Shown here piece after piece: positions 1 through 64,000 of a stretch of DNA of 64,000 nucleotides. The stretch is from Perkinsela sp. CCAP 1560/9 (taxonomy: Eukaryota; Protista; Euglenozoa: Kinetoplastea): NCBI GenBank assembly GCA_965644495.1, contig CBFFSA010000013.1:358001-422000 (forward strand), read 5' to 3'. The notes under the pieces were generated by a model. The model had not been told where the DNA came from. It worked only from the letters and a program-made list of their open reading frames with translations, and searched no databases. The number at the start of each line of letters is the position of its first letter. Position 1 is the stretch's first letter. Made by a program: the position numbers and the translations under genes.

Positions 1-1717
1 CGAGTTCCGGGATATCTTTCGGAGTACCCAGAGGAGACGGAACTTGATCAGGAATTGTGGAAATTGGGGATGAGTGGGATTCAGACCTTGAACCATGAGG
101 TTCAAGCGCGAGGTGAGATTCGGGAACGGCAACGCAGCACTGTTCGAGAGAAAGTTGCGTGTTCTCGAGCTTTTGATGAAGATCGTGTAGTTGCACTCGA
201 AGAGATTCGTTTTCTGAGGTGAGAAACCTGTGTTTTTCGAGAATATCAGTGCGATCCCTGAGCATTTCTTCTACAAGAAGCCCGAACAAAGGCATCGACT
301 CGGTCCACGATTTTTCGATTGCCTCAAGGCGAGACATCATTGTTTTCGTTAACTCTTGCTTACGGGCCTCTGAATTCCATTCGCAAAAGCCTTTCAGTAA
401 CTTTTCTATGGAGTCAAGACAGCAAATTGAATTGTTATGGATATAATCATCAATTTTACGTGAAAAAGATTCCGAAAAATTCTCTACACTTCTTGCCATA
501 TCCATATTAATCTGTAGGCTTCCGCTGCTTAACTGCTCTTGTTCTCGGAAAATTCTGCGAAATCTGTCGATATAGCCCACGAAATCACGCGACATTGAAT
601 CAAGAGTATTCGATTCCAAGGTGTTAGATGAGACGCTCGTAGTTGTGGTCGTGTTTGATACGGTTTGAGATGCAATAAAGGATTTAGAACGGATTTTAAG
701 CGTTTCCAGGGCCACAATATACGCCTCCTTAACTGCGTATGTTTGGCGCAATACCTTGTCGAGTTCTGCATCATGATTTGAGTGACTCTCACGAAGGTGA
801 TCTAGGTGCAACAAGAAGCCTTCCCCGTGCATACTTTTAAGATCTGAATTTTGATTCGCAAGAGTAGCTAAGCGCTCTTTGGTAACCGCTAGTTCATGCT
901 CGAGAGTAAGGAGCCTTGGGTTTTCGCTGTCACTCCCCAAGGTTTTTACGTTCGATTCTGCGTGTGCGGTTGCACATTGATTGCATGAATTTTTCCCTAC
1001 AATTGCTCGTAGGGATAGTGAAAATTTTGTTTGATGCTCAAGGAGGTTTACGGCAAGAGCTAGTTCTCTGCGAAGATGTTTAATTTCGAACTCAAGCGGT
1101 AATCCGGTACCCGTGTTCTGCAATGTTGGGTGCTTTTTTGAACGAAGTACAGCAATCTCTGAGGAGAATGTTTTATTCAGACCTTCTAGCTTCCGTGCTA
1201 GCAAAACAAGCTTGTGTTTCTCAATTTCACTTGAAAGAAGTGCCATCCGCATGTTCCTTCTTTCGTGAAATGACTTCAGCAAAGCTCTTTCCGCTGCTTT
1301 TATTTGTAAAGCATGCGATTGCTCTAAATTATCTATTGTATCCTTGTAAGATTCTATTTGCAAAGTAAGATATTTTGTTTGAATTTCATTCGTGACAGCC
1401 AAAGAGGATGATGCGTGCTCAGAAGGTTGAGACTCACTTGAGAAGGCTTGTTTATCAATGGAATGGTTGTCGTTTCGCATAAGTGCTTGTAAGTGGACTA
1501 ATTTCTCACGAATCTTTCGAAGTGTAAAATCAAATCCAGTGCTCAATTTTTCGGATATTTCACGCTTCATCAAGGTTGTCTCAATAAGTCGGTTACAATT
1601 TTCTGTATAAGACGCGCGTACATGCTCCGAACCGTCCGGAGCTTTCTTTTTAAATATTTCTTTACAGGTTTTGTGCTTCTTCACAGATGTGACGTCTTCA
1701 CTGATCTCATCGCCCAT
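1..1717 (-). CDS. Host hypothetical protein, probably coiled-coil, >572 aa, 3' end outside the window
   Basis: Manual translation from the ATG at 1717 (MGDEISEDVTSVKKHK...) stays open to the window edge. It is rich in E/K/L/Q heptad-like stretches and has no introns. It is absent from the ORF track because there is no stop codon in the window. Confidence 0.8.
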   Translation of the reverse strand, partial: MGDEISEDVTSVKKHKTCKEIFKKKAPDGSEHVRASYTENCNRLIETTLMKREISEKLSTGFDFTLRKIREKLVHLQALMRNDNHSIDKQAFSSESQPSEHASSSLAVTNEIQTKYLTLQIESYKDTIDNLEQSHALQIKAAERALLKSFHERRNMRMALLSSEIEKHKLVLLARKLEGLNKTFSSEIAVLRSKKHPTLQNTGTGLPLEFEIKHLRRELALAVNLLEHQTKFSLSLRAIVGKNSCNQCATAHAESNVKTLGSDSENPRLLTLEHELAVTKERLATLANQNSDLKSMHGEGFLLHLDHLRESHSNHDAELDKVLRQTYAVKEAYIVALETLKIRSKSFIASQTVSNTTTTTSVSSNTLESNTLDSMSRDFVGYIDRFRRIFREQEQLSSGSLQINMDMARSVENFSESFSRKIDDYIHNNSICCLDSIEKLLKGFCEWNSEARKQELTKTMMSRLEAIEKSWTESMPLFGLLVEEMLRDRTDILEKHRFLTSENESLRVQLHDLHQKLENTQLSLEQCCVAVPESHLALEPHGSRSESHSSPISTIPDQVPSPLGTPKDIPEL

Positions 1718-1899
1718 TGCGTGTCGTGGGTAAAAGATTAATTAGATAATATTCAGAATTACAGGTGCTGAAAAATTTGAAGAAGAAATTTGTGACATTC
1801 TGCACAATCATAGTTGACGAATATTTGCAGTACGGTTCCGAGCTTCTGTCTAAATCAATTGAAATCCTATATATGTAGTTAGCAAAAAGAACCTACTTA

Positions 1900-2097
1900 C
1901 TGTGACGCCCCCTTTATACTTCGCCCATTTTGAGCATAAACAAAGTATAAAAGGGGGTAAAATATCGCCAAAAATGTGTTCGAAAGCTGATTGGAAGATT
2001 TACGGAAAAAAATCGCCCCCCTCGGGGAGGGGGGCACACGAGAAAAACGAAGCATAACGGGGGGGGTCTGACCATTGAAGTATAAAGGGGGTCGTCG
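1900..2097. mobile_element. MITE with imperfect TIRs, TA-flanked
   Basis: gacgccccctttatacttc (1904-1922) is inverted to gaagtataaagggggtcgtc (2077-2096); TA lies on both sides. Confidence 0.6.
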
Positions 2098-2674
2098 TAA
2101 TATGTGCTGGTAAGGACGAAATAAAAAAAGAAAAAAAGTTTTTGGGTCAAAGACGTAAATGTATCAAAGAATATTTTTTTTAGAAATCAGTCTACGCCTG
2201 AAAATAACTTCGTAGAGCGCCCTAGCTTCGTTCCTCTGATGTTTTTTTTCTTAAGTCGATTAAAATCAGTATCTAATGTTCAGTTAGGTGGTATCCCAGC
2301 TCCGAACCGGAGGTTGCGTAGCCGATTTACTACATTTTTCTCCGCAATGTCAATAATCGAGGTCACAACGAGCAAACAAGCAAAAATCCGAGAACCGGAA
2401 CAGGTCAGTTACTAAGTATTTTCTTTAAAGAAGACCTTCTTTAAAACCTTCTTCCTTCTTCCTTCTTTAAGACAACACACCTGTAACTACAAAAACGTTA
2501 AAGTGTAAATGATCAGTATTCTGAATACTGTGCGCCGGACATTGTCGATGGGGCGACAGGATAGCCCTAACCCTCAAGACCCCACTGAACCTGTCTCTGA
2601 AAAGGCGATCTAGACACTGGAAACATACCGGACGATTCGACTTCTCGGGAGAAGGTTCGGGTAACAGAATTGAC

Positions 2675-2890
2675 ATGCAGAACGCTGGGAATAAACCCGA
2701 CAGCGCAGGGATAGCCGATGTCCATCAGGCGATATACCCGATGTGGGCACAAGGGAAGTGGACTACGCATGAACGACTGTGGGAACGCATTTGTACGTTC
2801 TGCGAAAGAAACAGCACTACCCCGACGGCATTCAACGCGATTCAGTTTCTCGAGTCTACCAAGCTAGCAGTGACGACCCGCCTGTCTTAC
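2675..2890 (+). pseudogene. Remnant of the N-terminal part of a YR-retroelement tyrosine recombinase
   Basis: MWAQGKWTTHERLWERICTFC...NAIQFLESTKLAVTTRLSY aligns with MWSVSTWRARARIWERLSAFC...HAVTFLASLQIRIQAKLTY in ORF 57175..58239. Confidence 0.7.
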
Positions 2891-3831
2891 AAGAAGCCTC
2901 CGTGTTCGGTTCCACCGTGTCGAACAGCATGGGAGTAAAGCGGGATTAAAATAGAAATGAACAGGGAAGTGTCAAGAAAATCTTTAATAGAGGTCATCAA
3001 TCTCATACATGCGGTTCCTCAGCATATAGGGGTACGAACTGCATTATCAAATTTCAAAAAATGAACCTGAATATTGAATTTTAGACCTTCAACCGGCTTT
3101 AAAAGACCAAAAAACAAACCGCTGTTTCGCGCTGTTTCACAAATCTAACCCGCAGCCCCTCACTTATTTTGGGCATTTATTTCGGCATTTATTTTAGGAA
3201 AGTACTTGAAAAAAAATATTTTTTTCCGATTTTTTGATACATTTATGGCCACTATTATCCAAGTTAATTTTTCGAAGTTTCTTATTTTGTCTACAGCTGA
3301 GGGCCTGCAGTTGTGCATCACCAAACCCGTGCTTGTATTTGAGGTCGAACGAGGTCTATTTTAGACCAAAAAATGGAATGAACACGTGCTATGTGGCTTA
3401 AAGTGTAGGTCTTTTGAACTTTTTGCGCCTTGTGAATGTTCTTTTACGCCATACCTAGACCCCTTACTGCGAATGCACGAACGGCGTACGCATTGCACAA
3501 ATAAAATGTACAATTACTATACACCCCATAATGCAGTCATAAATATTTTTAAATTATCATTCTATTTATAATGAGCCATGTTGAGATCAACGAATAGTTT
3601 ATTTCACGTATGAAGGTCACATCTGCGATCGATGAAGACGTATATGAAGTCATTGTTGCTTTCGCCCCACCAGCGCTCGTTATCACAGAGGAGCTAGGAG
3701 TAAAGGTGGAAGAATATCTGGATCGTGGCCTGCGGCCACTCGTGCGCCATAGAAAACACTCGTGCAAGAAAACAACTTTTCTTATCGTCAAAAAACAGAA
3801 TGCTAAACAAGTTGATATGTCACAGGGCATA

Positions 3832-4938
3832 TTATGACCTAACGACACAGATTCGGTCCTTAAGTGTATTAAACGCTGCTTCCCCTAAGGCTTGATGTAT
3901 CAGTCCTTCAGATTCCAGTAGGCTTTCCGCAAAATTACTGTCACCAAATACGGACATGAAAACTGAGCTATCGAAATCGTGTGGCAGTAACAAGCGAAGA
4001 TCGGAATGACGTAAAGGACTGAAGCCTGCTGGCCACTTCCATGGGGCTTCAGTGACAGAAAAGTACACATCCACCGATTTGTCAGATTGGGATATGTCGA
4101 GGAGGTCTTGAAAAAATGGTATCTCATTTAACGACTGCGCTAGCACGACTAACTGCGTTTGCGTCCGCAATGGGATTCCTCCACTTCGAAAATTATTTAG
4201 TGCCCCGAGAAATGTACCAATGCCTGACTTCGTTGCGAAGCACACATGCTTTGAAGAATTGAAGGCACCTTTAATGGGGGATTCAAAAAAGGATAGAGTT
4301 GACGTCTTTGAAAAGATCAATTCACGTGGAAAATGCTTGATACGTGCTATTGAAAACTTAGAATTGGAAGGTTCACCTAGACTAGCGTGCGGAACTTCGC
4401 TAGATATCAAGCCAGCCCATTCCCATAGCAGTGTCTCGCCAATATCTTGTCCTCGGAATTTCTCTTCTGGAGTGCTAATCGGAAGTGCACTCTTATCTTT
4501 GAACGTAGGCCGGTAATTAACTGGTATAAATCGGCTCGAACGTCCTTTCTCATCAATAAAGGAAATTTCCGAAGCGTCTGAAAGCTCTCTTCCGGAATAG
4601 ACGACATCATTACGTTTTACCATTGGTTCTTTCCTGCGACATTTTAAGATTGCCCGATCCCAATTCGGTATTTCCGGTTCTAGGGAATCTAAAACACATA
4701 TAATAGAGTCGGCTTGGGAAGTCATGCACGGGGTTCCTATAATAGATGTTGTTTGTGTTTGCTCACTCGGTACCAAGCTACGACTTTCCCGTTCAACTTG
4801 CAAACCGTTCTCGGTAAAAGTGTCATTTTGCTTTTTCCGTGATTTGTAATATACAACACTGAACACACAAGCAGCACTTAAACAAGCATATCTCGAGGTG
4901 ATTGACATAGATTGCGTAATGAAATATTCTTGAAGCAA
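3832..4938 (-). CDS. Host protein with an N-terminal membrane anchor and a divergent FNR/cytochrome-b5-reductase-like NAD-binding C-terminal domain
   Basis: 368-aa intronless ORF with a hydrophobic N-terminal segment followed by basic residues. CFATKSGIGTFL resembles the MIAGGTGITP motif and VYFSVTEAPWKW resembles the b5R VxYxLxxxPxxW segment. The ATG start is probably MSITSRY. Confidence 0.55.
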   Translation of the reverse strand: MLQEYFITQSMSITSRYACLSAACVFSVVYYKSRKKQNDTFTENGLQVERESRSLVPSEQTQTTSIIGTPCMTSQADSIICVLDSLEPEIPNWDRAILKCRRKEPMVKRNDVVYSGRELSDASEISFIDEKGRSSRFIPVNYRPTFKDKSALPISTPEEKFRGQDIGETLLWEWAGLISSEVPHASLGEPSNSKFSIARIKHFPRELIFSKTSTLSFFESPIKGAFNSSKHVCFATKSGIGTFLGALNNFRSGGIPLRTQTQLVVLAQSLNEIPFFQDLLDISQSDKSVDVYFSVTEAPWKWPAGFSPLRHSDLRLLLPHDFDSSVFMSVFGDSNFAESLLESEGLIHQALGEAAFNTLKDRICVVRS

Positions 4939-5690
4939 AAGGTCCTATACAACACGTACTATGTACACACATGAAGGGGATACACCGACATTCGGCAAAC
5001 TTACCCACAATTGGTAAATACTGTAACCCCCTAGACTAGGGGGGTATAGTATTTACTAGGCTAGTTATCTGTCACTACTTTTCATGTAAAGGTGACAACA
5101 AGGTACAAAAGAACCTCACGCGGGCCCTCGCCATTCCGCGTACAAAAGTGACGTCGATCCCTTCACTGTAGCCCTGGAACGCTCGCAGTCTGCATCTGTG
5201 AAAACTTTCGAGCCTCTCGGACTCTCAACGTATTCCATGTTCATTGACGGTCCAGTGGAGCTTAGTGACCGAAATTTTTCAAGCGGCGTCCGAAGGAGGC
5301 ACGGAAGATGACTAAAGATGTAATTGGGAATGAGAGAACCATGCTGCGTATTGGGGGCAGATCAGCAACATAAAAGATGCAAAATATTGAACAACACTTC
5401 TCGAAAACGTATGAGGGGCTGCGGGTGGTGCCGTGCGAAACCGTGCCGAAGCGGCGCGAAACCGCGGTTTACATTTGACCCTCCGAGGCCTCGGTAGATA
5501 GTACATACCCTGCAGGTGACCTGTAGTGACCTCACTACAGGTCACTACAGGTCACTACATTTTTTATTAATGAGATGACGCAAACTTGAGGACGCAAACC
5601 CCCCGCAGCTGAGGGGTTAAGACATCTGTTTCGGAAAATTATATGTAATGATGCGGTATTTGAGAGTACTGTCACCCATGTAACCTACTC

Positions 5691-5993
5691 CCGTATACCC
5701 CCCGGTAAGAGAATGGGTTTTGGGTCGAAATGGCCAAATCTCTCTTACTGGGGGGGTATGCTTTTTTGGCCAAGTTCCTCTTTTCTCCCAACTTTTTTGA
5801 CTATTTTTTCTTGTGAAAACGTGTTAAAACGCTTCTTTGGGTTACCCCCGAGTCACCCAACATGCAGACACCCACCCCCTACCCTATACGTCTCCTGTGG
5901 GGCTCCCGAGCCAAATCTCTCTTACTGGGGGTCAGCCCAAAAAGGGCCAAATCTCTCTCACTGGGGGATATCTTACTGGGGGGGGGTATACGG
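5691..5993. mobile_element. MITE with internal repeats
   Basis: TIR ccgtatacccccc(g)gtaaga / tcttactggggggggtatacgg; ccaaatctctc(t)tactggggg occurs three times inside. Confidence 0.7.
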
Positions 5994-7090
5994 TAGTATC
6001 AAATTTATATGACAGCAATCAATATCGCGTTCATATTACTGACATGCATGTCTTTCTAAAAATTCATGATCATTGACCAATATTCTGTAGACCCTCTTTG
6101 TCTTTCAAATCTTACCCCATGACCCAAAGCAAGGAGGAAAAGAGGACGACGCGTAAGTCTTCTAGAAGAGGTATAGAAACCCCCACCGATAACGGAAATA
6201 TTTCACAGGAATCACCATCTCAGGCTCGTCAACGTAGATCGCAGACCATCCGAAATTTGGAAGACAAAATTCCTGCTGCTCCTTTGCAGACTGCCTTTGG
6301 TAATGCATCAGGGGGAACTCTTATTCATCACGTGCGCCCTGGTGCGAAGCGATCTCCGAATGTCCAAGATCCGCTGAAGTACACAGAATTGGCGAAACAT
6401 TTTGAATATCGTTTGTGTACCTTTGATAATAGTCAGGGCTATCCATCTAGGATACCGTTACCCCCCCCCTTACTTAGAGGGGTAAAACCTGCAGAAACGT
6501 CAGTTGGGCGAACAAGGGCGAACACGCTAGAATCGAGCAGGTTTCACCCCTCTTAGCCCCCACTTTTTGGCCCAAGACCCGTACTTTGTGGTGAAGTAAG
6601 GGGGGTGAATAAATGATTCAAAGTTCGATCAATTTATAGTTCTCTCGAAAATCCTCAAATTATTGAAGTACACTATGCTATCGACATTGAGCGTAATTTC
6701 CTTTTCTTGAGTGTTGTAATACCTCGTGCTGCACATTCTATATTTTATGTTTCTCTTAGCTTGTCTACAATGTCCCATGGGCTTTTAACTTTTCCCCCAT
6801 GAAATTTTTTTAACCCGGGGAACGGTATATTATTTAATAACGCTATAATATTTAAATAACACTATATTATTTAAATAACACTATATTATTTAAATAACAC
6901 TATATTATTTAAATGGCAAAATTCAGCTCATTTTCCCACTATGGCGGGCCTTCTTGTTGAGAAATTCCTTTGGCAATACCTAGAATTCTTTGGTAATAAC
7001 TAGAATTCTAGTCTAAAATCATTTTTTACTGCTTTTTAAGTGTTCTATACCAACTTAGAAGCCCCTTAAACTACCGTACGTACTTCTAAA

Positions 7091-8044
7091 CAGGGTTCGC
7101 AGAAACTATAATATAGCAAAATATAGTTTTTTTCATCGAATATAGTTACTATATAGTACTATATTTACTATATTTTACTATAAAACTATAAGAAAACTAT
7201 AAAGTTTTTTTCACGTTACAAGTGATATTTTTTGAGTCCTCTTCGCTTGTGAAGGACATACACACGCCTCTACACGCGTTCTTACACGCTTTCATACGTA
7301 TGATATGACAAGAAAGTCTGAGAAAAATGTAACCCAGGCTAAAGTGGACGAGGGAGATACCAAAAGCACCTTTGGCAAACCACCCCAAAAATGGAAGGGT
7401 ATGTCCCTTAAAGATTCTTTTGTCACATCGGAATCCTTTACAAACCGGGAGATATCATTCCATTTTTGTGGTGGACTAAAGGTGCCTTTGAAGCCTTCCT
7501 CGTCCACTTTAGCCTGGGTTACATAGCTATCGAAACATCCTCGCTCTTCCCCGCGGTTCCATGACCGCCGAAAAACATGATATAAAATTTATTCAAACTC
7601 ATAGAATTGTGAGCAGCAGTTGTTCAGTCCCAAGACATAACGTCGGTGGCTCCAGCCCATGCACGGCGACAGCGATGCAGTGAGATGTTCGGGATGCAAG
7701 ATTCTTCCCAATCTGTCAAGGCCACACGATGGGACTGTGGTACGTCCCCTCCTGACACAAGTTACATTCAACCGCTTGTTTACTTCCCTCTGTGCGCAAC
7801 ACTTCAATAAAATAATCTTTGCAGAAACTACCCCTCGTAATTTTAATTTCGGGCATCAATTTTCTGGTTTAAACATAAGAAAAATCGTACACAAATGATT
7901 TCTCTGTGTAATTATGGCGTGTTGGTGAGCTTAGAAGTGCTTAAAATGTGAAACAAAAAAATAAAGTTTTTTATAATTTTTAAAAAAAGTTTATAGTAAC
8001 TATATAGTACTATATCGATAGTTTTATAGTTTCTGCGAACCCTG
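7091..8044. mobile_element. hAT-like non-autonomous element nested in 6813-8198
   Basis: TIR cagggttcgcagaaactata / tatagtttctgcgaaccctg and an 8-bp TSD cttctaaa (7083-7090, 8045-8052). Confidence 0.9.
7332..7519. mobile_element. TA-flanked MITE nested in the hAT-like element
   Basis: TIR acccaggctaaagtggacgagg / cctcgtccactttagcctgggt with TA on both sides. Confidence 0.85.
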
Positions 8045-9169
8045 CTTCTAAAGACCACATTTTTACTTGCGCTTTTTCCTCTATTTAAATATTATAGCGT
8101 TAACGCTATATTATTTAAATAGAAACTTTAACACTATATTATTTAAATAGCACTATATTATTTAAATAGCGATTTAAATAATATACCGTTCCCCGGGTTA
8201 CATCGCGAAATTTAAATGATGTCGCAGAACATAACCCATTGAACACCAATTTAAATGTTAGAACTACAAAACACTGTGGCGCAACTTTATGATCAAACTG
8301 ACATGATGATGAAACTGACATGGAAGAAAATCGTTCTGAATTAGAAATGGTTCAACATACTAAATCATTCCGGATAGCTCCGATCGGTCACTGGCAAGTC
8401 AGATCCTTCACAGATAGATTTGGAAGTTTCGAGGCCGAAGTCCTCTACCTGTTTTTGTTAGTACAAGGCGGCAACAACGTGCTGCTACCAACCCTTTGCG
8501 TCGACGAATCGTACGGTAAACCCAGGACAATCTTTAAAAAGTTATCATTCCTGCAGCTACGTAGCATTCCTGTAACCGTTATTATTTCCCCCCGGAATGT
8601 TAAACCGGACTGTGGTTTAAAATCCTGGTATGACGGCGTCGTCTTCACCGACGTGTGCACCAAGAACCTTTGTTCATCGATGTTTGTGCGCCATCTGTGT
8701 CCCTCCTTGAAGACCACTGGGCGTGGCTCTGCCTCGCCTTAGCCCGATGCAACGGTCGGTTGCAGTGCACCCCTCCGGCTGTGTAAAGAGGTGGTAAGTT
8801 GTCTGAGAAAAATCCAACACCCCCCTTACTTCACCACACGTCCAGCGACTAAATGTGATGAAGTAAGGGGGGAGGCGAAGTAAGGGGGTGGGGGTAACGG
8901 TATGTTCACGGGAGTTCGCGAAACGCAAAGATCCGCAATCATTCCTTCAGGACGACGGCAATCAAAGACGCCATATCATTTGCAAGCATTGTGGCACAGT
9001 TTTTCATGGTCGATGTATGTAACCGTACTACAGCCATAAGAATGTGACATGCAAGGTGCTGCATCCCAAAGTGGAAAGTAGGCAGGCGGAAATGTCACCC
9101 GTAAATGACATCAAGAAAGTTGAGGTTTTCATTAACAGGCAAAGTTTTGCAGGAGTCAACGTTTATCGA

Positions 9170-10190
9170 ACTGAAGGCCTACCTTGACGATATCACCCTC
9201 CTAGGTGCCCCAGAACACGTTCGGGATGCATTCTCCTTCGTTGTTACTAATGAAGGTTCTTCGTTTCGAATTCGCTGTCCAAAGTCGGTCAAATGCCAGT
9301 ACACATCAAGCGGAACAATTCTCATCCTTCAAAGACACGGAGATCACACATACGTAGCTACGATGGCCAGAAATTATTGGGGGCTTACGTAGCTCAGGAT
9401 CCAGACCTCGAGCAAAAATGTGTGGAAGACCAAGTTCCCAAAATACAGCGATTCGTTGACAAGTTAGCATCTCTACCCAGGCCTGTCGCTTTGACTCTTT
9501 TTCGTAACTGTGGAGCTGCATGGAATTACATAGTTCAAGCGCGTCACCCGAATACAACACTCCGAAATGTACAGAGAACGTCGTGTTCCCAACCCACCCC
9601 CGAAGCACAGAGCCCAAAAGCAACGCCACGTCGACGCTGGATGCTGCGTTAGAGGAAACAACAAGCGCAACGGAGTGCGTTCATCTGTTGCAAGTCAACA
9701 ACACCTACTCCCGGTACTGGCTGCAAGCACTTCCCAATCGATCGGAACACATGATGTCCGAACCGGAATGGCAGATTGCCCACCGACTCCGCTACCTCCT
9801 ACCTACCAAATCTGTTACCTCCTACGTCAGCTCGTTCTTATCGACGTTACCGTGGTGAATCCCCTGGCCGCATCGTATGTGGAGGCCGAAAGCAAAAATC
9901 CAGGCTGCACACTCGCCAAAGCGGAAGCCGAGAAGCTTAAAAAAATGGAGAGATGTCAAACGATAGAGGGGTGGTCCTCTACCCGCTAGCCTTCACGGTC
10001 TTCGGAATCCCGGGGAACGCGACACTCCCTTTTGCGGAAGTTGGGCCGGTAAACTTCCAACCCAAAAGGCAACCCAAAAGGTTACAGAGCACATGATTAT
10101 GGCCACTGGCGCCGCCATCCAACGCGGCAAAGCTCAGATGCTGAGAGCGGCCTCAGGGGAGCAGGACGGTGGTCGGCGTGGGTAAAGGGG
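9170..10190 (+). pseudogene. Highly decayed RLE-type non-LTR retrotransposon (RT and RLE remnants)
   Basis: KAYLDDITLLG, WLQALP and LVLIDVTVVNPLAASY...AEAEK are spread over shifting frames. Confidence 0.7.
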
Positions 10191-12324
10191 GCTTTGTGGG
10201 CCTTTCTTTTCTTGTTTTTATAGTACTATAATTTTTATCGAACATTCAAGGAGGTACGTGAAAGCCAAAACGTATGGTGGTGAAAGTGTACTGAGTGTAG
10301 TGACCCAAATGTAGTGAATGTGGTGACTCACTACATATGTAGTGAGGTCACTACAGGTCACCTCCAGGGTATGATAGTAGCTTACAGAATAAATACTTGG
10401 TTTTTTTATTTCTTTCAAGGCGCTTAGGGTATGAGTGGAAGTGTAATAATGCATGTGTAATGAGTTGCGAATTTTTTTTCGAACTACTGGATTCAACTTA
10501 TTTGTTTCTCTGATTTTCTTAAATTATCACAATTTTTTCGAACACATTATGTCCCAAATAGGGAGCAACGAAGCGCTCATGGAAAGAATCGCGAGTTCCT
10601 CGGCGAGTGAAACAGAAGGAGCTATCTACAAGGCTGTGCTGGTTTCAACAAAGAGAACTTTTACGAAAGGAGTGTCTGTGTTCACACCTACGCTTACAAT
10701 CACTGAGGAGGAGCTCAGTGCTAAAATCGAAGAAATCTTAGATCTCGAATTGAGCGATGTTTTGCTCATTTTGACAGGTTTCGTTTTTTTCATGGTACCG
10801 AAAGTTAAAAGCTGAAAGTTGCGAGGCTTTCTATCCCATTGGGGATGTTGCCTCCCCGGAGTAAGCCGAGGTAGCTTTGGGGGAGGCTATCACTCAAAGG
10901 TGGATTTTCATCCAACTTGTCCGCTGAACTATCTTAACCCTTTCAGGTTGAGACATACATGCAAATCCGAAGACTACATGCGTATTTTCCGCAGGACCGA
11001 GAGTGGCCTCCCCCCTGCTTGCTGCTTTTGTTCGGGGGTGTCGATTATCAGCTTCAACGGTTTAGACTCCTCAGCTTCAATGGACCAAGTCTTCAAGGGT
11101 GTTATACCCTTGAGGGTGCTATACCCCCCGAGCGGACTTGCCTCTTCAGCTTCAATGGGCTAAAACCTCAGCTTCAACGATCTCGTACCTCTCCGAATTA
11201 TTACCCTAGCCCCGCTATCACGGACTAGAACCGAACGAAACCGTGCTGAAACAGCATCCACAGCCCTTTATGTACTGTACCCCCTCCCCCCTACTTAATC
11301 ACCGCTTTTTGGGAAAAAGTTTTTTTGTTTGTTTGTTTATTATTGCGGTGGTTGTATAACTACCGCTATACCCTCGATTATTGAAAAAAAAAGTGAACAA
11401 AAACAGTGAAAATATAGAGAACACAGTAATGTAATAGAAGAAAAAATAAAAGGGGGCTCCGGTGGTCCAAAACTGAGAAAAAAATGATAAAAATGGGGGG
11501 TCTAGGGGGGTCCAGGGGGGGTCCAGTGGGGGGTCCAGTGGGGGGTCATGGTCGAGCAAAGTTTTTATAAAAACATATTTTTCGGATCAAATCACAGGAA
11601 ATAGATAAAGATGAGTTTTATGAAAGTTTACAGGAAGCGATAAAACAAAAACCGAGCGGCGAGGTTCCGCATACTGTACTCCCCCCGTTTATAATAGCCT
11701 CGGTTCTGCCCAAATGAACCTATAAAGGGAGGATTAAACGTTGGCACAGAAAGTGTTACAGAGCGAGAATGAGAGCATTGAGTTTAGTGTTACATTGAGT
11801 TTAGAGAAAATGTTACAGAGCCAGAATGAGAGCATTGAGTTTAGTGACCGGGAAGGAGGACGCATTCCCACGGGCAAAAGTATCTCATCCTTCGCCACCG
11901 ACATTACCCCTTCCCTTGCCCCTCCAGGTAACGACGCCGTGTCCAGTCGAATCAGTGTCAAACGAATCAGGAATTACGTCAAACGAATCAGTGTCATTAC
12001 CGGCGAACGCGGGTACATGCGCAGCCGAAGTCCCGCTAGGAGAATCGAAAGAAGCAGGAAAGTGGTGTATTCGCATTAAAAGAACGTGCGCTGTCGCAGC
12101 TGATGCTATAAGAACGGCATCAAGCGCCATGTCCGGTGCAGCATTCAATTCTGTAGACGTGCAAATCCCAGAAACAGGCGGGGTCCGGTCGATCTCTCGG
12201 GTCTCCGTCATTTGACAATGGAATAGCCGCTGCATCTGGAGAAACGGAGGATCACACAGCACACGAGTTTCAGGATTGTTACTCGCCACAAGATCGACGA
12301 GACCAAAGGGCGGATGGAACAGAA

Positions 12325-12845
12325 GTGAACACAACTGAAAGCATACGGTTCATAGGAGAGAATAGCGGAGATGGAGATTGGACTGATGAGCTAATAAATT
12401 CTGTCGATGTCAAACATCATTTCCCCATACCGGCAGATGAAATATGGAAACAGTCCAAACAGATCAAAGCGGGAGCCAAGGGCACGATTGCGTGGGTTTT
12501 CGACCGGAAGAGCGAGGTGAACGTATCAATCGGACACGTACGCATAGCAAACGAGGAGGATTAGGAAAGTTATCGATAACTTACCAAGGTGTTTATGGAT
12601 ACCGCGTCGCGGAGGAATTTAAAGGAACACTCCCGCCGCAGGAAAGCGTCAGGGTGTATCGTTTATTGTGGCATCAGGCACCGCCGGCGATCGATGACAT
12701 CGTGCTACGAGACTCCTTCTTGGAAAATCATCAGTTGCCAGAGAGGAAAGGAACTGGAAACGAAGGGATCGACTACCTCCCGATTCCGACAATGCGAACG
12801 ATCAGTCCTGAATTTATTCCGTGCGTCGTGGCGACACTTCGTGAC
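12325..12845 (+). pseudogene. N-terminal fragment of a CRE-like element, family C
   Basis: FKGTLPPQESVRVYRLLW...PIPTMRTISPEFIPCVVATLRD matches ORF 46030 (FEGFIPPNPNVRIHSIRW...PMPTLRSVSSEFVPCVVAIYRD). It ends abruptly against the minus-strand element. Confidence 0.75.
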
Positions 12846-15800
12846 CAGAAGAACTTCGACCAGAACGTATCCGACGCGCTCTACACGCATGTCGTTCAGC
12901 TGCATCTGCAGAAATACTTGCCTTGCACTTTGTGCAATAGAATGAAGCATGTACTCGAGGTTCGACCACGTGAGGGAGCCCAGCCTTGGTGCATAAATCT
13001 GAAAGCAAACGGATCAGGTGTGTGTGTTTCTTCGTGGTGTTCATACATGAACATTGTGCGCAGCCCGCAACATGATGAAGAAGGCCGTTTCCTTCTTGCT
13101 GTGACCCGCATCCCGGACAATGGCAAATCCCTGAGGCTTTCGGGAGTGATATCCCCAATCGCATCATTATGGAATATCGGAAAAGATAGGGACTGATGTA
13201 ATCATTAGTGGAGACCAAGTGTGAATTCGAGTCCTTTGTTCTGCTAATAACTTCACTTAATCGCTTGTTTGCTTTGATTTCTGACAGCACTTTTGTTTGC
13301 TCTTCGCGAATTGCTTTAGAGGCCTTACTCTTTATTTTCATCGGATTCAAAGTAACGCCACTAACTTTCTCAACAGCTTGTTGACCTACCGGAGCTTTAG
13401 TGGATATTTTATGCTCATCAATAGATCGTCTGGCTGCTTCAAAAAAGTACCGTTGCTTTAAGGTGGACTGAGTGAGACCAAGACCTCCCATTTTTTGCGG
13501 TAGAGTTGCGAGGCGGAGTGAGTCACCTGTGGCGAGAAACCAGTGAGATAATTCTTGATATTTCAACATCGAAGCATTCCGCAATTTTCAGTGTAGCTGC
13601 TGGTTTGTGGACGCGCAAAAAGTAATCCTGTCGTGGAATCGTGCATCGTTGCAACATTGCTAACGAAAGATTGCTTGGGCCCATGATTTGCAAACGTCGA
13701 AAAAGGCATACATGCTTTACTGACTGTCGTACGAGCTTTTCACTAACGTCCTCATTCTCCCCTATGTAGGCGCCTAGGATCTTGACAGATTTCTCCGGTG
13801 ACGATAGACCAGCTTTCTGCAATGCCAATGGACAGTTTTTTGCTCCTTTCTGAAACCACTCTGTTTTATTGCAGTTGACATCAAGTGATAAGTCTTTAGA
13901 AAGTTCTTGAAGATGGAGGAAAGCGGCTTCTAGGGATAAAGTGTTTCGAGATGAAAGCGTGATGTCGTCCATATATGCTCGTATCGTGACTTCAGGAAAA
14001 AGATCGGCTACTTCAGCTAGGATGGGATGTATTAAGCTACAAAAGTAGAGAGATGAGAGCGCTGAACCTTGTCGTACCCCAGATGTGCTTTTGATTGTTG
14101 AATAGAGTGTGTTGTCAGCAAAGAAAAGAAGATCAGATGGCTCGGAGTACTCTAGGAAAAAGAGGCGCATAAATGGTCTGAAAACATCATGCTTTTGAAG
14201 AGTTTATGCAATGGCGATTCTGTTTGGTGTGTTGAATGCGTTGGTGTAATCGACTGTGACGATCTTGTGGTCTGCCTCGTATTCTTCTATCAGTTCATGC
14301 ACAATTTGCTCACACGCATTCTTTTGTAGTATGCCTCGTTGGAAGGGTTGAAAGTGCTTTTTAAGCGCGTCTTCATGTCGTTGCAAAAGAATGATGCCAC
14401 ACACTTTAAGGATGGTCTCTCCTATAGCGACCGCAGCAGTTTATTTATTTGTTTGGGCAAAGCTACTAATCTGCATCTTGTGAGTCGATCACGCACCGAG
14501 TTTGGAATGTCGCCATTGATCACCTCGCGAAACATGTGGCATAAGCAAATGCTGGATTCTTCATCGTCGGCGAGAAGTCGCAACACCGATTCGCTGAAAC
14601 CTGTAGGTCCGGGGGAAGCACCCTTTGCCAATTTGCTGGCTGCTAAGAGGAGTTCGTCTCGTTCAACAATTCCAATGCGCGGAAAGTCAACACTTATCGG
14701 CATTTGAGGCGTTTTCCCGGAAGGATGGAGACTTATTAGAAGAGAAACTTTTTCTTCGATAGTCAGGGGTGATTGTTTGTAGACGTTATCGAGAATACGC
14801 GTTGCTTTGCCTAGGTCTCCTGCTTTGGCCGTTCGTAAAGCATTGCGGATCGCTCGGCGGTCAGTTTCTAACTCTTCTTGTTCTTCTTGGCTGAGCTTGT
14901 CGACGTTGTATTCATATTTACTTTTACTTTTCGGCGCGTGAGTCGTGGCTCGTGTTCGCATTAGCATTTTCCCCACAGTGGTCAAAGCATCTCTCGGAGC
15001 ATTTAGGAACCTGTGCCATAGGGTTTCTTTTTCGGACAGAAGTTGTAAACGAGGATATTCGCGAATTGTCTCTCTGAAAATTGAAACCACATGTACAGCA
15101 AAGGACGGTTCTATTTGAGCTAGCGGTGGAAGTGGTTCCATGTCTCTGTGCGTGTCGGATTCCTTCGTCGTCTCTGACATGCTCTCCGGAAAATTTAGCG
15201 TGTTTACTCCTTTGCTTGGTATTCGATTTATCTTCGTAGCACAGATTTGAAAGACTCGCACTTTGTCAGACTGTGGAAGAAAGAGGTTTCCTTGGGGTCC
15301 GGTTTGTCCTTCAGCAGGGGAGTACGCAATCTTTATACGAACCTGACCTTTCCTTGAGACGCGGGACACTACTTCGCCGACAGAATGAAAAATTTCTTCT
15401 CCGTAGCGGAAGTTCCAAAGGATCTCGCATTGAGTACCGCGGCCCCATTCTGATACAATGTCTTGAACTTGGTCTGGCGCTTTCAAAATTCGTGTGCGTG
15501 CCAGCTCACTCTAATAGTCCACGTTTTGAAATTTAGCCGAGGGGCTGTTATGTATTTGCCTGCTGGCCCTTCGGGGCACATAGTTTCTTCGAATTATGTT
15601 TTGTATTCAGAATTTTACATGGGATGGGTATTTACTATTATCTTATATATCCTTGTTAGGTTGTTATTTTACTTCGCTTTAAGTTTTTGTGCCCACCCAC
15701 CAAGCCCCCAGCCATTTGGCCGAGGGTTCCGGTGGGGGGGAATCCCGTTAACAACGTGACACATGATTATTGGTTTTATGCAGGCTTTCTTTTGAACTAT

Positions 15801-16403
15801 GTTTGTGCATGTGAATTCTATCTATATATCGTATTATGTGTTCTTTGATTTTGGGACGATTTGGAAGTGTGATTATATTAGTCATAGGTATTTACTTATA
15901 TTTGTTTGTTACTTATAAGTTTCATAGAGCCCCCTCGGCGTGGATTTCATACACAGATCGTCGGATGACATTGTTTCAGATGAGGTACTTAGGCCATCGG
16001 TGTCCGCTGACATGTCGTCTTCATTTTGCGGCGCATTTTCAGTTATTTGGGGAGACTTCGATGGCATATCTGAGCTTGTTTGATCCGAAGGTCGTGAGTC
16101 TCCGATGATAACTTTGATTTTCCGTGGTTTGCTTTGTCGTGATTCTTGTCGTGTGATGCATTCTCGCGGTTCGATGTTCATTTCGTCTGAATTTGTGGAG
16201 TTGTCGTGAATGTCGCTGCTTTTGTCCATAATCTCGTTTAGACCTTTGCCCTTTAGACTACCTACTTTTCCTTTCCATTTCTTCGACACTTGAGGTAGAA
16301 TTGGTGTAGGGTAGTGTATTTCGTTCCAGTCGCTCTGTGGGTCGATATTGGATTCGTTGGTCGAGTGCTGCTTTGCAAGTTTGGAGCGCGTTAGCACAAC
16401 CAT
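12846..16403 (-). mobile_element. CRE/SLACS-like non-LTR retrotransposon, family B; frameshifted and 3'-truncated
   Basis: Start MVVLTRSK; RT motifs SPGPTG, VDYTNAFN, GVRQGSALS, AYMDD and GGLGL; CPGC..H..C zinc finger and the start of the RLE (EPR...RSG). Split across ORFs 15909, 14422, 14204, 13523 and 12814 and interrupted at 15514-15926. Confidence 0.9.
15514..15926 (+). mobile_element. Probable solo terminal repeat (A+B) of a divergent YR retroelement
   Basis: AT-rich 413-bp insert in the CRE-B ORF, flanked by TA. It contains cccacccaccaagcccc, and its joined ends give the imperfect palindrome aagtttca-ta...tgaaattt. Confidence 0.55.
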
Positions 16404-16423
16404 AAAGTTTTTGTAAAGTTTTA

Positions 16424-16884
16424 AAAGTTTACGAAAAGAATTGTACAATGGAAATTTTGATTTCTGAGAATTATATTTACGTTAGTTGGCCGACGGGCAT
16501 TGTACGTTTGTTATTCATAAACTAGTTTATATAGTGACACAAAACATTATACAGTGAACTGGTAATAGAGCGCGTTTTTATCCTTTGAAACTTTTTGCCC
16601 CACCCACCAACCCCCAAACCACTCCCCGCGTGGACACCCGTTCGAGAAAGGGAGGGAAGGGAGTTCTCTCCAGGAAAAAGTTCATGAGGTATATAAAATA
16701 GATTTGATACTTACTTCGCGAAGTTGATATTACAGTACTGGTGAAGATAATGTCTTTTACTCTGTTGTCCATGATGGATGTTATATTTCGGTAGCTCTGT
16801 AGTTCTACAGATTAAACATTACAGTTTACATACGCTTACTATATCTGATTGACTATATGTTTTTCTTCCGGAAGTGCAATTCAA
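16424..16884 (+). mobile_element. Solo A+B terminal repeat of a YR retroelement
   Basis: Begins aaagtttacgaaaagaattg and ends gcaattc. It carries cccacccaccaacccccaaaccactccccgcgtg, identical to the A2/B2 border at 45753-45786. Confidence 0.8.
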
Positions 16885-16889
16885 CGAAA

Positions 16890-18460
16890 AAAAAAACAAC
16901 AAGCAACAAGGTACAGAAGATGACGCAACTAAGATTTTAGGAGTCTTCATAGTGGATACTGACAACGTAGACAAATGCCTAGTTCATACACTCGAAAGGC
17001 ATGACAATATTTTTCGTCGTCTAAAAACAATGGGAATGTCCAATGTTTCGCTCAGCTTACTAACAAAATGCGTCAACGTGCGACAGCAATATCAAATGAG
17101 AGTACATCACCCTGACGCCACCGAGCGCGTATCTGAGAGATTTGATAAGAACGTTGAGGCAGTGTTGGAATCGTGGTTGGGCAAGCTTCGGACACAACAA
17201 GTTGAGCTTGCTAGATTACCCCTTAAGAAAGGTGGTTTGGGGCTCACCGCGTGCAAACCCACGCGGGAAGCTGCTTACAAATCGTCTCGATATGCGGTCT
17301 TTGGGCGCCGAAAGCCTTCTACAGCTCAAAGTGGCATATCAGGGCAAATGCAAGCCAGCAACGAGCAACAAATTCCACCGGAAGACGAGATCACGACAGC
17401 TGCAAAACTACACGAAAAAGCTTGGCAAAAACTAAATCAGGATCTTCACATGAATTCGATTCTTAAAAACACGTCCAGGAAAGGTAGTTACGACTGGATT
17501 ACACCTGCGACACGATACGTATCACCACATGTCTTCTCTTTATCCGTAATGCCTCGGCTTGGAATATCACATCCGAAAATCCCACAGAATTTATTGTGTC
17601 CCGGGTGCCGGAAAATACTGGACGGACGAAGCGCCCTGATACATATCCCAGGCTGTGTGCAATGCCCAGGCTTTAACGCGACATCGAAACATAACGCCCT
17701 CGTAAAGTATATCTATGATCTATGCATCAAAACGGGGATCCCCTGTGAAAGAGAGCCACGACATTTCAGCACATGGACATGCCTCACATGCAAACGAACC
17801 GTTGACCAAGACAATCATCAATTGCACCATAAAACATGCAGTGGCAAAAATTATCACCGCTCAGGACCAGATATCTTCATATACTGGAATACGGGAGCTG
17901 TTTTCTACGACTTAACCGTGATTCACGAATTGGCAGCCACACACGCGAAGAGCCATCCAGGACAACTGATGAAAGAAGCGACTGAACGTAAAATAGAAAC
18001 GTATGTCCGATCAGGTATGATATCCGAAGAGTCGTTTCTTTGCCTACCGGTGCTCTCCTCTGGGTCACTCCACGCGAACACGCTAAACCTGATTCACGAA
18101 CTTGCAGATGCGTCGCTTACGGACAGGAACAATGCCATCTTATCATTTAAACTATTGCTACAAGAGCTAAATGGGTCACAAATTTATGCTGAACTGCGAA
18201 AGTTCTTAGCAGTAGATACGGAAGCGTCTCAAAAGGCAATTTAATACTATGAACATACGATGAGATATTTCTTATATCAATACTACACAGATTTAGATAT
18301 AGAGCTTACAAAGACGCGTAAACTCTTAGTTTTTTTACCTCCCCATCATAATGGGGGGTAGCGCCAGAACAGAAAACTTTTTAATCTAAGGTGTGAAGAT
18401 ATTTAAGGGAAAGTAACAGCAGAGGGGCGTATGTTTTCTTGGATGGCATGCAAAAAAAAA
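16890..18460 (+). mobile_element. 3' half of a CRE-like element, family C (ORF to 18244), with 3'UTR and poly(A)
   Basis: KILG, LPLKKGGLGL, CPGC..H..C..C, EPR..SGPD..YDLTV..K RLE motifs; A-tail at 18452-18460. Confidence 0.9.
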
Positions 18461-19000
18461 ATCATGCGCTCTCAGGCCCGCATGATGGTCTCCCGGATAG
18501 TCGTCAGTGACCCCCAAGCTCCCCTGGAAGAGGAGTAGGGCCCACAGGCATGGTCCTCTAGGGTAACAAGACGATTAGGGTGCTGGTCGCGTCGACAGAG
18601 TCTATACTCACGCCTAGCCCGCGAGGGCTAGGTACCCCAAGTGAGGTAGTACACGGGCAGTGAATCTCCTCCCCGTCGGCCAGCATCCTGTTTCGCGACC
18701 GTGTCGCTGTCGACACAGGCCCGCGCCTGCGCCCTCCCATATAGCAAGGGAAGGGTTCACAAGTCAGGCCGTGGAGTGGTCGAAAGACCCGGTCCGGAAC
18801 GCGCGAATGGATTGGATCTGGATTGCTTGTTTTTATTTTTACTGTGTCTTGTTTGTCGTATATACTTAGGGGAGATTGAATTGCTAGTTTTGGGCTGAGA
18901 AAAAAGAAAAAGAAAATATACTTCTGTGGAAATAAAAAGAATTGCTAATTTGATTGCTTGTTTTAAATTCATATACCCCCCCAATGGACCAAAAAAAAAA
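18461..19000 (+). mobile_element. Severely 5'-truncated family-A element (ORF end, 3' RNA module, poly(A))
   Basis: Encodes MRSQARMMVSR; module at 18578-18810; A10 tail. Confidence 0.85.
18578..18810 (+). ncRNA. Conserved structured 3'UTR RNA module (other copies at 20228-20458, 25244-25476, 26280-26512, 31619-31851, 36021-36253)
   Basis: Near-identical non-coding block with GCGA and GAAA tetraloop hairpins, a 12-bp closing stem and pairing-preserving substitutions. Confidence 0.75.
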
Positions 19001-20760
19001 GCAGTCCTCCATGCGTATGAATGGAACATATGCCCGCTTAGCTCCTCAGCTCGTTCACAAGTTCAACGCCCGAAACGGTATGGAGGTTTTGGTCTCCGAT
19101 CTGCATCTGCGCACCGCTCAGCGGCGTACGTGTCTTCAGTTGCTTTTGCTGCAGAGACGGATCGTTGGCTACCGTCAGATGCAGAAGGATTCTCTTCTGC
19201 AGTCCTGGACATCAATCGCCGGAGCGGAGGCCCCGTAGTTGATCCGGACACGGGAAGAGCATTAGAGGAGATCATCTCCCCTTTTCCGAAAGGATCTAGT
19301 CAAAGTACAGAAACGGACAATTCTTGCACCCCCCGTCAACGTGCCTTGAGCGACGCAATCTCGGCGCACGAATTTTCATGTGCGTACGCAGCGGCGGACA
19401 GTAGCACTCGCGCGAGGTGCACCTCTCAGACTGGAGATGGGGCCAGCAGCTGGGCATTTTGCATCCCATCAACAGAGCTTGGCCACGCTTACACACCCAC
19501 AGAATTCCGCGCCCTCTCCAGGTGGTGGTTAGGTGCCAAGGTCTACAACGAGTTGAGCACGTGCCCAATTAACACATGCCAACAACCTCTCGACCTCGAA
19601 GGAAACCATGCAGTGTCTTGCAAAAGTGGGAATGGACTGATCTCCCGCCACAATGCGCTCATTACACAATTCACCGACACGTGCTCCAAGGCGAATTTAT
19701 CACCTTCACGTGAGGTAAGCCTGGGGAACCTAGGGCCTGGCGTCTGTCCCACGAGGCCGGGCGATGTCTTTATTCCGGGCTATGAGAAAGCTCAAGGTCT
19801 GGTGCTTGATTTTGCTGTCACCCACGTTCAGCAACCTAAATACACGGACTTAGTCCGCAACGCTAACGGGGTGGCGGCAGGATCATTTGCGGAGCACTAC
19901 GCCGCTTCTCACAAGGTGAAAGAGAGAGAGGAGGCGGAACAAGCAAAACATGTATTTGTTGCCATGGTGGTAGAATCATATGGTGCTTGGAGTGCAAGTG
20001 CCCTATCAATCCTTAGATGGGTGGGGAAGCATCGCGCCTCATGCTCCCAGGGGGCTCTATCTCAAGAAGCAGCTACCCGTCAGCTGCTTCAAGAGCTTAA
20101 CCTCACCCTGATGCGTTCTCAATCGAGAATGCTTGTCTCACGCATGCCGGCTGAAGATCCACAACCGGCACTTATTTTGCAGTAGCCTAAACCAAGGCTC
20201 GCGGATCCCGGCATGTTCGAAGGCTGAGGGTGCTGGTCGCGTCGACAGAGTCTACTCACGCCTAGTCCGTCAGGGCTAGGTACCCCAAGTGAGGTAGTAC
20301 ACGGGTAGTGAATCTCCTCCCCGTCGGCCAGCATCCTGTTTCGCGACCGTGTCGCTGTCGGCACAGACCCTTTGCTTGCGCCCTCTCGTACAACAAGAGA
20401 AGGGTTCACAAGGCAAGCTGGGAGAGGTCGAAAGACCCGGTCCGGAACGCGCGAATGGTTAGGTGAAAGCCCCCCCTAGCAGAGGGAGATCTTACCCTCC
20501 CTGGAAAGTTGGAAAGATTGGTAAGGGCAAGTGGGTAAGATGGGAAAGCAGATTTGTTAGTTCTATATTTAAAAAAAAAAAGGGGGTAAGGACGGGGATG
20601 GATGAGAGGGTTAAGGGAAAGTGTGGAAAGTGGGGAGTAAGTACGGTGAAGTGGGGAGAGTAAGTACGGTGAAGTGTGAAAAGTGTGCGAAAGTGTTCGA
20701 AAAGTAGATAAAAACGTTAAACTCAATACTATTCCCCCCCCAAAAAAAAATACAAAAAAA
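19001..20760 (+). mobile_element. 5'-truncated family-A CRE-like element (thumb, zinc finger and RLE; stop at 20185)
   Basis: GGFGLRS, CP..C..H...C, RHN, TRPGD and LDFAVTH motifs; module at 20228-20458; purine-rich UTR and poly(A). Confidence 0.9.
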
Positions 20761-20838
20761 AACGATAAAGATACAGTTTTAACGATAAAGATACAGTTTC
20801 TGTACCTTGTTGTTTCTGTACCTTGTTGTACCTTGTTG
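20761..20838 (+). other. Stacked spliced-leader-like exon copies
   Basis: Partial SL, then full aacgataaagatacagtttctgtaccttgttg (20781-20812), then tttctgtaccttgttg, then taccttgttg. It shares the euglenozoan SL core ACAGTTTCTGTAC..TTG. Confidence 0.85.
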
Positions 20839-23800
20839 ATTTATTTCCTAATCCTCTCCAAATGGTCGCGTTGACTCGCTCCGTAGCCATACGCTCGGGC
20901 CAACACATTGAAACTCCACCCTTACCTTTGTGCCACGGACATAAGAACCGCCCCCTGAAGGATTCCTTGCTTCCAAACCCCCACGACGCAAAAACTTCCC
21001 CGACGGATTCACCGGTAAAAATTTCTGATCTCCCTCGCGAAGATTCCACTAATCTTTGCAAACACATATGTAAAAACAAACTGGCATGCAAACACAGTTG
21101 TTGCAAGCGCACAGTGGAGGCGCCTATTGACAGTTCCCATCACATACATACAGTTTGCATACGTACTGGTGACGACCGTCTTCTTCATACTAAAGTACAC
21201 TAGCGTTATTGTAGGGAACGTCCTCGCCCTAGGATGCACGGTGACTTGGACAGTCGCATGCCTGGTCGGGAGCATTATATTGAAAACGCGTAGTCTGCTT
21301 TCACTTCGTTCCAAGGACGTTGCCGCACCAGGTCATGACCCCCCTGTGACGCTAAACCTCTGCACACGTAAACGAAATTGTGTCTCACCGCAACCTGCTC
21401 CCCCCACCTCGTTCTCTATTACCTTGAGCAATCCTCCTAGCTTTGAGTTATCGATTCCTGTATCCCCAACCGACGAGACTGACTCAACTCAGGAGACCGT
21501 ACTATGCGACCCTCACCGCGCTGTGACTCTAGCTGGTCCTGCAACGGAAGCTGTCGTGCCACCTCTTCATTCTGCGGGGGACCCGCCCCTCCCGGAACGT
21601 CGGTACTGTCCGGCAGACGGATGTGCGTGGTCCGCACAATCCCACGGCGGCAAATGGCAAGCTTTTTATAATCATGTGGCCTCCCGACACGCCGAAGGCA
21701 TACCGCTAGAGTGATGGGCACGTGAAGGCAGATTTCTTTGCACGGTGTGCAACAAACATTTTGTGTTGACCAAGAAGGAAGCCCATTCAATTCAATGCTA
21801 CGGGGCGGACCCACCTCCCACACAGCCATCACCAACAACAGATCTTCCTGACCCCGCGTACCCTTCAGAGACGCCAGAGGAATCTAGCTTACCGCCCACT
21901 ATAGACCCACCATGTTTCCCTAGCCTAAGAGCCGTCTGTACAACACCTATGACCACGTCCAAAGACGTTCCTTTCCGATGCCGACGCCAGTGGGCTTCGG
22001 TCCTAACAGCCACCGTCGCAACAGCCGAGAGGGAGAACACCGTCGCTGCATGGACACGACTAGCGATGCTTCCGAAATGTGTCCTTCCAGCCCCGCATAG
22101 AAGAGGACGAAAGGGAAATAGCTCGTACGCCTCCCACGTGCGGAAATGTCTGGATCGCTGGGAAGCACACGAATATTCAGCCCTGTGGAAAGAAGCTGTA
22201 CTTGAACACCAGAAGAAGAGGAAGCAAGGATCCGGAGCAGGTACACTACTGGATGAGGAAAAGAAAGCGATTCGCTCCGAACTACTGGTCCGTCAAGGAG
22301 AAGTTTCTCGAGGAATAGCTGCACTCACTTCGGCGCCAATGGCACCCGACAATGAGGAGACATATAACAAACTAGTCACCAAGCACCCGAGCCGGCTGTT
22401 CGGTCCACTACGCCAAAGCGCACCGTCCTCCAACGAAATCATTTCCTTGACTGTCAATGAGGATGATGTACGAAAGGCGATCCAAAGCTTTAACAGGGGC
22501 TCCTCAGGTGGAACCATGGCGCTACGAGCGGAACACATACAAGCGGCATTATTCGCTGGAACTGACACGGATGTTCATCCCCTCGAGAGTCTCACAAAGC
22601 TTGCCAATCACCTACTCGCCGGTAAGGCTCCAGTTGAAGCACAACAATATTACGCAGGGGCTCGATTGTGTGCATTGCAGAAAGGGCAAAATGATGTAAG
22701 ACCTATCGCAGCAGGGGAAACGTTGCGCCGCATGGTCAGCAAGGCTGCCTGCTCTGTTGTAAAGTCCAAAGCTAGCACACTTTTCCAAGGACGTCAATAT
22801 GGTGTGGCAACGGCATCTGGCTCCGAAAGGGTTATCCACCTCTGCCGCCAAGTGGTGGAGTCCACAAAGAATGACCCAGAATTTGTCTTATGCAAGGTGG
22901 ACCTTCGTAACGCATTCAATACGGTTTCCAGGGCGGCGTTCATATCCCTATCAGAAAAGCACTTCCCCGAGTTGACTCCTTGGATAAATTGGTGCTACGC
23001 CACCGATAGCGCACTCACATATGGTTCTCAAACAGTTGCCTCCACCGAAGGAGTTCAACAGGGGGACCCTTTAGGGCCCCTCCTTTTCTCCATGGTTCTG
23101 CGAGAGATTACTGAACTGATCGAGAATGAAGTGCCCAGCGGACTCCTCTTGCACCTTTGGTATCTCGATGACGGTGTTTTAGCCGGAAAATCCGACAGCG
23201 TACGGAGGGCGTTGGATGCTATAGCATGTGCGGGACCTCAGTGGGGGCTCCATCTTAATGCGAGTAAATGCGAGATAATATCTCATCCGGTATCCTCGCG
23301 TTGCACGGACTCATTCACTACCATCCCAGCCAGAATGAAAAATCACGAAGGAAACTTTAGCATCTTGGGTAGCCCAGTAGGGTCAGAAGAGTTCTGTATT
23401 GAATACCTACGTGAGTTTGCGATCGAACCTGCGGAAGCAACTCTAAAGGCGATAGGCATACTAGAAGACCCACAGGTAGCCCTCGCGCTAATTCGCTACT
23501 GCTCTGGCTTTTGCCAATTAGTCTACTCCCTCCGCACAACGCCACCAAAATACATGGTAGACCTCTGTCAGAGGCTTGATAACGCCGTGCTCCGCGCTAC
23601 GGAGCTTATACTCTGTCCTCTAGACGCCCCGGCACTAGCACAAATCCAACGCGACAAGAGACATGGTGGTTTTGGCCTAAGATCCTCCGTTATACATTCA
23701 TCTGCAGCTTATGTCTCTCCAGCAGCCTTTGCGGGTTCTCAAGATGACTGGGCACCGTCAGAGACGAAATGGTTTTCCGAGGCAGTGGAGCGTGTTAACC

Positions 23801-24903
23801 GCCAGGCGGGAAAGACTTTGGTGGATTCGACAACCGGCAAAATACAGGAGGCACTAATCCACAAAGATTATAACGCATCAACCAACCCTCTCAATGCACA
23901 CCATGATCACAGCCTAGATGCCGGGATGAATGAAAAGCTGATTATCCCGCGACAGAAACACCTTTGTCGCGAGATAGGCGACCGGGAATTTTCTTCAGCA
24001 TATGAGGCAGCAGACTGCAACACACGCGCACGTTTGATTTCGCAAACTGGGAGAGGGGCCGCGAGTTGGGCATTCGTTATTCCCTCCAAGGAGAGAGGAT
24101 ACTCTTACACTCCTACTGAGTTTCGCGCCTTGTCCCGCTGGTGGTTGGGAGCAGACATTTACCCCGGAACGCGGCCCTGTCCTATGGGGAGCTGTCAGCA
24201 ACCGTTGGGACCAAAAGGCGACCATGCCGTGTCCTGTAAGTGTGGACATGGCATCATGACGCGCCACAACGCGATGGCGTGTCAATTTGTCGATTTCTGC
24301 AGTAAGGCGCACCTCGCCCCCCAACGGGAGGTAAGTCTTGGCAATCGCGGTCCCGCTGGAGCGCCCACGAGGCCTGGTGATGTCGTTTTGCCCAGCATTG
24401 GCTTAGGCAAGTCTCTGGTGCTTGATTTCGCCGTTACCCACGTTCAGCAACCCAAATACGCGGACCTCGTCCGTAACGCTAACGGGGTGACGGCGGGATC
24501 ATTCGCCGAGAGCTATGCCACAAGCCATAAGCAGGTGCAGCGACGGGACGCCGAGACTGCTGGGCACGACTTCGCGGCCATGGTCGTAGGCTCCTATGGC
24601 TCGTGGTCCGACAGCGCCCTCGCTGTGCTTAAGAAGGTTGGAGCGTGGCGCTCTGCTACGTCCCAAGGGACGATGGACAGGGGAAAGGCGACGGCAAATC
24701 TCATCCGTGACTTGAATGTCACTTTAATGCGAGCTCAGGCTCGTATGATGGTGGCGCGGATGGCAGAAGATGACCCGGATCCACCTCTGCTCCTGAATTA
24801 GAGGGTGATGCACTTTTTTTTCTTTTTCTTTTCTTTGGCTTGGTTTCGTCAAATAGAGTGATTTGTTGTAGATTGATTTATAGAGATAAATTTGAAAAAA
24901 AAA
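20781..24903 (+). mobile_element. Full-length SL-capped family-A CRE-like element, inactivated
   Basis: ATG at 20862 (MVALTRS); zinc fingers; RT (RPIAAGE, DLRNAFN, GVQQGDPLGP, WYLDD); RLE; stop at 24801. One early frameshift and a TGG>TGA stop at 21712 where paralogs have WW. Confidence 0.92.
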
Positions 24904-25709
24904 TCGCGGGAAAAAGAGCCGCAGCATGTAAGGGTGATATGTCCGAGCAAGCGTCAATGTTTTTTCTTCTCCAGGACATGAACGTTACGCTCATGCGGTC
25001 TCAGGCACGAATGCTTGTAAGACGCATGGCAGACGTGGATATCCATGCCAGGCTCGCTTTCCTGCACGAGGCACCCTCTGACACCACACCAAATCGTGCC
25101 AGCGGCGGTCCGGCAGGAGCGATCGAGCCTACAGTGCCTATTCTCACGCCTCGCCTTCGTGAGTGAGGTACCCCAATGTGAGATAGGTAGGGATTCGGTC
25201 TGACAGTCCTATTTCAGCACGAAGACGCCATGGTATCCAGGACGGGTGCTGGTCGGGTCGACAGAGTCTATGCTCACGCCTAGCCCGCGAGGGCTAGGTA
25301 CCCCAAGTGAGGTAGTACACGGGTAGTGAATCTCCTCCCCGTTGGCCAGCATCTTGTTTCGCGACCGTGTCGCTGTCGACACAGGCCCGCGCCTGCGCCC
25401 TCCCATATAACAAGGGAAGGGTTCACAAGTCAGGCCGTGGAGAGGTCGAAAGACCCGGTCCGGAACGCGCGAATGGATTGGGAATGGATTGCTTGTTTTA
25501 ATTTTTACTGTTTTTCTTGTTTGTAGTATGTACTTAGGGGAGACTAAATTGCTAGTTTTGGGCTGAGAAAAAAGATACACCTGTGGAAAGAAAAAAGAAT
25601 TGCTAATTTGATTGCTTGTTTTCAACTCGTATACCCCCCAATGGACATACTTGGTTCGTCTACTGGGTCAAAATATAGAGGCAATGCCGCGATTCATAAA
25701 AAAAAAAAA
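24904..25709 (+). mobile_element. 5'-truncated family-A stub with 3' RNA module and poly(A)
   Basis: MNVTLMRSQARMLVRRM; module at 25244-25476; A-tail. Confidence 0.85.
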
Positions 25710-25931
25710 CTGATACCGTACATTCATAGAAAGTTAGAACTCATACTCTTCCCCCCAATTAATTGCAAAAAAATAAATAAATTAAAAGCAAGAAAAAAAT
25801 TCAAAAAAGTGTACACCCTCAAAAATTGTCTAGTCATTAGAGTAAAAAAAAAAAAAACAAACTTACTGACAGGTCTGCAGGCAGGTGAAATCGAATAAAA
25901 AAAAAAAAAAAAGGGAGGAATCACCCTCCCT

Positions 25932-26758
25932 TTCTTTGCCGAGCACTACGCACAGACCAAAGCGAGACAGCGACAGGAAGCAACCGAGGCCGGGTTTCTT
26001 TTCACAGCCATGGTTGTGGAATCATTTGGCTCCTGGAGTGAGAGTGCCTTAGCGCTCCTCCGCGACATCGGAACGCAACGAGCGAACGCGTCGAAAGAAC
26101 TCATGTCTCGCAGCCAAGCACGAAATGAACTCCTTACGGAGCTGAACGTTGCGTTAATGAGATCACAAGCCAGAATGATGGTTTCGCGTATCTGCGTGCC
26201 AGATCCAACGGATCCAATGGTAGCGACATAGGCCTATACCTACGGACCCGCTTCTATCCTCTCTTGCATCCTCTGGTCCGGATGTTGGTCGTGTCGACAG
26301 AGTCTATACTCACGCCTAGCCCGCGAGGGCTAGGTACCCGAAGTGAGGTAGTACACGGGCAGTGAATCTCCTCCCCGTCGGCCAGCATCCTGTTTCGCGA
26401 CCGTGTCGCTGTCGACACAGGCCCGCGCCTGCGCCCTCCCGTATAGCAAGGGAAGGGTTCACAAGTCAGGCCGTGGAGAGGTCGAAAGACCCGGTCCGGA
26501 ACGCGCGAATGGATTGGATCTGGATTGCTTGTTTTTATTTTTACTGTGTCTTGTTTGTAGTATATACTTAGGGGTGATTAAATTGCTAGTTTTGGGCTGA
26601 GAAAAAGTAAAGGTACATCTGTGGAAAGAAAAAGAATTGCTAATTTGATTGCTTGTTTACAAATCATATACCCCTCCCCAATGGACCTACTTGGTTCGTC
26701 TACTGGGTAAAAATATAGAGGCAATGCCGCGTTTTATACTTCTCCCCCCTAAAAAAAA
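25932..26758 (+). mobile_element. 5'-truncated family-A stub
   Basis: Coding part nearly identical to 31272-31570; module at 26280-26512; A-tail. Confidence 0.88.
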
Positions 26759-27057
26759 TCTTAATACAAAAAGTGATCTTAATACAAAAAGTGATCTTAA
26801 CACCAAAGAAGCTAACAGGCACTTGTTGCTTTCTTTTAGTTATTCTTATTTCTTCATGGGAGTGGTCACCCGCCCCAAGGCAAAGGAAACAGGAGCAGCT
26901 CCTGTGATTTTGCCTCTCGCCCCCGTTCGCCGCAGGAAAAAGACAGCGCCTGTTGCCCCAAAGTCTCCTCCAACCATCGCTGTCGTGGGGACGCATCCGA
27001 CCGCTTCGCCCTCAAAGAGGTCTCCACCCCCCGCACCATCGACGCCATCGCCACCTC
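26759..27057 (+). mobile_element. 5' end of a family-B CRE-like element that continues at 40381
   Basis: An 18-bp repeat (atcttaatacaaaaagtg x2.5) is followed by ATG MGVVTRPKAKETG. Positions 26882-27057 are duplicated at 40381-40556. Confidence 0.85.
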
Positions 27058-30000
27058 TTTAACGATAAAGATACAGTTTCTGTACCTTGTTGACTATATT
27101 TTATCTCATATTTTTCCCGGGTACACGGCTACCTTAATATCCGGAGACCACCACTTTGAAGAGTCAACTCGAATGGAAGAAGATTCGTTCCTGCAAGAAG
27201 AAGCAGCGCACCAACCAGGATCCTGGGACCAAATTGCGGGGAATGCTCACCTAATCAAACAGCCCACCTCATATAACGAATTGCTATACACCACACCGAT
27301 CCCGGAAAGCATCCCTGAAGACTGGTGTCAGAAAGCCACCTTAATTTCGACTGACCAGCAAACACCAGACACTGGACACAGAAATGACGGCGACGAGGAA
27401 ACGACCCACGCACGCGTTCTCATCAGCACAAATCACAGCTCACGAACAACACAACCCACTAATGTTTCAGTTTCGAAAAAATTTTCCCGTCGCAAGTCAC
27501 CGGCCACATCTCCGTGTGCTAAAGGACAAATTCGGGGCATTGGGAAATCTCAGAAGACGCGACAGAAAACCAACACAAGAACAATGGAAGCGATCGACCA
27601 TAGTATCCCACATAGTCCATACGATAGCGACCTTCCGGAGACTATATCACAAACAACGACCCTCGAAACCCCAACGCCGACAGGTGACGAAACCACTACG
27701 AACATACCGAGCTCTCAAGAAGGCCCTAGGCAACGGGAGTGTCCCGCAGAAAACTGTAATTGGAAAGCACACGCCCACGGAGGGCAATGGCAATCGTATT
27801 ATAGCCATGTGGCTTATCGACACGGAGGGAGCATTCCCAGCATCTGGTGGGATAACGAAGGACGCTTCTTGTGCAACGAATGTGGACGGCATTATGCGTC
27901 CAGCAAGAAGACATCACACGAGAATCAATGCAAAGGACAATCTGTGCAGCCAGCTTCTTCCCCGCACCCATCAGAACCCCTAGGGGAAACTTTTTACGAC
28001 GTTCACGGCACCAACGATATACCATCATTGGACGAAATATGCACGACTTCAATCAGCACCTGTAAGGACGTCCCGCATCGATGCCGATATTTGTGGACCA
28101 AAATTTTGACTACAGCCCTTTCCTCCGCGGTGCACGAAAATTCAGTAAGGGCGTGGACGCTCCTGGCAATACTCCCGAAATGCGTTCTACCAGCCCCTTA
28201 CCGCGGCGGTCGCAAAGCTCACACGTCATATTCCTCGTATATTCTCAAGCGAATGGAGCTTTGGATTGAAGGAAAATACGCAACCTTATGGTCCGAAGCG
28301 ATTAGGGACAACGAAAGGAAACGTTCGAAGCAACAGAGCAATGAGAATGTGGAGGATAAATCTCAGATACGATCAGAACTTTTGGTCCGTCAGGGAGAAT
28401 ATTCGAGAGGCATGGCCGCCCTTACTGCAGCGCCACTTGCGCCGTACAATGAGGAAACTCTGCAAAAGCTACAAAAAAAGCACCCCAGTCCTCACGCAAA
28501 CCCTATATCCAGTCCCCTACCTCCTTTGCAAGTGGATGTTTTGCAGCTCGACGAATCTGAGGTCAAAAAGGCAGTCAATAGTTTCCACCGTGGGTCCTCT
28601 GCTGGAACCATGGGGCTTAGACCTGAACACCTCCAAACAGCACTTCAGGAGCACGTTGACCACAACATGGACCCTCTCATGACACTCACTTCCTTTGTGA
28701 ATCACCTGCTAGCTGGCAAAGCTCCAGACGAAGTACACCCCTTCTTTGCTGGTGCACGGCTCTGCGCTCTCGAAAAGGGGAATGATGACGTGCGACCTAT
28801 AGCTGCAGGAGAAACCCTTCGACGTCTCGTAAGCAAGGCAGTGTGTCTCTCAATTAAACAAAAAGCAGGTTCCTTTTTCGGACGCAAACAGTATGGGGTT
28901 GCAGCGGCTGCTGGAGCAGAACGGGTAATCCACCTTTGCCGCCGGCTAATGCGGAACAACATGGAGAACGACAACATCACCTTTTGCAAAGTGGACCTCA
29001 GGAACGCCTTCAACAACGTAAGTAGGCCGGTTTTTATTTTCCTGACACGCGAACATTTTCCTGAAATATCGCCATGGGTCGAATGGTGCTACGGAAACCA
29101 CAGCTGTCTCACGTTCGGTGACGATTTCATTCCTTCGGCGGAAGGCGTGCAACAAGGGGATCCGTTAGGCCCTCTTCTCTTCTCTTTGGCCCTAGCAGAG
29201 GTAACGAAGGAAATAGCGTCCCGCTCTCACTTACGAACACAGTTGTGGTATCTCGACGACGGCATACTTGTAGGCGAACCGAGTGAAGTCCGGAAGGCCC
29301 TAGACATCCTCGATGAGATAGGGCCGAAGTGCGGGCTTTTCCTAAACCTCACCAAGTGTGAGATTATTACTCCTCCAGCTTCAGCCCACACCTCCGTTTT
29401 CTTCCCCGATATCCCGAGCGAGAAAATCCGCTACGATGGGAACTTCGACACCCTTGGAAGCCCCATTGGCTCTGCGGAGCACTGTATGGAATTCCTAGAG
29501 ACACACGCGATTGAGCCAGCCCGGGATACATTGGAAGCTACCGCAGTGTTAGAAGACCCGCAAGTGGCCCTCGCGCTAATACGGCAATGTGCAGGATTTT
29601 GTCAAATGGTATATGCACTACGCACAACCCCACCACAACCCCACCACAAGCCGTCAAGGAATTATGCCAACGGCTTGATTCATATTTGCTCAACGCTGTG
29701 GAACATGCAATTTCCCACCTGGACCTCTCCGCTCGCGACCAAATCCAACGACCGAAACGCCACGGGGGGTTCGGACTCCGCTCATCATTGCTCCACCAGT
29801 CAGCTGCATATGTTTCCTCGGTTAAACTGAACCAATATTCGCAAATTTATGAATTTTCAAAATTTCACGTCCCTTATATGCGCTGAGGCCATGAGGGAAT
29901 CCAGCCATTGACGCAATTTAATCACCGTTTTTTCGCTTACCTCCGTTTCCGCCACTGAAGACACATGGCGCCCACCCCTACAGTACAAAACGATGTACAT

Positions 30001-32057
30001 GAGAGTCTGTTTAGCGCTTCGCTGGCTCTTGCTGGGCAACAGCGGCCCCATAGCTCCATACCTCCCTTTACAATGCTTGGTGCAGACCCATTTATTCCCG
30101 ACTAATGCCATGGTGTGCGGAGCTCTGTGATTTTTCTTGTAGCAAATAACTTTCTGCGCCACTAGAGAGTGGTTTTTCATCCAGTCCAGACATTGATTCT
30201 CACTCCAGGAAGAACTTCTTCTGATCGTAAGTTTCGAACGGCACGAGAACCCACCGCACCCAGTGCATGTCATTAAAAGGTGAGAAGAGCACTAAACAAG
30301 TACTAATGGATTCAAAAAACTCAATGCTTATATAAAATTAATGTGCAGAACCATGATTCAGAATAAAAGAAAGGAGCGATAAAACGTTCAGGTAAAAATT
30401 TTGCCAGATTGAGAAAAGTGCGAATATTGGTTCAGTTTCACCGTTTCCTCTATCACTTTTTCTGCTAACATGGATGGCTGGGAACCAACCGAAGCAGAAG
30501 GATTCTCTGATTCCGTCCGGGACATAAACGAAAAAGTCGGAGCTGATCTAGTTGACACGATCACTGGACGCATTGCCAAACCCAATTCTCTAGCTGAACA
30601 GCATGAGGGACGAGGCACCCGGTCCCGCCTAGCTAAACGAAAATATACCACATCTCTCAACAACACTCTCCCCTCCGACTCCACCGAACAGGAAACCATT
30701 ATACCACGACAGAGGCATCTCAGCCATGCAATATCGGAAAATGAATTCCAGGCTGCGTACATGAAAACAGACGCAAGGACGAGGGCACGATGGGTTTCTC
30801 AATCAGGGAGGGGGGCCGGAAACTGGGCTTTTGTAACACCGTCCAAGAGCAGAAGCTACGCTTTTACCCACACAGAGTTTCGGACTCTGACACGCTGGTG
30901 GCTCGGGATGAATATCTTGCCGGAGGATCAACCTTGCCCAGCTGACGGCTGCACCCTTCCCTTACTTAAAAATGGAGAGCACGCTTTGCTCTGTAAGAAT
31001 GGACACGGTATAATCTCACGACATAATGCCGTAGCGCAACAATTTACGTCCTTTTGCAGCAAAGCTTTCCTTCAACCACAGAGAGAGAAGAGTTTGGGAA
31101 ATCGAGGGCCAGGAGGAGCTCTCACAAGACCAGCGGACGTCTTCCTACCAACTGCATCCTTAGCCAAGGGCACTGTAGCGCAAGGCATGGTTCTAGATTT
31201 TGCGGTCACCCACGCACAGCAACTAAAGTATTTGGACTCAGTCCATAATGCTAGCTGGGTGGCCCCAGGGTCTTTTGCCGAGCACTATGCACAGACCAAA
31301 GCGAGACAGCGACAGGAAGCAACCGAGGCCGGGTTTCTTTTCACAGCCATGGTTGTGGAATCATTTGGCTCCTGGAGTGAGAGTGCCTTAGCGCTCCTCC
31401 GCGACATCGGAACGCAACGAGCGAACGCGTCGAAAGAACTCATGTCTCGCAGCCAAGCACGAAATGAACTCCTTACGAAGCTGAACGTTGCGTTAATGAG
31501 ATCACAAGCCAGAATGATGGTTTCGCGTATCTGCGTGCCAGATCCAACGGATCCAATGGTAGCGACATAGGCCTATACCTACGGACCCGCTTCTATCCTC
31601 TCTTGCATCCTCTGGTCCGGATGTTGGTCGGGTCGACAGAGTCTATACTCACGCCTAGCCCGCGAGGGCTAGGTACCCGAAGTGAGGTAGTACACGGGCA
31701 GTGAATCTCCTCCCCGTCGGCCAGCATCCTGTTTCGCGACCGTGTCGCTGTCGACACAGGCCCGCGCCTGCGCCCTCCCGTATAGCAAGGGAAGGGTTCA
31801 CAAGTCAGGCCGTGGAGAGGTCGAAAGACCCGGTCCGGAACGCGCGAATGGATTGGGCCTGGATTGCTTGTTTTTATTGTTATTGTTTTTATTGTTCTTA
31901 TACTTACGGGAGATCGAATTGCTAGTTTTGGGCTCCAAAATATGAAATTGCTAATTTGATTGCTTGTTTTAAAATCATATACCCCCCCCCGATGGACCTA
32001 CAGGGTTCAAGTATTGGGTAAAAATATAGAGGCAATGCCGCGTTTCAAAAAAAAAAA
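27058..32057 (+). mobile_element. Full-length SL-capped family-A CRE-like element, disrupted
   Basis: SL at 27061-27092; ORF 27173..31570 with C2H2-like fingers, WYLDD and RLE. An 11-bp tandem duplication near 29630 shifts the frame, and a Merlin-like insert interrupts it. Module at 31619-31851; poly(A). Confidence 0.93.
29820..30442 (-). mobile_element. Merlin/IS1016-like DNA transposon, internally deleted
   Basis: 23-bp TIR ggttaaactgaaccaatattcgc / gcgaatattggttcagtttcacc with GG...CC ends and an 8-bp TSD gtttcctc. Cys-rich ORF 29857..30273 lacks a DDE domain. Removing the insert restores YVSSITF. Confidence 0.8.
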
Positions 32058-35000
32058 GGTTAACGATAAAGATACAGTTTCTGTACCTTGTTGAATTATT
32101 TTCCTTATTTCATCTTTTTCCAGGTACGCGGTTCCTTCCATGACCAGCCAAAAGTCTTTCCAAGAAGAAAAAAAAAGGCACACACTTGGTTCCTGGGATC
32201 AATTCGAGGGTAACAAACATTTAATATCCGGCCCCAGCACCTACAACGAACTTGCCTACACCACCGAGATCCCTGCGCACGTTCCATCCGAATGGACCAG
32301 ACGAACGGAAGCAGCATGTGCCACTTTGGTTGTCGAGGGGGGGACGCCCGACATGGGAATCGAATTAGGGGAGTGTGAAGAGTCAAACCACGCCAGCGTT
32401 CAGCGACAACCTCCCGATAGTTCCTCAGTTCGCCGTTTTCCAAAGACACCCAGAAAAACGAATAGGATGTCACAGGACTCCATCGTTCTCCGAGGGGAGC
32501 TAAAAGGATACAGAAAAACGCCAGTTGGCCGACGAGCCCCCGAGAAACATAACTCTAATGGTAGAAAACCGGCACCTGATAAGGAAGTTCTACCTGCAAT
32601 GGATCTTGATGAAGCATGTTTGACACAGCCATCCGCAACTCAAACACAATCAGCCGCCGCCGAACCACCGAATCACTCTCCCTCTCACGATGAAGCTGTA
32701 CCTTATTTCCAATCATCACAACAACGAAGAGCCTGCCCAGCACCCGGCTGCAATTGGGACGCGCCATCACACGGTGGAAGTTGGCAAGCATACTTCAACC
32801 ACATTGCCTCGCAACATGGAGACAGTGTTCCGGATTCATGGTGGAGAGAAGAAGGCCGTTTCCGATGCCACACATGCAATCGCCACTACGACTTAGGGAA
32901 AGAACACTCACACTCGAAGAGCTGTAAAATCGCATCTCACATCCCTTGCCAAGAGGAGGTGAACCCACAAGCTGTAAACCCGACACAAGAGAACGACGTC
33001 ATCGAATATCTTCCAACATTGGCCGAGATTAGTGCTCTCCCTCGCGCAACTTGCAAGGATATTCCTCACCGGTGTCGGCTACAGTGGGCACGTGTCCTCA
33101 CGACTACCCTTAAGGAGGCCCTGGGTAGCACTGGTGTAGGAGGATGGGCTAAGCTCGCAATGCTCCCAAAGTGCACCCTAGCAGCACCCCGAAGGGGCGG
33201 GCGCAAAGGGCACATGTCTTACGCGTCACATGTAAGTAACTGCCTCGAACGCTGGGAGATGGGAGACGTCTCCGGCCTCTGGAAAAAACTAATTGTTGAA
33301 CAAGAGAAAAGGTCGCCTCGCAAAGAACCTGACGAGCATTCACTTGAGGAAGAGATGCGAAAGGCCAACCTACGCGCCGAGCTTTTAGTTCGACAAGGCG
33401 AATTTTCACGGGGATTGGCAGCACTTACTGCGGATCCTCTCGCACCAGATAACGACGACACTCTTTCCCAGCTCCTGCTTAAACACCCCACCCGTCACAC
33501 CACTGAGCCGCCCGTAGATATGCCTCCCCTAGGCCCGGAGGTGCTTACACTCGGAGAAACGGATGTACGACACGCACTAAAAGGTTTTCACCGAGGATCA
33601 TCCAGCGGGACTGTGGGGCTGCGGGCAGAACACCTTCAAGCTGCACTACTCGTCAATGAAGATCTCGACGTCACACCGCTCTCTGCACTAACAGCTCTCA
33701 CGAATCATCTCCTCGAAGGCAAAGCCCCGTTGGACGTGCAAGAAGCGTTTGCTGGCGCGCGGCTGTGTGCACTCAGAAAAGGGGAGAGTGGTGTACGACC
33801 GATAGCTGCCGGGGAGACATTACGCCGTTTGACTAGCAAAGCAGCATGTCTAGCAGTACGAACGAAGGCACGTGAACTTTTCGCCGGAACACAATTTGGG
33901 GTAGCCACACCTGCTGGAGCTGAGCGTCTAATTCACCTTTGTCGAAAAGCAATGCACGAAAATTCTGAGAACTCCGATTTCGTCCTCTGTAAAGTAGATC
34001 TGAAGAACGCGTTCAACAATGTTTCTCGTGCCGCCTTCATTGCGTTGACACGACATTACTTTCCAGAGCTTTCACGCTGGGTGGAGTGGTGCTACGGTAC
34101 TACAAGTGCTCTGACCTATGGCCAAATCCGAATTTCATCCGAGGAAGGCGCGCAACAAGGCGACCCCTTAGGGCCACTACTTTTTTCCCTCGTCATGCTC
34201 CAAGTTTCGGAAGAAATTAAAACTTCGTCCGGAGGACTTCAGCTCCACATGTGGTACCTTGACGACGGAGTCTTGGCAGGTCCATCATACGAAGTACAAA
34301 ATGCTCTGCGCGTGATAGCGGACGTGGGGCCTAAGTGTTTCTCAACCCGGAGAAGTGCGAAATTATCACCCACCCTGCTTCAGCAATGCAGACAGACATT
34401 TTTTATCAAATCCCTCGCGAACAAAAGAATTTCCAAGGCAATTTTTCTATTCTTGGGAGCCCCATAGGTTCTTCCGAATTTTGTCGTACCTACCTAGAGG
34501 AACATGCAATCGACCCCGCTGTAGACACTCTCCTGGCAATACAAAGCCTAGAAGACCCACAAGTTGCCCTTTCGCTACTTCGTCAATGTGCCGGATTTTG
34601 CCAAATGACGTATGCACTGCGTACAACACCTTTTCGTAAACTCATGGACTTATGCACTCGCCTTGACTCAGCAACAATGAAAACTCTCGAATGGATTTTC
34701 TGTCCTTTGGATGATGTTTCCAGGTGTCAGGCACAGCGACTGAAGAAACATGGGGGATTTGGCATTCGTTCATCCGAGCTACATGCCTCCGGGGCTTATA
34801 TTTCTTCAGTGACATTCGGCGCCGAGCAAGACTCCTGGGAACCGCAAGAAGCAGAAGGTTTCGAAGATGCAGTTCATGACTTCAACAACGCACTAGGCAT
34901 CACGTTACTTGACCGGACCACAGGATCTATCACCAACAGCCAACAAGATAATCGCCAAACGAGTAACGACATCGAGGCGGATTTACCGGAAGGAACCTAT

Positions 35001-36451
35001 GCCTCGGAGAAATGCACAGTACCACGGCAAAAACAGTTAAGCCACATTATTTCAGAACACGAATTCGGGCAAGCATTCTACAACGCAGACATTAAGACCC
35101 GAACTCGCTGGATTTCACAGTCTGGCAAGGGAGCTGGGGACTGGGCATTTTCCACTCCATCCAAAGACCTTGGTTTTGCATTCACATCAGCTGAATTCCG
35201 CGCACTGGTAAGGTGGTGGCTCGGAGCACAACTTGTACCCAGCGTCCAACCATGTCCCATAGAAAAATGTAAAATGTCTATCGGACTCGATGGGGACCAC
35301 GCTCTAGTGTGCAAATCTGGACATGGCATCATGGCACGACATAACTCTCTTTGTCTACAGTTTGCGCAAGAGTGTAGTAAGGCGCAGCTGGCTCCTCAGA
35401 GGGAAAAGACGCTAGGAAATCATGGTCCGGGAGGCGGCTTGACACGACCAGGTGACGTTTACTTGCCAAACTATGACCTTGGCACAGCTCTCGTCCTTGA
35501 CTTCGCAGTTACACATGTCCAGCAAAACAAATATACGGACTTAGTCCGAACTGCTACATGGGTAAAGGGACCTTGGCACAGCTCTCGTCCTTGACTTCGC
35601 AGTTACACATGTCCAGCAAAACAAATATACGGACTTAGTCCGAACTGCTACATGGGTAAAGGGGTCATTCGCCGAGCGCTACGCCTCGGAACATAAAATA
35701 TCGGAGAGAGCAGAAGCTGTCGCTGCTGGTCACCGTTTTGAAGCGATGGTCGTAGAATCCTTTGGATCCTGGTCCAAAAGTGCCCTGACCATCATAAAAA
35801 GCGTCGGGAAACACCAAGCTTCAACCTCTAATGGGACTTTGAGCCATGCACAGGCCACAGCACAACTCATAAGGGGTATGAACATAGCCCTCATGCGTTC
35901 ACAGGCACGGATGTTGGTCCGACGTCTCCCGGATGAAGATCCCACTGGCCAACTCGTCACACATGACGACCGGCTGGATTCATTCCGAACTGGTCGTTTG
36001 CGCCCATGAACATCTGGTCGGGATGCTGGTCGCGTCGACAGAGTCTATGCTCACGCCTAGTCCGTCAGGGCTAGGTACCCCAAGTGAGGTAGTACACGGG
36101 TAGTGAATCTCCTCCCCGTCGACCAGCATCCTGTTTCGCGACCGTGTCGCTGTCGACACAGGCCCGCGCCTGCGCCCTCCCATATAGCAAGGGAAGGGTT
36201 CACAAGTCAGGCCGTGGAGAGGTCGAAAGACCCGGTCCGGAACGCGCGAATGGATTGGGCCTGGATTGCTTGTTTTTATTGTTATTGTTTTTATTGTTCT
36301 TATACTTACGGGAGATCGAATTGCTAGTTTTGGGCTCCAAAATATGAAATTGCTAGTTTAATTGCTTGTTTTAAAATCATATACCCCCCCGATGGACCTA
36401 CAGGGTTCAAGTATTGGGTAAAAATATAGAGGCAATGCCGCAAAAAAAAAA
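32058..36451 (+). mobile_element. Full-length SL-capped family-A CRE-like element, disrupted
   Basis: SL at 32062-32093; ORF from 32140 with WYLDD. Frameshift near 34335 and a 94-bp tandem duplication (35475-35568 / 35569-35662). Module at 36021-36253; poly(A). Confidence 0.93.
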
Positions 36452-39400
36452 GCCATTCCCTACAATTCGTCCGCGGCAGGGTCGCTTTGAACACCGGTCT
36501 GCGCAACGAACTCGTGACCCTCTACGAAACTCACTCCGGAAACAGCTTTGACCTAGACTGTGCCATTGGACAACTTCCCGCCGGTATCTCTGTGAGCGCA
36601 GCGCTTCAATGCGCTTCCCAATCTAGCACGATCCCTGGCCACAGGACCGCAGTCTTTAGCCATCCCAAGGGACGCACTCTTATCGTCATCCCCAAGACCA
36701 CACCCCCCGACCGGTATCCCTTCGCCCTTTGCAACCAAATCGGGATCGACACGGAATTTGCCTCTGCCTGGAGAGAGATTCCTTCCCCGGACGGGCCGCT
36801 TTGGTGTTACGCCCCAGCCGAAGGCCTGATTGCCAAATCTGGATGGAGTAAAACGCAGATAGATCTCGGTCTTATGCGAGGGGGGGTGGAGTGGAACCCG
36901 GGCCCTCGAAACCCTTGTCTACACTTGTTCAGATTTAAAATTTCCCCGAAGACACAGAACACTTTGCTCCCCCAAGCGCTACGCAATCAAATTTCCTTTT
37001 TTCCCTCCCCGTCGCTCTCCTCCGAAACGGGATGGAGCCGAATGTGCATGAAAACTGAACTTTTTCGGGGCGGGGTGGAACAAAACCCAGGACCCAACAC
37101 CTCGTACTCGGCTAAACGATCACTTCTCCTTCAAGCTACCGACCGTTCAGCAACCCCCTTTTCCAGCTGGCATCAAGACGAAACCCGGGAATGTCCTGCC
37201 GAAGGCTGTTCCTGGAAAACGACTTCTCACAGCGGCCATTGGAAGGCCTTTTTCAACCACGTAGCGACTCGACACGGTGAAACTATCCCGGAAGATTGGT
37301 GGACCTTGCAGGGACGCTTCCTTTGCACCTCATGCGGACGAAACTATGATTTGGGAAAAAAAGACTCCCACCCAGGTACGTGCAGAGTAATCGATCTCGA
37401 CTCCCGCCCTACCATACATCCCCCTGGTACACCATCGGACACTTCCAGTTTCCCCGACGAAAATGCGGTTCCCATCCCGACGCAGGAAATAGAAGCCCCG
37501 GCCGTGCTGCCTTCCCTCGCTGAAATATGCTCTATCCCCATCAACACCTCCAAAAATGTCCCAGCTCGATGCCGCCAGCAATGGGCAGTTGTTCTCACCG
37601 GGGCTCTGTACGAGGTTGTGAATGACAACACAACCACTTCCTGGACGCTACTTGCAATGCTGCCAAAATGCGTGCTCCCCGCTCCCTATCGAGGAGGGCG
37701 GAAAGGGTTTACATCCTACACTAACTTCGTCAAACAGCGTTTACAACTTTGGCAAGCTCGTGATTTTTCCACCCCCTGGAGAGATGCTGTCAATGGCCTC
37801 CAAAAGAAGCGCTCGATGCGCACCCGGGAAGGAATCGACGAAGAGACCCGGTCAGCCGTCCGTGCGGAACTCCTGGCACGACAAGGCGAATTTTCCAGAG
37901 CCATGACTGCGCTAACTGCATCACCTTTAGCACCAAATTCGCCCGAAACACTGTCCAAGCTGCAGGACAAGCACCCCAGTCGTCTCCCGCCGCCTACTTT
38001 CACCCCAACTTTCACTCCAGAGAAATCACATAGCCCCCCCCTACAGCTCTCAGAAAAAGAAGTCGAGACCGCGATTAAAGCTTTTCACCGAGGTTCGTCG
38101 GGAGGTGCCATGGGACTTCGACCAGAACATCTCCGGGAGGCCCTTCTGGTGAATGCCGACTCTAGAGCTAAACCCTTAGCAGCCATCACTGAACTCGTAA
38201 ATCTTCTAGCTGGGAAGGCAAATCCCGATTGTCAACAGTTTTTCGCAGGTGCCCGCCTGTGCGCGCTCCAGAAAGGCGCACACGGCGTTCGCCCCATAGC
38301 CGTCGGGGAAACGATCCGCCGCCTCGCCAGCAAAGGGGCCTGTGCCGCGGTAAAATCTAAAGCACGCTCTCTTTTCCAGGGACAACAGTTCGGAGTAGCC
38401 ACCGCAGCGGGCTCGGAAAGAATCATACACCTCTGTAGGCGAACAATGGCTGCACACGCCGACGATCCCGACTTTGCTCTAGCGAAGATAGACTTATCCA
38501 ACGCCTTCAACAACGTATCCAGAACTGCCTTTCTTTCATTGACACTCCAACACTTTCCTGACCTGTACAATTGGGTCGAATGGTGCTATGAAACCGAAAG
38601 CTATCTTACATACGGATCGCAGACCATCCCTTCCGCTGAAGGGGTGCAACAGGGGGGCCCCCTTGGACCTCTTTTATTCTCTCTGGTTATACAATACTTA
38701 GCGACATCAGTCATTAATGAGCTCCCTGAAGAACTCCCCCTCCACGTCTGGTACCTCGACGACGGGGTACTGGCCGGCAAAGCTTCGCTGATCCGGCGTG
38801 CCCTCGACGTTATAGCGCACGAAGGAAAACAGTTTGGTCTCTTTCTAAACTCAACGAAATGCGAAATAGTGTTGAGCTCCTCCTCCGCGAGCTCCGCCAC
38901 TTTATTTCCGGACATCCCCAGTGCAAGGATCCACCTCGACGGCAACTTTGACATCCTTGGGAGCCCAGTAGGGTCAGAGCCGCATTGTTATGAGTTCCTC
39001 TCCAAGCAAGCGCTGGAACCCGCACAAGCCTCCCTGAGGGCTATAAAGAAAGTCACGGACCCCCAAGTCGCCCTATCCCTGATACGGCAATGTTCCGGTT
39101 TCTGCCAGCTAGTCTTCTCCCTTCGTACTACACCCCCACTATTCCTTTCAGAGCTTTGTTCGCGACTCGACGCCTCGGTCCTCCAAGCTCTCGAAGACGC
39201 CATATGCACGCTAAACCCTTGTAGTCGAGCTCAAGCTCAGCGTAAAAAACGACACGGAGGTTTTGGGTTACACTCAACTTCCCTCCATGCATGCGCCGCT
39301 TACGTTACCTCCGTAGCCTTCGCCGCGCAACAAGATCACTGGGGCCCGGCAGAAGCAGACGGCTTCTGCGAGGCTGCGTCACGCGTTAACTTCTTAGCGG

Positions 39401-40380
39401 GTTCTCCCATCATCAACTCCGTCACGGGCCAGCTCCTACAGCCCTCGGACCCCGACCTTCCCTCTATTGGCCCCAAGTCGCCCAGACAACATGAACTCAC
39501 CAAAGCTATCGCGGCCCATGAATTTCACCTCGCATACAACGTCGCTGACGCACACAAACGAGTAAGATGGATTTCGCAGTCCGGAGAGGGTGCATCAAAC
39601 TGGCTGTTTGCCTTACCGTCGAAGGAGATGGGGTACGCCTTTACGCCCACGGAGTTTCGTGCACTGGCCCGCTGGTGGTTGGGGGCTGACGTGTACCACG
39701 AATCCCGGCCATGCCCCATGGACAAATGTCCTCAGCCCCTGGGAACAGATGGGAGTCACTCCCTTGTCTGCAAGAGCGGTTACGGGTTAATTTCCCGTCA
39801 CAACGCGCTTGCAGAACATTTCTGCGACGTGTGCAGCAAGGCACACCTCGCCCCACAGCGAGAAAAGAGCCTGGAGAACTACAGCCCGGGTGGCGGCCTT
39901 ACCAGGCCCGCGGACATTTTCCTGCCGAACTTTGGCTTGGCGACCTCTCCGGTGTTAGACTTCTGTGTGACACACGTTCAGCAGACCAATTATACGGACA
40001 TGGTCCGAGGTGCTAACGTGGGAAAAGCAGGATGTTTCGCCGAGAGGTACGCCTCCGAGCACAAAAGTTCGGAGCGTCTGGAGGCGGAGTCCGCGGGGCA
40101 CAAATTCACCGCAATGGCGGTGGAGTCCTTCGGATCCTGGTCCGACAGTGCCATGGGCATCTTGCGCCAGGTGGCTCTGCAGCATCCCAGGGAACCCTCT
40201 CTCGCTTCAAAGCTTCCTTTCGGCTCCTGACCGAAATGAACGTCACGTTGATGAGGGCCCAGGCGGGCATGCTAGTTAATGCTAGTTAATCGCATGCCCG
40301 CAGAAGATTTGTATCCGCCATTACGCACGTAATGGCGAGGAAAGTAGGGAAAGTTCGAAGTTGAAAGTTGTAAAAAAAAA
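36452..40380 (+). mobile_element. Family-A CRE-like element with two 2A-like peptides; 5'-truncated, frameshift near the C-terminus
   Basis: The frame is open from the junction; GGVEWNPGP and GGVEQNPGP precede the zinc fingers, RT (WYLDD) and RLE; short UTR and poly(A). Confidence 0.92.
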
Positions 40381-43080
40381 AAAGGAAACAGGAGTAGCTC
40401 CTGTGATTTTGCCTCTCGCCCCCGTTCGCCGCAGGAAAAAGACAGCGCCTGTTGCCCCAAAGTCTCCTCCAACCATCGCTGTCGTGGGGACGCATCCGAC
40501 CGCTTCGCCCTCAAAGAGGTCTCCACCCCCCGCACCATCGACGCCATCGCCACCTCGGGCACCCTCACCTCCGCCGTCTGCGCCGACGCCTCCGCCATCT
40601 CCGCGATCTTCGTTGCCTCCTACACCGCTCGCATTTCGAGGGCCGACGACCCTTCCTCCGACTGAAGCGCGTTCGCCGTCGCCACCTCCGCCCCTCACAT
40701 TGCGGGAGCCGTCGTCCCCCCAAACGAATACACCGCGATCGGACCCGGTGTTACCACCACCATTGCCGTCTCCGACACCACTACCCTTGCCGCTTTCTAC
40801 TTTTTTCGGCACCACCATGACAAGACTTCCCCCTCTGCGGTCCCTTAAGAAAGCACGCAACAAGGGAGTAGGTCTAACCGAGAAGGCCGACCATGTAATA
40901 GGATCACGTAAGTCTAAAGTAAGTGAAAAATCGTTAAAGGTCAAAATTAAAAGCACTTACAACGGAGAGCCTTCCGCTAAGTGTGAGGCCCTAAAAAATG
41001 CAGGATGCAGCGAGAGCTCTGGCAACCAACGCGTTACGAGAAGTGGCGCTGAAAATTCACAAGGAGTTAAGATTAGTGAGTCGCAATCAGGGATAAGCAA
41101 GGTCAAGCCAAAGAAAACAGCCAGAATCAGAGTAATCACTCACACGGACCCCGCGTTATCTTCGACTTGGGCTGACCACAAAGTCTATGAGAATCTTTCA
41201 GTCGAACGCCGCAATCCCAACATTATCAAATTAAAAGGAATGAAGTATGGTCAGATAGGTCGAGATCCAGCTGATTTTGAGGTTTCCCAGCCAGATGCAT
41301 TGTCCGAGGCAGATTCCGAGTTGATATCTCTGAAAAGTGATGGTGGCATTGATATTGACGACGCGGAATGCATCCAGGATTCTGATATCATGTCATTGGA
41401 CGAAAGAGATGAACAGAGCACGTTCGCCAAAGCTCCTGATCGAGTCTACAAAATTATGTCGGAATGGGGAAAAGGCTCGACGTGCGAGGTTCAGTGGAGT
41501 TTTCGACGCAACGATACAAAGTTCCATTCCATTGGCGAAGTTGTTAAGAGAACGTCACGGCGAGGAAAAGTGAAGATCCAAATCTCGTATAAACCGGAAG
41601 GCGGCCATGAAGGACCATCAGGATTACTTTATCTTCCACAGTCAGAAAAAATTCGAATCTGGTCGCTTCGTGCCTTGAAAGAAAACAAAGTTTCTGTGTC
41701 AACTTATCAGCCCAAAGATGAAGTGGAAGAAACATGTTTTGAAAATGCCCAGAATCTGGACCTGGATCCGCTTCCGCAGTTGGCCCAGATTGATCCATCT
41801 TTCGCTGTCCATGTCGTGGCAATTTTCCGCTCCATCGTACGCGAGTATCCTAAGGCACAAATGGAATCCGAGAAAACAACCATATGGCATAAGCTTCTAA
41901 ATGCACCACGTGACTCACTGGCGACGGTACGTCAAAAGCTCCAGAGAAGCCAAAGCAGCGTAAGAACGCTCAAGCGAAAAGATTTGTTGCCGCAAGAAGA
42001 AACCCTCAGTGAGGAGCAACGTCTGGAGTTGGACGTAGACCGCCGTTCCATCAGAAATGCATTGCAAACTGCAAAAGCTGGGAATTTAGGCAAAGCTACA
42101 CGTATTCTAGACAACGTGTATCGCGATTCCTCAGTACAGCCAGAAGAGAAAGCGTCGAAACTGAAAGAGCTCCACCCGACAGGTCCCCCACCTCAGTTCC
42201 TAGATGACGATTTTCCGCGAACTGCCATTGTTGAGCCGTCCGAACTGCGCCTTGCCACGGAGAAACTGTCGAAGGGAGCTTCACCTGGGCCGACAGGTTT
42301 TAGTGAGAGTATGATGCGACTTTTGATAGACGACGAAGAAACGTGTTTGGCACTTTGTCATATGTTTCGAGACATCATAAATGGTGATGTGACAGAAAGT
42401 ATCCGGGAACGCTTAACCCGATGTCGAATTATAGCTCTTGCTAAATCGAACAATGGCATCCGACCCGTAGCCATGGGGCGCAAAATTCTTAAAATATGCG
42501 GATCAATCCTCTTGGAAAGACATGGGAGCACATTGAAACCTCTTTTTCAACCACTTCAGCGAGGTATCCTACAGCAGAATGCATGTGAATCCATAGTGCA
42601 CGAGCTTATGAAGGAGTATGAAGAAGGTTACACGATGCTAACGGTGGACTTTAAGAACGCTTACAACACTCCACATCGCCCCGCAATAGCAAATGCGCTC
42701 ATTCAGAAACCGATCTTCAAGCACTTTATGAGGCTCTTCTACTTGGAATACGGAAAACCGTCTGAACTTCTCTTCTTCGCCAACAATTCTCTTCACACAG
42801 TCATAGAAAGTTCGTCCGGGGTTCGTCAAGGTTCCGCGCTCTCCTCCCTGTATTTCTGCGTCTTGCTGCAAGGACCGCTATTAAAAGTTGCCAATCTGTA
42901 CCCGGAAGTTCATGTCAGGGCCTATCAAGATGACGTCACCATGAGCTCTAAAAATCCCACTTCGCTTGAAGCAGCCTTTCTACACTTAAGAGAACTCACA
43001 CAGGATATCAACCTTCAGATAAACTTCAACAAATGTGAATGGTTCCAGAAGACAAGTGAGCTAACAGGCAATTCTGCTTT
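40381..43080 (+). mobile_element. Family-B CRE-like element body (Pro-rich N-terminus, RT with AYQDD), truncated at a YR element end
   Basis: ORF 40361..43102 carries SPGPTG, RPVAMG, DFKNAYN, GVRQGSALS and AYQDD. Confidence 0.92.
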
Positions 43081-46003
43081 TAAAGTTTACGATAAGAATT
43101 GATCAAAGGAGATCAAAAGAACAAAACGGCGGTGAAGCGCGACTTAGCATGTGGATTTTGGCAAGTGGTTATTCCTTTAACATGTAGAGAGAAGTTTCGA
43201 TTTAAGGATGCGAAAGGCGATTTGTTTGAAATGAATGCAATGCCTATGGGGCATCGGTGTGCACCCGAAATTATGCATGTACTAACAGCGACGCTGGCAG
43301 GGGATAAGCAATTTTGTACCGCGGATGCCGCGTTTTCTTCAGATAATGCCGAAGTTTATATAGATGGTATCCGTTTTGCGGGGAGCGAAGTGATCGCTGA
43401 ACAATACGTCAGGTTCGTAGACAACCGGGCTAGGGAAGTCAATGCGCGTTTTAAGGATGCCGGAGCCCCTCCATCGCAGACCTACACGTTTAATGGTATC
43501 ACGTATCACCATGGCCTAGGAAAGGTATCGTTAGGTCCAAAATTAACGCGCCGTCTAACGCAGGACGATTTTGCTACAGCAACGGGGTACGTCTCTACTT
43601 CGTTGAATATTCAACGAACCGCCGGCGGTTCTTTACCTTACCTTTCTTTAGACCTTACGCCCCCTGAAAAGTTGAAAAGTTGGGTAGGGGAAAGCAGGAA
43701 AGTAGGGAGAAAGGTGGGAAAAGTATGTCAAGAGGTGAGAAAGAGGAGAAAGAGAGAGAAAAATTTTCTTTATTTGCAAAAAAAAAAAGTAGTTCTAGCA
43801 TATAGTTCATATTATATCTATATCTCTATATAAACCCCGCGTCATGAAAAGTGACCCCCCACTTTTTTTTCGTACAAGTGTCCGTTTGAGCTGATTTTTG
43901 TTGCATTTTGCAGATCTCAACACAAGGACTTTGCGCGTGAAGAAATGAAACAAAAAGAAGCGAATACGTATATTTTATTGAGGAATTACCATTTTTTCAC
44001 TTTTTCGCCTTTCAATCTTATACACTCCTTAAAGCGTGAGTCAAAGCTTAAGACCGTTTTGTCGATCACATTTTGAGACAAGCGAGACCACGCTTTGCGT
44101 ACACATCGGATGAGTGAAGGCTTATCCGATGGGGTCTGTTCGTCCACCGCCCCTTGGACCATAGACCAGACGTTTTCTATTGGGGAAAGATCTGGTGAGT
44201 TGGGGGGACAATTTTTCAGAACTTCACTCATTGCGCTTTCAATGTACTCCTTTGAGGCACGAGCAGTGTGTGCCGTTTCCCCATCTTGCTGAAAAATAGG
44301 GGGGAAATTTTTTTAGGGGGGAAATCTACCTCTTTTAATGTTTCTATGTACGTCTCACTTGTAATAGATGTGTCATTTTGTAGAATTACCAAGTACCTCC
44401 ACCCCACCCCTACAGCACCCCAAACTTGGCATCTTGGTGCCCGACGTACTTTTTGACGCGGGGCTGCTTTTTGACCGCGCCTTACCCACATTTTTCTTCT
44501 GCCATCATTCGTATCAAATGTTTTTTCGTCTGTAAAGATGACACGGGAAGTATCCATATTGTAATTCAACTCAAATTGAACTCTTTTTACTTTTTGTCGT
44601 TCGGTAAGCCCTTGGCATAGCGGTCGAGCGGCATAACTGTAATCCAGGGATGATAAGTCTCTCTGTAGAGTTCTTTTTGAAACTTGTATATTCTTCTCCT
44701 TAAATTGGGCTGCTATGCGCCTTGATGAATTGAGTCTCGGTACTCCAGCGGGGTCAAGAGGGGTTATTATCTTCTCAATTTTCGTTTTACGAGTTTTCAT
44801 TATTTTTTTTCGCTCAGGACTCAAAGTGTATACTGGGGTAGTTTTTTTTTCGTTCAAATATTTTTTAACTATCCTTCTAGAAACGTTGAAATCACGGGCT
44901 AGCTCCTTTATTGGTACTCCTTGTCCGTGCCTCATCTTTAAAAGAACCTTTCCAGTAGAAGTCAGCCCCCCTCTTGGGAGTCGATATGGTGATTTTGGCA
45001 TTTTTGAAAAAAAAGTTGAAAAAATTATTTTTTTTTTACTGAATTTTAAAGCTGAATTTTAAGGCTAAAAACAGCAGGAACGTACATATCTCAAAATTTT
45101 GAACGACAACGTGGTATGATAACCCCCCCACGACCCCCTGTGCTAAAAATAAGGTGGGGTCACTTATTGGTGACGCGGGGTTATAAATATATATATTAAA
45201 AAAAAAAAAGTTTTGTAATGGGAGGTACGTCTGGAGTAGGCACCGGATTTATCTGCCATACAAGCGATTGGGTGATTGGAGTACGTGCGAATGGGTGGTC
45301 CCCGCGTGACCCGTTCGCAAGCTGAGAGGTGAGAAGTTGTGTGATGGGACGGTTACTTTGTTTTCTTTGGTTATAGTCATGACGTCTTGTTTATGAGTTA
45401 ATTATAGTGTTTGAATATGGATTCTTGGTTTCGAACAGTAGTGTGAGCTTTTTATAGAAAGTGTATGCTTGTTAAGTTTTGAGAGTTTATTTTTGTTACC
45501 TTTCTACCATCGGATGATGAGCAATTCTTAAAGTTTACGATAAGAATTGATCAAAGGAGATGGGACGTCATTATTCAGGATGCCCCCTACCGGGGGTTTT
45601 CCCCCCGAAACAAATCTCCCTCCGAATTATTGTCCCCGAAATATAATATGATATAGTGGCGAAAGAAGATATAGTGATGATATATATTTGACATTGAATT
45701 TGAGATTTTGATTCATTTAGCGTCTGTTTGATTTATTCGCGATTAAAGTTTCCCCACCCACCAACCCCCAAACCACTCCCCGCGTGACCCGTTCGCAAGC
45801 TGAGAGGTGAGAAGTTGTGTGATGGGAAGGTTACTTTGTTTTCTTTGGTTATAGTCATGACGTCTTGTTTATGAGTTAATTATAGTGTTTGAATATGGAT
45901 TCTTGGTTTCGAACAGTAGTGTGAGCTTTATAGAAAGTGTATGCTTGTTAAGTTTTGAGAGTTTATTTTTGTTACCTTTCTACCATCGGATGATGAGCAA
46001 TTC
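43081..46003 (+). mobile_element. Internally deleted YR retroelement with split direct repeats A1...B1-A2-B2
   Basis: The A start taaagtttacgataagaattgatcaaaggagat occurs at 43081 and 45529. B1 (45299-45528) matches B2 (45777-46003). The RT fragment 43099-43590 (RDLACGFWQ, PMGH, YIDG) is homologous to ORF 57435. Confidence 0.88.
43833..45182 (-). mobile_element. Tc1/IS630-family transposon with a frameshifted DD35E transposase
   Basis: Imperfect TIR aaccccgcgtca..aagtgacccc / ggggtcactt..tgacgcggggtt in a TA context. HTH, FTDEKTF, QQDGETAH and SPDLSPIENVW are spread over ORFs 44228..45001 and 43986..44290. Confidence 0.92.
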
Positions 46004-47790
46004 CGATAGATTCGGCTCGACATTTCCCTATGGCACCAGACCTCGTTTGGGATCAATCAAAAATGTCGAAGCGCGGTGATGGTTGCCTGGTGGCGTGGTG
46101 TTTTAGCGATTCCACACGATTAAATATCTCGAGGGGTGTGGTGAAATCAGTCAAGAAACGGGCGGGAGCCGGTAGAATAGCCATATCGTATGAAGGCGTG
46201 GAAGGGCACAAATCTGGAACCAAATTTGAGGGGTTTATTCCGCCGAATCCCAACGTGCGAATTCATTCGATACGCTGGCTTGATGAGCGAAGGAGAAACG
46301 CGGGGGAAACGAATTCCACAGAAGACAAAGACAGACATGATCTTGATCACACCGAAGCTAATTTGGACCTCGACCCAATGCCCACCTTACGGTCCGTTAG
46401 TTCCGAGTTTGTACCTTGTGTTGTCGCGATCTATCGGGATATCATGAGGGACTACGCGAGTTCCTCGTACGAGCAACGGAATCAAATTTGGAACAGAACT
46501 CTGTCGGCAATGAAACACTCTTTAGCCACAGTGCGCCACATCATTGGAAAGAAGCGTCGTCGCCGTCTAGTTGAAATTCAGGAGACGACAACTCTGAACA
46601 GTGAAGCGGAGCAAAAGGCGAGTGATTTGCGGGCTATAAAGAAAGCAACGAGACTGCTCTTGGAAGGAGCAACGAAGAAGGGAACGCGAGTATTAGATCA
46701 GGAAACTGCAACTACAACGATGACGGACGAAGGAAAATTGGACCAATTGCGAAAATTGCATCCCTTGTTGCCTATTTCATTCGCGCTTCCGACAGACGCC
46801 CCGAAGATTGCGTGCCTCCCACCGCAAGAGCTACGTGATGCAGGGAAAAGACTAGCAAAGGGATCGGCTCCCGGACCTTCGGGTACAACGGAAGCCATTG
46901 TTCGGTTGTTATTGGATGATGAGATCTGTTGTTCCAGTCTGTGTCATATGATCTGTGATCTTATCAACGGGATGCTGTCCAAAGAAGTCATGCGTAAATT
47001 GAGGAGAGCGCGTCTCGTGGCACTTCCCAAGACATCAAAATCCGTTAGGCCTGTGGCGATGGGGGAGGTCCTGTTGAAGTTGGCGGGGCTGGTCCTAATA
47101 CTTCGACATGAACACAAATTCGCGAAGCTGTTTCTTCCGATGCAACACGGGGTTATGAGGCAAGCGGGCTGTGAAACTATCGTGCACGAGCTCAATCGTC
47201 GGTACATGGAAGGACACGCCATTCTCTCTCTGGACATGAAAAACGCCTTTAACAGCCCTTCACGCGATGACATTGCGAAAGCGATTTTCGCGTTTAGCGC
47301 ACTTCGACCCTTTCAGCGACTTTTTGTTGCTGAATATGGGGAACCATCAGAGCTCCTCTTCTATGGCAAAAACGGGGAATTATTCTCCAAAGTCGAGAGT
47401 TCGGCTGGAGTGCGTCAGGGGTCGCCGTTATCAACGTTGTATTTCTGTACATTTCTTCAACCGATTCTTGAGACGATCGCGCAGGAATTCCCATCGCTTA
47501 ACATATACGCTTATGTCGATGACATCAACATCTCCTCACACGATGTGGATCTCATCGCCTCTGCATACGTCCGTCTCAAGGAGCTCCTGGAAAGTAAATC
47601 GATCCGACTTGCGCCGCAAAAATGTGTTTGGTTTGATGGATTAAACAACGTCAAACTACCCGAGAAACTAGTCAACGAAGGTGTTCAGATAGCCGAAAAA
47701 GCCGTCAAAGTTCTAGGAGCCTATGTAGGGGGATCAACCAGAATCAGCGAATTACTTCTCAACAAGCTTGAAAAACACCGGGCAATCCAA
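46004..47790 (+). mobile_element. Family-C CRE-like element, internal part with RT
   Basis: ORF 46030 carries SAPGPSG, RPVAMGE, DMKNAFN, GVRQGSPLS and AYVDD; both ends are truncated. Confidence 0.9.
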
Positions 47791-48573
47791 ATTCAAATTA
47801 CTTGAATTGTAAAAAACAATGCACAATTCGGAACAATCCGAATTGATATTGTTTAGCAAGTCTTCGCAAATGTCATGAGATGCTGCATGCTCGACGAAAA
47901 TTATGCTGTCTGCATCCTTGTTTTCTGAAGTGTCGGCGGGTCGCACGACGAGTGAACTTTGCTCAACAAATCTCACAGCTTCTCGGACGTCGACGTTGGG
48001 CGCGAGTGGCCGGGGTAATGCATTCACCTCGGGGGTGTCGGATTTTGTTTCTTGATTTTCTGATGTTCCGATTTCCTCTGATAAGACAACCAATCTTTCG
48101 TCGTCTGATTTTTCGAGCGGAAATTGAGGAGGGCTTGGAGGCTCGCGAGGTGGATCGGACGTTGAGTTAGAGTCTGAGAAAGTACTGTTTGCGTTCCGAG
48201 GTGTTGAGATACAATCTAAGAAGCAACGTTCAGAGCTGGGCGTTTGTGGTGTTTCCGGCAAATTTTGCAGTTCACTGTTCGGAAAAAAAGCATGCGCTGG
48301 AGCCGACGTTGTGTCGGGTGTGTCCGAAAAGATGTCAAAAGCATAAACGTCGTGTACGTACCCATTCCCGACCCATTTGTAACCTTCGAATCGTGGATCT
48401 TTCGGGTCTGGCAACATTTCCACTTCCTGTTCTTTTGCTTTCGTTTCTGTCGTCTCGGATGCTTTCGGAGTTTTCGGCATCGCTCCGCGTTCCTTTGTTT
48501 CTCGTGCTCTAACTTTGGATGGTACGACTTCAGATGCATCGTCGTGGTTCATCTTTTGCGAATTCGTCTTCAC
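47752..48573 (-). CDS. Low-complexity ORF of unknown origin, possibly the N-terminus of another mobile element
   Basis: 273-aa S/T/E/P-rich open frame with no motif recognised; its end overlaps the CRE break. Confidence 0.35.
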   Translation of the reverse strand: MKTNSQKMNHDDASEVVPSKVRARETKERGAMPKTPKASETTETKAKEQEVEMLPDPKDPRFEGYKWVGNGYVHDVYAFDIFSDTPDTTSAPAHAFFPNSELQNLPETPQTPSSERCFLDCISTPRNANSTFSDSNSTSDPPREPPSPPQFPLEKSDDERLVVLSEEIGTSENQETKSDTPEVNALPRPLAPNVDVREAVRFVEQSSLVVRPADTSENKDADSIIFVEHAASHDICEDLLNNINSDCSELCIVFYNSSNLNLDCPVFFKLVEK

Positions 48574-48789
48574 TTGTGTATCGCAGGGAATTTCACTCTC
48601 GACTATTCGGCTTTTGGAGACCCGAACACTTATTTGATTTCGGTCGTCGATTTGGTTCGGATCACCGATGGGTGAAGGGCTCCTGACCCTTCCGGTTGAC
48701 GATGTGAGGAGGGCCTTCGCTGCCGCCCCAATGTAAGACGTGGCAGAGTTCTATTACAAATGTATATATTATATTAAAATGTGAAGGGC

Positions 48790-49160
48790 ACTGGTCGAGC
48801 TCCATTGTGGTCGAGCTCCGCTGGTGAGAGAGCCTCGCAAGCTCCACACACCCTAGCGTGAGTCATCCCTGGTGGTGGAACAGAATATAACGACTGATCG
48901 ACTACTTCTTTGCCCTAGGATGCGAATCCATCGGGCATTGAAGTCACGGATGACGAGTCAGGCCACGCAACCTGACAGGTATTGCTTGTCTATCTGCGAG
49001 TGCGGCATCCCTCTGGGAAAGTCTGTGCGCGACTGACAGCGTACCACCCACGGAGTACTGTAATACCCGGTGCCGTTTCACACGAGCACTAAATAACTAG
49101 GGTGTACTCTGAACCCATAGCCAGTCATGGCCAAACGGGTTAAACAACAACAACAACAAC
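48790..49160 (+). mobile_element. 3' remnant of a (CAA)n-tailed retroposon, possibly Ingi/I-like
   Basis: Degenerate ITTDRLLLCP resembles a C-terminal xTxxHLLxxCP knuckle. Two conserved hairpins and a (caa)6 tail follow. Confidence 0.55.
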
Positions 49161-49863
49161 CTTGGCACTTATATCTCGTCTTGGTCTCAGTCACCCGCGG
49201 CTTCCAGGAAACTTACAATGCCCGGGGTGTCGAGTCATTCTTGAGTCTTCGTCAGCCCTCTCGCACATAGCGGGATGTGTTCAGTGCTCTGGAAACAATG
49301 CCACGACGAAACATGATGCGCTGGTGTGTAGAATTTACGATCTGTGCATGAAGGCTGGGGTACCATGCGAGCGGGAGCCACGACAATTTACGACCTACAA
49401 ATGCTCCACTTGCGGGGAGTCGTTCCCGCATTGGCGCAAACGTGAGCACCAACAGATCTGCCGAAATGCTAGTCTTCACCGGTCCGGACCTGATATAGTC
49501 GTATATTGGGCGTCCGGTGAAGTCTTCTACGACCTCACTGTAATCCATGAATTGGCGCCGTCGAATTTGCGGCGAGGGAGTGGGGCCCTAATGAGGGATG
49601 CGATCGCACGGAAACATAATACGTACGTCGCATCGGGGATGATTCCGCAGGAACGTTTTAAATGCATCCCAGTCCTCTCCGGCGGCGCCATGCATCAAGG
49701 GCTCAAGACCCTTCTGCACACGCTAGCGGACTGCTGTGGGCTTGAAAGAGGGAAAACTTTGAACGAATTTTCGTTGCACCTTCAAGAGTTGAACGGATCA
49801 GTGGTATTTTCCCAGCTGAAAAATTATCTAACGCAGGAGACATCTCAGGAACCGGGCCTCTGA
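49161..49863 (+). mobile_element. Family-C zinc finger and RLE 3' fragment
   Basis: CPGC..H..C..C, EPR, SGPD, FYDLTV and K motifs; homologous to ORF 16874. Confidence 0.88.
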
Positions 49864-50099
49864 ACAGGTTTTTAGTTTCGGTCTATTAGAAATCTTTGGT
49901 ATTATTATAAACGTTTTTTTTGTATTAACCTGAACACATAACATAACATAACATTAAGGATATAAAGTATTCAAAAGAATAGAATACAATATATAATATC
50001 ATTTTTGGGATAGTTTCTCTTCGAAAATTGAGAGAAGGGGGGAAGGTGAACATTTCTCATTTCTCATTATCCTACGTGACTTCCTGCTGTGAGAGCTTA

Positions 50100-53074
50100 T
50101 AGGATTTCATGGGAGAAATGGCTCCGAGATGTTTTTTTTGCATGGAAAAAAGAAAAGGCATGAACTCGGATCATGGAACCAATTTGCCGCTAACGAAAAA
50201 CTCACGAACAACAAGCCAAGTACATACAACGATTTGCTTTATACAACAGCCATACCCGCACACACATCGAAAGAGTGGAACGAGAAACTAACACGCGTCG
50301 TGGAAGAGATAGGTGTAGACACAACGCCGGATCAAGGACACGATAAGTATCGAGACGAAGAGGACAGGTATTTCAGTGTGACGGCCTCTAAAACGCAGGA
50401 ACCTCCAGTCATAAAGAAGCTTTCAAACGGAATGCAGCTGCGACCCAGAGCATCTCACAATTCAAGTCAGGCACAAGAAGCTATTCGAATCAAATCTAGC
50501 CCACACTCGGGTTCAAACACGAGAAACCATGAACGGAGTACGCCCGATCGCAGTAGGAGAAACGCTCAAAAAAGTGTGGTACGATTCTCCTCCAAAGACA
50601 CGAAGAAAAGATTAAAGACTTTTTCCATCCGGTTCAACGCCGTGTCCTGCAAAGAAACGCATGCGAAGGAATAGTTCACACCATAGCAAAAAGAATATGA
50701 GGAGGGATACACCATCCTAGCAGTTGATTACGCGAATGCCTACAACACACCTACACGACAATTAATCTACGACGCCCTGAAGAAGTGCAATATCTTCAAA
50801 CCCTTCATGCGACTATTTGCCCTAGAGTACGGAGCTCCATCAGATCTTCGCTTCTTTGCGAACGACACTCTACATTCTACGATAAAAAGTACCTCAGGAG
50901 TACGACAAGGATCAGCGCTCTCATCGCTGTACTTCTGCGCCCCCATCCAGGATTCCCTGAAAGACATGATGATGATGATGTATTGGGCCTTTTGACTCCG
51001 AAAAGTTATGGCCCCTCAACTCCCCAAACGGGCAGTCCGAATACGTCTTGCGACGTATCCGGAGAGCCAGCCATAGCAAGCTACGGCTGACCTCCGCTTG
51101 GAGAGGAGTTAGGTTACAGCTAGGGAGGTGGGGTGCGCTATACCCCTGCGCCTTAGGTAATGCAAATAAGGCGCCCCTTGACCAAAAAAACCACTCTATC
51201 TTTTGAGGGTGGATAAAAAAAACACAAACACATTCCAAAGATTAGCCCGAATGGCACCCACCCTAGTTTCTTAGTACCTTGTTATATTCGGTACCGGGCG
51301 GTGCCACCCATTCTACGTTGCCAGAATGACATCCACCCTAATTATTTAGTGCCTCGTTTTACTGGCACCGGGTAGTGTCATCCATATTGTATTCATCGTA
51401 TTCACCCTAGTTCTTTAGCGTCTTGTTATGCGACGCCGGGTGAGTTAGCTCGGGAAGCTGGGATCGCTAAGTCCCATCATCCGACATAAGCCGGATGCCC
51501 TGACATAAGCCGGATGCCCTGAAAGACATAGAAGAGCTCTTCCCAGAAGTCAAAGTAAGAGCGTACATGGATGATATTACACTCTCCTCCCGCGATCCAG
51601 CTACGCTCGAAGCCGCGTTCCTCCACCTACGCGAAGCATCAAACGATTTGGGCCTGAAGGTCAACTTCTCAAAATGTGAATGGTTCAAAAAAGCGAGCGA
51701 CTCAGCATACAATCAAGAGCAAACCCCGCAGTCGCTGCAAGATCTGGGAATGAGTGCAACGCATGAAACTATCAAAATCTTGGGCGCGTACATTGGAAAC
51801 GATCAGATTGTCAGCAACCTCCTAGTTCGCAAGCTAGAAAAACACAAATGTCTGTTTCGGCGACTTTATCGTATGGGTCCCAGCAATCTCTCCCCCGCTA
51901 TTCTGCAAAAGTGTACTAACCCCAGACAAGACTACCACATCCGAGTGCATAGACCCGACGCCTCTTTGGAGCTGGCGCAACAATTTGATACAGAAATCGG
52001 CAATATAGTTTCCCATTGGTTTCAGGCACGAGGAGATTCATTAAGGCTAGCTTCATTGCCCGAAAAACTCGGAGGACTCGGTTTAACACCATCATGCTTG
52101 AAGCACAAATACTTCTACAGTGCGTCTCGTCGATCCATTGAAGAGCAAGGAAAATCCCTTAACGCTCCGGTGGAGAAATCGAAACACTAAGAAGATTTCA
52201 GTGCTGCCAGAAAACAAATCAACAGCGAGCAAGATGGCTACGAAAGCAATCAGGGGAGAAAAATGATCGCCGCTGAACTGCGAAGAAAAAACTGAATGAT
52301 ATACTCGATCGCACGACAAATTCCCACAACCATCTGCACTCCACGAGCAACTATGTGAACCCCTATCTCTTCAGATATAGTGTCATGATGCGCCTGGGTT
52401 GCACGCCCCCCGAAATGCTAGACCTCATTCCATGCCCTGGATGCTCAACCGAACTGTCTGCAAGCAACGCCCTGCACCACGTAGCCGGATGTACACAATG
52501 CTCTGGAGTTAATGCTACAAGAAAGCACACACATCTTATTCGGTTCCTTGGGGAATTGTGCGCGAAAGCCGGTCTGCCGCACGTGCTCGAACCAAGAGTT
52601 CATACATCATTCTACTGCACGAAATGCAAGGCCTCCATCTCGGATGAAGCAGTTGAGAACCATCCCTGTAAAGCGCGACGCATAAGATCAGGACCTGACC
52701 TTGGGATCATGTGGCTTACCATCGGAGAGGTGCTATACGACTTAACGGTAGTACACACATGTGCATCAAGCCACATAAAATCAACTCCTGAACAACTGAT
52801 GCAGAATGCTCTGGAAAGAAAGAACAAGAAGTATGTGGTGGAAAAGGGTATTTCAACGCAGGAATTTAGTTGCCTGGCGGTTACAGAGTTCGGACAACTC
52901 CATCAAAATACCAGGCGATTGTTGGAATGCTTAGCGAAACGGTCAGAAAGAAATGTCAATGAAGTCAAGGAAGAGTTTCAGCTAGAGATTGAAAAGATGA
53001 ACGCCTACACAGTAGCTAATCAACTGAGAAAGTACATGACACCAACTCAATGGCTGGGAGAACTCCAACAATAA
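50100..53074 (+). mobile_element. Decayed family-B CRE-like element with an internal deletion and a SINE-like insertion
   Basis: The N-terminal RHELGSWNQF motif is joined near 50625 to RT (GVRQGSALS, AYMDD); thumb and RLE continue to 53074. Confidence 0.85.
50968..51516 (-). mobile_element. Non-coding SINE-like retroposon with a (CAT)n tail
   Basis: 13-bp TSD ccctgaaagacat (50955-50967, 51517-51529). It interrupts the RT between QGS and YMDD and has a 19-nt duplication at its 5' end. Confidence 0.88.
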
Positions 53075-53899
53075 ACAAGTAGCAGCTGATTAATGCAACG
53101 AATATTAATATTACCGATCCAGCTAGCGCCTGTCTGAATACCAAACGTTTGTTTAATTCACCCCTTTTTGTTTTTTTTTCCAAACTCGAATACGTAAAGC
53201 AAAGATATGGAATAGCAATAACAAAAGGAAAAGGGGATCCGTCCTTTTTGAGACTTTAAGGATAAAGTCCTCCTTTAAGGAGGATACATCCGTTCCTCTC
53301 TTCTCTCCTTCTCCTCTGCGATTGACTGATTTTGTTTTGATGGAGGCACCATCCGGTACCAAATACATATATAACAAGGTACTAAATAACTAGGATGAGT
53401 GCCATGCGGGCTTGTTTTTATATTGTTTACGAGAGTCTGATATTTTATGGAAACATGGGAAAAGGGGAAAGTGGATAAGGGGACAGTAAGGGGAAAAGCA
53501 GGTAAGGAGAAAACGGGTAATGGGTTAGTGAGTAAAGAGGAAGTGGGAAAGGGATAAATTTAGGGTAGGATAAATTAGGGCAGGATAAATTAGGGTAAGA
53601 AAAAAAAATACAAAAAAAAGTGGGGATAGTCGCGCGGAGCACTGTGGGGAGAACGGCGGGGAGTGAAGTTGGGAGCGTGGCGGAAGCGGGGAGCGCGGCG
53701 GGAAGCGGGGCGAGGAGCGCGGCAGGGAGAGCGGCGTGAGCGCGGCGGGGAGAGTTGTTGTTGTTGTTGTGCAGGCCGTTTGTCGCCGCAGCGATATGGC
53801 CTCCTAAGGGGGTATTAAACAAAAAGGGGATATTAAACAAAAAGGGGGCATTAAACAAACACTGCACTAACTCACATCCCCGGATGCGTGCAATGTACA

Positions 53900-54410
53900 T
53901 TCTTTGCTCGCGCGCTTTTACAAAATCCTATCTTCAAGCCCTTCATGAGACTTTTTTATCTGGAATACGGCCTTCTCTCAGAACTGCTATTCTTTGCCAA
54001 CAACTCCCTGCATGACACAATACAAAGTTCATCTGGAATCCGGCAGGGGTCCGCTCTCTCCTCCATGTATTTCTGTGCGCTTCTGCAAGGCCCTCTGAAA
54101 GAAGTAGTGAATCTTTACCCTGAAGTCAATATCAGAGCCTATCAAGATGATGTGACACAGAATCTACAATCTCTAGAGGCAGCTTTTCTTCATTTACGTG
54201 AGGTTACAGAAGATTTCAACCTACAGATCAATTTCCAGAAATGTGAGTTATTTCAGAAAGTCTCTCCTAGCGCTACTCAGCCCTTTCCATTAGAAAACCT
54301 AGGTATAAATTTTCGCACGGATGCGATTAAAATTCTTGGAGCTTACATTGGTCCTGACCGCGTAGTGGAAAATTTTCTCCTTGAGAAGCTTAAGAAACAC
54401 AAATGCCTGT
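53900..54410 (+). pseudogene. Family-B RT fragment
   Basis: GIRQGSALS, AYQDD and KILGAYIG motifs. Confidence 0.85.
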
Positions 54411-55265
54411 TACTATAAGAGCATACCAGTTATAAGTTATATTATAAGTTACTATAAGAGCATACCAGGACGACGTCACGATGAGCTCCAAAAATGAAGC
54501 TTCTCTCGAGGTTGCGTTTCAGCACTTTAAAGAGCTTACGAACGACTTGAACTTGGAAATAAACTTCCGGAAATGCGAAATTTTTCAAGGGTCTAAGGCA
54601 CAGCACTTCAAAGGTTCGACACTCCGAGAACTAGGGGTTCAAGACTGCGTTGACACGATCAAAGTACTTGGAGGATACATAGGGAGTAACAAAGCAGTAG
54701 AACGCATGCTCCTTGAAAAATTAGAAAAACACAACTGTTTGTTTCGAAGACTCAGTCGCATGGGCCCAAGCAATCTCTCACTAGCAATTCTCAAACGCTG
54801 TACATTACCACGTCATGATTATCACTTGCGAGTACACAAACCGGGAGCTTCCCTTCTTCTAGCACAGGAATTCGATAAGGAGATCCGGCAGGTCTTAGTG
54901 AAATGGTGTGACGCTGACGAAGATGCTCTAACACTCGCTTCTTTGCCATGCAAAATGGGAGGACTGGGAATAACCTCAACGATCCTAAAACCTCTTTGAC
55001 GCTTCTCGTCAATCTATCGATGAGCAATTCAAACCACATGAAGCTCCGGTAGAAAAACTTGAGAAGCAACGAAAAGGTATGAGGACAACGGGATCACAAT
55101 GCGCACGTACTGCAATGAAAAAAATGGCAAATAGTGAGCACGAAAAGCTAGCAGCGGAGCTGAAATCGAATCCTCGTTTCAGTGGGGTTATTAGAGTTTA
55201 CGGAAAGAATTGCTTGAAGAAAATATTTATTCTTTGACCGTGGCCCTACGGGGCACATATACATA

Positions 55266-55860
55266 CAGGGGTGAAAATCCCATGGTGGGGGGGGTCTAAA
55301 ATTCGTAAAATTTGTCCAATTTTTGAAAATAATAGCGCGTTCGAGAGCTCTCGCAGAGTTGTATGTTTTAAGATAGGCAGTTTGCGGGGGTTAGGGGGGT
55401 ACCCCCCTTTGATGGAAGGGTCAAAAACACGATTTGCAAATTTGAAAAACTGTAAAAAATGGTCAAAAATTACCCTTAATACCCACAGAAAGACCCGTTT
55501 CGCTCAATAACGATGCGACAACGCTTGCGGAAACTGCTCATCGTGTTAATACATTCTTGCTTGCGTTCTGATTGTAATCTTTCGAACGCTGTCTCAATGG
55601 CCGATACTAATTCAGCCCGAGATCATTTTTGATCCTGTCCATGGTCCCCCAAAGGTTTTCAATGGTGTTTAAATCGGGGGATTTTGCAGGCCAAGAGAGT
55701 ACATTAATACCTTCGTTGCGAAAGGTTGTTCGCGCAGAATTATGAACAGGACAATTATCCATTGCAACGACCCCAGATGGGTGGCGCCTCAAATAATTTA
55801 AAAGTCCTTTGCGCTTCTTCATGGCGTCATTGAAAACATCCCCTGTTATAGTTACTTTTC
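55266..55860 (-). pseudogene. Truncated Tc1-like transposase fragment inside the YR element
   Basis: MDNCPVH...WPAKSPDLNTIENLW with a D-to-E spacing of 32. A TA-cagggg end lies at 55266; the second end was not found. Confidence 0.75.
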
Positions 55861-55991
55861 GGCCGGAAGGGTCGTGGGAGGGAAAAATATATGGGGGGGA
55901 ACCATGTAATTATACTTTTAGCATACTATACTATACATTATTTTACTCTAGTGACTTATAACCTTTTTCCACTCGCAAAAGGAAAGTTGCG

Positions 55992-57108
55992 ATGACACAA
56001 CCCGAACTTCACTCTACCCGAAATTTACGGTCATCGCGCAGTTCGTCTCCTGCAGTGCAACGGCCCGAGCCTACCGAGCCGTTGTCGCAGCAGGAACTGA
56101 GTTTGGTGTGCACTGTTGCCCGAGAAAAACTGTTGAGTAGGGTGGCGGTCAATGTTAGGGCCAAATTTCGACGCAAGGACTCTTCTTCTGAGGCAATGCA
56201 AGTTGTGCAAGGTAAGATTCGAAAAGAAGGGATTGAAAAAAAGGGGTGTCTGGGATAATGAACCCTCAAAAGAGTATCCATTTCCGCACGCCGACTTGTA
56301 CTATTACGACATTTCGATCATAGATGATCCTCCGGCGACTACGGGGCTAGAACAAGGGTCGACCGCCAATGGATTACGTACTAGTCAGAATTTCCCGGAT
56401 GGTGGGGGGACAAACGAGGCTATTGTTAATGCTGATACTGTGGAAACTGGAATTCCTTTCGGACCGAGTGCCAAATTGGACCCTAACGGCCTGGATCCTT
56501 ACGAGCCGATTACGTTCACCCCATGGATTAACGCCTTTGATGACGGGGGATTTCGCGTACGGGATTTGATGCGAGAACTGCGAGAAGCACCAGAATTTGG
56601 ACTTCGCGTGAACCAGTTTTTCACCGACCGGACTTTTCTGAAGCAACAAGAACGATTTTTTGAAAATGTTTTTTGCAAGTGGATTCTTTTTGCGCGGGTG
56701 ACTCAAGGTTGGGATCAGGGAGTTTACTTGGAAATGGGAAAAGCAATCATTCAGACGATGCGCGATGCATATTGGCGAGCCCGGCGCATTGACGTGGATT
56801 TCGTGCATCAAAAATTGCAAAAAGACGCCCGTCCGAATGATAAGTTCTACCATCTTGTCAGTGAGCAATTAGTTGATCGCCAGAAGCAGTATGCCCGCCA
56901 AGTGGGATTTTCCGGATCAGGGGTCTTCCACTCAAAGGCAAGTTTTCAAGGAAATGCGCGCCAGAATTTTGTACCTCAACAGCGAGCTCCTTTATTGTGT
57001 TATGGTTGTCGTTCCCCTGACCACATGTGGAGAAATTGTCCTAAACGGTTTCAGCAGGGTTTTCGTTCGAGGGTGGCTGGCCCTGCACAAGGCAGCAAGA
57101 ACTTCTGA
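55992..57108 (+). CDS. Gag-like protein with a CCHC knuckle; frameshift at an A7G4 run near 56240
   Basis: ORFs 55992..56258 and 56152..57108; CYGCRSPDHMWRNC fits Cx2Cx4Hx4C. Confidence 0.8.
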
Positions 57109-57174
57109 AACGTTCCCACCCGAACGGCCAGTACTACAATAAATACCAACCGAAACCACAAACCTTTTACGCAA

Positions 57175-58239
57175 GTGAACAGTACAGTAACAGTTTTCAA
57201 AAGAAAAAGGATACAATTTATGCAAGTGACGAAGAAACGAAGGATGGAGAAGAATCACGTGGGTGTAGTGAGTGCAAAGAACTCAAGAGGAAGATATCTC
57301 AGATCTGGGACTTTATACGGCGGGACGCTAAGTTTGGAGCAGGTGCCGGAAAGGCAGAAATTGATGAAGTTATTGCTGGGTGTGACAATAATGAGTCCCG
57401 AAATAAGGATGGCTCTCGATGCAATGGGGGCAATGTGGAGCGTTTCGACGTGGCGGGCACGGGCACGAATATGGGAGCGCCTGTCAGCCTTTTGCACGGG
57501 AAGGGGGATACGGATAACGGCGTTACACGCCGTGACTTTTCTTGCCAGTTTGCAGATAAGAATACAGGCGAAACTAACTTACGCCCGAACCCTCGCCTCG
57601 ATATTAAACCTTGCAGGGGAAAATACGAACCCGTTAAAATTCTACGTAAAATCTCTAATGGCGGAAGGAGCGACGGAACCATGCCGTCAAATGGAACCCC
57701 TGACGCAGCAGCACATTCAGAAATTGTGGAACCACATGGCATCCCGCAAAAAACATACGCTGCTGCTGTGCTGGAAGGGGGCAAGCCGTTGGTCCGAAAC
57801 GGCAGCGTTGACCAGAAAACGGTTTTACGAAGTGGCGTCCAACAGAATTGTAATTTGGTGGGGAAGGCATACGAAGACGTCCCGCCTAAACCCATATCGC
57901 CCATCCATGTATACCGTCATCGAGGGACCGGGCACGGAGGAGCTCGCAAGGTATGTAGCGCAACTAAAGCCTCTCCAACCGATGTCATGGGCTACAACTT
58001 CAAAAGTGGATGTCGAGATAAGGAAAATTTTCGGATTGGGTTTCGGGTCACATTCGGCAAAGCGCGGGGCGATCACTCTTCTTCTCGCGGAGGTGGCAAA
58101 CGGCAATCTAAATTTGGAGGAGGTCCAGCATCTTGCAAAACATCAGAGCCTGGAATCTCTTCTGCGGTACAATGCCGATCCAGTGACGACTGCACTGGCA
58201 CTGGGAACGCACAAAGCAACGCGCAAGTTGACCATCTGA
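57175..58239 (+). CDS. Tyrosine recombinase
   Basis: Catalytic residues R (ASRWSE), K (HTKT), HxxR-like (HSAKR), H (AKH) and Y (LRY). Confidence 0.9.
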   Translation: MNSTVTVFKRKRIQFMQVTKKRRMEKNHVGVVSAKNSRGRYLRSGTLYGGTLSLEQVPERQKLMKLLLGVTIMSPEIRMALDAMGAMWSVSTWRARARIWERLSAFCTGRGIRITALHAVTFLASLQIRIQAKLTYARTLASILNLAGENTNPLKFYVKSLMAEGATEPCRQMEPLTQQHIQKLWNHMASRKKHTLLLCWKGASRWSETAALTRKRFYEVASNRIVIWWGRHTKTSRLNPYRPSMYTVIEGPGTEELARYVAQLKPLQPMSWATTSKVDVEIRKIFGLGFGSHSAKRGAITLLLAEVANGNLNLEEVQHLAKHQSLESLLRYNADPVTTALALGTHKATRKLTI

Positions 58240-59849
58240 TTACGGAAGACAATCTTTTTATCAAATTTTTAGACGATATTCCTCAGGAGAAAGTTAAACA
58301 CACGATTACTCGTACTCGACGAACATCGAAAGTGGCTCTTCCATCCGATTATAATCTTCCGTTGCACGTGAAATCCGGAATACCCGACATGCAGGTTAAT
58401 ACTCTCAGACGAATGATGAACAGCGAAGCAGAACGCCGATTCGCAGAAACATGGGATACACTTGTTCGGCTACCGTCTACACCGACGATAGAGCCGCGAT
58501 TCAAATCCTTTTTACCCCCAGCTGATATATCCGCTTTGTTGGAGACAGGAGTTATTTCACGGGTTGGATCCGAGGTAGTAAAGGCCAGACCTTCGATGGA
58601 GTGGGTGATTCCGTTCACGGTGGTGGAGCCAGCTGACGACGATTCGGAGCGACGTCGCTTTATAGCCTGGACCCGAGGCGATAACAATAGAATTCGCGAA
58701 GAGTACAAGCCTGAGGTTCCGGTTTGCCATGCTGCATATTACCTTCATCGGGTTCGAGACCAATGTGCTATTAAGCGGGATTTAGCGTGCGGGTTTTGGC
58801 AGGTGAAGATACCGGTGGAATCACGACAAAAATTTCGCTTCCGTGACGAGGAGGGCATATTATACGAAATGAATGTTATGCCCATGGGGCATCGTTGTGC
58901 CCCCGAGATAATGCACACCCTTACGGCCACCATTGGGGGTGACCCCCGATATTGTAATCGAGATGCGTCTTTTCCTGGAGGGGGTCTGGATGTTTACATT
59001 GACGGTATTCGTTTTGCGGGCGAGGTGTCTAAGGTGAATGAGTACGCGCGCTTCATTGATCGTCGTGCTATCAATGTCAATGCTAAGTTTAAGGATCATG
59101 GCGACCCGCCAATGGATGTTTATACCTTTAATGGGGTTACCTTTTTTCACCGAGATGGAAAGGTTAGTCTAGGGCCTAAGTTGACGCGACGATTGCAAAG
59201 TGATGATTTCTTAGCGGGAACCTATGGGTCTTTGGAGGCAGGCGTTGGGAGATTAATTTTTGCATCGGCCATCATGGGAATATGTATGCCAGAGTACCAT
59301 TTGGAGTTGAAAATTGTTAGGCGCCGAATTTATCGATTGAATCGCGAACCGAATTTACTTGATGATAAGGTCCCATTACCGACATCTGTCAGGATACGTT
59401 TGATGGCGTGGAGGGATAAATTGCTTTATCGTTCACCTGTTACACCGCCTCGCCATCCAGATACTGTTCCCCATCAACATACTTTGTTTACGGATGCGTC
59501 ATCTGTAGGATGGGGGGCGGTCCTATATCTTGATTACGGACCCATGTTTTGCACTGGTGCGCAGTGGCCGGCGGATTTTAATTACGAGGTTAATAGAGCT
59601 GAAGCGCGGGCAGTTCGACTCGCCTTTGAGAAATTTCAAATTCACTTTAAGAAAGATACGTGTGTGGACTTTTTCATTGATAATACTTCGTGTGTGGCCG
59701 CTGTTAATAGAAAGGTTTCAAAATCAAATGGGATTACCGAGGAGCTTCGTCGTTTACTGCATTTTCTGAACAAGAACGGCTTAGCGGTTAAAGCAGAGTA
59801 CGTACGATCATCCGAGAACCCAGCCGATCATTACAGTCGATATTTTTGA
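57435..59849 (+). CDS. Reverse transcriptase plus RNase H (DIRS/VIPER type) overlapping the YR ORF; true start uncertain
   Basis: RDLACGFWQ, MPMG, YIDG; RNase H motifs LFTDAS, AEARAV, IDN and NPADHYSR. Confidence 0.92.
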   Translation: MERFDVAGTGTNMGAPVSLLHGKGDTDNGVTRRDFSCQFADKNTGETNLRPNPRLDIKPCRGKYEPVKILRKISNGGRSDGTMPSNGTPDAAAHSEIVEPHGIPQKTYAAAVLEGGKPLVRNGSVDQKTVLRSGVQQNCNLVGKAYEDVPPKPISPIHVYRHRGTGHGGARKVCSATKASPTDVMGYNFKSGCRDKENFRIGFRVTFGKARGDHSSSRGGGKRQSKFGGGPASCKTSEPGISSAVQCRSSDDCTGTGNAQSNAQVDHLITEDNLFIKFLDDIPQEKVKHTITRTRRTSKVALPSDYNLPLHVKSGIPDMQVNTLRRMMNSEAERRFAETWDTLVRLPSTPTIEPRFKSFLPPADISALLETGVISRVGSEVVKARPSMEWVIPFTVVEPADDDSERRRFIAWTRGDNNRIREEYKPEVPVCHAAYYLHRVRDQCAIKRDLACGFWQVKIPVESRQKFRFRDEEGILYEMNVMPMGHRCAPEIMHTLTATIGGDPRYCNRDASFPGGGLDVYIDGIRFAGEVSKVNEYARFIDRRAINVNAKFKDHGDPPMDVYTFNGVTFFHRDGKVSLGPKLTRRLQSDDFLAGTYGSLEAGVGRLIFASAIMGICMPEYHLELKIVRRRIYRLNREPNLLDDKVPLPTSVRIRLMAWRDKLLYRSPVTPPRHPDTVPHQHTLFTDASSVGWGAVLYLDYGPMFCTGAQWPADFNYEVNRAEARAVRLAFEKFQIHFKKDTCVDFFIDNTSCVAAVNRKVSKSNGITEELRRLLHFLNKNGLAVKAEYVRSSENPADHYSRYF

Positions 59850-61698
59850 AAGATGTTGTTTTCGAAGGATTGAATTACGCCATTTGTGAAAGCGCATATG
59901 ATACGTATAGTGGATAAAAATAAGATATTGAGCGTTGAAAATCAAAAAAAAAAAAAAAAAACGAAGACGAGGGAGACGTAAACTTCATGCAATCAATAAC
60001 CAAGCAGAACGGACATGTGAGCGATTTTGATGTGTATGAGGAATGAGTGAGTGAGGAGACGAGATGACGAGGGGGGGGCTCTCAGATAGTAGGCAATCTG
60101 GGGTCTCTTCTTCTTGCCGTCACTAGCGTTTGGGTGATTTGAAGACTGGCGAGTGGGTGGTCCCCGCCGGGGAACTACCCATTCGCAAGAGAGAGAAAGT
60201 TTGAATATTGTTTTGTGGACGTCCATATATTTTTTGTTATCATTATAGTCAGGATAGGAAAGTTGAAAGACATGTAGTTATTTAGTTTTATTTACTTGAT
60301 GAATATTATTTACTTAGGACAATTCTTTATATATTTTGTACAAAGATTTTATGATGAGCAATTCTAAAACGTTCCAAAGAAGCGAATTATCATCTACTCT
60401 CGACAAACAATTATGTAAACCCGTACTTATTTCATCAAACACTCAAGATGAGATTAGCTATTGGACTGCCTAATGCTTCAAGTACAATCTCTTGCCCAGG
60501 CTGTGGGATCAGTGAATCGCCGATTGGTATAATTCCTCATGTCGCCGGATGCTCGAAATGTGCCGGAATGAATTGCACAAGAAAGCACTCACACATTGTG
60601 AGATACCTATCAAATCTGTGCGGGAAAGCAGGCCTACCATGTGCCGTGGAACCGCGTCTGTATTCCTCGTTTTTCTGCACAAAGTGCAAGTGCTCCATAT
60701 CACCAGCAGCAGCAGAGAGGCACCCATGCCGAGCTCGTCGTATACGATCTGGCCCAGATCTGGCGATAATGTGGCCAGATATTGGAGAAGTTCTATATGA
60801 TGTCACAGTTGTCCACACACTATGCAGCAGTTACCAGAAACAGACCAGCAAAGCCCTGTTAGAGAGTGCCGTAGAAAGAAAACATCGGAAATACGTTGTA
60901 GAGAAGGGATTAGAACCAGAGTATTTTCGTTGCGTCGCTTTAACGGATTGTGGAATGTTACATGAAGATACCAAGGTCTTGATCAAAGCCCTTGCAAAAC
61001 GAGCGGATTCTGACCCAAAAGTTATACGTGAAGCTTGTCAATTGGAAAATGAAAAGTTTGCGGCTTACACTATCGTATCGCAATTGCGGAACCACATGCA
61101 GGGTGAAAAATGGCTAGGTGGCATAAGCCTTTGAAGCCAAGTAATCTTCTAGTCTCCAAAGTCAAGTCTATCTCGTATTATTCAACATGGGCACAAATAC
61201 AGGACCCAACAACAACAACATGGGCACAGATACAGGACACTAAACTCTGAGGGCTATTAAAAGGACAAAATTCCTTTTTGCTTAAGAAAGAAAGGTATTT
61301 TCTTTAGAAAAGGATTTTCTTTAGAAATGGATTTTTATATGATGAAAATCCATATGAAAAGTGGGTAGGCTTCCGGTGGGCCTAGGGGGGTGCACACCCA
61401 AAAAGAAAAAAAAATCTTCGTATAAATATACATCATCATCATACGATAATGAGAACTTGTGAAAGTAATTGAAGCATTTATATGTAGAATAAGAAGTATG
61501 CATGCTGATCGAAAAAATTATTGACCACCTATTCCACAGAACTGGGCGGGTCACGAAGACTTTTTCAAGCGTAAAAAAAAAAATTGACTTGGTTTGGGTT
61601 TGCTCGGTTTGGTTGGGCTTTTATTAGTTTACGATTTGAAATTTAAAAAAAAAAAACTCAATACTATTCCCCCCCCCCCAAAAAAAAAAAAACGTTTT

Positions 61699-62443
61699 AA
61701 CGATAAAGATACATTTTCTGTACCTTGTTGCCTTTTCTTCCATACACCATCTCCTCTACAATGGGAGGGCACCCCCCTCAATCACACTCTCTCTTGTCCG
61801 CACCCCCCCTCCGTCTCTCGTCCCATCACCCTCCTGCATCGTATTCCCCCACTTCGTCCTTCCCTCTCAGCGCGCTTGTCGTTCTGCTGTTTTCCTCTCT
61901 TGCGTCCCCCACCCCCGTGCCAGCAGCCCAAAGTATTGTATACTTGCTCACGGGATGGGGGCAGAGGTCCAGACCGATGGGCTCGTGCGTCGTTTCTCCT
62001 TGTCCCCGCGTCCGTTCCGCCTCGTCTCTCTTCCCGCTTTTTGCCCTCGGCGTGACGGCGGCTATGCGTTTCGTCATCTCCACGTCTCCCACCCTCGTAC
62101 GGCAACCTAAAGTATCTGATACTGCTAACGGGGTGGGAGCGGAGGTCACCTCCACGTCTCCCACCCTCGTACAGCAACACAAAGTATCTTATACTGCTAA
62201 CGGGGTGGGAGCGGAGGTCCTGGACCACATGGGCCACAGTGCGGACGAGTCGGTCAGTAGGGACGAGTCAGTCGGAAGGGAGTAAGTGGGGGAAGGGAAG
62301 TGAATGTAGTGAGGGGAAGGAAGTAGGGGAAGGAAGGAAGGAAGGAAGTAGGGTGAAGGGTTTTAAGTGGTGGAAAGTTCGAAACGTACATAAAAACATT
62401 AGACTCAATACTACTCCCCCCAATTATATGCAAAAAAAAAAAA
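61699..62443 (+). mobile_element. SL-capped, poly(A)-tailed non-autonomous derivative of family A
   Basis: SL with one mismatch at 61699-61730. A duplicated ~60-bp unit encodes QQHKV..TANGVGA, like the RLE segment QQPKY..NANGVAA. The 3' end actcaatactactcccccc-A(n) matches 20722-20760. Confidence 0.75.
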
Positions 62444-62464
62444 GTTTTAGTAAAAAAAAAAAAA

Positions 62465-62733
62465 AATTGACTATTGATATAAGAGTTGAAGTTTAGACGA
62501 CTGAAAGTCTATGTAAAGAAATCAACCCCTCTGGAAGTATGTTTCAGGGAACGCTCCATCTATCAAAATAGTCAATCAGATGTAGTAAGCGTATGTAAAC
62601 TGTAATGTTTAATCTGTAGAACTACAGAGCTACCGAAATATAACATCCATCATGGACAACAGAGTAAAAGACATTATCTTCACCAGTACTGTAATATCAA
62701 CTTCGCGAAGTAAGTATCAAATCTATTTTATAT
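62465..62733 (-). repeat. Partial YR B-repeat, inverted
   Basis: 62568-62733 is the near-perfect reverse complement of 16691-16856. Confidence 0.85.
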
Positions 62734-63794
62734 GCCTGTTCCGCAGACTTTTATTGATGGGTCCCAGCAATCTTTCATTAGCCATTTTACGACGATGCAC
62801 TATTCCACGACACGATTACCATCTGCGAGTACACAGGCAGGATGCCACACTCCATCTTGCGCAATCTTTCGAAAAAGAGGTAAATCAGGTTTTGCAAAAG
62901 TGGAGTGGAGCTGACGAAAAATCTTTACAACTAGCAATGCTTCCAAAAAAATTCGGTGGTTTAGGTATCACATCCTCGATTCTCAAACAGAAGTATTTCT
63001 TTGATGCCGCCCAAATATCTATCGAAGAGCACTCAAAGCCCAATAACGCTCCGGTAGATTACGAGGGCTGCGGCAAAGTTCAGAAGAAGAAGAAGACACA
63101 GAACCGAGGAGAAGCGACACGTAAACTCCCGAAGAAGAGATTGAGTACAGAGCATGAGTTGCAGGTCGCAGAACTGAAGAAGACTCCACATCTAGCGAAC
63201 ATTATAAATCGAAGCAAAGAGGCAAATGTACACTTAGAAAGCACAAATAACTACGTCAATCCATATTTTTTTCGCTACACGATGATGATGCGACTGGGGG
63301 TAAGTCTGCCGAAGGCGCCGTTAAACATAGTATTCCCGGGATGCTGTGGTCAGGAAACTTCATTCAGCATTATTCCACACATCGCAGGATGCTCCAGATG
63401 CTCCGGTATGAATTGCACCCGTAAGCACTCCCACATTGTTCGCTACCTCGCAGATTTGTGCTCAAAAGCAGGACTACCGTGTGTTATCGAACCCCGTATA
63501 CATTCTTCTTTCTATTGTACGAAATGCAAGTGCTCGATCTCTGCGGAGGTTGCCGACCAACATCCATGCAAAGCTCGACGAATTCGATCCGGCCCAGACA
63601 TCGCCATCATGTGGCCTCACATGGGAGAAGTCCTCTATGATTTTACTGTAGTTCACACTTGTTGCAGCAGTTATGCAAAGCAAACAACCAGTTATTTGTT
63701 GCAACAAGCCCAAGATAGAAAGTTCAAGAAGTACGTGGCAGAGAAAGGCGTGGACAGTGACTCCTTTCGTTGCATTGCCGTGACAGACTGCTGA
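62734..63794 (+). pseudogene. Family-B thumb, zinc finger and RLE fragment
   Basis: CLFRRL..GPSNLSL, GGLG, EPR, SGPD and YDFTV motifs; truncated at both ends. Confidence 0.88.
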
Positions 63795-64000
63795 AAGTAT
63801 ACGATAATAATTTAACGTAGTGGAAATATTAAAAGGAGGAGAATATTGATAGAATGCATCGGCACCACCACCGGTTTTCGGTCGCGGGGGCGCTGGTCAA
63901 AGAATGTGACTACGTACGGTCCACCCCCACATTAACCAGTCTACAAGTTACAACACAAAGATACGCAAAAAACAAACACAAGTGAAGCAAAAAATGACAA

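What the first reader, a model, noticed from the sequence alone, without database searches (positions are those of the whole stretch)
20761..32093. RLE retrotransposons that appear to transpose through SL trans-spliced mRNA
Seen: the 32-mer AACGATAAAGATACAGTTTCTGTACCTTGTTG is the 5' end of three divergent full-length family-A elements (20781, 27061, 32062) and of a non-autonomous copy (61699). It always ends at TTG and is never followed by a GT intron. It always starts after a short variable ..TT. Known: euglenozoan SL exons share ACAGTTTCTGTAC..TTG and have hypermethylated (cap4) first nucleotides. CRE/SLACS/CZAR elements insert into SL RNA genes. Inference: these elements instead receive the SL by trans-splicing and copy it into DNA, with RT stalling at the modified cap nucleotides. 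That would be a different retrotransposon-SL relationship from SL-gene targeting.
Basis: partly seen in the sequence, partly recalled or inferred. Interest (0 to 1): 0.9.

Follow-up and report, generated by a model that had tools for sequence, protein, structure and literature searches.

The report
Retrotransposons headed by spliced-leader relics
The jumping genes at 20.8-40.4 kb of this kinetoplastid genome (very probably the Perkinsela-like endosymbiont of the amoeba Paramoeba atlantica) begin with a DNA copy of the cell's own 38-nt spliced leader. This indicates that they were copied back from trans-spliced, polyadenylated mRNA, not inserted into leader genes as the classic SLACS/CRE elements are.

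Summary
The 32-mer sits at 20781, 27061 and 32062 (exact) and at 61699 (one mismatch). It is the last 32 nt of the 38-nt spliced leader (SL); the genuine SL RNA gene lies elsewhere, beside a 5S rRNA gene. The "variable TT" is SL sequence too.

About 450-580 relics occur genome-wide. They head RLE LINEs, an APE LINE and SINE-like elements. They end at the exon boundary, have unrelated flanks, and the elements end in poly(A). Retro-copies of the unspliced SL RNA, which keep the intron, serve as a built-in contrast. The SLACS/CRE-type reading fails.

The core interpretation is therefore supported. Stalling at cap4 is only consistent with the data: most copies start at C3, two nucleotides short.

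New points:
- E2, E3 and a third element form one 13.3-kb concatemer inside a single 176-bp target duplication, which points to jumps from an SL 5' end to another RNA's poly(A).
- Stacked relics begin mostly after TG28, AG22 or AG16.

There is no direct RNA proof here.

A 2017 Perkinsela paper noted SL fragments near retrotransposons and left the link open. The scan has already found this on other pieces of this genome.

The parts
20762..20780 (+). Partial leader fragment (SL nt 8-25) plus one T, lying between the poly(A) of the upstream SINE-like element and E1
   Evidence: Read directly. Similar 5'-only SL fragments lie upstream of full relics elsewhere. I read them as template-switch debris.
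20781..20838 (+). E1 head: the 32-mer (20781-20812), a second partial relic TTTCTGTACCTTGTTG (20813-20828) and a third, TACCTTGTTG (20829-20838)
   Evidence: The partial relics start right after AG22 and TG28 of the leader. The same stacks occur in other families.
20781..25709 (+). Element E1, an RLE-type LINE of about 4.9 kb. RT at 22681-23292, zinc knuckle plus restriction-like endonuclease at 24178-24456, poly(A) at 25698-25709
   Evidence: Pfam RVT_1. R2 structures are the nearest by sequence and by fold of the C-terminal 238 aa. Motif, tail.
26820..27057 (+). 5' part of host element F: a 9-nt leader remnant (26820-26828), ATG at 26856, and the first copy of the 176-bp target duplication (26882-27057)
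27057..32057 (+). Element E2, an RLE LINE of 5.0 kb. Relic 27057/27058-27092 (C3/T4 to G38), RT at 28775-29416, poly(A) at 32047-32057
32058..32059 (+). Two extra G between the poly(A) of E2 and the leader relic of E3
   Evidence: Read directly. I read them as untemplated bases added at a template jump; this is an inference.
32060..36451 (+). Element E3, an RLE LINE of 4.4 kb. Relic 32060-32093 (T5 to G38), RT at 33775-34314, poly(A) at 36442-36451
36452..40380 (+). Element E4, an RLE LINE with no leader (5' truncated). ORF 36487-40230, poly(A) at 40369-40380. It is the third member of the concatemer
40381..40556 (+). Second copy of the 176-bp target duplication (99.4% identical to 26882-27057). 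Element F continues from here
   Evidence: blastn.
61695..62443 (+). SINE-like non-coding element headed by the leader (1 mismatch). It follows the poly(A) of another copy and ends in poly(A)

Best explanation
These are DNA copies of mature mRNAs of retrotransposons. The proposed cycle has five steps.

1. The element is transcribed, presumably within a polycistronic unit as in all kinetoplastids (inferred).
2. Its RNA receives the 38-nt leader by trans-splicing and a poly(A) tail (inferred from the DNA anatomy; shown by RT-PCR only in another Perkinsela strain).
3. The element's R2-like RT/endonuclease protein copies this mRNA at a nicked target.
4. The cDNA usually ends at C3 of the leader, two nucleotides short of the capped end, often with one extra base. 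Each new copy therefore starts with a 34-36-nt leader relic. The start positions are shown; the cause is inferred.
5. At the leader end the RT often jumps to the poly(A) tail of another mRNA. This builds head-to-tail concatemers such as E2-E3-E4, which are enclosed by one 176-bp target duplication. The anatomy is shown; the mechanism is inferred.

Copies that are transcribed again can be re-spliced inside or at the end of the relic. This leaves stacked partial relics such as those on E1.
For: - Exact 32-mer at four heads.
- Genuine SL gene with a GTATGAG intron next to a 5S rRNA gene.
- 452 exact and 583 near-exact copies of the leader's last 23 nt genome-wide, but only 7 followed by the intron. 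Two of these are true genes and the rest are retro-copies of unspliced SL RNA ending in oligo(A).
- 69 distinct junctions. The leader always ends at G38 and is joined to many different 5' UTRs; flanks are unrelated; the commonest start is C3 (26), with T just upstream in 20 of 24.
- The leader heads RLE LINEs, an APE-type LINE and SINE-like elements.
- Poly(A) sites vary over about 35 nt between copies with the same tail.
- The relic is 32/32 identical on E1-E3, although their proteins are 46-55% identical and the E2/E3 UTR about 74%.
- Near-identical short elements carry relics of different lengths.
- A 176-bp duplication encloses E2+E3+E4. 22 of 40 full-length heads lie within 30 nt of an A8+ tract.
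- Stacked relics start after TG28 (about 33), AG22 (9, in at least 6 families) and AG16 (2). TG is reported as an acceptor about as frequent as AG in Perkinsela (PMC5601477).
- RPL3 is 100% identical to a Paramoeba atlantica transcriptome protein.
Against: - No RNA evidence from this organism. The one reads call showed an RNA-like contig over RPL3 but not its first 30 letters.
- All three window copies have broken frames, so current activity is not shown here.
- I found no source copy with an AG directly before the conserved UTR start: 1 chance hit against 47 TG-joined copies. How the same SL|UTR junction is recreated rests on TG-acceptor usage reported for a different strain.
- The commonest stacked form (after TG28) could also come from RT slippage or from an unassembled variant SL gene.
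- Some families start at A11/T12 for unknown reasons.
- T4, which is m3U in trypanosome cap4, is copied faithfully. This weakens a strict cap4-block model.
Confidence: 0.85

Rival explanations
1. SLACS/CRE/CZAR-type behaviour: the elements insert site-specifically into SL RNA genes or gene fragments, so the leader at their 5' end is target DNA. This is the reading suggested for Perkinsela in 2017.
For: The elements encode an R2-like RT plus a restriction-like endonuclease, as the CRE clade does. Some other families start at leader nt 11/12, which is the CRE/SLACS cleavage position. PMC5601477 Suppl. 1.3 called the arrangement reminiscent of SLACS.
Against: - Sequences upstream of the relics are unrelated to the SL gene upstream region.
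- The relic ends at the exon boundary, not at nt 11.
- No intron or leader remainder follows any poly(A).
- The two assembled SL genes are uninterrupted.
- An APE-type LINE and SINE-like elements carry the leader as well.
Confidence: 0.03
2. The element RNA is not trans-spliced. The RT jumps from the 5' end of an unspliced element RNA onto a free SL exon intermediate, or onto the leader of another RNA, producing a chimaeric cDNA.
For: Template switching is clearly frequent: the concatemer within one target duplication, 5'-only leader fragments and one inverted fragment upstream of relics, and retro-copies of SL RNA itself.
Against: - The junction is always exactly at G38, and at a conserved homologous UTR position across diverged families.
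- Jumps onto abundant SL RNA should carry intron sequence, and that is seen only in stand-alone SL RNA copies.
- An unspliced kinetoplastid RNA has no defined 5' end to jump from.
- RT-PCR found the leader on an L1Tc-like transcript in Perkinsela (PMC5601477 Suppl. 1.2).
Confidence: 0.07
3. The leader-like head is an inherited, functional part of the elements (for example an internal initiator or promoter mimicking the SL gene). It is passed on vertically and not re-acquired at each cycle.
For: - The SL|UTR junction and the UTR start AATTATTT are conserved across many families: 18 of 65 spliced-type junctions.
- No AG-preceded source copies were found.
- Trypanosomatid LINE heads (Pr77) recruit SL gene transcription factors (title and abstract of PMC8190864).
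Against: - The relic matches the host leader exactly on elements with about 50% protein divergence and about 74% UTR identity.
- 78% of all relic 23-mers are exact.
- Copies lack A1-A2, so an inherited head would erode at every cycle.
- Near-identical copies differ in relic length.
- Stacked relics show that a new leader was added to an old one.
Confidence: 0.05

Closest known systems
Dinoflagellate DinoSL relics on retrogenes ('recycled processed cDNAs'; e.g. PMC5585692, PMC6050394)
   Same: A DNA-encoded leader relic at the 5' end marks retroposition of a trans-spliced mRNA. Stacked truncated relics record repeated splice-and-copy cycles.
   Different: There the copied RNAs are host genes, and the relic is truncated at one AG. 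Here the copied RNAs are the retrotransposons themselves (autonomous and non-autonomous) in a kinetoplastid, and the stacks start after TG as well as AG.
CRE1/CRE2, SLACS, CZAR (SL-gene-specific RLE LINEs of trypanosomatids)
   Same: Kinetoplastid LINEs with an RT and a restriction-like endonuclease, physically associated with leader sequence.
   Different: Those sit inside SL RNA genes between leader nt 11 and 12. Here the whole spliced exon (minus 2-4 nt) is the element's own 5' end, at dispersed sites and without intron.
SL RNA gene fragments in Perkinsela sp. CCAP 1560/4 (PMC5601477, Suppl. notes 1.2-1.3)
   Same: A 38-bp mini-exon, one intact SL gene, more than 500 SL-like fragments of which 24 lie next to retrotransposon sequences, stand-alone retro-copies of SL RNA, and an L1Tc-like transcript carrying the leader.
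   Different: The authors read the arrangement as SLACS-like and left the link 'worthy of further investigation'. They did not describe leader-headed element copies, concatemers or stacked relics.
R2 retrotransposon protein (PDB 8gh6, 9dou, 9nl2/3)
   Same: RT core by sequence and C-terminal zinc knuckle plus endonuclease by fold. End-to-end template jumping is a known in vitro property of R2 RT (from my own knowledge).
   Different: R2 is specific for 28S rDNA and is processed from a co-transcript. These elements are dispersed or stacked, polyadenylated and leader-headed.
L1Tc/ingi with the Pr77 head (PMC1874656, PMC8190864)
   Same: Kinetoplastid LINE/SINE families that share a common 5' module.
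   Different: By those papers' abstracts, Pr77 is an internal promoter that gives unspliced transcripts. Here the shared 5' module is the host leader itself.

Membership tests
RLE-type (R2-group) non-LTR retrotransposons | Reverse transcriptase domain in one long ORF | tested here: met
   RVT_1 hits with E 1e-14 to 1e-18 in E1, E2, E3 and E4. The nearest solved proteins are R2.
RLE-type (R2-group) non-LTR retrotransposons | Zinc knuckle plus PD-(D/E)XK restriction-like endonuclease C-terminal to the RT | tested here: met
   - C..C..H..C plus a PGD...LDF...K motif at window 24178-24456.
- Invariant E82, D99 and D114 in 18 relatives.
- Model pLDDT 86.7.
- The top 7 fold matches are all R2 proteins, E 1e-5 to 2e-2, TM about 0.5.
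- A PDB sequence search with this part alone found nothing.
RLE-type (R2-group) non-LTR retrotransposons | Marks of target-primed reverse transcription: 3' poly(A), 5' truncations, target duplication | tested here: met
   Poly(A) tails, variable 5' truncation and a 176-bp duplication around the concatemer.
CRE/SLACS/CZAR clade | Insertion in SL RNA genes between leader nt 11 and 12, with SL gene sequence on both sides | tested here: not met
   Flanks are unrelated to the SL gene, there is no intron after poly(A), and the assembled SL genes are intact.
CRE/SLACS/CZAR clade | Phylogenetic grouping of the RT with CRE-clade elements | not tested
   No named CRE/SLACS sequence was among the 120 best relatives. 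The closest named ones are from the sponge Ephydatia. No tree was built.
Retro-copies of SL trans-spliced mRNA (dinoflagellate type) | Relic ends at the exon's last base and is joined directly to a 5' UTR; poly(A) at the other end | tested here: met
   All 65 spliced-type junctions end at G38. For tails.
Retro-copies of SL trans-spliced mRNA (dinoflagellate type) | Stacked partial relics that begin after splice-acceptor dinucleotides inside the relic | tested here: inconclusive
   The AG22 form (9) and the AG16 form (2) fit. The commonest form follows TG28 (about 33), which fits only if TG is an acceptor, as published for another Perkinsela strain.
Retro-copies of SL trans-spliced mRNA (dinoflagellate type) | The same leader is present on host and element transcripts | tested here: inconclusive
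   - The reads call did not show the RPL3 mRNA 5' end.
- A relative's RPL3 mRNA contig starts with its own leader variant.
- The published RT-PCR is from another strain.

The most novel reading that the evidence does not exclude
The leader relic is a portable 3' splice site, not a dead scar. Its pyrimidine-rich 3' half ends in TG, and TG is reported to be as common an acceptor as AG in Perkinsela. Any transcribed leader-headed copy would then be trans-spliced exactly at the relic/UTR boundary, swapping the old relic for a fresh capped leader. This would make these retrotransposons independent of flanking splice signals. It would explain three things: the conserved SL|UTR junction across families, the absence of AG-preceded source copies, and the by-products that start after TG28, AG22 and AG16.
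Probability: 0.35. Interest if true: 0.75.

Novelty: new variant of a known kind. Interest (0 to 1): 0.6.

Why it matters
- It answers a question the Perkinsela genome paper left open: why the genome is littered with leader fragments next to retrotransposons.
- It extends the leader-relic signature of retroposition from dinoflagellate host genes to the mobile elements of a kinetoplastid.
- The relics work as a natural 5'-end tag. They show that full-length mRNAs are the templates, where the RT stops on a hypermodified cap, that in vivo template jumps from a capped 5' end to another poly(A) tail build concatemers, and which dinucleotides serve as splice acceptors.
- For annotators, hundreds of 'SL gene fragments' in such genomes should be read as element heads, not decayed SL genes.

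Tried and rejected
1. Reads on the RPL3 locus. The 2015 run behaves like RNA, with a contig only over the gene. The CT-rich 84 nt upstream were masked and the contig's first 30 letters were not shown, so there is no verdict on the leader of host mRNAs.
2. Rfam on the SL gene locus. It found only the 5S rRNA; no SL RNA family matched.
3. Search for source copies with AG directly before the conserved UTR start. It gave one chance hit.
4. A variant SL gene with a doubled TACCTTGTTG end. None of the 7 exon+GTATGAG places has it. Unassembled gene copies cannot be excluded.
5. My first reading that the element at 36452 continues element F. This rested on an in-script frame count across the two window stretches. 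I rejected it once the 176-bp duplication at 40381-40556 was checked. The joined sequence was not saved or sent to any search tool, and every element was searched piece by piece by reference.
6. Sequence search of the C-terminal domain against PDB. Nothing was found; only the fold comparison showed the R2 endonuclease.
7. Contigs of distant relatives. Only L095 starts inside a leader (a different variant) and ends in poly(A), and it may be DNA. L093, L094, L096 and L097 were uninformative.
8. A CRE-like reading of the families that start at A11/T12. Their upstream flanks are neither leader nt 1-10 nor element tails.
9. Paper searches for the leader sequence and for MMETSP0151 found nothing.
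Full report
**Observation.** The 32-mer occurs exactly at 20781, 27061 and 32062, and with one mismatch at 61699. None is expected by chance. None of the four is followed by GT.

**Is it the spliced leader?** The last 23 nt occur 452 times exactly in the 21-Mb assembly and 583 times with up to 3 mismatches. Ninety-four are followed by GT, but most of those belong to an element family whose UTR begins GTAC. Only seven are followed by GTATGAG.
- Two of the seven are a 297-bp tandem pair with identical upstream sequence. The exon reads AACTTT plus the 32-mer (38 nt), and a 5S rRNA gene lies about 700 bp away. This is the genuine SL RNA gene.
- The other five have unrelated flanks. The four well-preserved ones start at C3, run about 62 nt into the intron and end in oligo(A); the fifth is truncated after 12 intron bases. 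They are retro-copies of the unspliced SL RNA.

**Organism.** The RPL3 gene of this assembly is 100% identical to a protein of the Paramoeba atlantica transcriptome. Paramoeba harbours the kinetoplastid Perkinsela. The published Perkinsela genome has a 38-bp mini-exon, one intact SL gene, more than 500 SL-like fragments and hundreds of leucine-rich protein genes (PMC5601477). The window is therefore very probably from a Perkinsela-like endosymbiont.

**The elements.**
- E1 (20781-25709), E2 (27057-32057) and E3 (32060-36451) each encode an RT.
- Their nearest solved relatives are R2 proteins.
- The C-terminal 238 aa of E1 carry a zinc knuckle and a PD-(D/E)XK-like motif, with invariant acidic residues in 18 relatives.
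- The model of this part (pLDDT 86.7) matches only R2 proteins at significant level. 'RLE' is therefore right.
- They are not one family. Proteins are 46-55% identical, while a 3' UTR module of about 440 nt is 85-95% identical.
- All three have broken frames.

**Not SL-gene targeting.** I tabulated 69 distinct junctions from the window and about 100 fetched places.
- All 65 spliced-type junctions end at G38, are joined to many different UTRs and have unrelated upstream flanks.
- No SL intron follows any poly(A) tail in the window.
- Leader-headed units include an APE-type LINE and SINE-like elements. The leader is thus a property of the cell's mRNAs, not of one element's target choice.
- Poly(A) addition sites differ by up to about 35 nt between copies with the same tail, as expected for processed mRNAs.
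- The relic is 32/32 identical on E1-E3, although their proteins are about 50% diverged and the E2/E3 UTR about 74% identical. It is re-acquired from the host rather than inherited.

**5' ends.** The commonest start is C3 (26 of 69), with T just upstream in 20 of 24. Apparent starts at A1 are ambiguous because poly(A) precedes them. The SL RNA retro-copies also start at C3, so the stop is a property of the leader's capped end. This fits trouble in the cap4 region. However, T4 is copied correctly, so a strict m3U block is not supported.

**Concatemer.** E2, E3 and a leaderless E4 (36452-40380) therefore lie head to tail inside one 176-bp target duplication within another element, F. The simplest reading is a single insertion event in which the RT jumped from the 5' end of one mRNA to the poly(A) tail of the next. 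Two untemplated G lie at the E2/E3 joint. Genome-wide, 22 of 40 full-length heads lie within 30 nt of an A8+ tract.

**Repeated cycles.** E1 carries the leader followed by TTTCTGTACCTTGTTG and then TACCTTGTTG. Counts of such stacks genome-wide:

| Second relic starts after | Copies |
|---|---|
| TG28 | about 33, in many families |
| AG22 | 9, in at least 6 families |
| AG16 | 2 |

In Perkinsela, AG is reported as acceptor in only 27% of cases and TG in 26% (PMC5601477). If that holds here, all three forms are re-splicing products. The relic's own terminal TG could then recreate the same junction. That would explain why I found no AG-preceded source copy. This step is inference.

**Limits.** There is no direct RNA evidence. 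The one reads call was uninformative at the 5' end. A relative's RPL3 mRNA contig does start with its own leader variant. One related element contig from an environmental sample starts in that variant and ends in poly(A).

**Prior knowledge.** Leader relics on retrogenes are established in dinoflagellates. For kinetoplastids I found only the 2017 Perkinsela notes, which read the association as SLACS-like and left it open. The scan's own earlier notes describe the same phenomenon on other pieces of this genome.

Noticed in passing
L128-L131 (G000 C2:801603, C20:10944, C25:23935, C49:34386): Retro-copies of the unspliced SL RNA: leader from C3, about 62 nt of intron, then oligo(A), with unrelated flanks. 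They serve as an internal control for the spliced relics.
   Followed up: partly
L002, L005, L006, L023, L024, L055, L056, L062, L065, L067: Several element families always begin at leader nt A11/T12, the position where CRE/SLACS cut SL genes. They are never next to poly(A) (0 of 17), and their flanks look like coding sequence. The cause is unknown.
   Followed up: partly
window 27173-27532 and 32140-32499; P0043, P0020, P0022: The N-termini of the E2 and E3 ORFs carry a WDQF...YNEL.YTT motif with weak LsmAD (ataxin-2) similarity (E about 0.1). One relative has a precomputed LsmAD hit and two have an MLLE/PABC domain. This hints at links to poly(A)-binding protein biology.
   Followed up: partly
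window 18578-18990, 20228-20458, 25243-25706, 25935-26734, 31619-32057, 36013-36451: A 3' UTR module of about 440 nt is 85-95% identical between elements whose proteins are only about 50% identical. This suggests module exchange between families.
   Followed up: partly
G000 C1:2477645-2492923 (L082): A tandem array with a 5,093-bp period. Each leader relic is flanked by the same 34-nt sequence on both sides, and the upstream copy is preceded by AG. There is no poly(A) at the unit boundary.
   Followed up: partly
G000 C2:1477504-1488608: A paralogous copy of the E1-E2-E3 stack with almost the same spacing (6107 and 4997 bp) and the same E1 upstream flank. This is a segmental duplication of the whole stack.
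   Followed up: no
window 25710-25915: A run of four or five very short poly(A)-ended 3' fragments of other elements directly after the E1 tail.
   Followed up: no
L069 1344-1503 (RPL3 upstream): There is no AG in the 150 nt before the RPL3 start codon, only a long CT tract. This fits non-AG acceptors.
   Followed up: no
L050 (G000 C1:3218598): The reverse complement of leader nt 17-32 lies directly upstream of a relic. This looks like a snap-back or strand-switch product.
   Followed up: no
window 57435-59849: An ORF with weak RT and RNase H hits of the LTR-retroelement type. It is a different class of element in the same window.
   Followed up: no
L135, L136, L143, L145-L147: Near-identical copies of two short elements carry only the last 6-9 nt of the leader. 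Some have repeated (A)CTTGTTG units.
   Followed up: partly

What the first reader, a model, noticed from the sequence alone, without database searches (positions are those of the whole stretch)
20761..20838. Stacked SL relics record successive splice and retroposition cycles
Seen: a full SL is followed by TTTCTGTACCTTGTTG and then TACCTTGTTG. The first relic starts exactly after the AG of ATACAG. Known: dinoflagellate retrogenes show tandem relict SLs truncated at an SL-internal AG. Inference: the integrated SL provides the next trans-splice acceptor, so the element regenerates its own acceptor each cycle, and this copy went through at least two and possibly three cycles. The second relic would need a TG acceptor or slippage. 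The upstream partial SL may be an RT re-priming artefact.
Basis: partly seen in the sequence, partly recalled or inferred. Interest (0 to 1): 0.82.

Follow-up and report, generated by a model that had tools for sequence, protein, structure and literature searches.

The report
Stacked spliced-leader relics heading a retrotransposon
An R2-like jumping gene in a kinetoplastid-like protist begins with a copy of the cell's spliced leader followed by two shortened copies of it; such stacks are real and recurrent in this genome, but only a minority start after an AG, so they are not a simple count of splice-and-copy cycles.

Summary
Window 20761-20838 holds a 19-nt piece of the 38-nt spliced leader (SL nt 7-25), a near-complete SL (nt 4-38), a 16-nt relic (nt 23-38, directly after the SL's CAG) and a 10-nt relic (nt 29-38, after CUG). 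An R2-like retrotransposon body follows. A paralogous locus on another contig carries the same head.

The genome has about 740 SL heads and about 49 stack loci with 58 distinct junctions. Relic starts are far from random, but the main class is the 10-nt relic after UG (27 junctions). AG-compatible relics number 7 (16 nt) plus 1 (22 nt).

For re-splicing: the added unit almost always ends exactly at SL nt 38, no relic exceeds 22 nt, and SINE heads with the same sequence almost never stack. Against a self-renewing acceptor: most heads, including 5 of 9 copies of this family, carry one SL. The upstream partial SL is best read as slippage between the SL's two T-runs (8 loci).

A single-event stuttering reverse transcriptase is not excluded. 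Public reads could not span the stack. Other agents of this scan already noted SL-headed elements in this genome. The stack census is new here.

The parts
20722..20760 (+). 3' end and A-rich tail of the preceding element (C-run, A9, TAC, A7). It is the insertion site of the stack-bearing copy.
   Evidence: The same tail motif precedes the SL head at 61660-61690. Other copies of the family also sit behind A-runs.
20761..20779 (+). Partial SL, nt 7-25. It is cut on its 3' side and joined to the next piece over a run of four T.
   Evidence: The class 'SL 5' part ending at CAG(T)n + near-full SL' occurs at 8 distinct loci. The SL has TTT at nt 4-6 and at nt 23-25.
20778..20812 (+). Near-complete SL copy, nt 4-38 (35-nt exact match).
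   Evidence: upstream unit length 35 for the paralog L010.
20813..20828 (+). Relic 1: SL nt 23-38 (16 nt), starting directly after the position of the SL-internal CAG.
   Evidence: 7 distinct loci carry this junction.
20829..20838 (+). Relic 2: SL nt 29-38 (10 nt), starting after CUG. This is the commonest relic class in the genome.
   Evidence: 27 distinct junctions.
20839..20861 (+). Pyrimidine-rich, AG-free leader of the element up to the first ATG (20862).
   Evidence: across heads, the median first AG is 37 nt after the SL, against 12 in shuffles.
21745..24801 (+). Reverse-transcriptase ORF of the element (1018 aa). A 195-aa ORF lies upstream at 21127-21714.
   Evidence: Pfam RVT_1 E=1.6e-18. 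The best solved relatives are R2 proteins, 8gh6 E=2.8e-11.
27058..27092 (+). Single SL head (nt 4-38) of the next element in the array, for comparison.
32060..32093 (+). Single SL head (nt 5-38) of a further element.
61691..61730 (+). SL head with a small 5' duplication (AACG + T-run + SL from nt 4) and a G22-to-T change.

Best explanation
The stretch is the 5' head of one copy of an R2-like non-LTR retrotransposon that was copied into DNA from SL-carrying RNA. Most likely the two relics are what remains of earlier SL heads. A genomic copy that already began with an SL was transcribed, and a new complete SL exon was trans-spliced into that resident head. The product was then reverse-transcribed and inserted. 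The 16-nt relic marks splicing at the SL's own CAG (nt 20-22). The 10-nt relic marks use of the G at nt 28, a non-canonical UG site that lies directly behind the only pyrimidine run of the SL (UUUCU, nt 23-27). The extra 19-nt piece upstream is a separate event: a polymerase slip between the two T-runs of the SL. Re-splicing into a resident head is a rare side path (about 7% of heads), not the way the family normally renews itself. Shown: the anatomy, the genome-wide classes, the exact end of the added unit and the upper limit of relic length. Inferred: that splicing rather than the reverse transcriptase made the junctions, and that a DNA copy lay between the steps.
For: (1) In searches that did not fix the end of the upstream unit, that unit ends at SL nt 38 in nearly all stacks. 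The 7-nt duplication, which has better microhomology (TGT), occurs at only one locus, L050, against 27 junctions for the 10-nt relic. Adding a whole exon is what trans-splicing does. (2) Relic starts are sharply clustered: 27 after G28, 7 after AG22, 1 after AG16 and 2 after A30, among 39 junctions without a spacer. The excess at AG sites has P=0.004 and the excess at nt 29 has P=3e-31. (3) There is no relic longer than 22 nt and no SL followed within 30 nt by a near-full SL (0 matches). Splicing predicts this, since the first AG is at nt 15-16 and upstream lies a poly-A tail. End-to-end template jumping from the RNA 5' end does not predict it. (4) About 105 SINE copies carry the same SL 3' part, but most begin at SL nt 10-11 and so look inherited rather than re-spliced. 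Only 1 of them has a stack, against about 48 of about 635 other heads (P=0.009). (5) Stacks arose repeatedly. The same families carry different heads (single SL, SL+8, SL+16+10; L063 versus L068). (6) No SL RNA gene with a duplicated exon exists in the assembly. (7) In T. brucei, minor trans-splice sites are non-AG in about 25% of cases (PMC2936537).
Against: The dominant relic needs a UG acceptor, which I could not test with RNA. The two SL-internal AGs have no pyrimidine tract upstream. In stacks the 5'-most unit is severely truncated far more often than in single heads (30 of 49 against 31 of 160, manual tallies; P=7e-8). Several loci show untidy stutter (L004, L014, L018, L050). About a third of junctions carry 1-17 extra nucleotides. 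This same head also carries a slippage-type duplication. All of this fits an error-prone reverse transcriptase. No parent-daughter pair was found. No copy has the SL joined at the first canonical AG downstream of the leader in two families. Inner relics are not more diverged than outer units, because almost all are perfect.
Confidence: 0.4

Rival explanations
1. Single-event stutter. While copying one SL-carrying RNA, the R2-like reverse transcriptase repeatedly stalled inside the SL, fell back and recopied its 3' end (10 nt, then 16 nt, then the 19-nt piece). The stack would then record one retrotransposition, not several.
For: Each junction has microhomology: TG for the 10-nt relic, G for the 16-nt and 22-nt relics, and a T-run for the upstream piece. 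The T-run class occurs at 8 loci, and one of them duplicates flanking DNA too. Untidy repeats occur at L004, L014, L018 and L050. Spacers of 1-2 nt look like untemplated additions. Truncated 5'-most units are enriched in stacks. Relic frequency falls with length: 27, 7, 1, 0. In this head, piece length grows towards the 5' end. R2 reverse transcriptase is known for template jumping (reference list of PMC2881922), and this RT's closest solved relatives are R2 proteins.
Against: Slippage by microhomology should favour the 7-nt duplication (3-nt match), yet that occurs at one locus against 27 junctions. The recopied unit ends at nt 38 almost always. SINE heads with the same sequence, presumably copied by the same enzymes, have 1 stack in about 105. 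No full tandem SL exists.
Confidence: 0.28
2. RNA-level double splicing. A second SL exon is spliced into the SL of an already spliced mRNA, or into another SL RNA that then serves as donor. The stack would exist in one RNA generation, with no DNA copy in between.
For: It explains the exact nt-38 end, the limit of 22 nt and the lack of stacks in SINEs as well as the main reading does. It needs no resident genomic parent, and none was found.
Against: There is no RNA evidence, and I know of no report of tandem SLs on kinetoplastid mRNAs (own knowledge). It needs the same UG site. No SL RNA gene carries a duplicated exon, although that would not be required.
Confidence: 0.12
3. DNA-level tandem duplication (replication slippage) after insertion.
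For: Some duplications include flanking, non-SL DNA or body sequence (L006, L057 and L106), so DNA-level events do occur.
Against: The same 10-nt duplication arose at about 27 junctions in unrelated families but at none of about 105 SINE heads with the same sequence. The unit boundaries coincide with the exon end.
Confidence: 0.08
4. Assembly artefact in a low-complexity repeat.
For: Public short-read contigs do not span 20732-20804.
Against: The same head was assembled at two paralogous loci with different flank lengths. A contig from an independent run covers the 10-nt relic and the body junction. About 49 other loci show the same precise classes.
Confidence: 0.02

Closest known systems
Tandem DinoSL relics of dinoflagellate retrogenes (Slamovits and Keeling 2008, as reviewed in PMC6050394)
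   Same: A full SL is followed by 5'-truncated SL copies at the 5' end of retroposed sequences, and this is read as repeated splice-and-retropose cycles. Here the 16-nt and 22-nt relics start after the SL-internal AGs in the same way.
   Different: Here the carriers are retrotransposons of a kinetoplastid-like organism, not cellular genes. There are several relic classes, and the main one follows UG. Stacks are a minority (about 7% of heads). Relics are all undiverged, so the 'older relic is more mutated' argument is not available.
Template jumping and variable 5' junctions of R2 and other non-LTR retrotransposons
   Same: The RT is R2-like. Junctions show microhomology, extra nucleotides, stutter and duplications of the 5' end. 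R2 5' junctions vary when second-strand priming relies on chance microhomology (PMC3774820).
   Different: The added unit here is nearly always a complete SL ending at nt 38, and the best microhomology is not the one used. Full end-to-end tandem SLs are absent.
SL-gene-specific retrotransposons (SLACS, CZAR, CRE1/2 of trypanosomatids; NeSL-1 of nematodes); from my own knowledge, not tested against their sequences
   Same: They are restriction-like-endonuclease-type non-LTR elements linked with the spliced leader.
   Different: Those elements sit inside SL RNA genes and are flanked by SL gene sequence. Here the SL is at the element's own 5' end, behind poly-A tails of other elements, and no SL intron follows the SL heads.
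U6-L1 chimeric retrocopies of mammals (own knowledge)
   Same: A small abundant RNA is fused to the 5' end of a retrocopy by the retrotransposon's RT.
   Different: That route needs an RNA ending at the fusion point. The only SL species ending at nt 38 is the transient free exon. The absence of SL + near-full SL argues against jumps from the RNA 5' end.

Membership tests
Dinoflagellate-type SL recycling (relic stacks) | A full SL followed in tandem by 5'-truncated SL copies at the 5' end of a retrocopy | tested here: met
   genome-wide.
Dinoflagellate-type SL recycling (relic stacks) | Relics begin directly after an SL-internal AG | tested here: not met
   Met for relic 1 here and for 8 of 39 clean junctions. 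Not met for relic 2 here or for the 27 junctions of the main class, which follow UG.
Dinoflagellate-type SL recycling (relic stacks) | Inner (older) relics are more diverged than outer ones | tested here: inconclusive
   With up to 3 mismatches allowed, almost all stacks are perfect: one locus has changes in the inner relic and two have changes in the outer unit.
Dinoflagellate-type SL recycling (relic stacks) | Transcripts carry the tandem SLs, and a new SL is seen joined inside a genomic SL | not testable with these tools
   No RNA run held the stretch. Only contigs were available, and the single read-laying run was used.
RT stutter / template switching artefact | Junctions sit at the best available microhomology | tested here: not met
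   The 3-nt option (7-nt duplication) occurs at one locus, the 2-nt option at 27 junctions. The criterion is met for the upstream partial SL (T-run).
RT stutter / template switching artefact | It occurs on any template with the same sequence copied by the same enzymes | tested here: not met
   1 stack in about 105 SINE heads against about 48 in about 635 other heads. That SINEs use the same RT is an inference.
SL-gene-targeting CRE/NeSL-type insertion | The element is inserted inside an SL RNA gene, with SL gene flanks on both sides | tested here: not met
   Upstream of the SL heads are poly-A tails or unique DNA, and the SL is followed by the element leader, not the intron. True SL RNA genes lie elsewhere.
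R2-like (restriction-like endonuclease) non-LTR retrotransposon | RT domain closest to R2 | tested here: met
   RVT_1. The top solved-structure matches are all R2 proteins.
R2-like (restriction-like endonuclease) non-LTR retrotransposon | C-terminal restriction-like endonuclease domain | not tested
   Pfam gave only RVT_1. I did not examine the C-terminal motifs.

The most novel reading that the evidence does not exclude
Resident SL heads of retrotransposons are re-spliced in vivo, mostly at a UG that sits behind the SL's own UUUCU run. The stacks would then be true generation marks of element lineages, and would reveal AG-independent trans-splice acceptor choice in a kinetoplastid-like organism.
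Probability: 0.3. Interest if true: 0.7.

Novelty: new variant of a known kind. Interest (0 to 1): 0.5.

Why it matters
If the relics are splice products, each stack marks a genomic retrotransposon copy that was itself a source of new copies. That would allow element lineages to be ordered without a molecular clock. It would also show that the trans-splicing machinery can use the SL's own sequence, including a non-AG site, as an acceptor. If they are stutter products, they instead give a natural record of how an R2-like reverse transcriptase behaves at the heavily used 5' end of its template. Either way the census shows that the dinoflagellate rule ('relic starts after AG, count the relics to count the cycles') cannot be carried over unchanged. 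I found no paper holding this SL sequence or describing SL relic stacks in kinetoplastids. That covers only the held library.

Tried and rejected
(1) Hidden AG masters. I asked whether resident heads with a T-to-A change would turn UUUCUG into UUUCAG. There is no such copy. AG directly before SL nt 29 occurs only 9 times, none preceded by the SL's T-run, and none of the single loci has a body that matches a 10-nt stack.

(2) A recombinase-type element ending in AG that integrates at nt 28/29 and so supplies an acceptor. The candidate repeat has only 4 copies, and the 10-mer is internal to it.

(3) A variant SL RNA gene with a duplicated exon end. None was found. The 7 SL-plus-intron copies that could match are all canonical, and no stack is followed by the intron.

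(4) Re-splicing at the first canonical AG downstream of the leader. There are 0 copies in two families.

(5) Parent-daughter pairs for stacks with spacers.

(6) An HDV-like ribozyme or any other Rfam family at the element 5' ends. Nothing was found.

(7) Reads. Only short-read contigs were available. They break in the repeat, and no RNA holder was found.

(8) A divergence asymmetry between inner and outer units. There is no power, because the stacks are nearly all perfect.

Full report
WHAT IS THERE. To number it I looked for the real SL. Two tandem SL RNA genes on contig C1 (L034/L035) give a 38-nt exon followed by a GTATGAG intron. Five more SL-plus-intron copies, one of them variant, lie elsewhere. 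The exon resembles kinetoplastid and diplonemid leaders (own knowledge). On this numbering the window reads as follows:
- 20761-20779 = SL nt 7-25
- 20778-20812 = SL nt 4-38
- 20813-20828 = SL nt 23-38
- 20829-20838 = SL nt 29-38
- from 20839, a pyrimidine-rich leader, with an ATG at 20862

The body is a non-LTR retrotransposon. It has an RVT_1 ORF at 21745-24801, and its closest solved relatives are R2 proteins. It lies in a head-to-tail array of five related elements between about 16.8 and 43 kb. Three further SL heads in the window are single.

IS IT REAL. SL matches in the window are far above chance. The same four-piece head is present at C2:1477478-1477552, inside a segmental duplicate more than 10 kb long whose A-runs differ slightly. 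Public runs (one study, plus one possible RNA run) were available only as short-read contigs. These break in the repeat 20732-20804. One contig covers 20818-20964, that is the 10-nt relic and the body junction, and no RNA holder was found.

GENOME-WIDE CENSUS. The 10-mer of SL nt 29-38 occurs 853 times, against 50 for the reversed control. That is roughly 740 heads once second units are subtracted. A pattern for two SL 3' ends within 30 nt gave 61 matches with 0 controls. I fetched them all. They reduce to 49 distinct contexts and 58 distinct junctions:

| Junction class | Relic | Distinct junctions |
|---|---|---|
| After UG28 | 10 nt | 27 |
| After AG22 | 16 nt | 7, plus 1 starting at G22 itself |
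| After AG16 | 22 nt | 1 |
| After A30 | 8 nt | 2 |
| 1-17 extra nucleotides between the units | various | about 20 |

Allowing three mismatches adds very few loci, so the stacks are young. Against a uniform model, AG sites are enriched (8 of 39 clean junctions, P=0.004). The peak at nt 29 is overwhelming (P=3e-31). Starts are not random and AG sites are hit, but the main site is not an AG.

WHAT SPEAKS FOR SPLICING.
- First, I repeated the search without fixing where the upstream unit ends. It still ends at nt 38 in nearly every case. A slip from nt 27-29 to nt 34-36 has a 3-nt match and would give a 7-nt duplication. That form occurs at one locus (L050), whereas the 2-nt option that restores a complete exon end accounts for 27 junctions.
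- Second, there is no relic longer than 22 nt, and no SL followed within 30 nt by a near-full SL. The first AG of the SL is at nt 15-16, and the heads mostly sit behind poly-A tails that contain no AG. End-to-end template jumping from the RNA 5' end, the classic R2 behaviour, would give exactly the full tandem SLs that are missing.
- Third, a SINE-like family of about 105 copies carries the same SL 3' part followed by GTAC. Its heads mostly begin at nt 10-11 and look inherited. It has one stack, against about 48 in the other heads (P=0.009).
- Fourth, the events are recurrent. The nine 97-99% identical copies of this family have five single heads, this stack (two paralogs) and an SL+8 head (two tandem copies). 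Another family shows no relic, a 10-nt relic and a 16-nt relic on the same body.
- Fifth, no SL RNA gene has a duplicated exon.

WHAT SPEAKS FOR THE REVERSE TRANSCRIPTASE.
- The upstream partial SL cannot be a splice product, because it ends at nt 22-25, not at nt 38. The same arrangement occurs at 8 distinct loci. The joint lies in a T-run, and the SL has TTT at both nt 4-6 and nt 23-25. One of these duplications includes flanking DNA (L106).
- Several stacks are untidy (L004, L014, L018, L050).
- A third of junctions have extra nucleotides.
- The 5'-most unit of stacks is cut at nt 22 or later in 30 of 49 loci, against 31 of 160 single heads. These are my manual tallies (P=7e-8). Part of this comes from particular families. 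In one family, 9 of 12 copies begin at nt 23/24 with no SL upstream.
- All three main relic starts follow a G, their frequency falls with length (27, 7, 1, 0), and in this head the pieces grow towards the 5' end. A repeatedly stalling enzyme would also produce that.

THE 10-NT RELIC. I tried to rescue an AG for it. There are no resident heads with UUUCAG, and AG directly before nt 29 occurs only 9 times. Four of these are copies of one repeat in which the 10-mer is internal. What remains is a UG acceptor or stutter. In favour of UG, nt 28 lies directly behind the only pyrimidine run of the SL. The two AGs lie upstream of that run. The leaders that follow are AG-poor (median first AG at 37 nt against 12 in shuffles) and 66% pyrimidine. 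In T. brucei, minor trans-splice sites lack AG in about a quarter of cases, although the authors warn that strain differences may explain many of them (PMC2936537). This step is inference.

DOES THE ELEMENT RENEW ITS ACCEPTOR EACH CYCLE. No. If the internal CAG were the regular acceptor, every generation would add 16 nt. Yet about 93% of heads are single, no full SL + 16 + 16 exists, and the one 16+16 locus lacks an upstream SL (L058). How single-SL copies give single-SL daughters remains open. I found no SL-less master in this family, no copies spliced at the first downstream AG, and no ribozyme match.

COMPARISON AND VERDICT. The nearest known case is the tandem DinoSL relics of dinoflagellate retrogenes (PMC6050394). 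The present case differs in host, in carrier (retrotransposons), in having several relic classes and in the non-AG main class. The held library contains neither this SL sequence nor a report of SL relic stacks in kinetoplastids. Other agents of this scan had already noted SL-headed elements in this genome, and one stated that some were 'spliced and copied more than once'. The census of junction classes is new here.

I rate the readings as follows:
- re-splicing of a resident head, plus one slippage event: 0.40
- single-event stutter: 0.28
- RNA-level double splicing: 0.12
- DNA slippage: 0.08
- assembly artefact: 0.02
- something not considered: the remainder

LIMITS. Counts rest on exact-match patterns and on lists capped at 100 rows. 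The two tallies of head truncation were made by eye.

Noticed in passing
G000:C1:661309-661650 (L034/L035); also C2:801586, C20:10941, C25:23932, C49:34383: SL RNA genes with a 38-nt exon and a GTATGAG intron. Only about six intact copies are in the assembly: two in tandem 297 nt apart, the rest dispersed. A variant or pseudogene lies at C1:410099. That is few for a trans-splicing organism, so arrays may be collapsed.
   Followed up: partly
L031, L032, L036-L042 (e.g. G000:C1:393079-393115): A SINE-like family of about 105 copies. Its head is SL nt 10/11-38 followed directly by GTAC and a conserved structured-looking body. UACC (nt 29-32) and the following GGUA can pair across the junction, as in the SL RNA itself. 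Its SL part looks inherited rather than re-added.
   Followed up: partly
L104-L115 (e.g. G000:C30:60887-61025): A LINE family in which 9 of 12 nearly identical copies begin at SL nt 23/24 with unique DNA upstream. Between head and leader lie variable short pieces (TG, TTG, TGTTG, CTTGTTG). This suggests an RNA 5' end or an RT stop at the position right after the internal CAG.
   Followed up: partly
window 21110-21112: This copy lacks about 141 nt that the eight other copies of the family, including its C2 paralog, carry. A short-read contig shows 144 letters there.
   Followed up: no
window 16.9-32.1 kb versus G000:C2:1473609-1488630: A segmental duplication of more than 10 kb of the element array, shared between contigs C13 and C2.
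   Followed up: no
G000 loci listed (e.g. C1:1473691, C1:3234102, window 61717-61751): One family has three different leader starts behind the SL: 15 copies with 12 extra nt, 5 without, and 1 with 2 extra. The shorter starts are not preceded by AG in the longer form, so the SL-body joint is not always explained by an AG acceptor in a known copy.
   Followed up: no
L092-L095, L100-L103 (G000:C7:5312, C8:663568, C40:21010, C52:45727): A four-copy repeat contains SL nt 28-38 internally, preceded by AAGAG. In one copy an inverted SL 3' end follows 127 nt downstream. It may belong to the recombinase-type element that another agent linked to SL relics.
   Followed up: partly
41 distinct SL heads in the fetched loci and the window: Leaders behind the SL are 66% pyrimidine and depleted of AG. 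In 23 of 41 there is no AG before the first ATG.
   Followed up: partly
   Followed up: no
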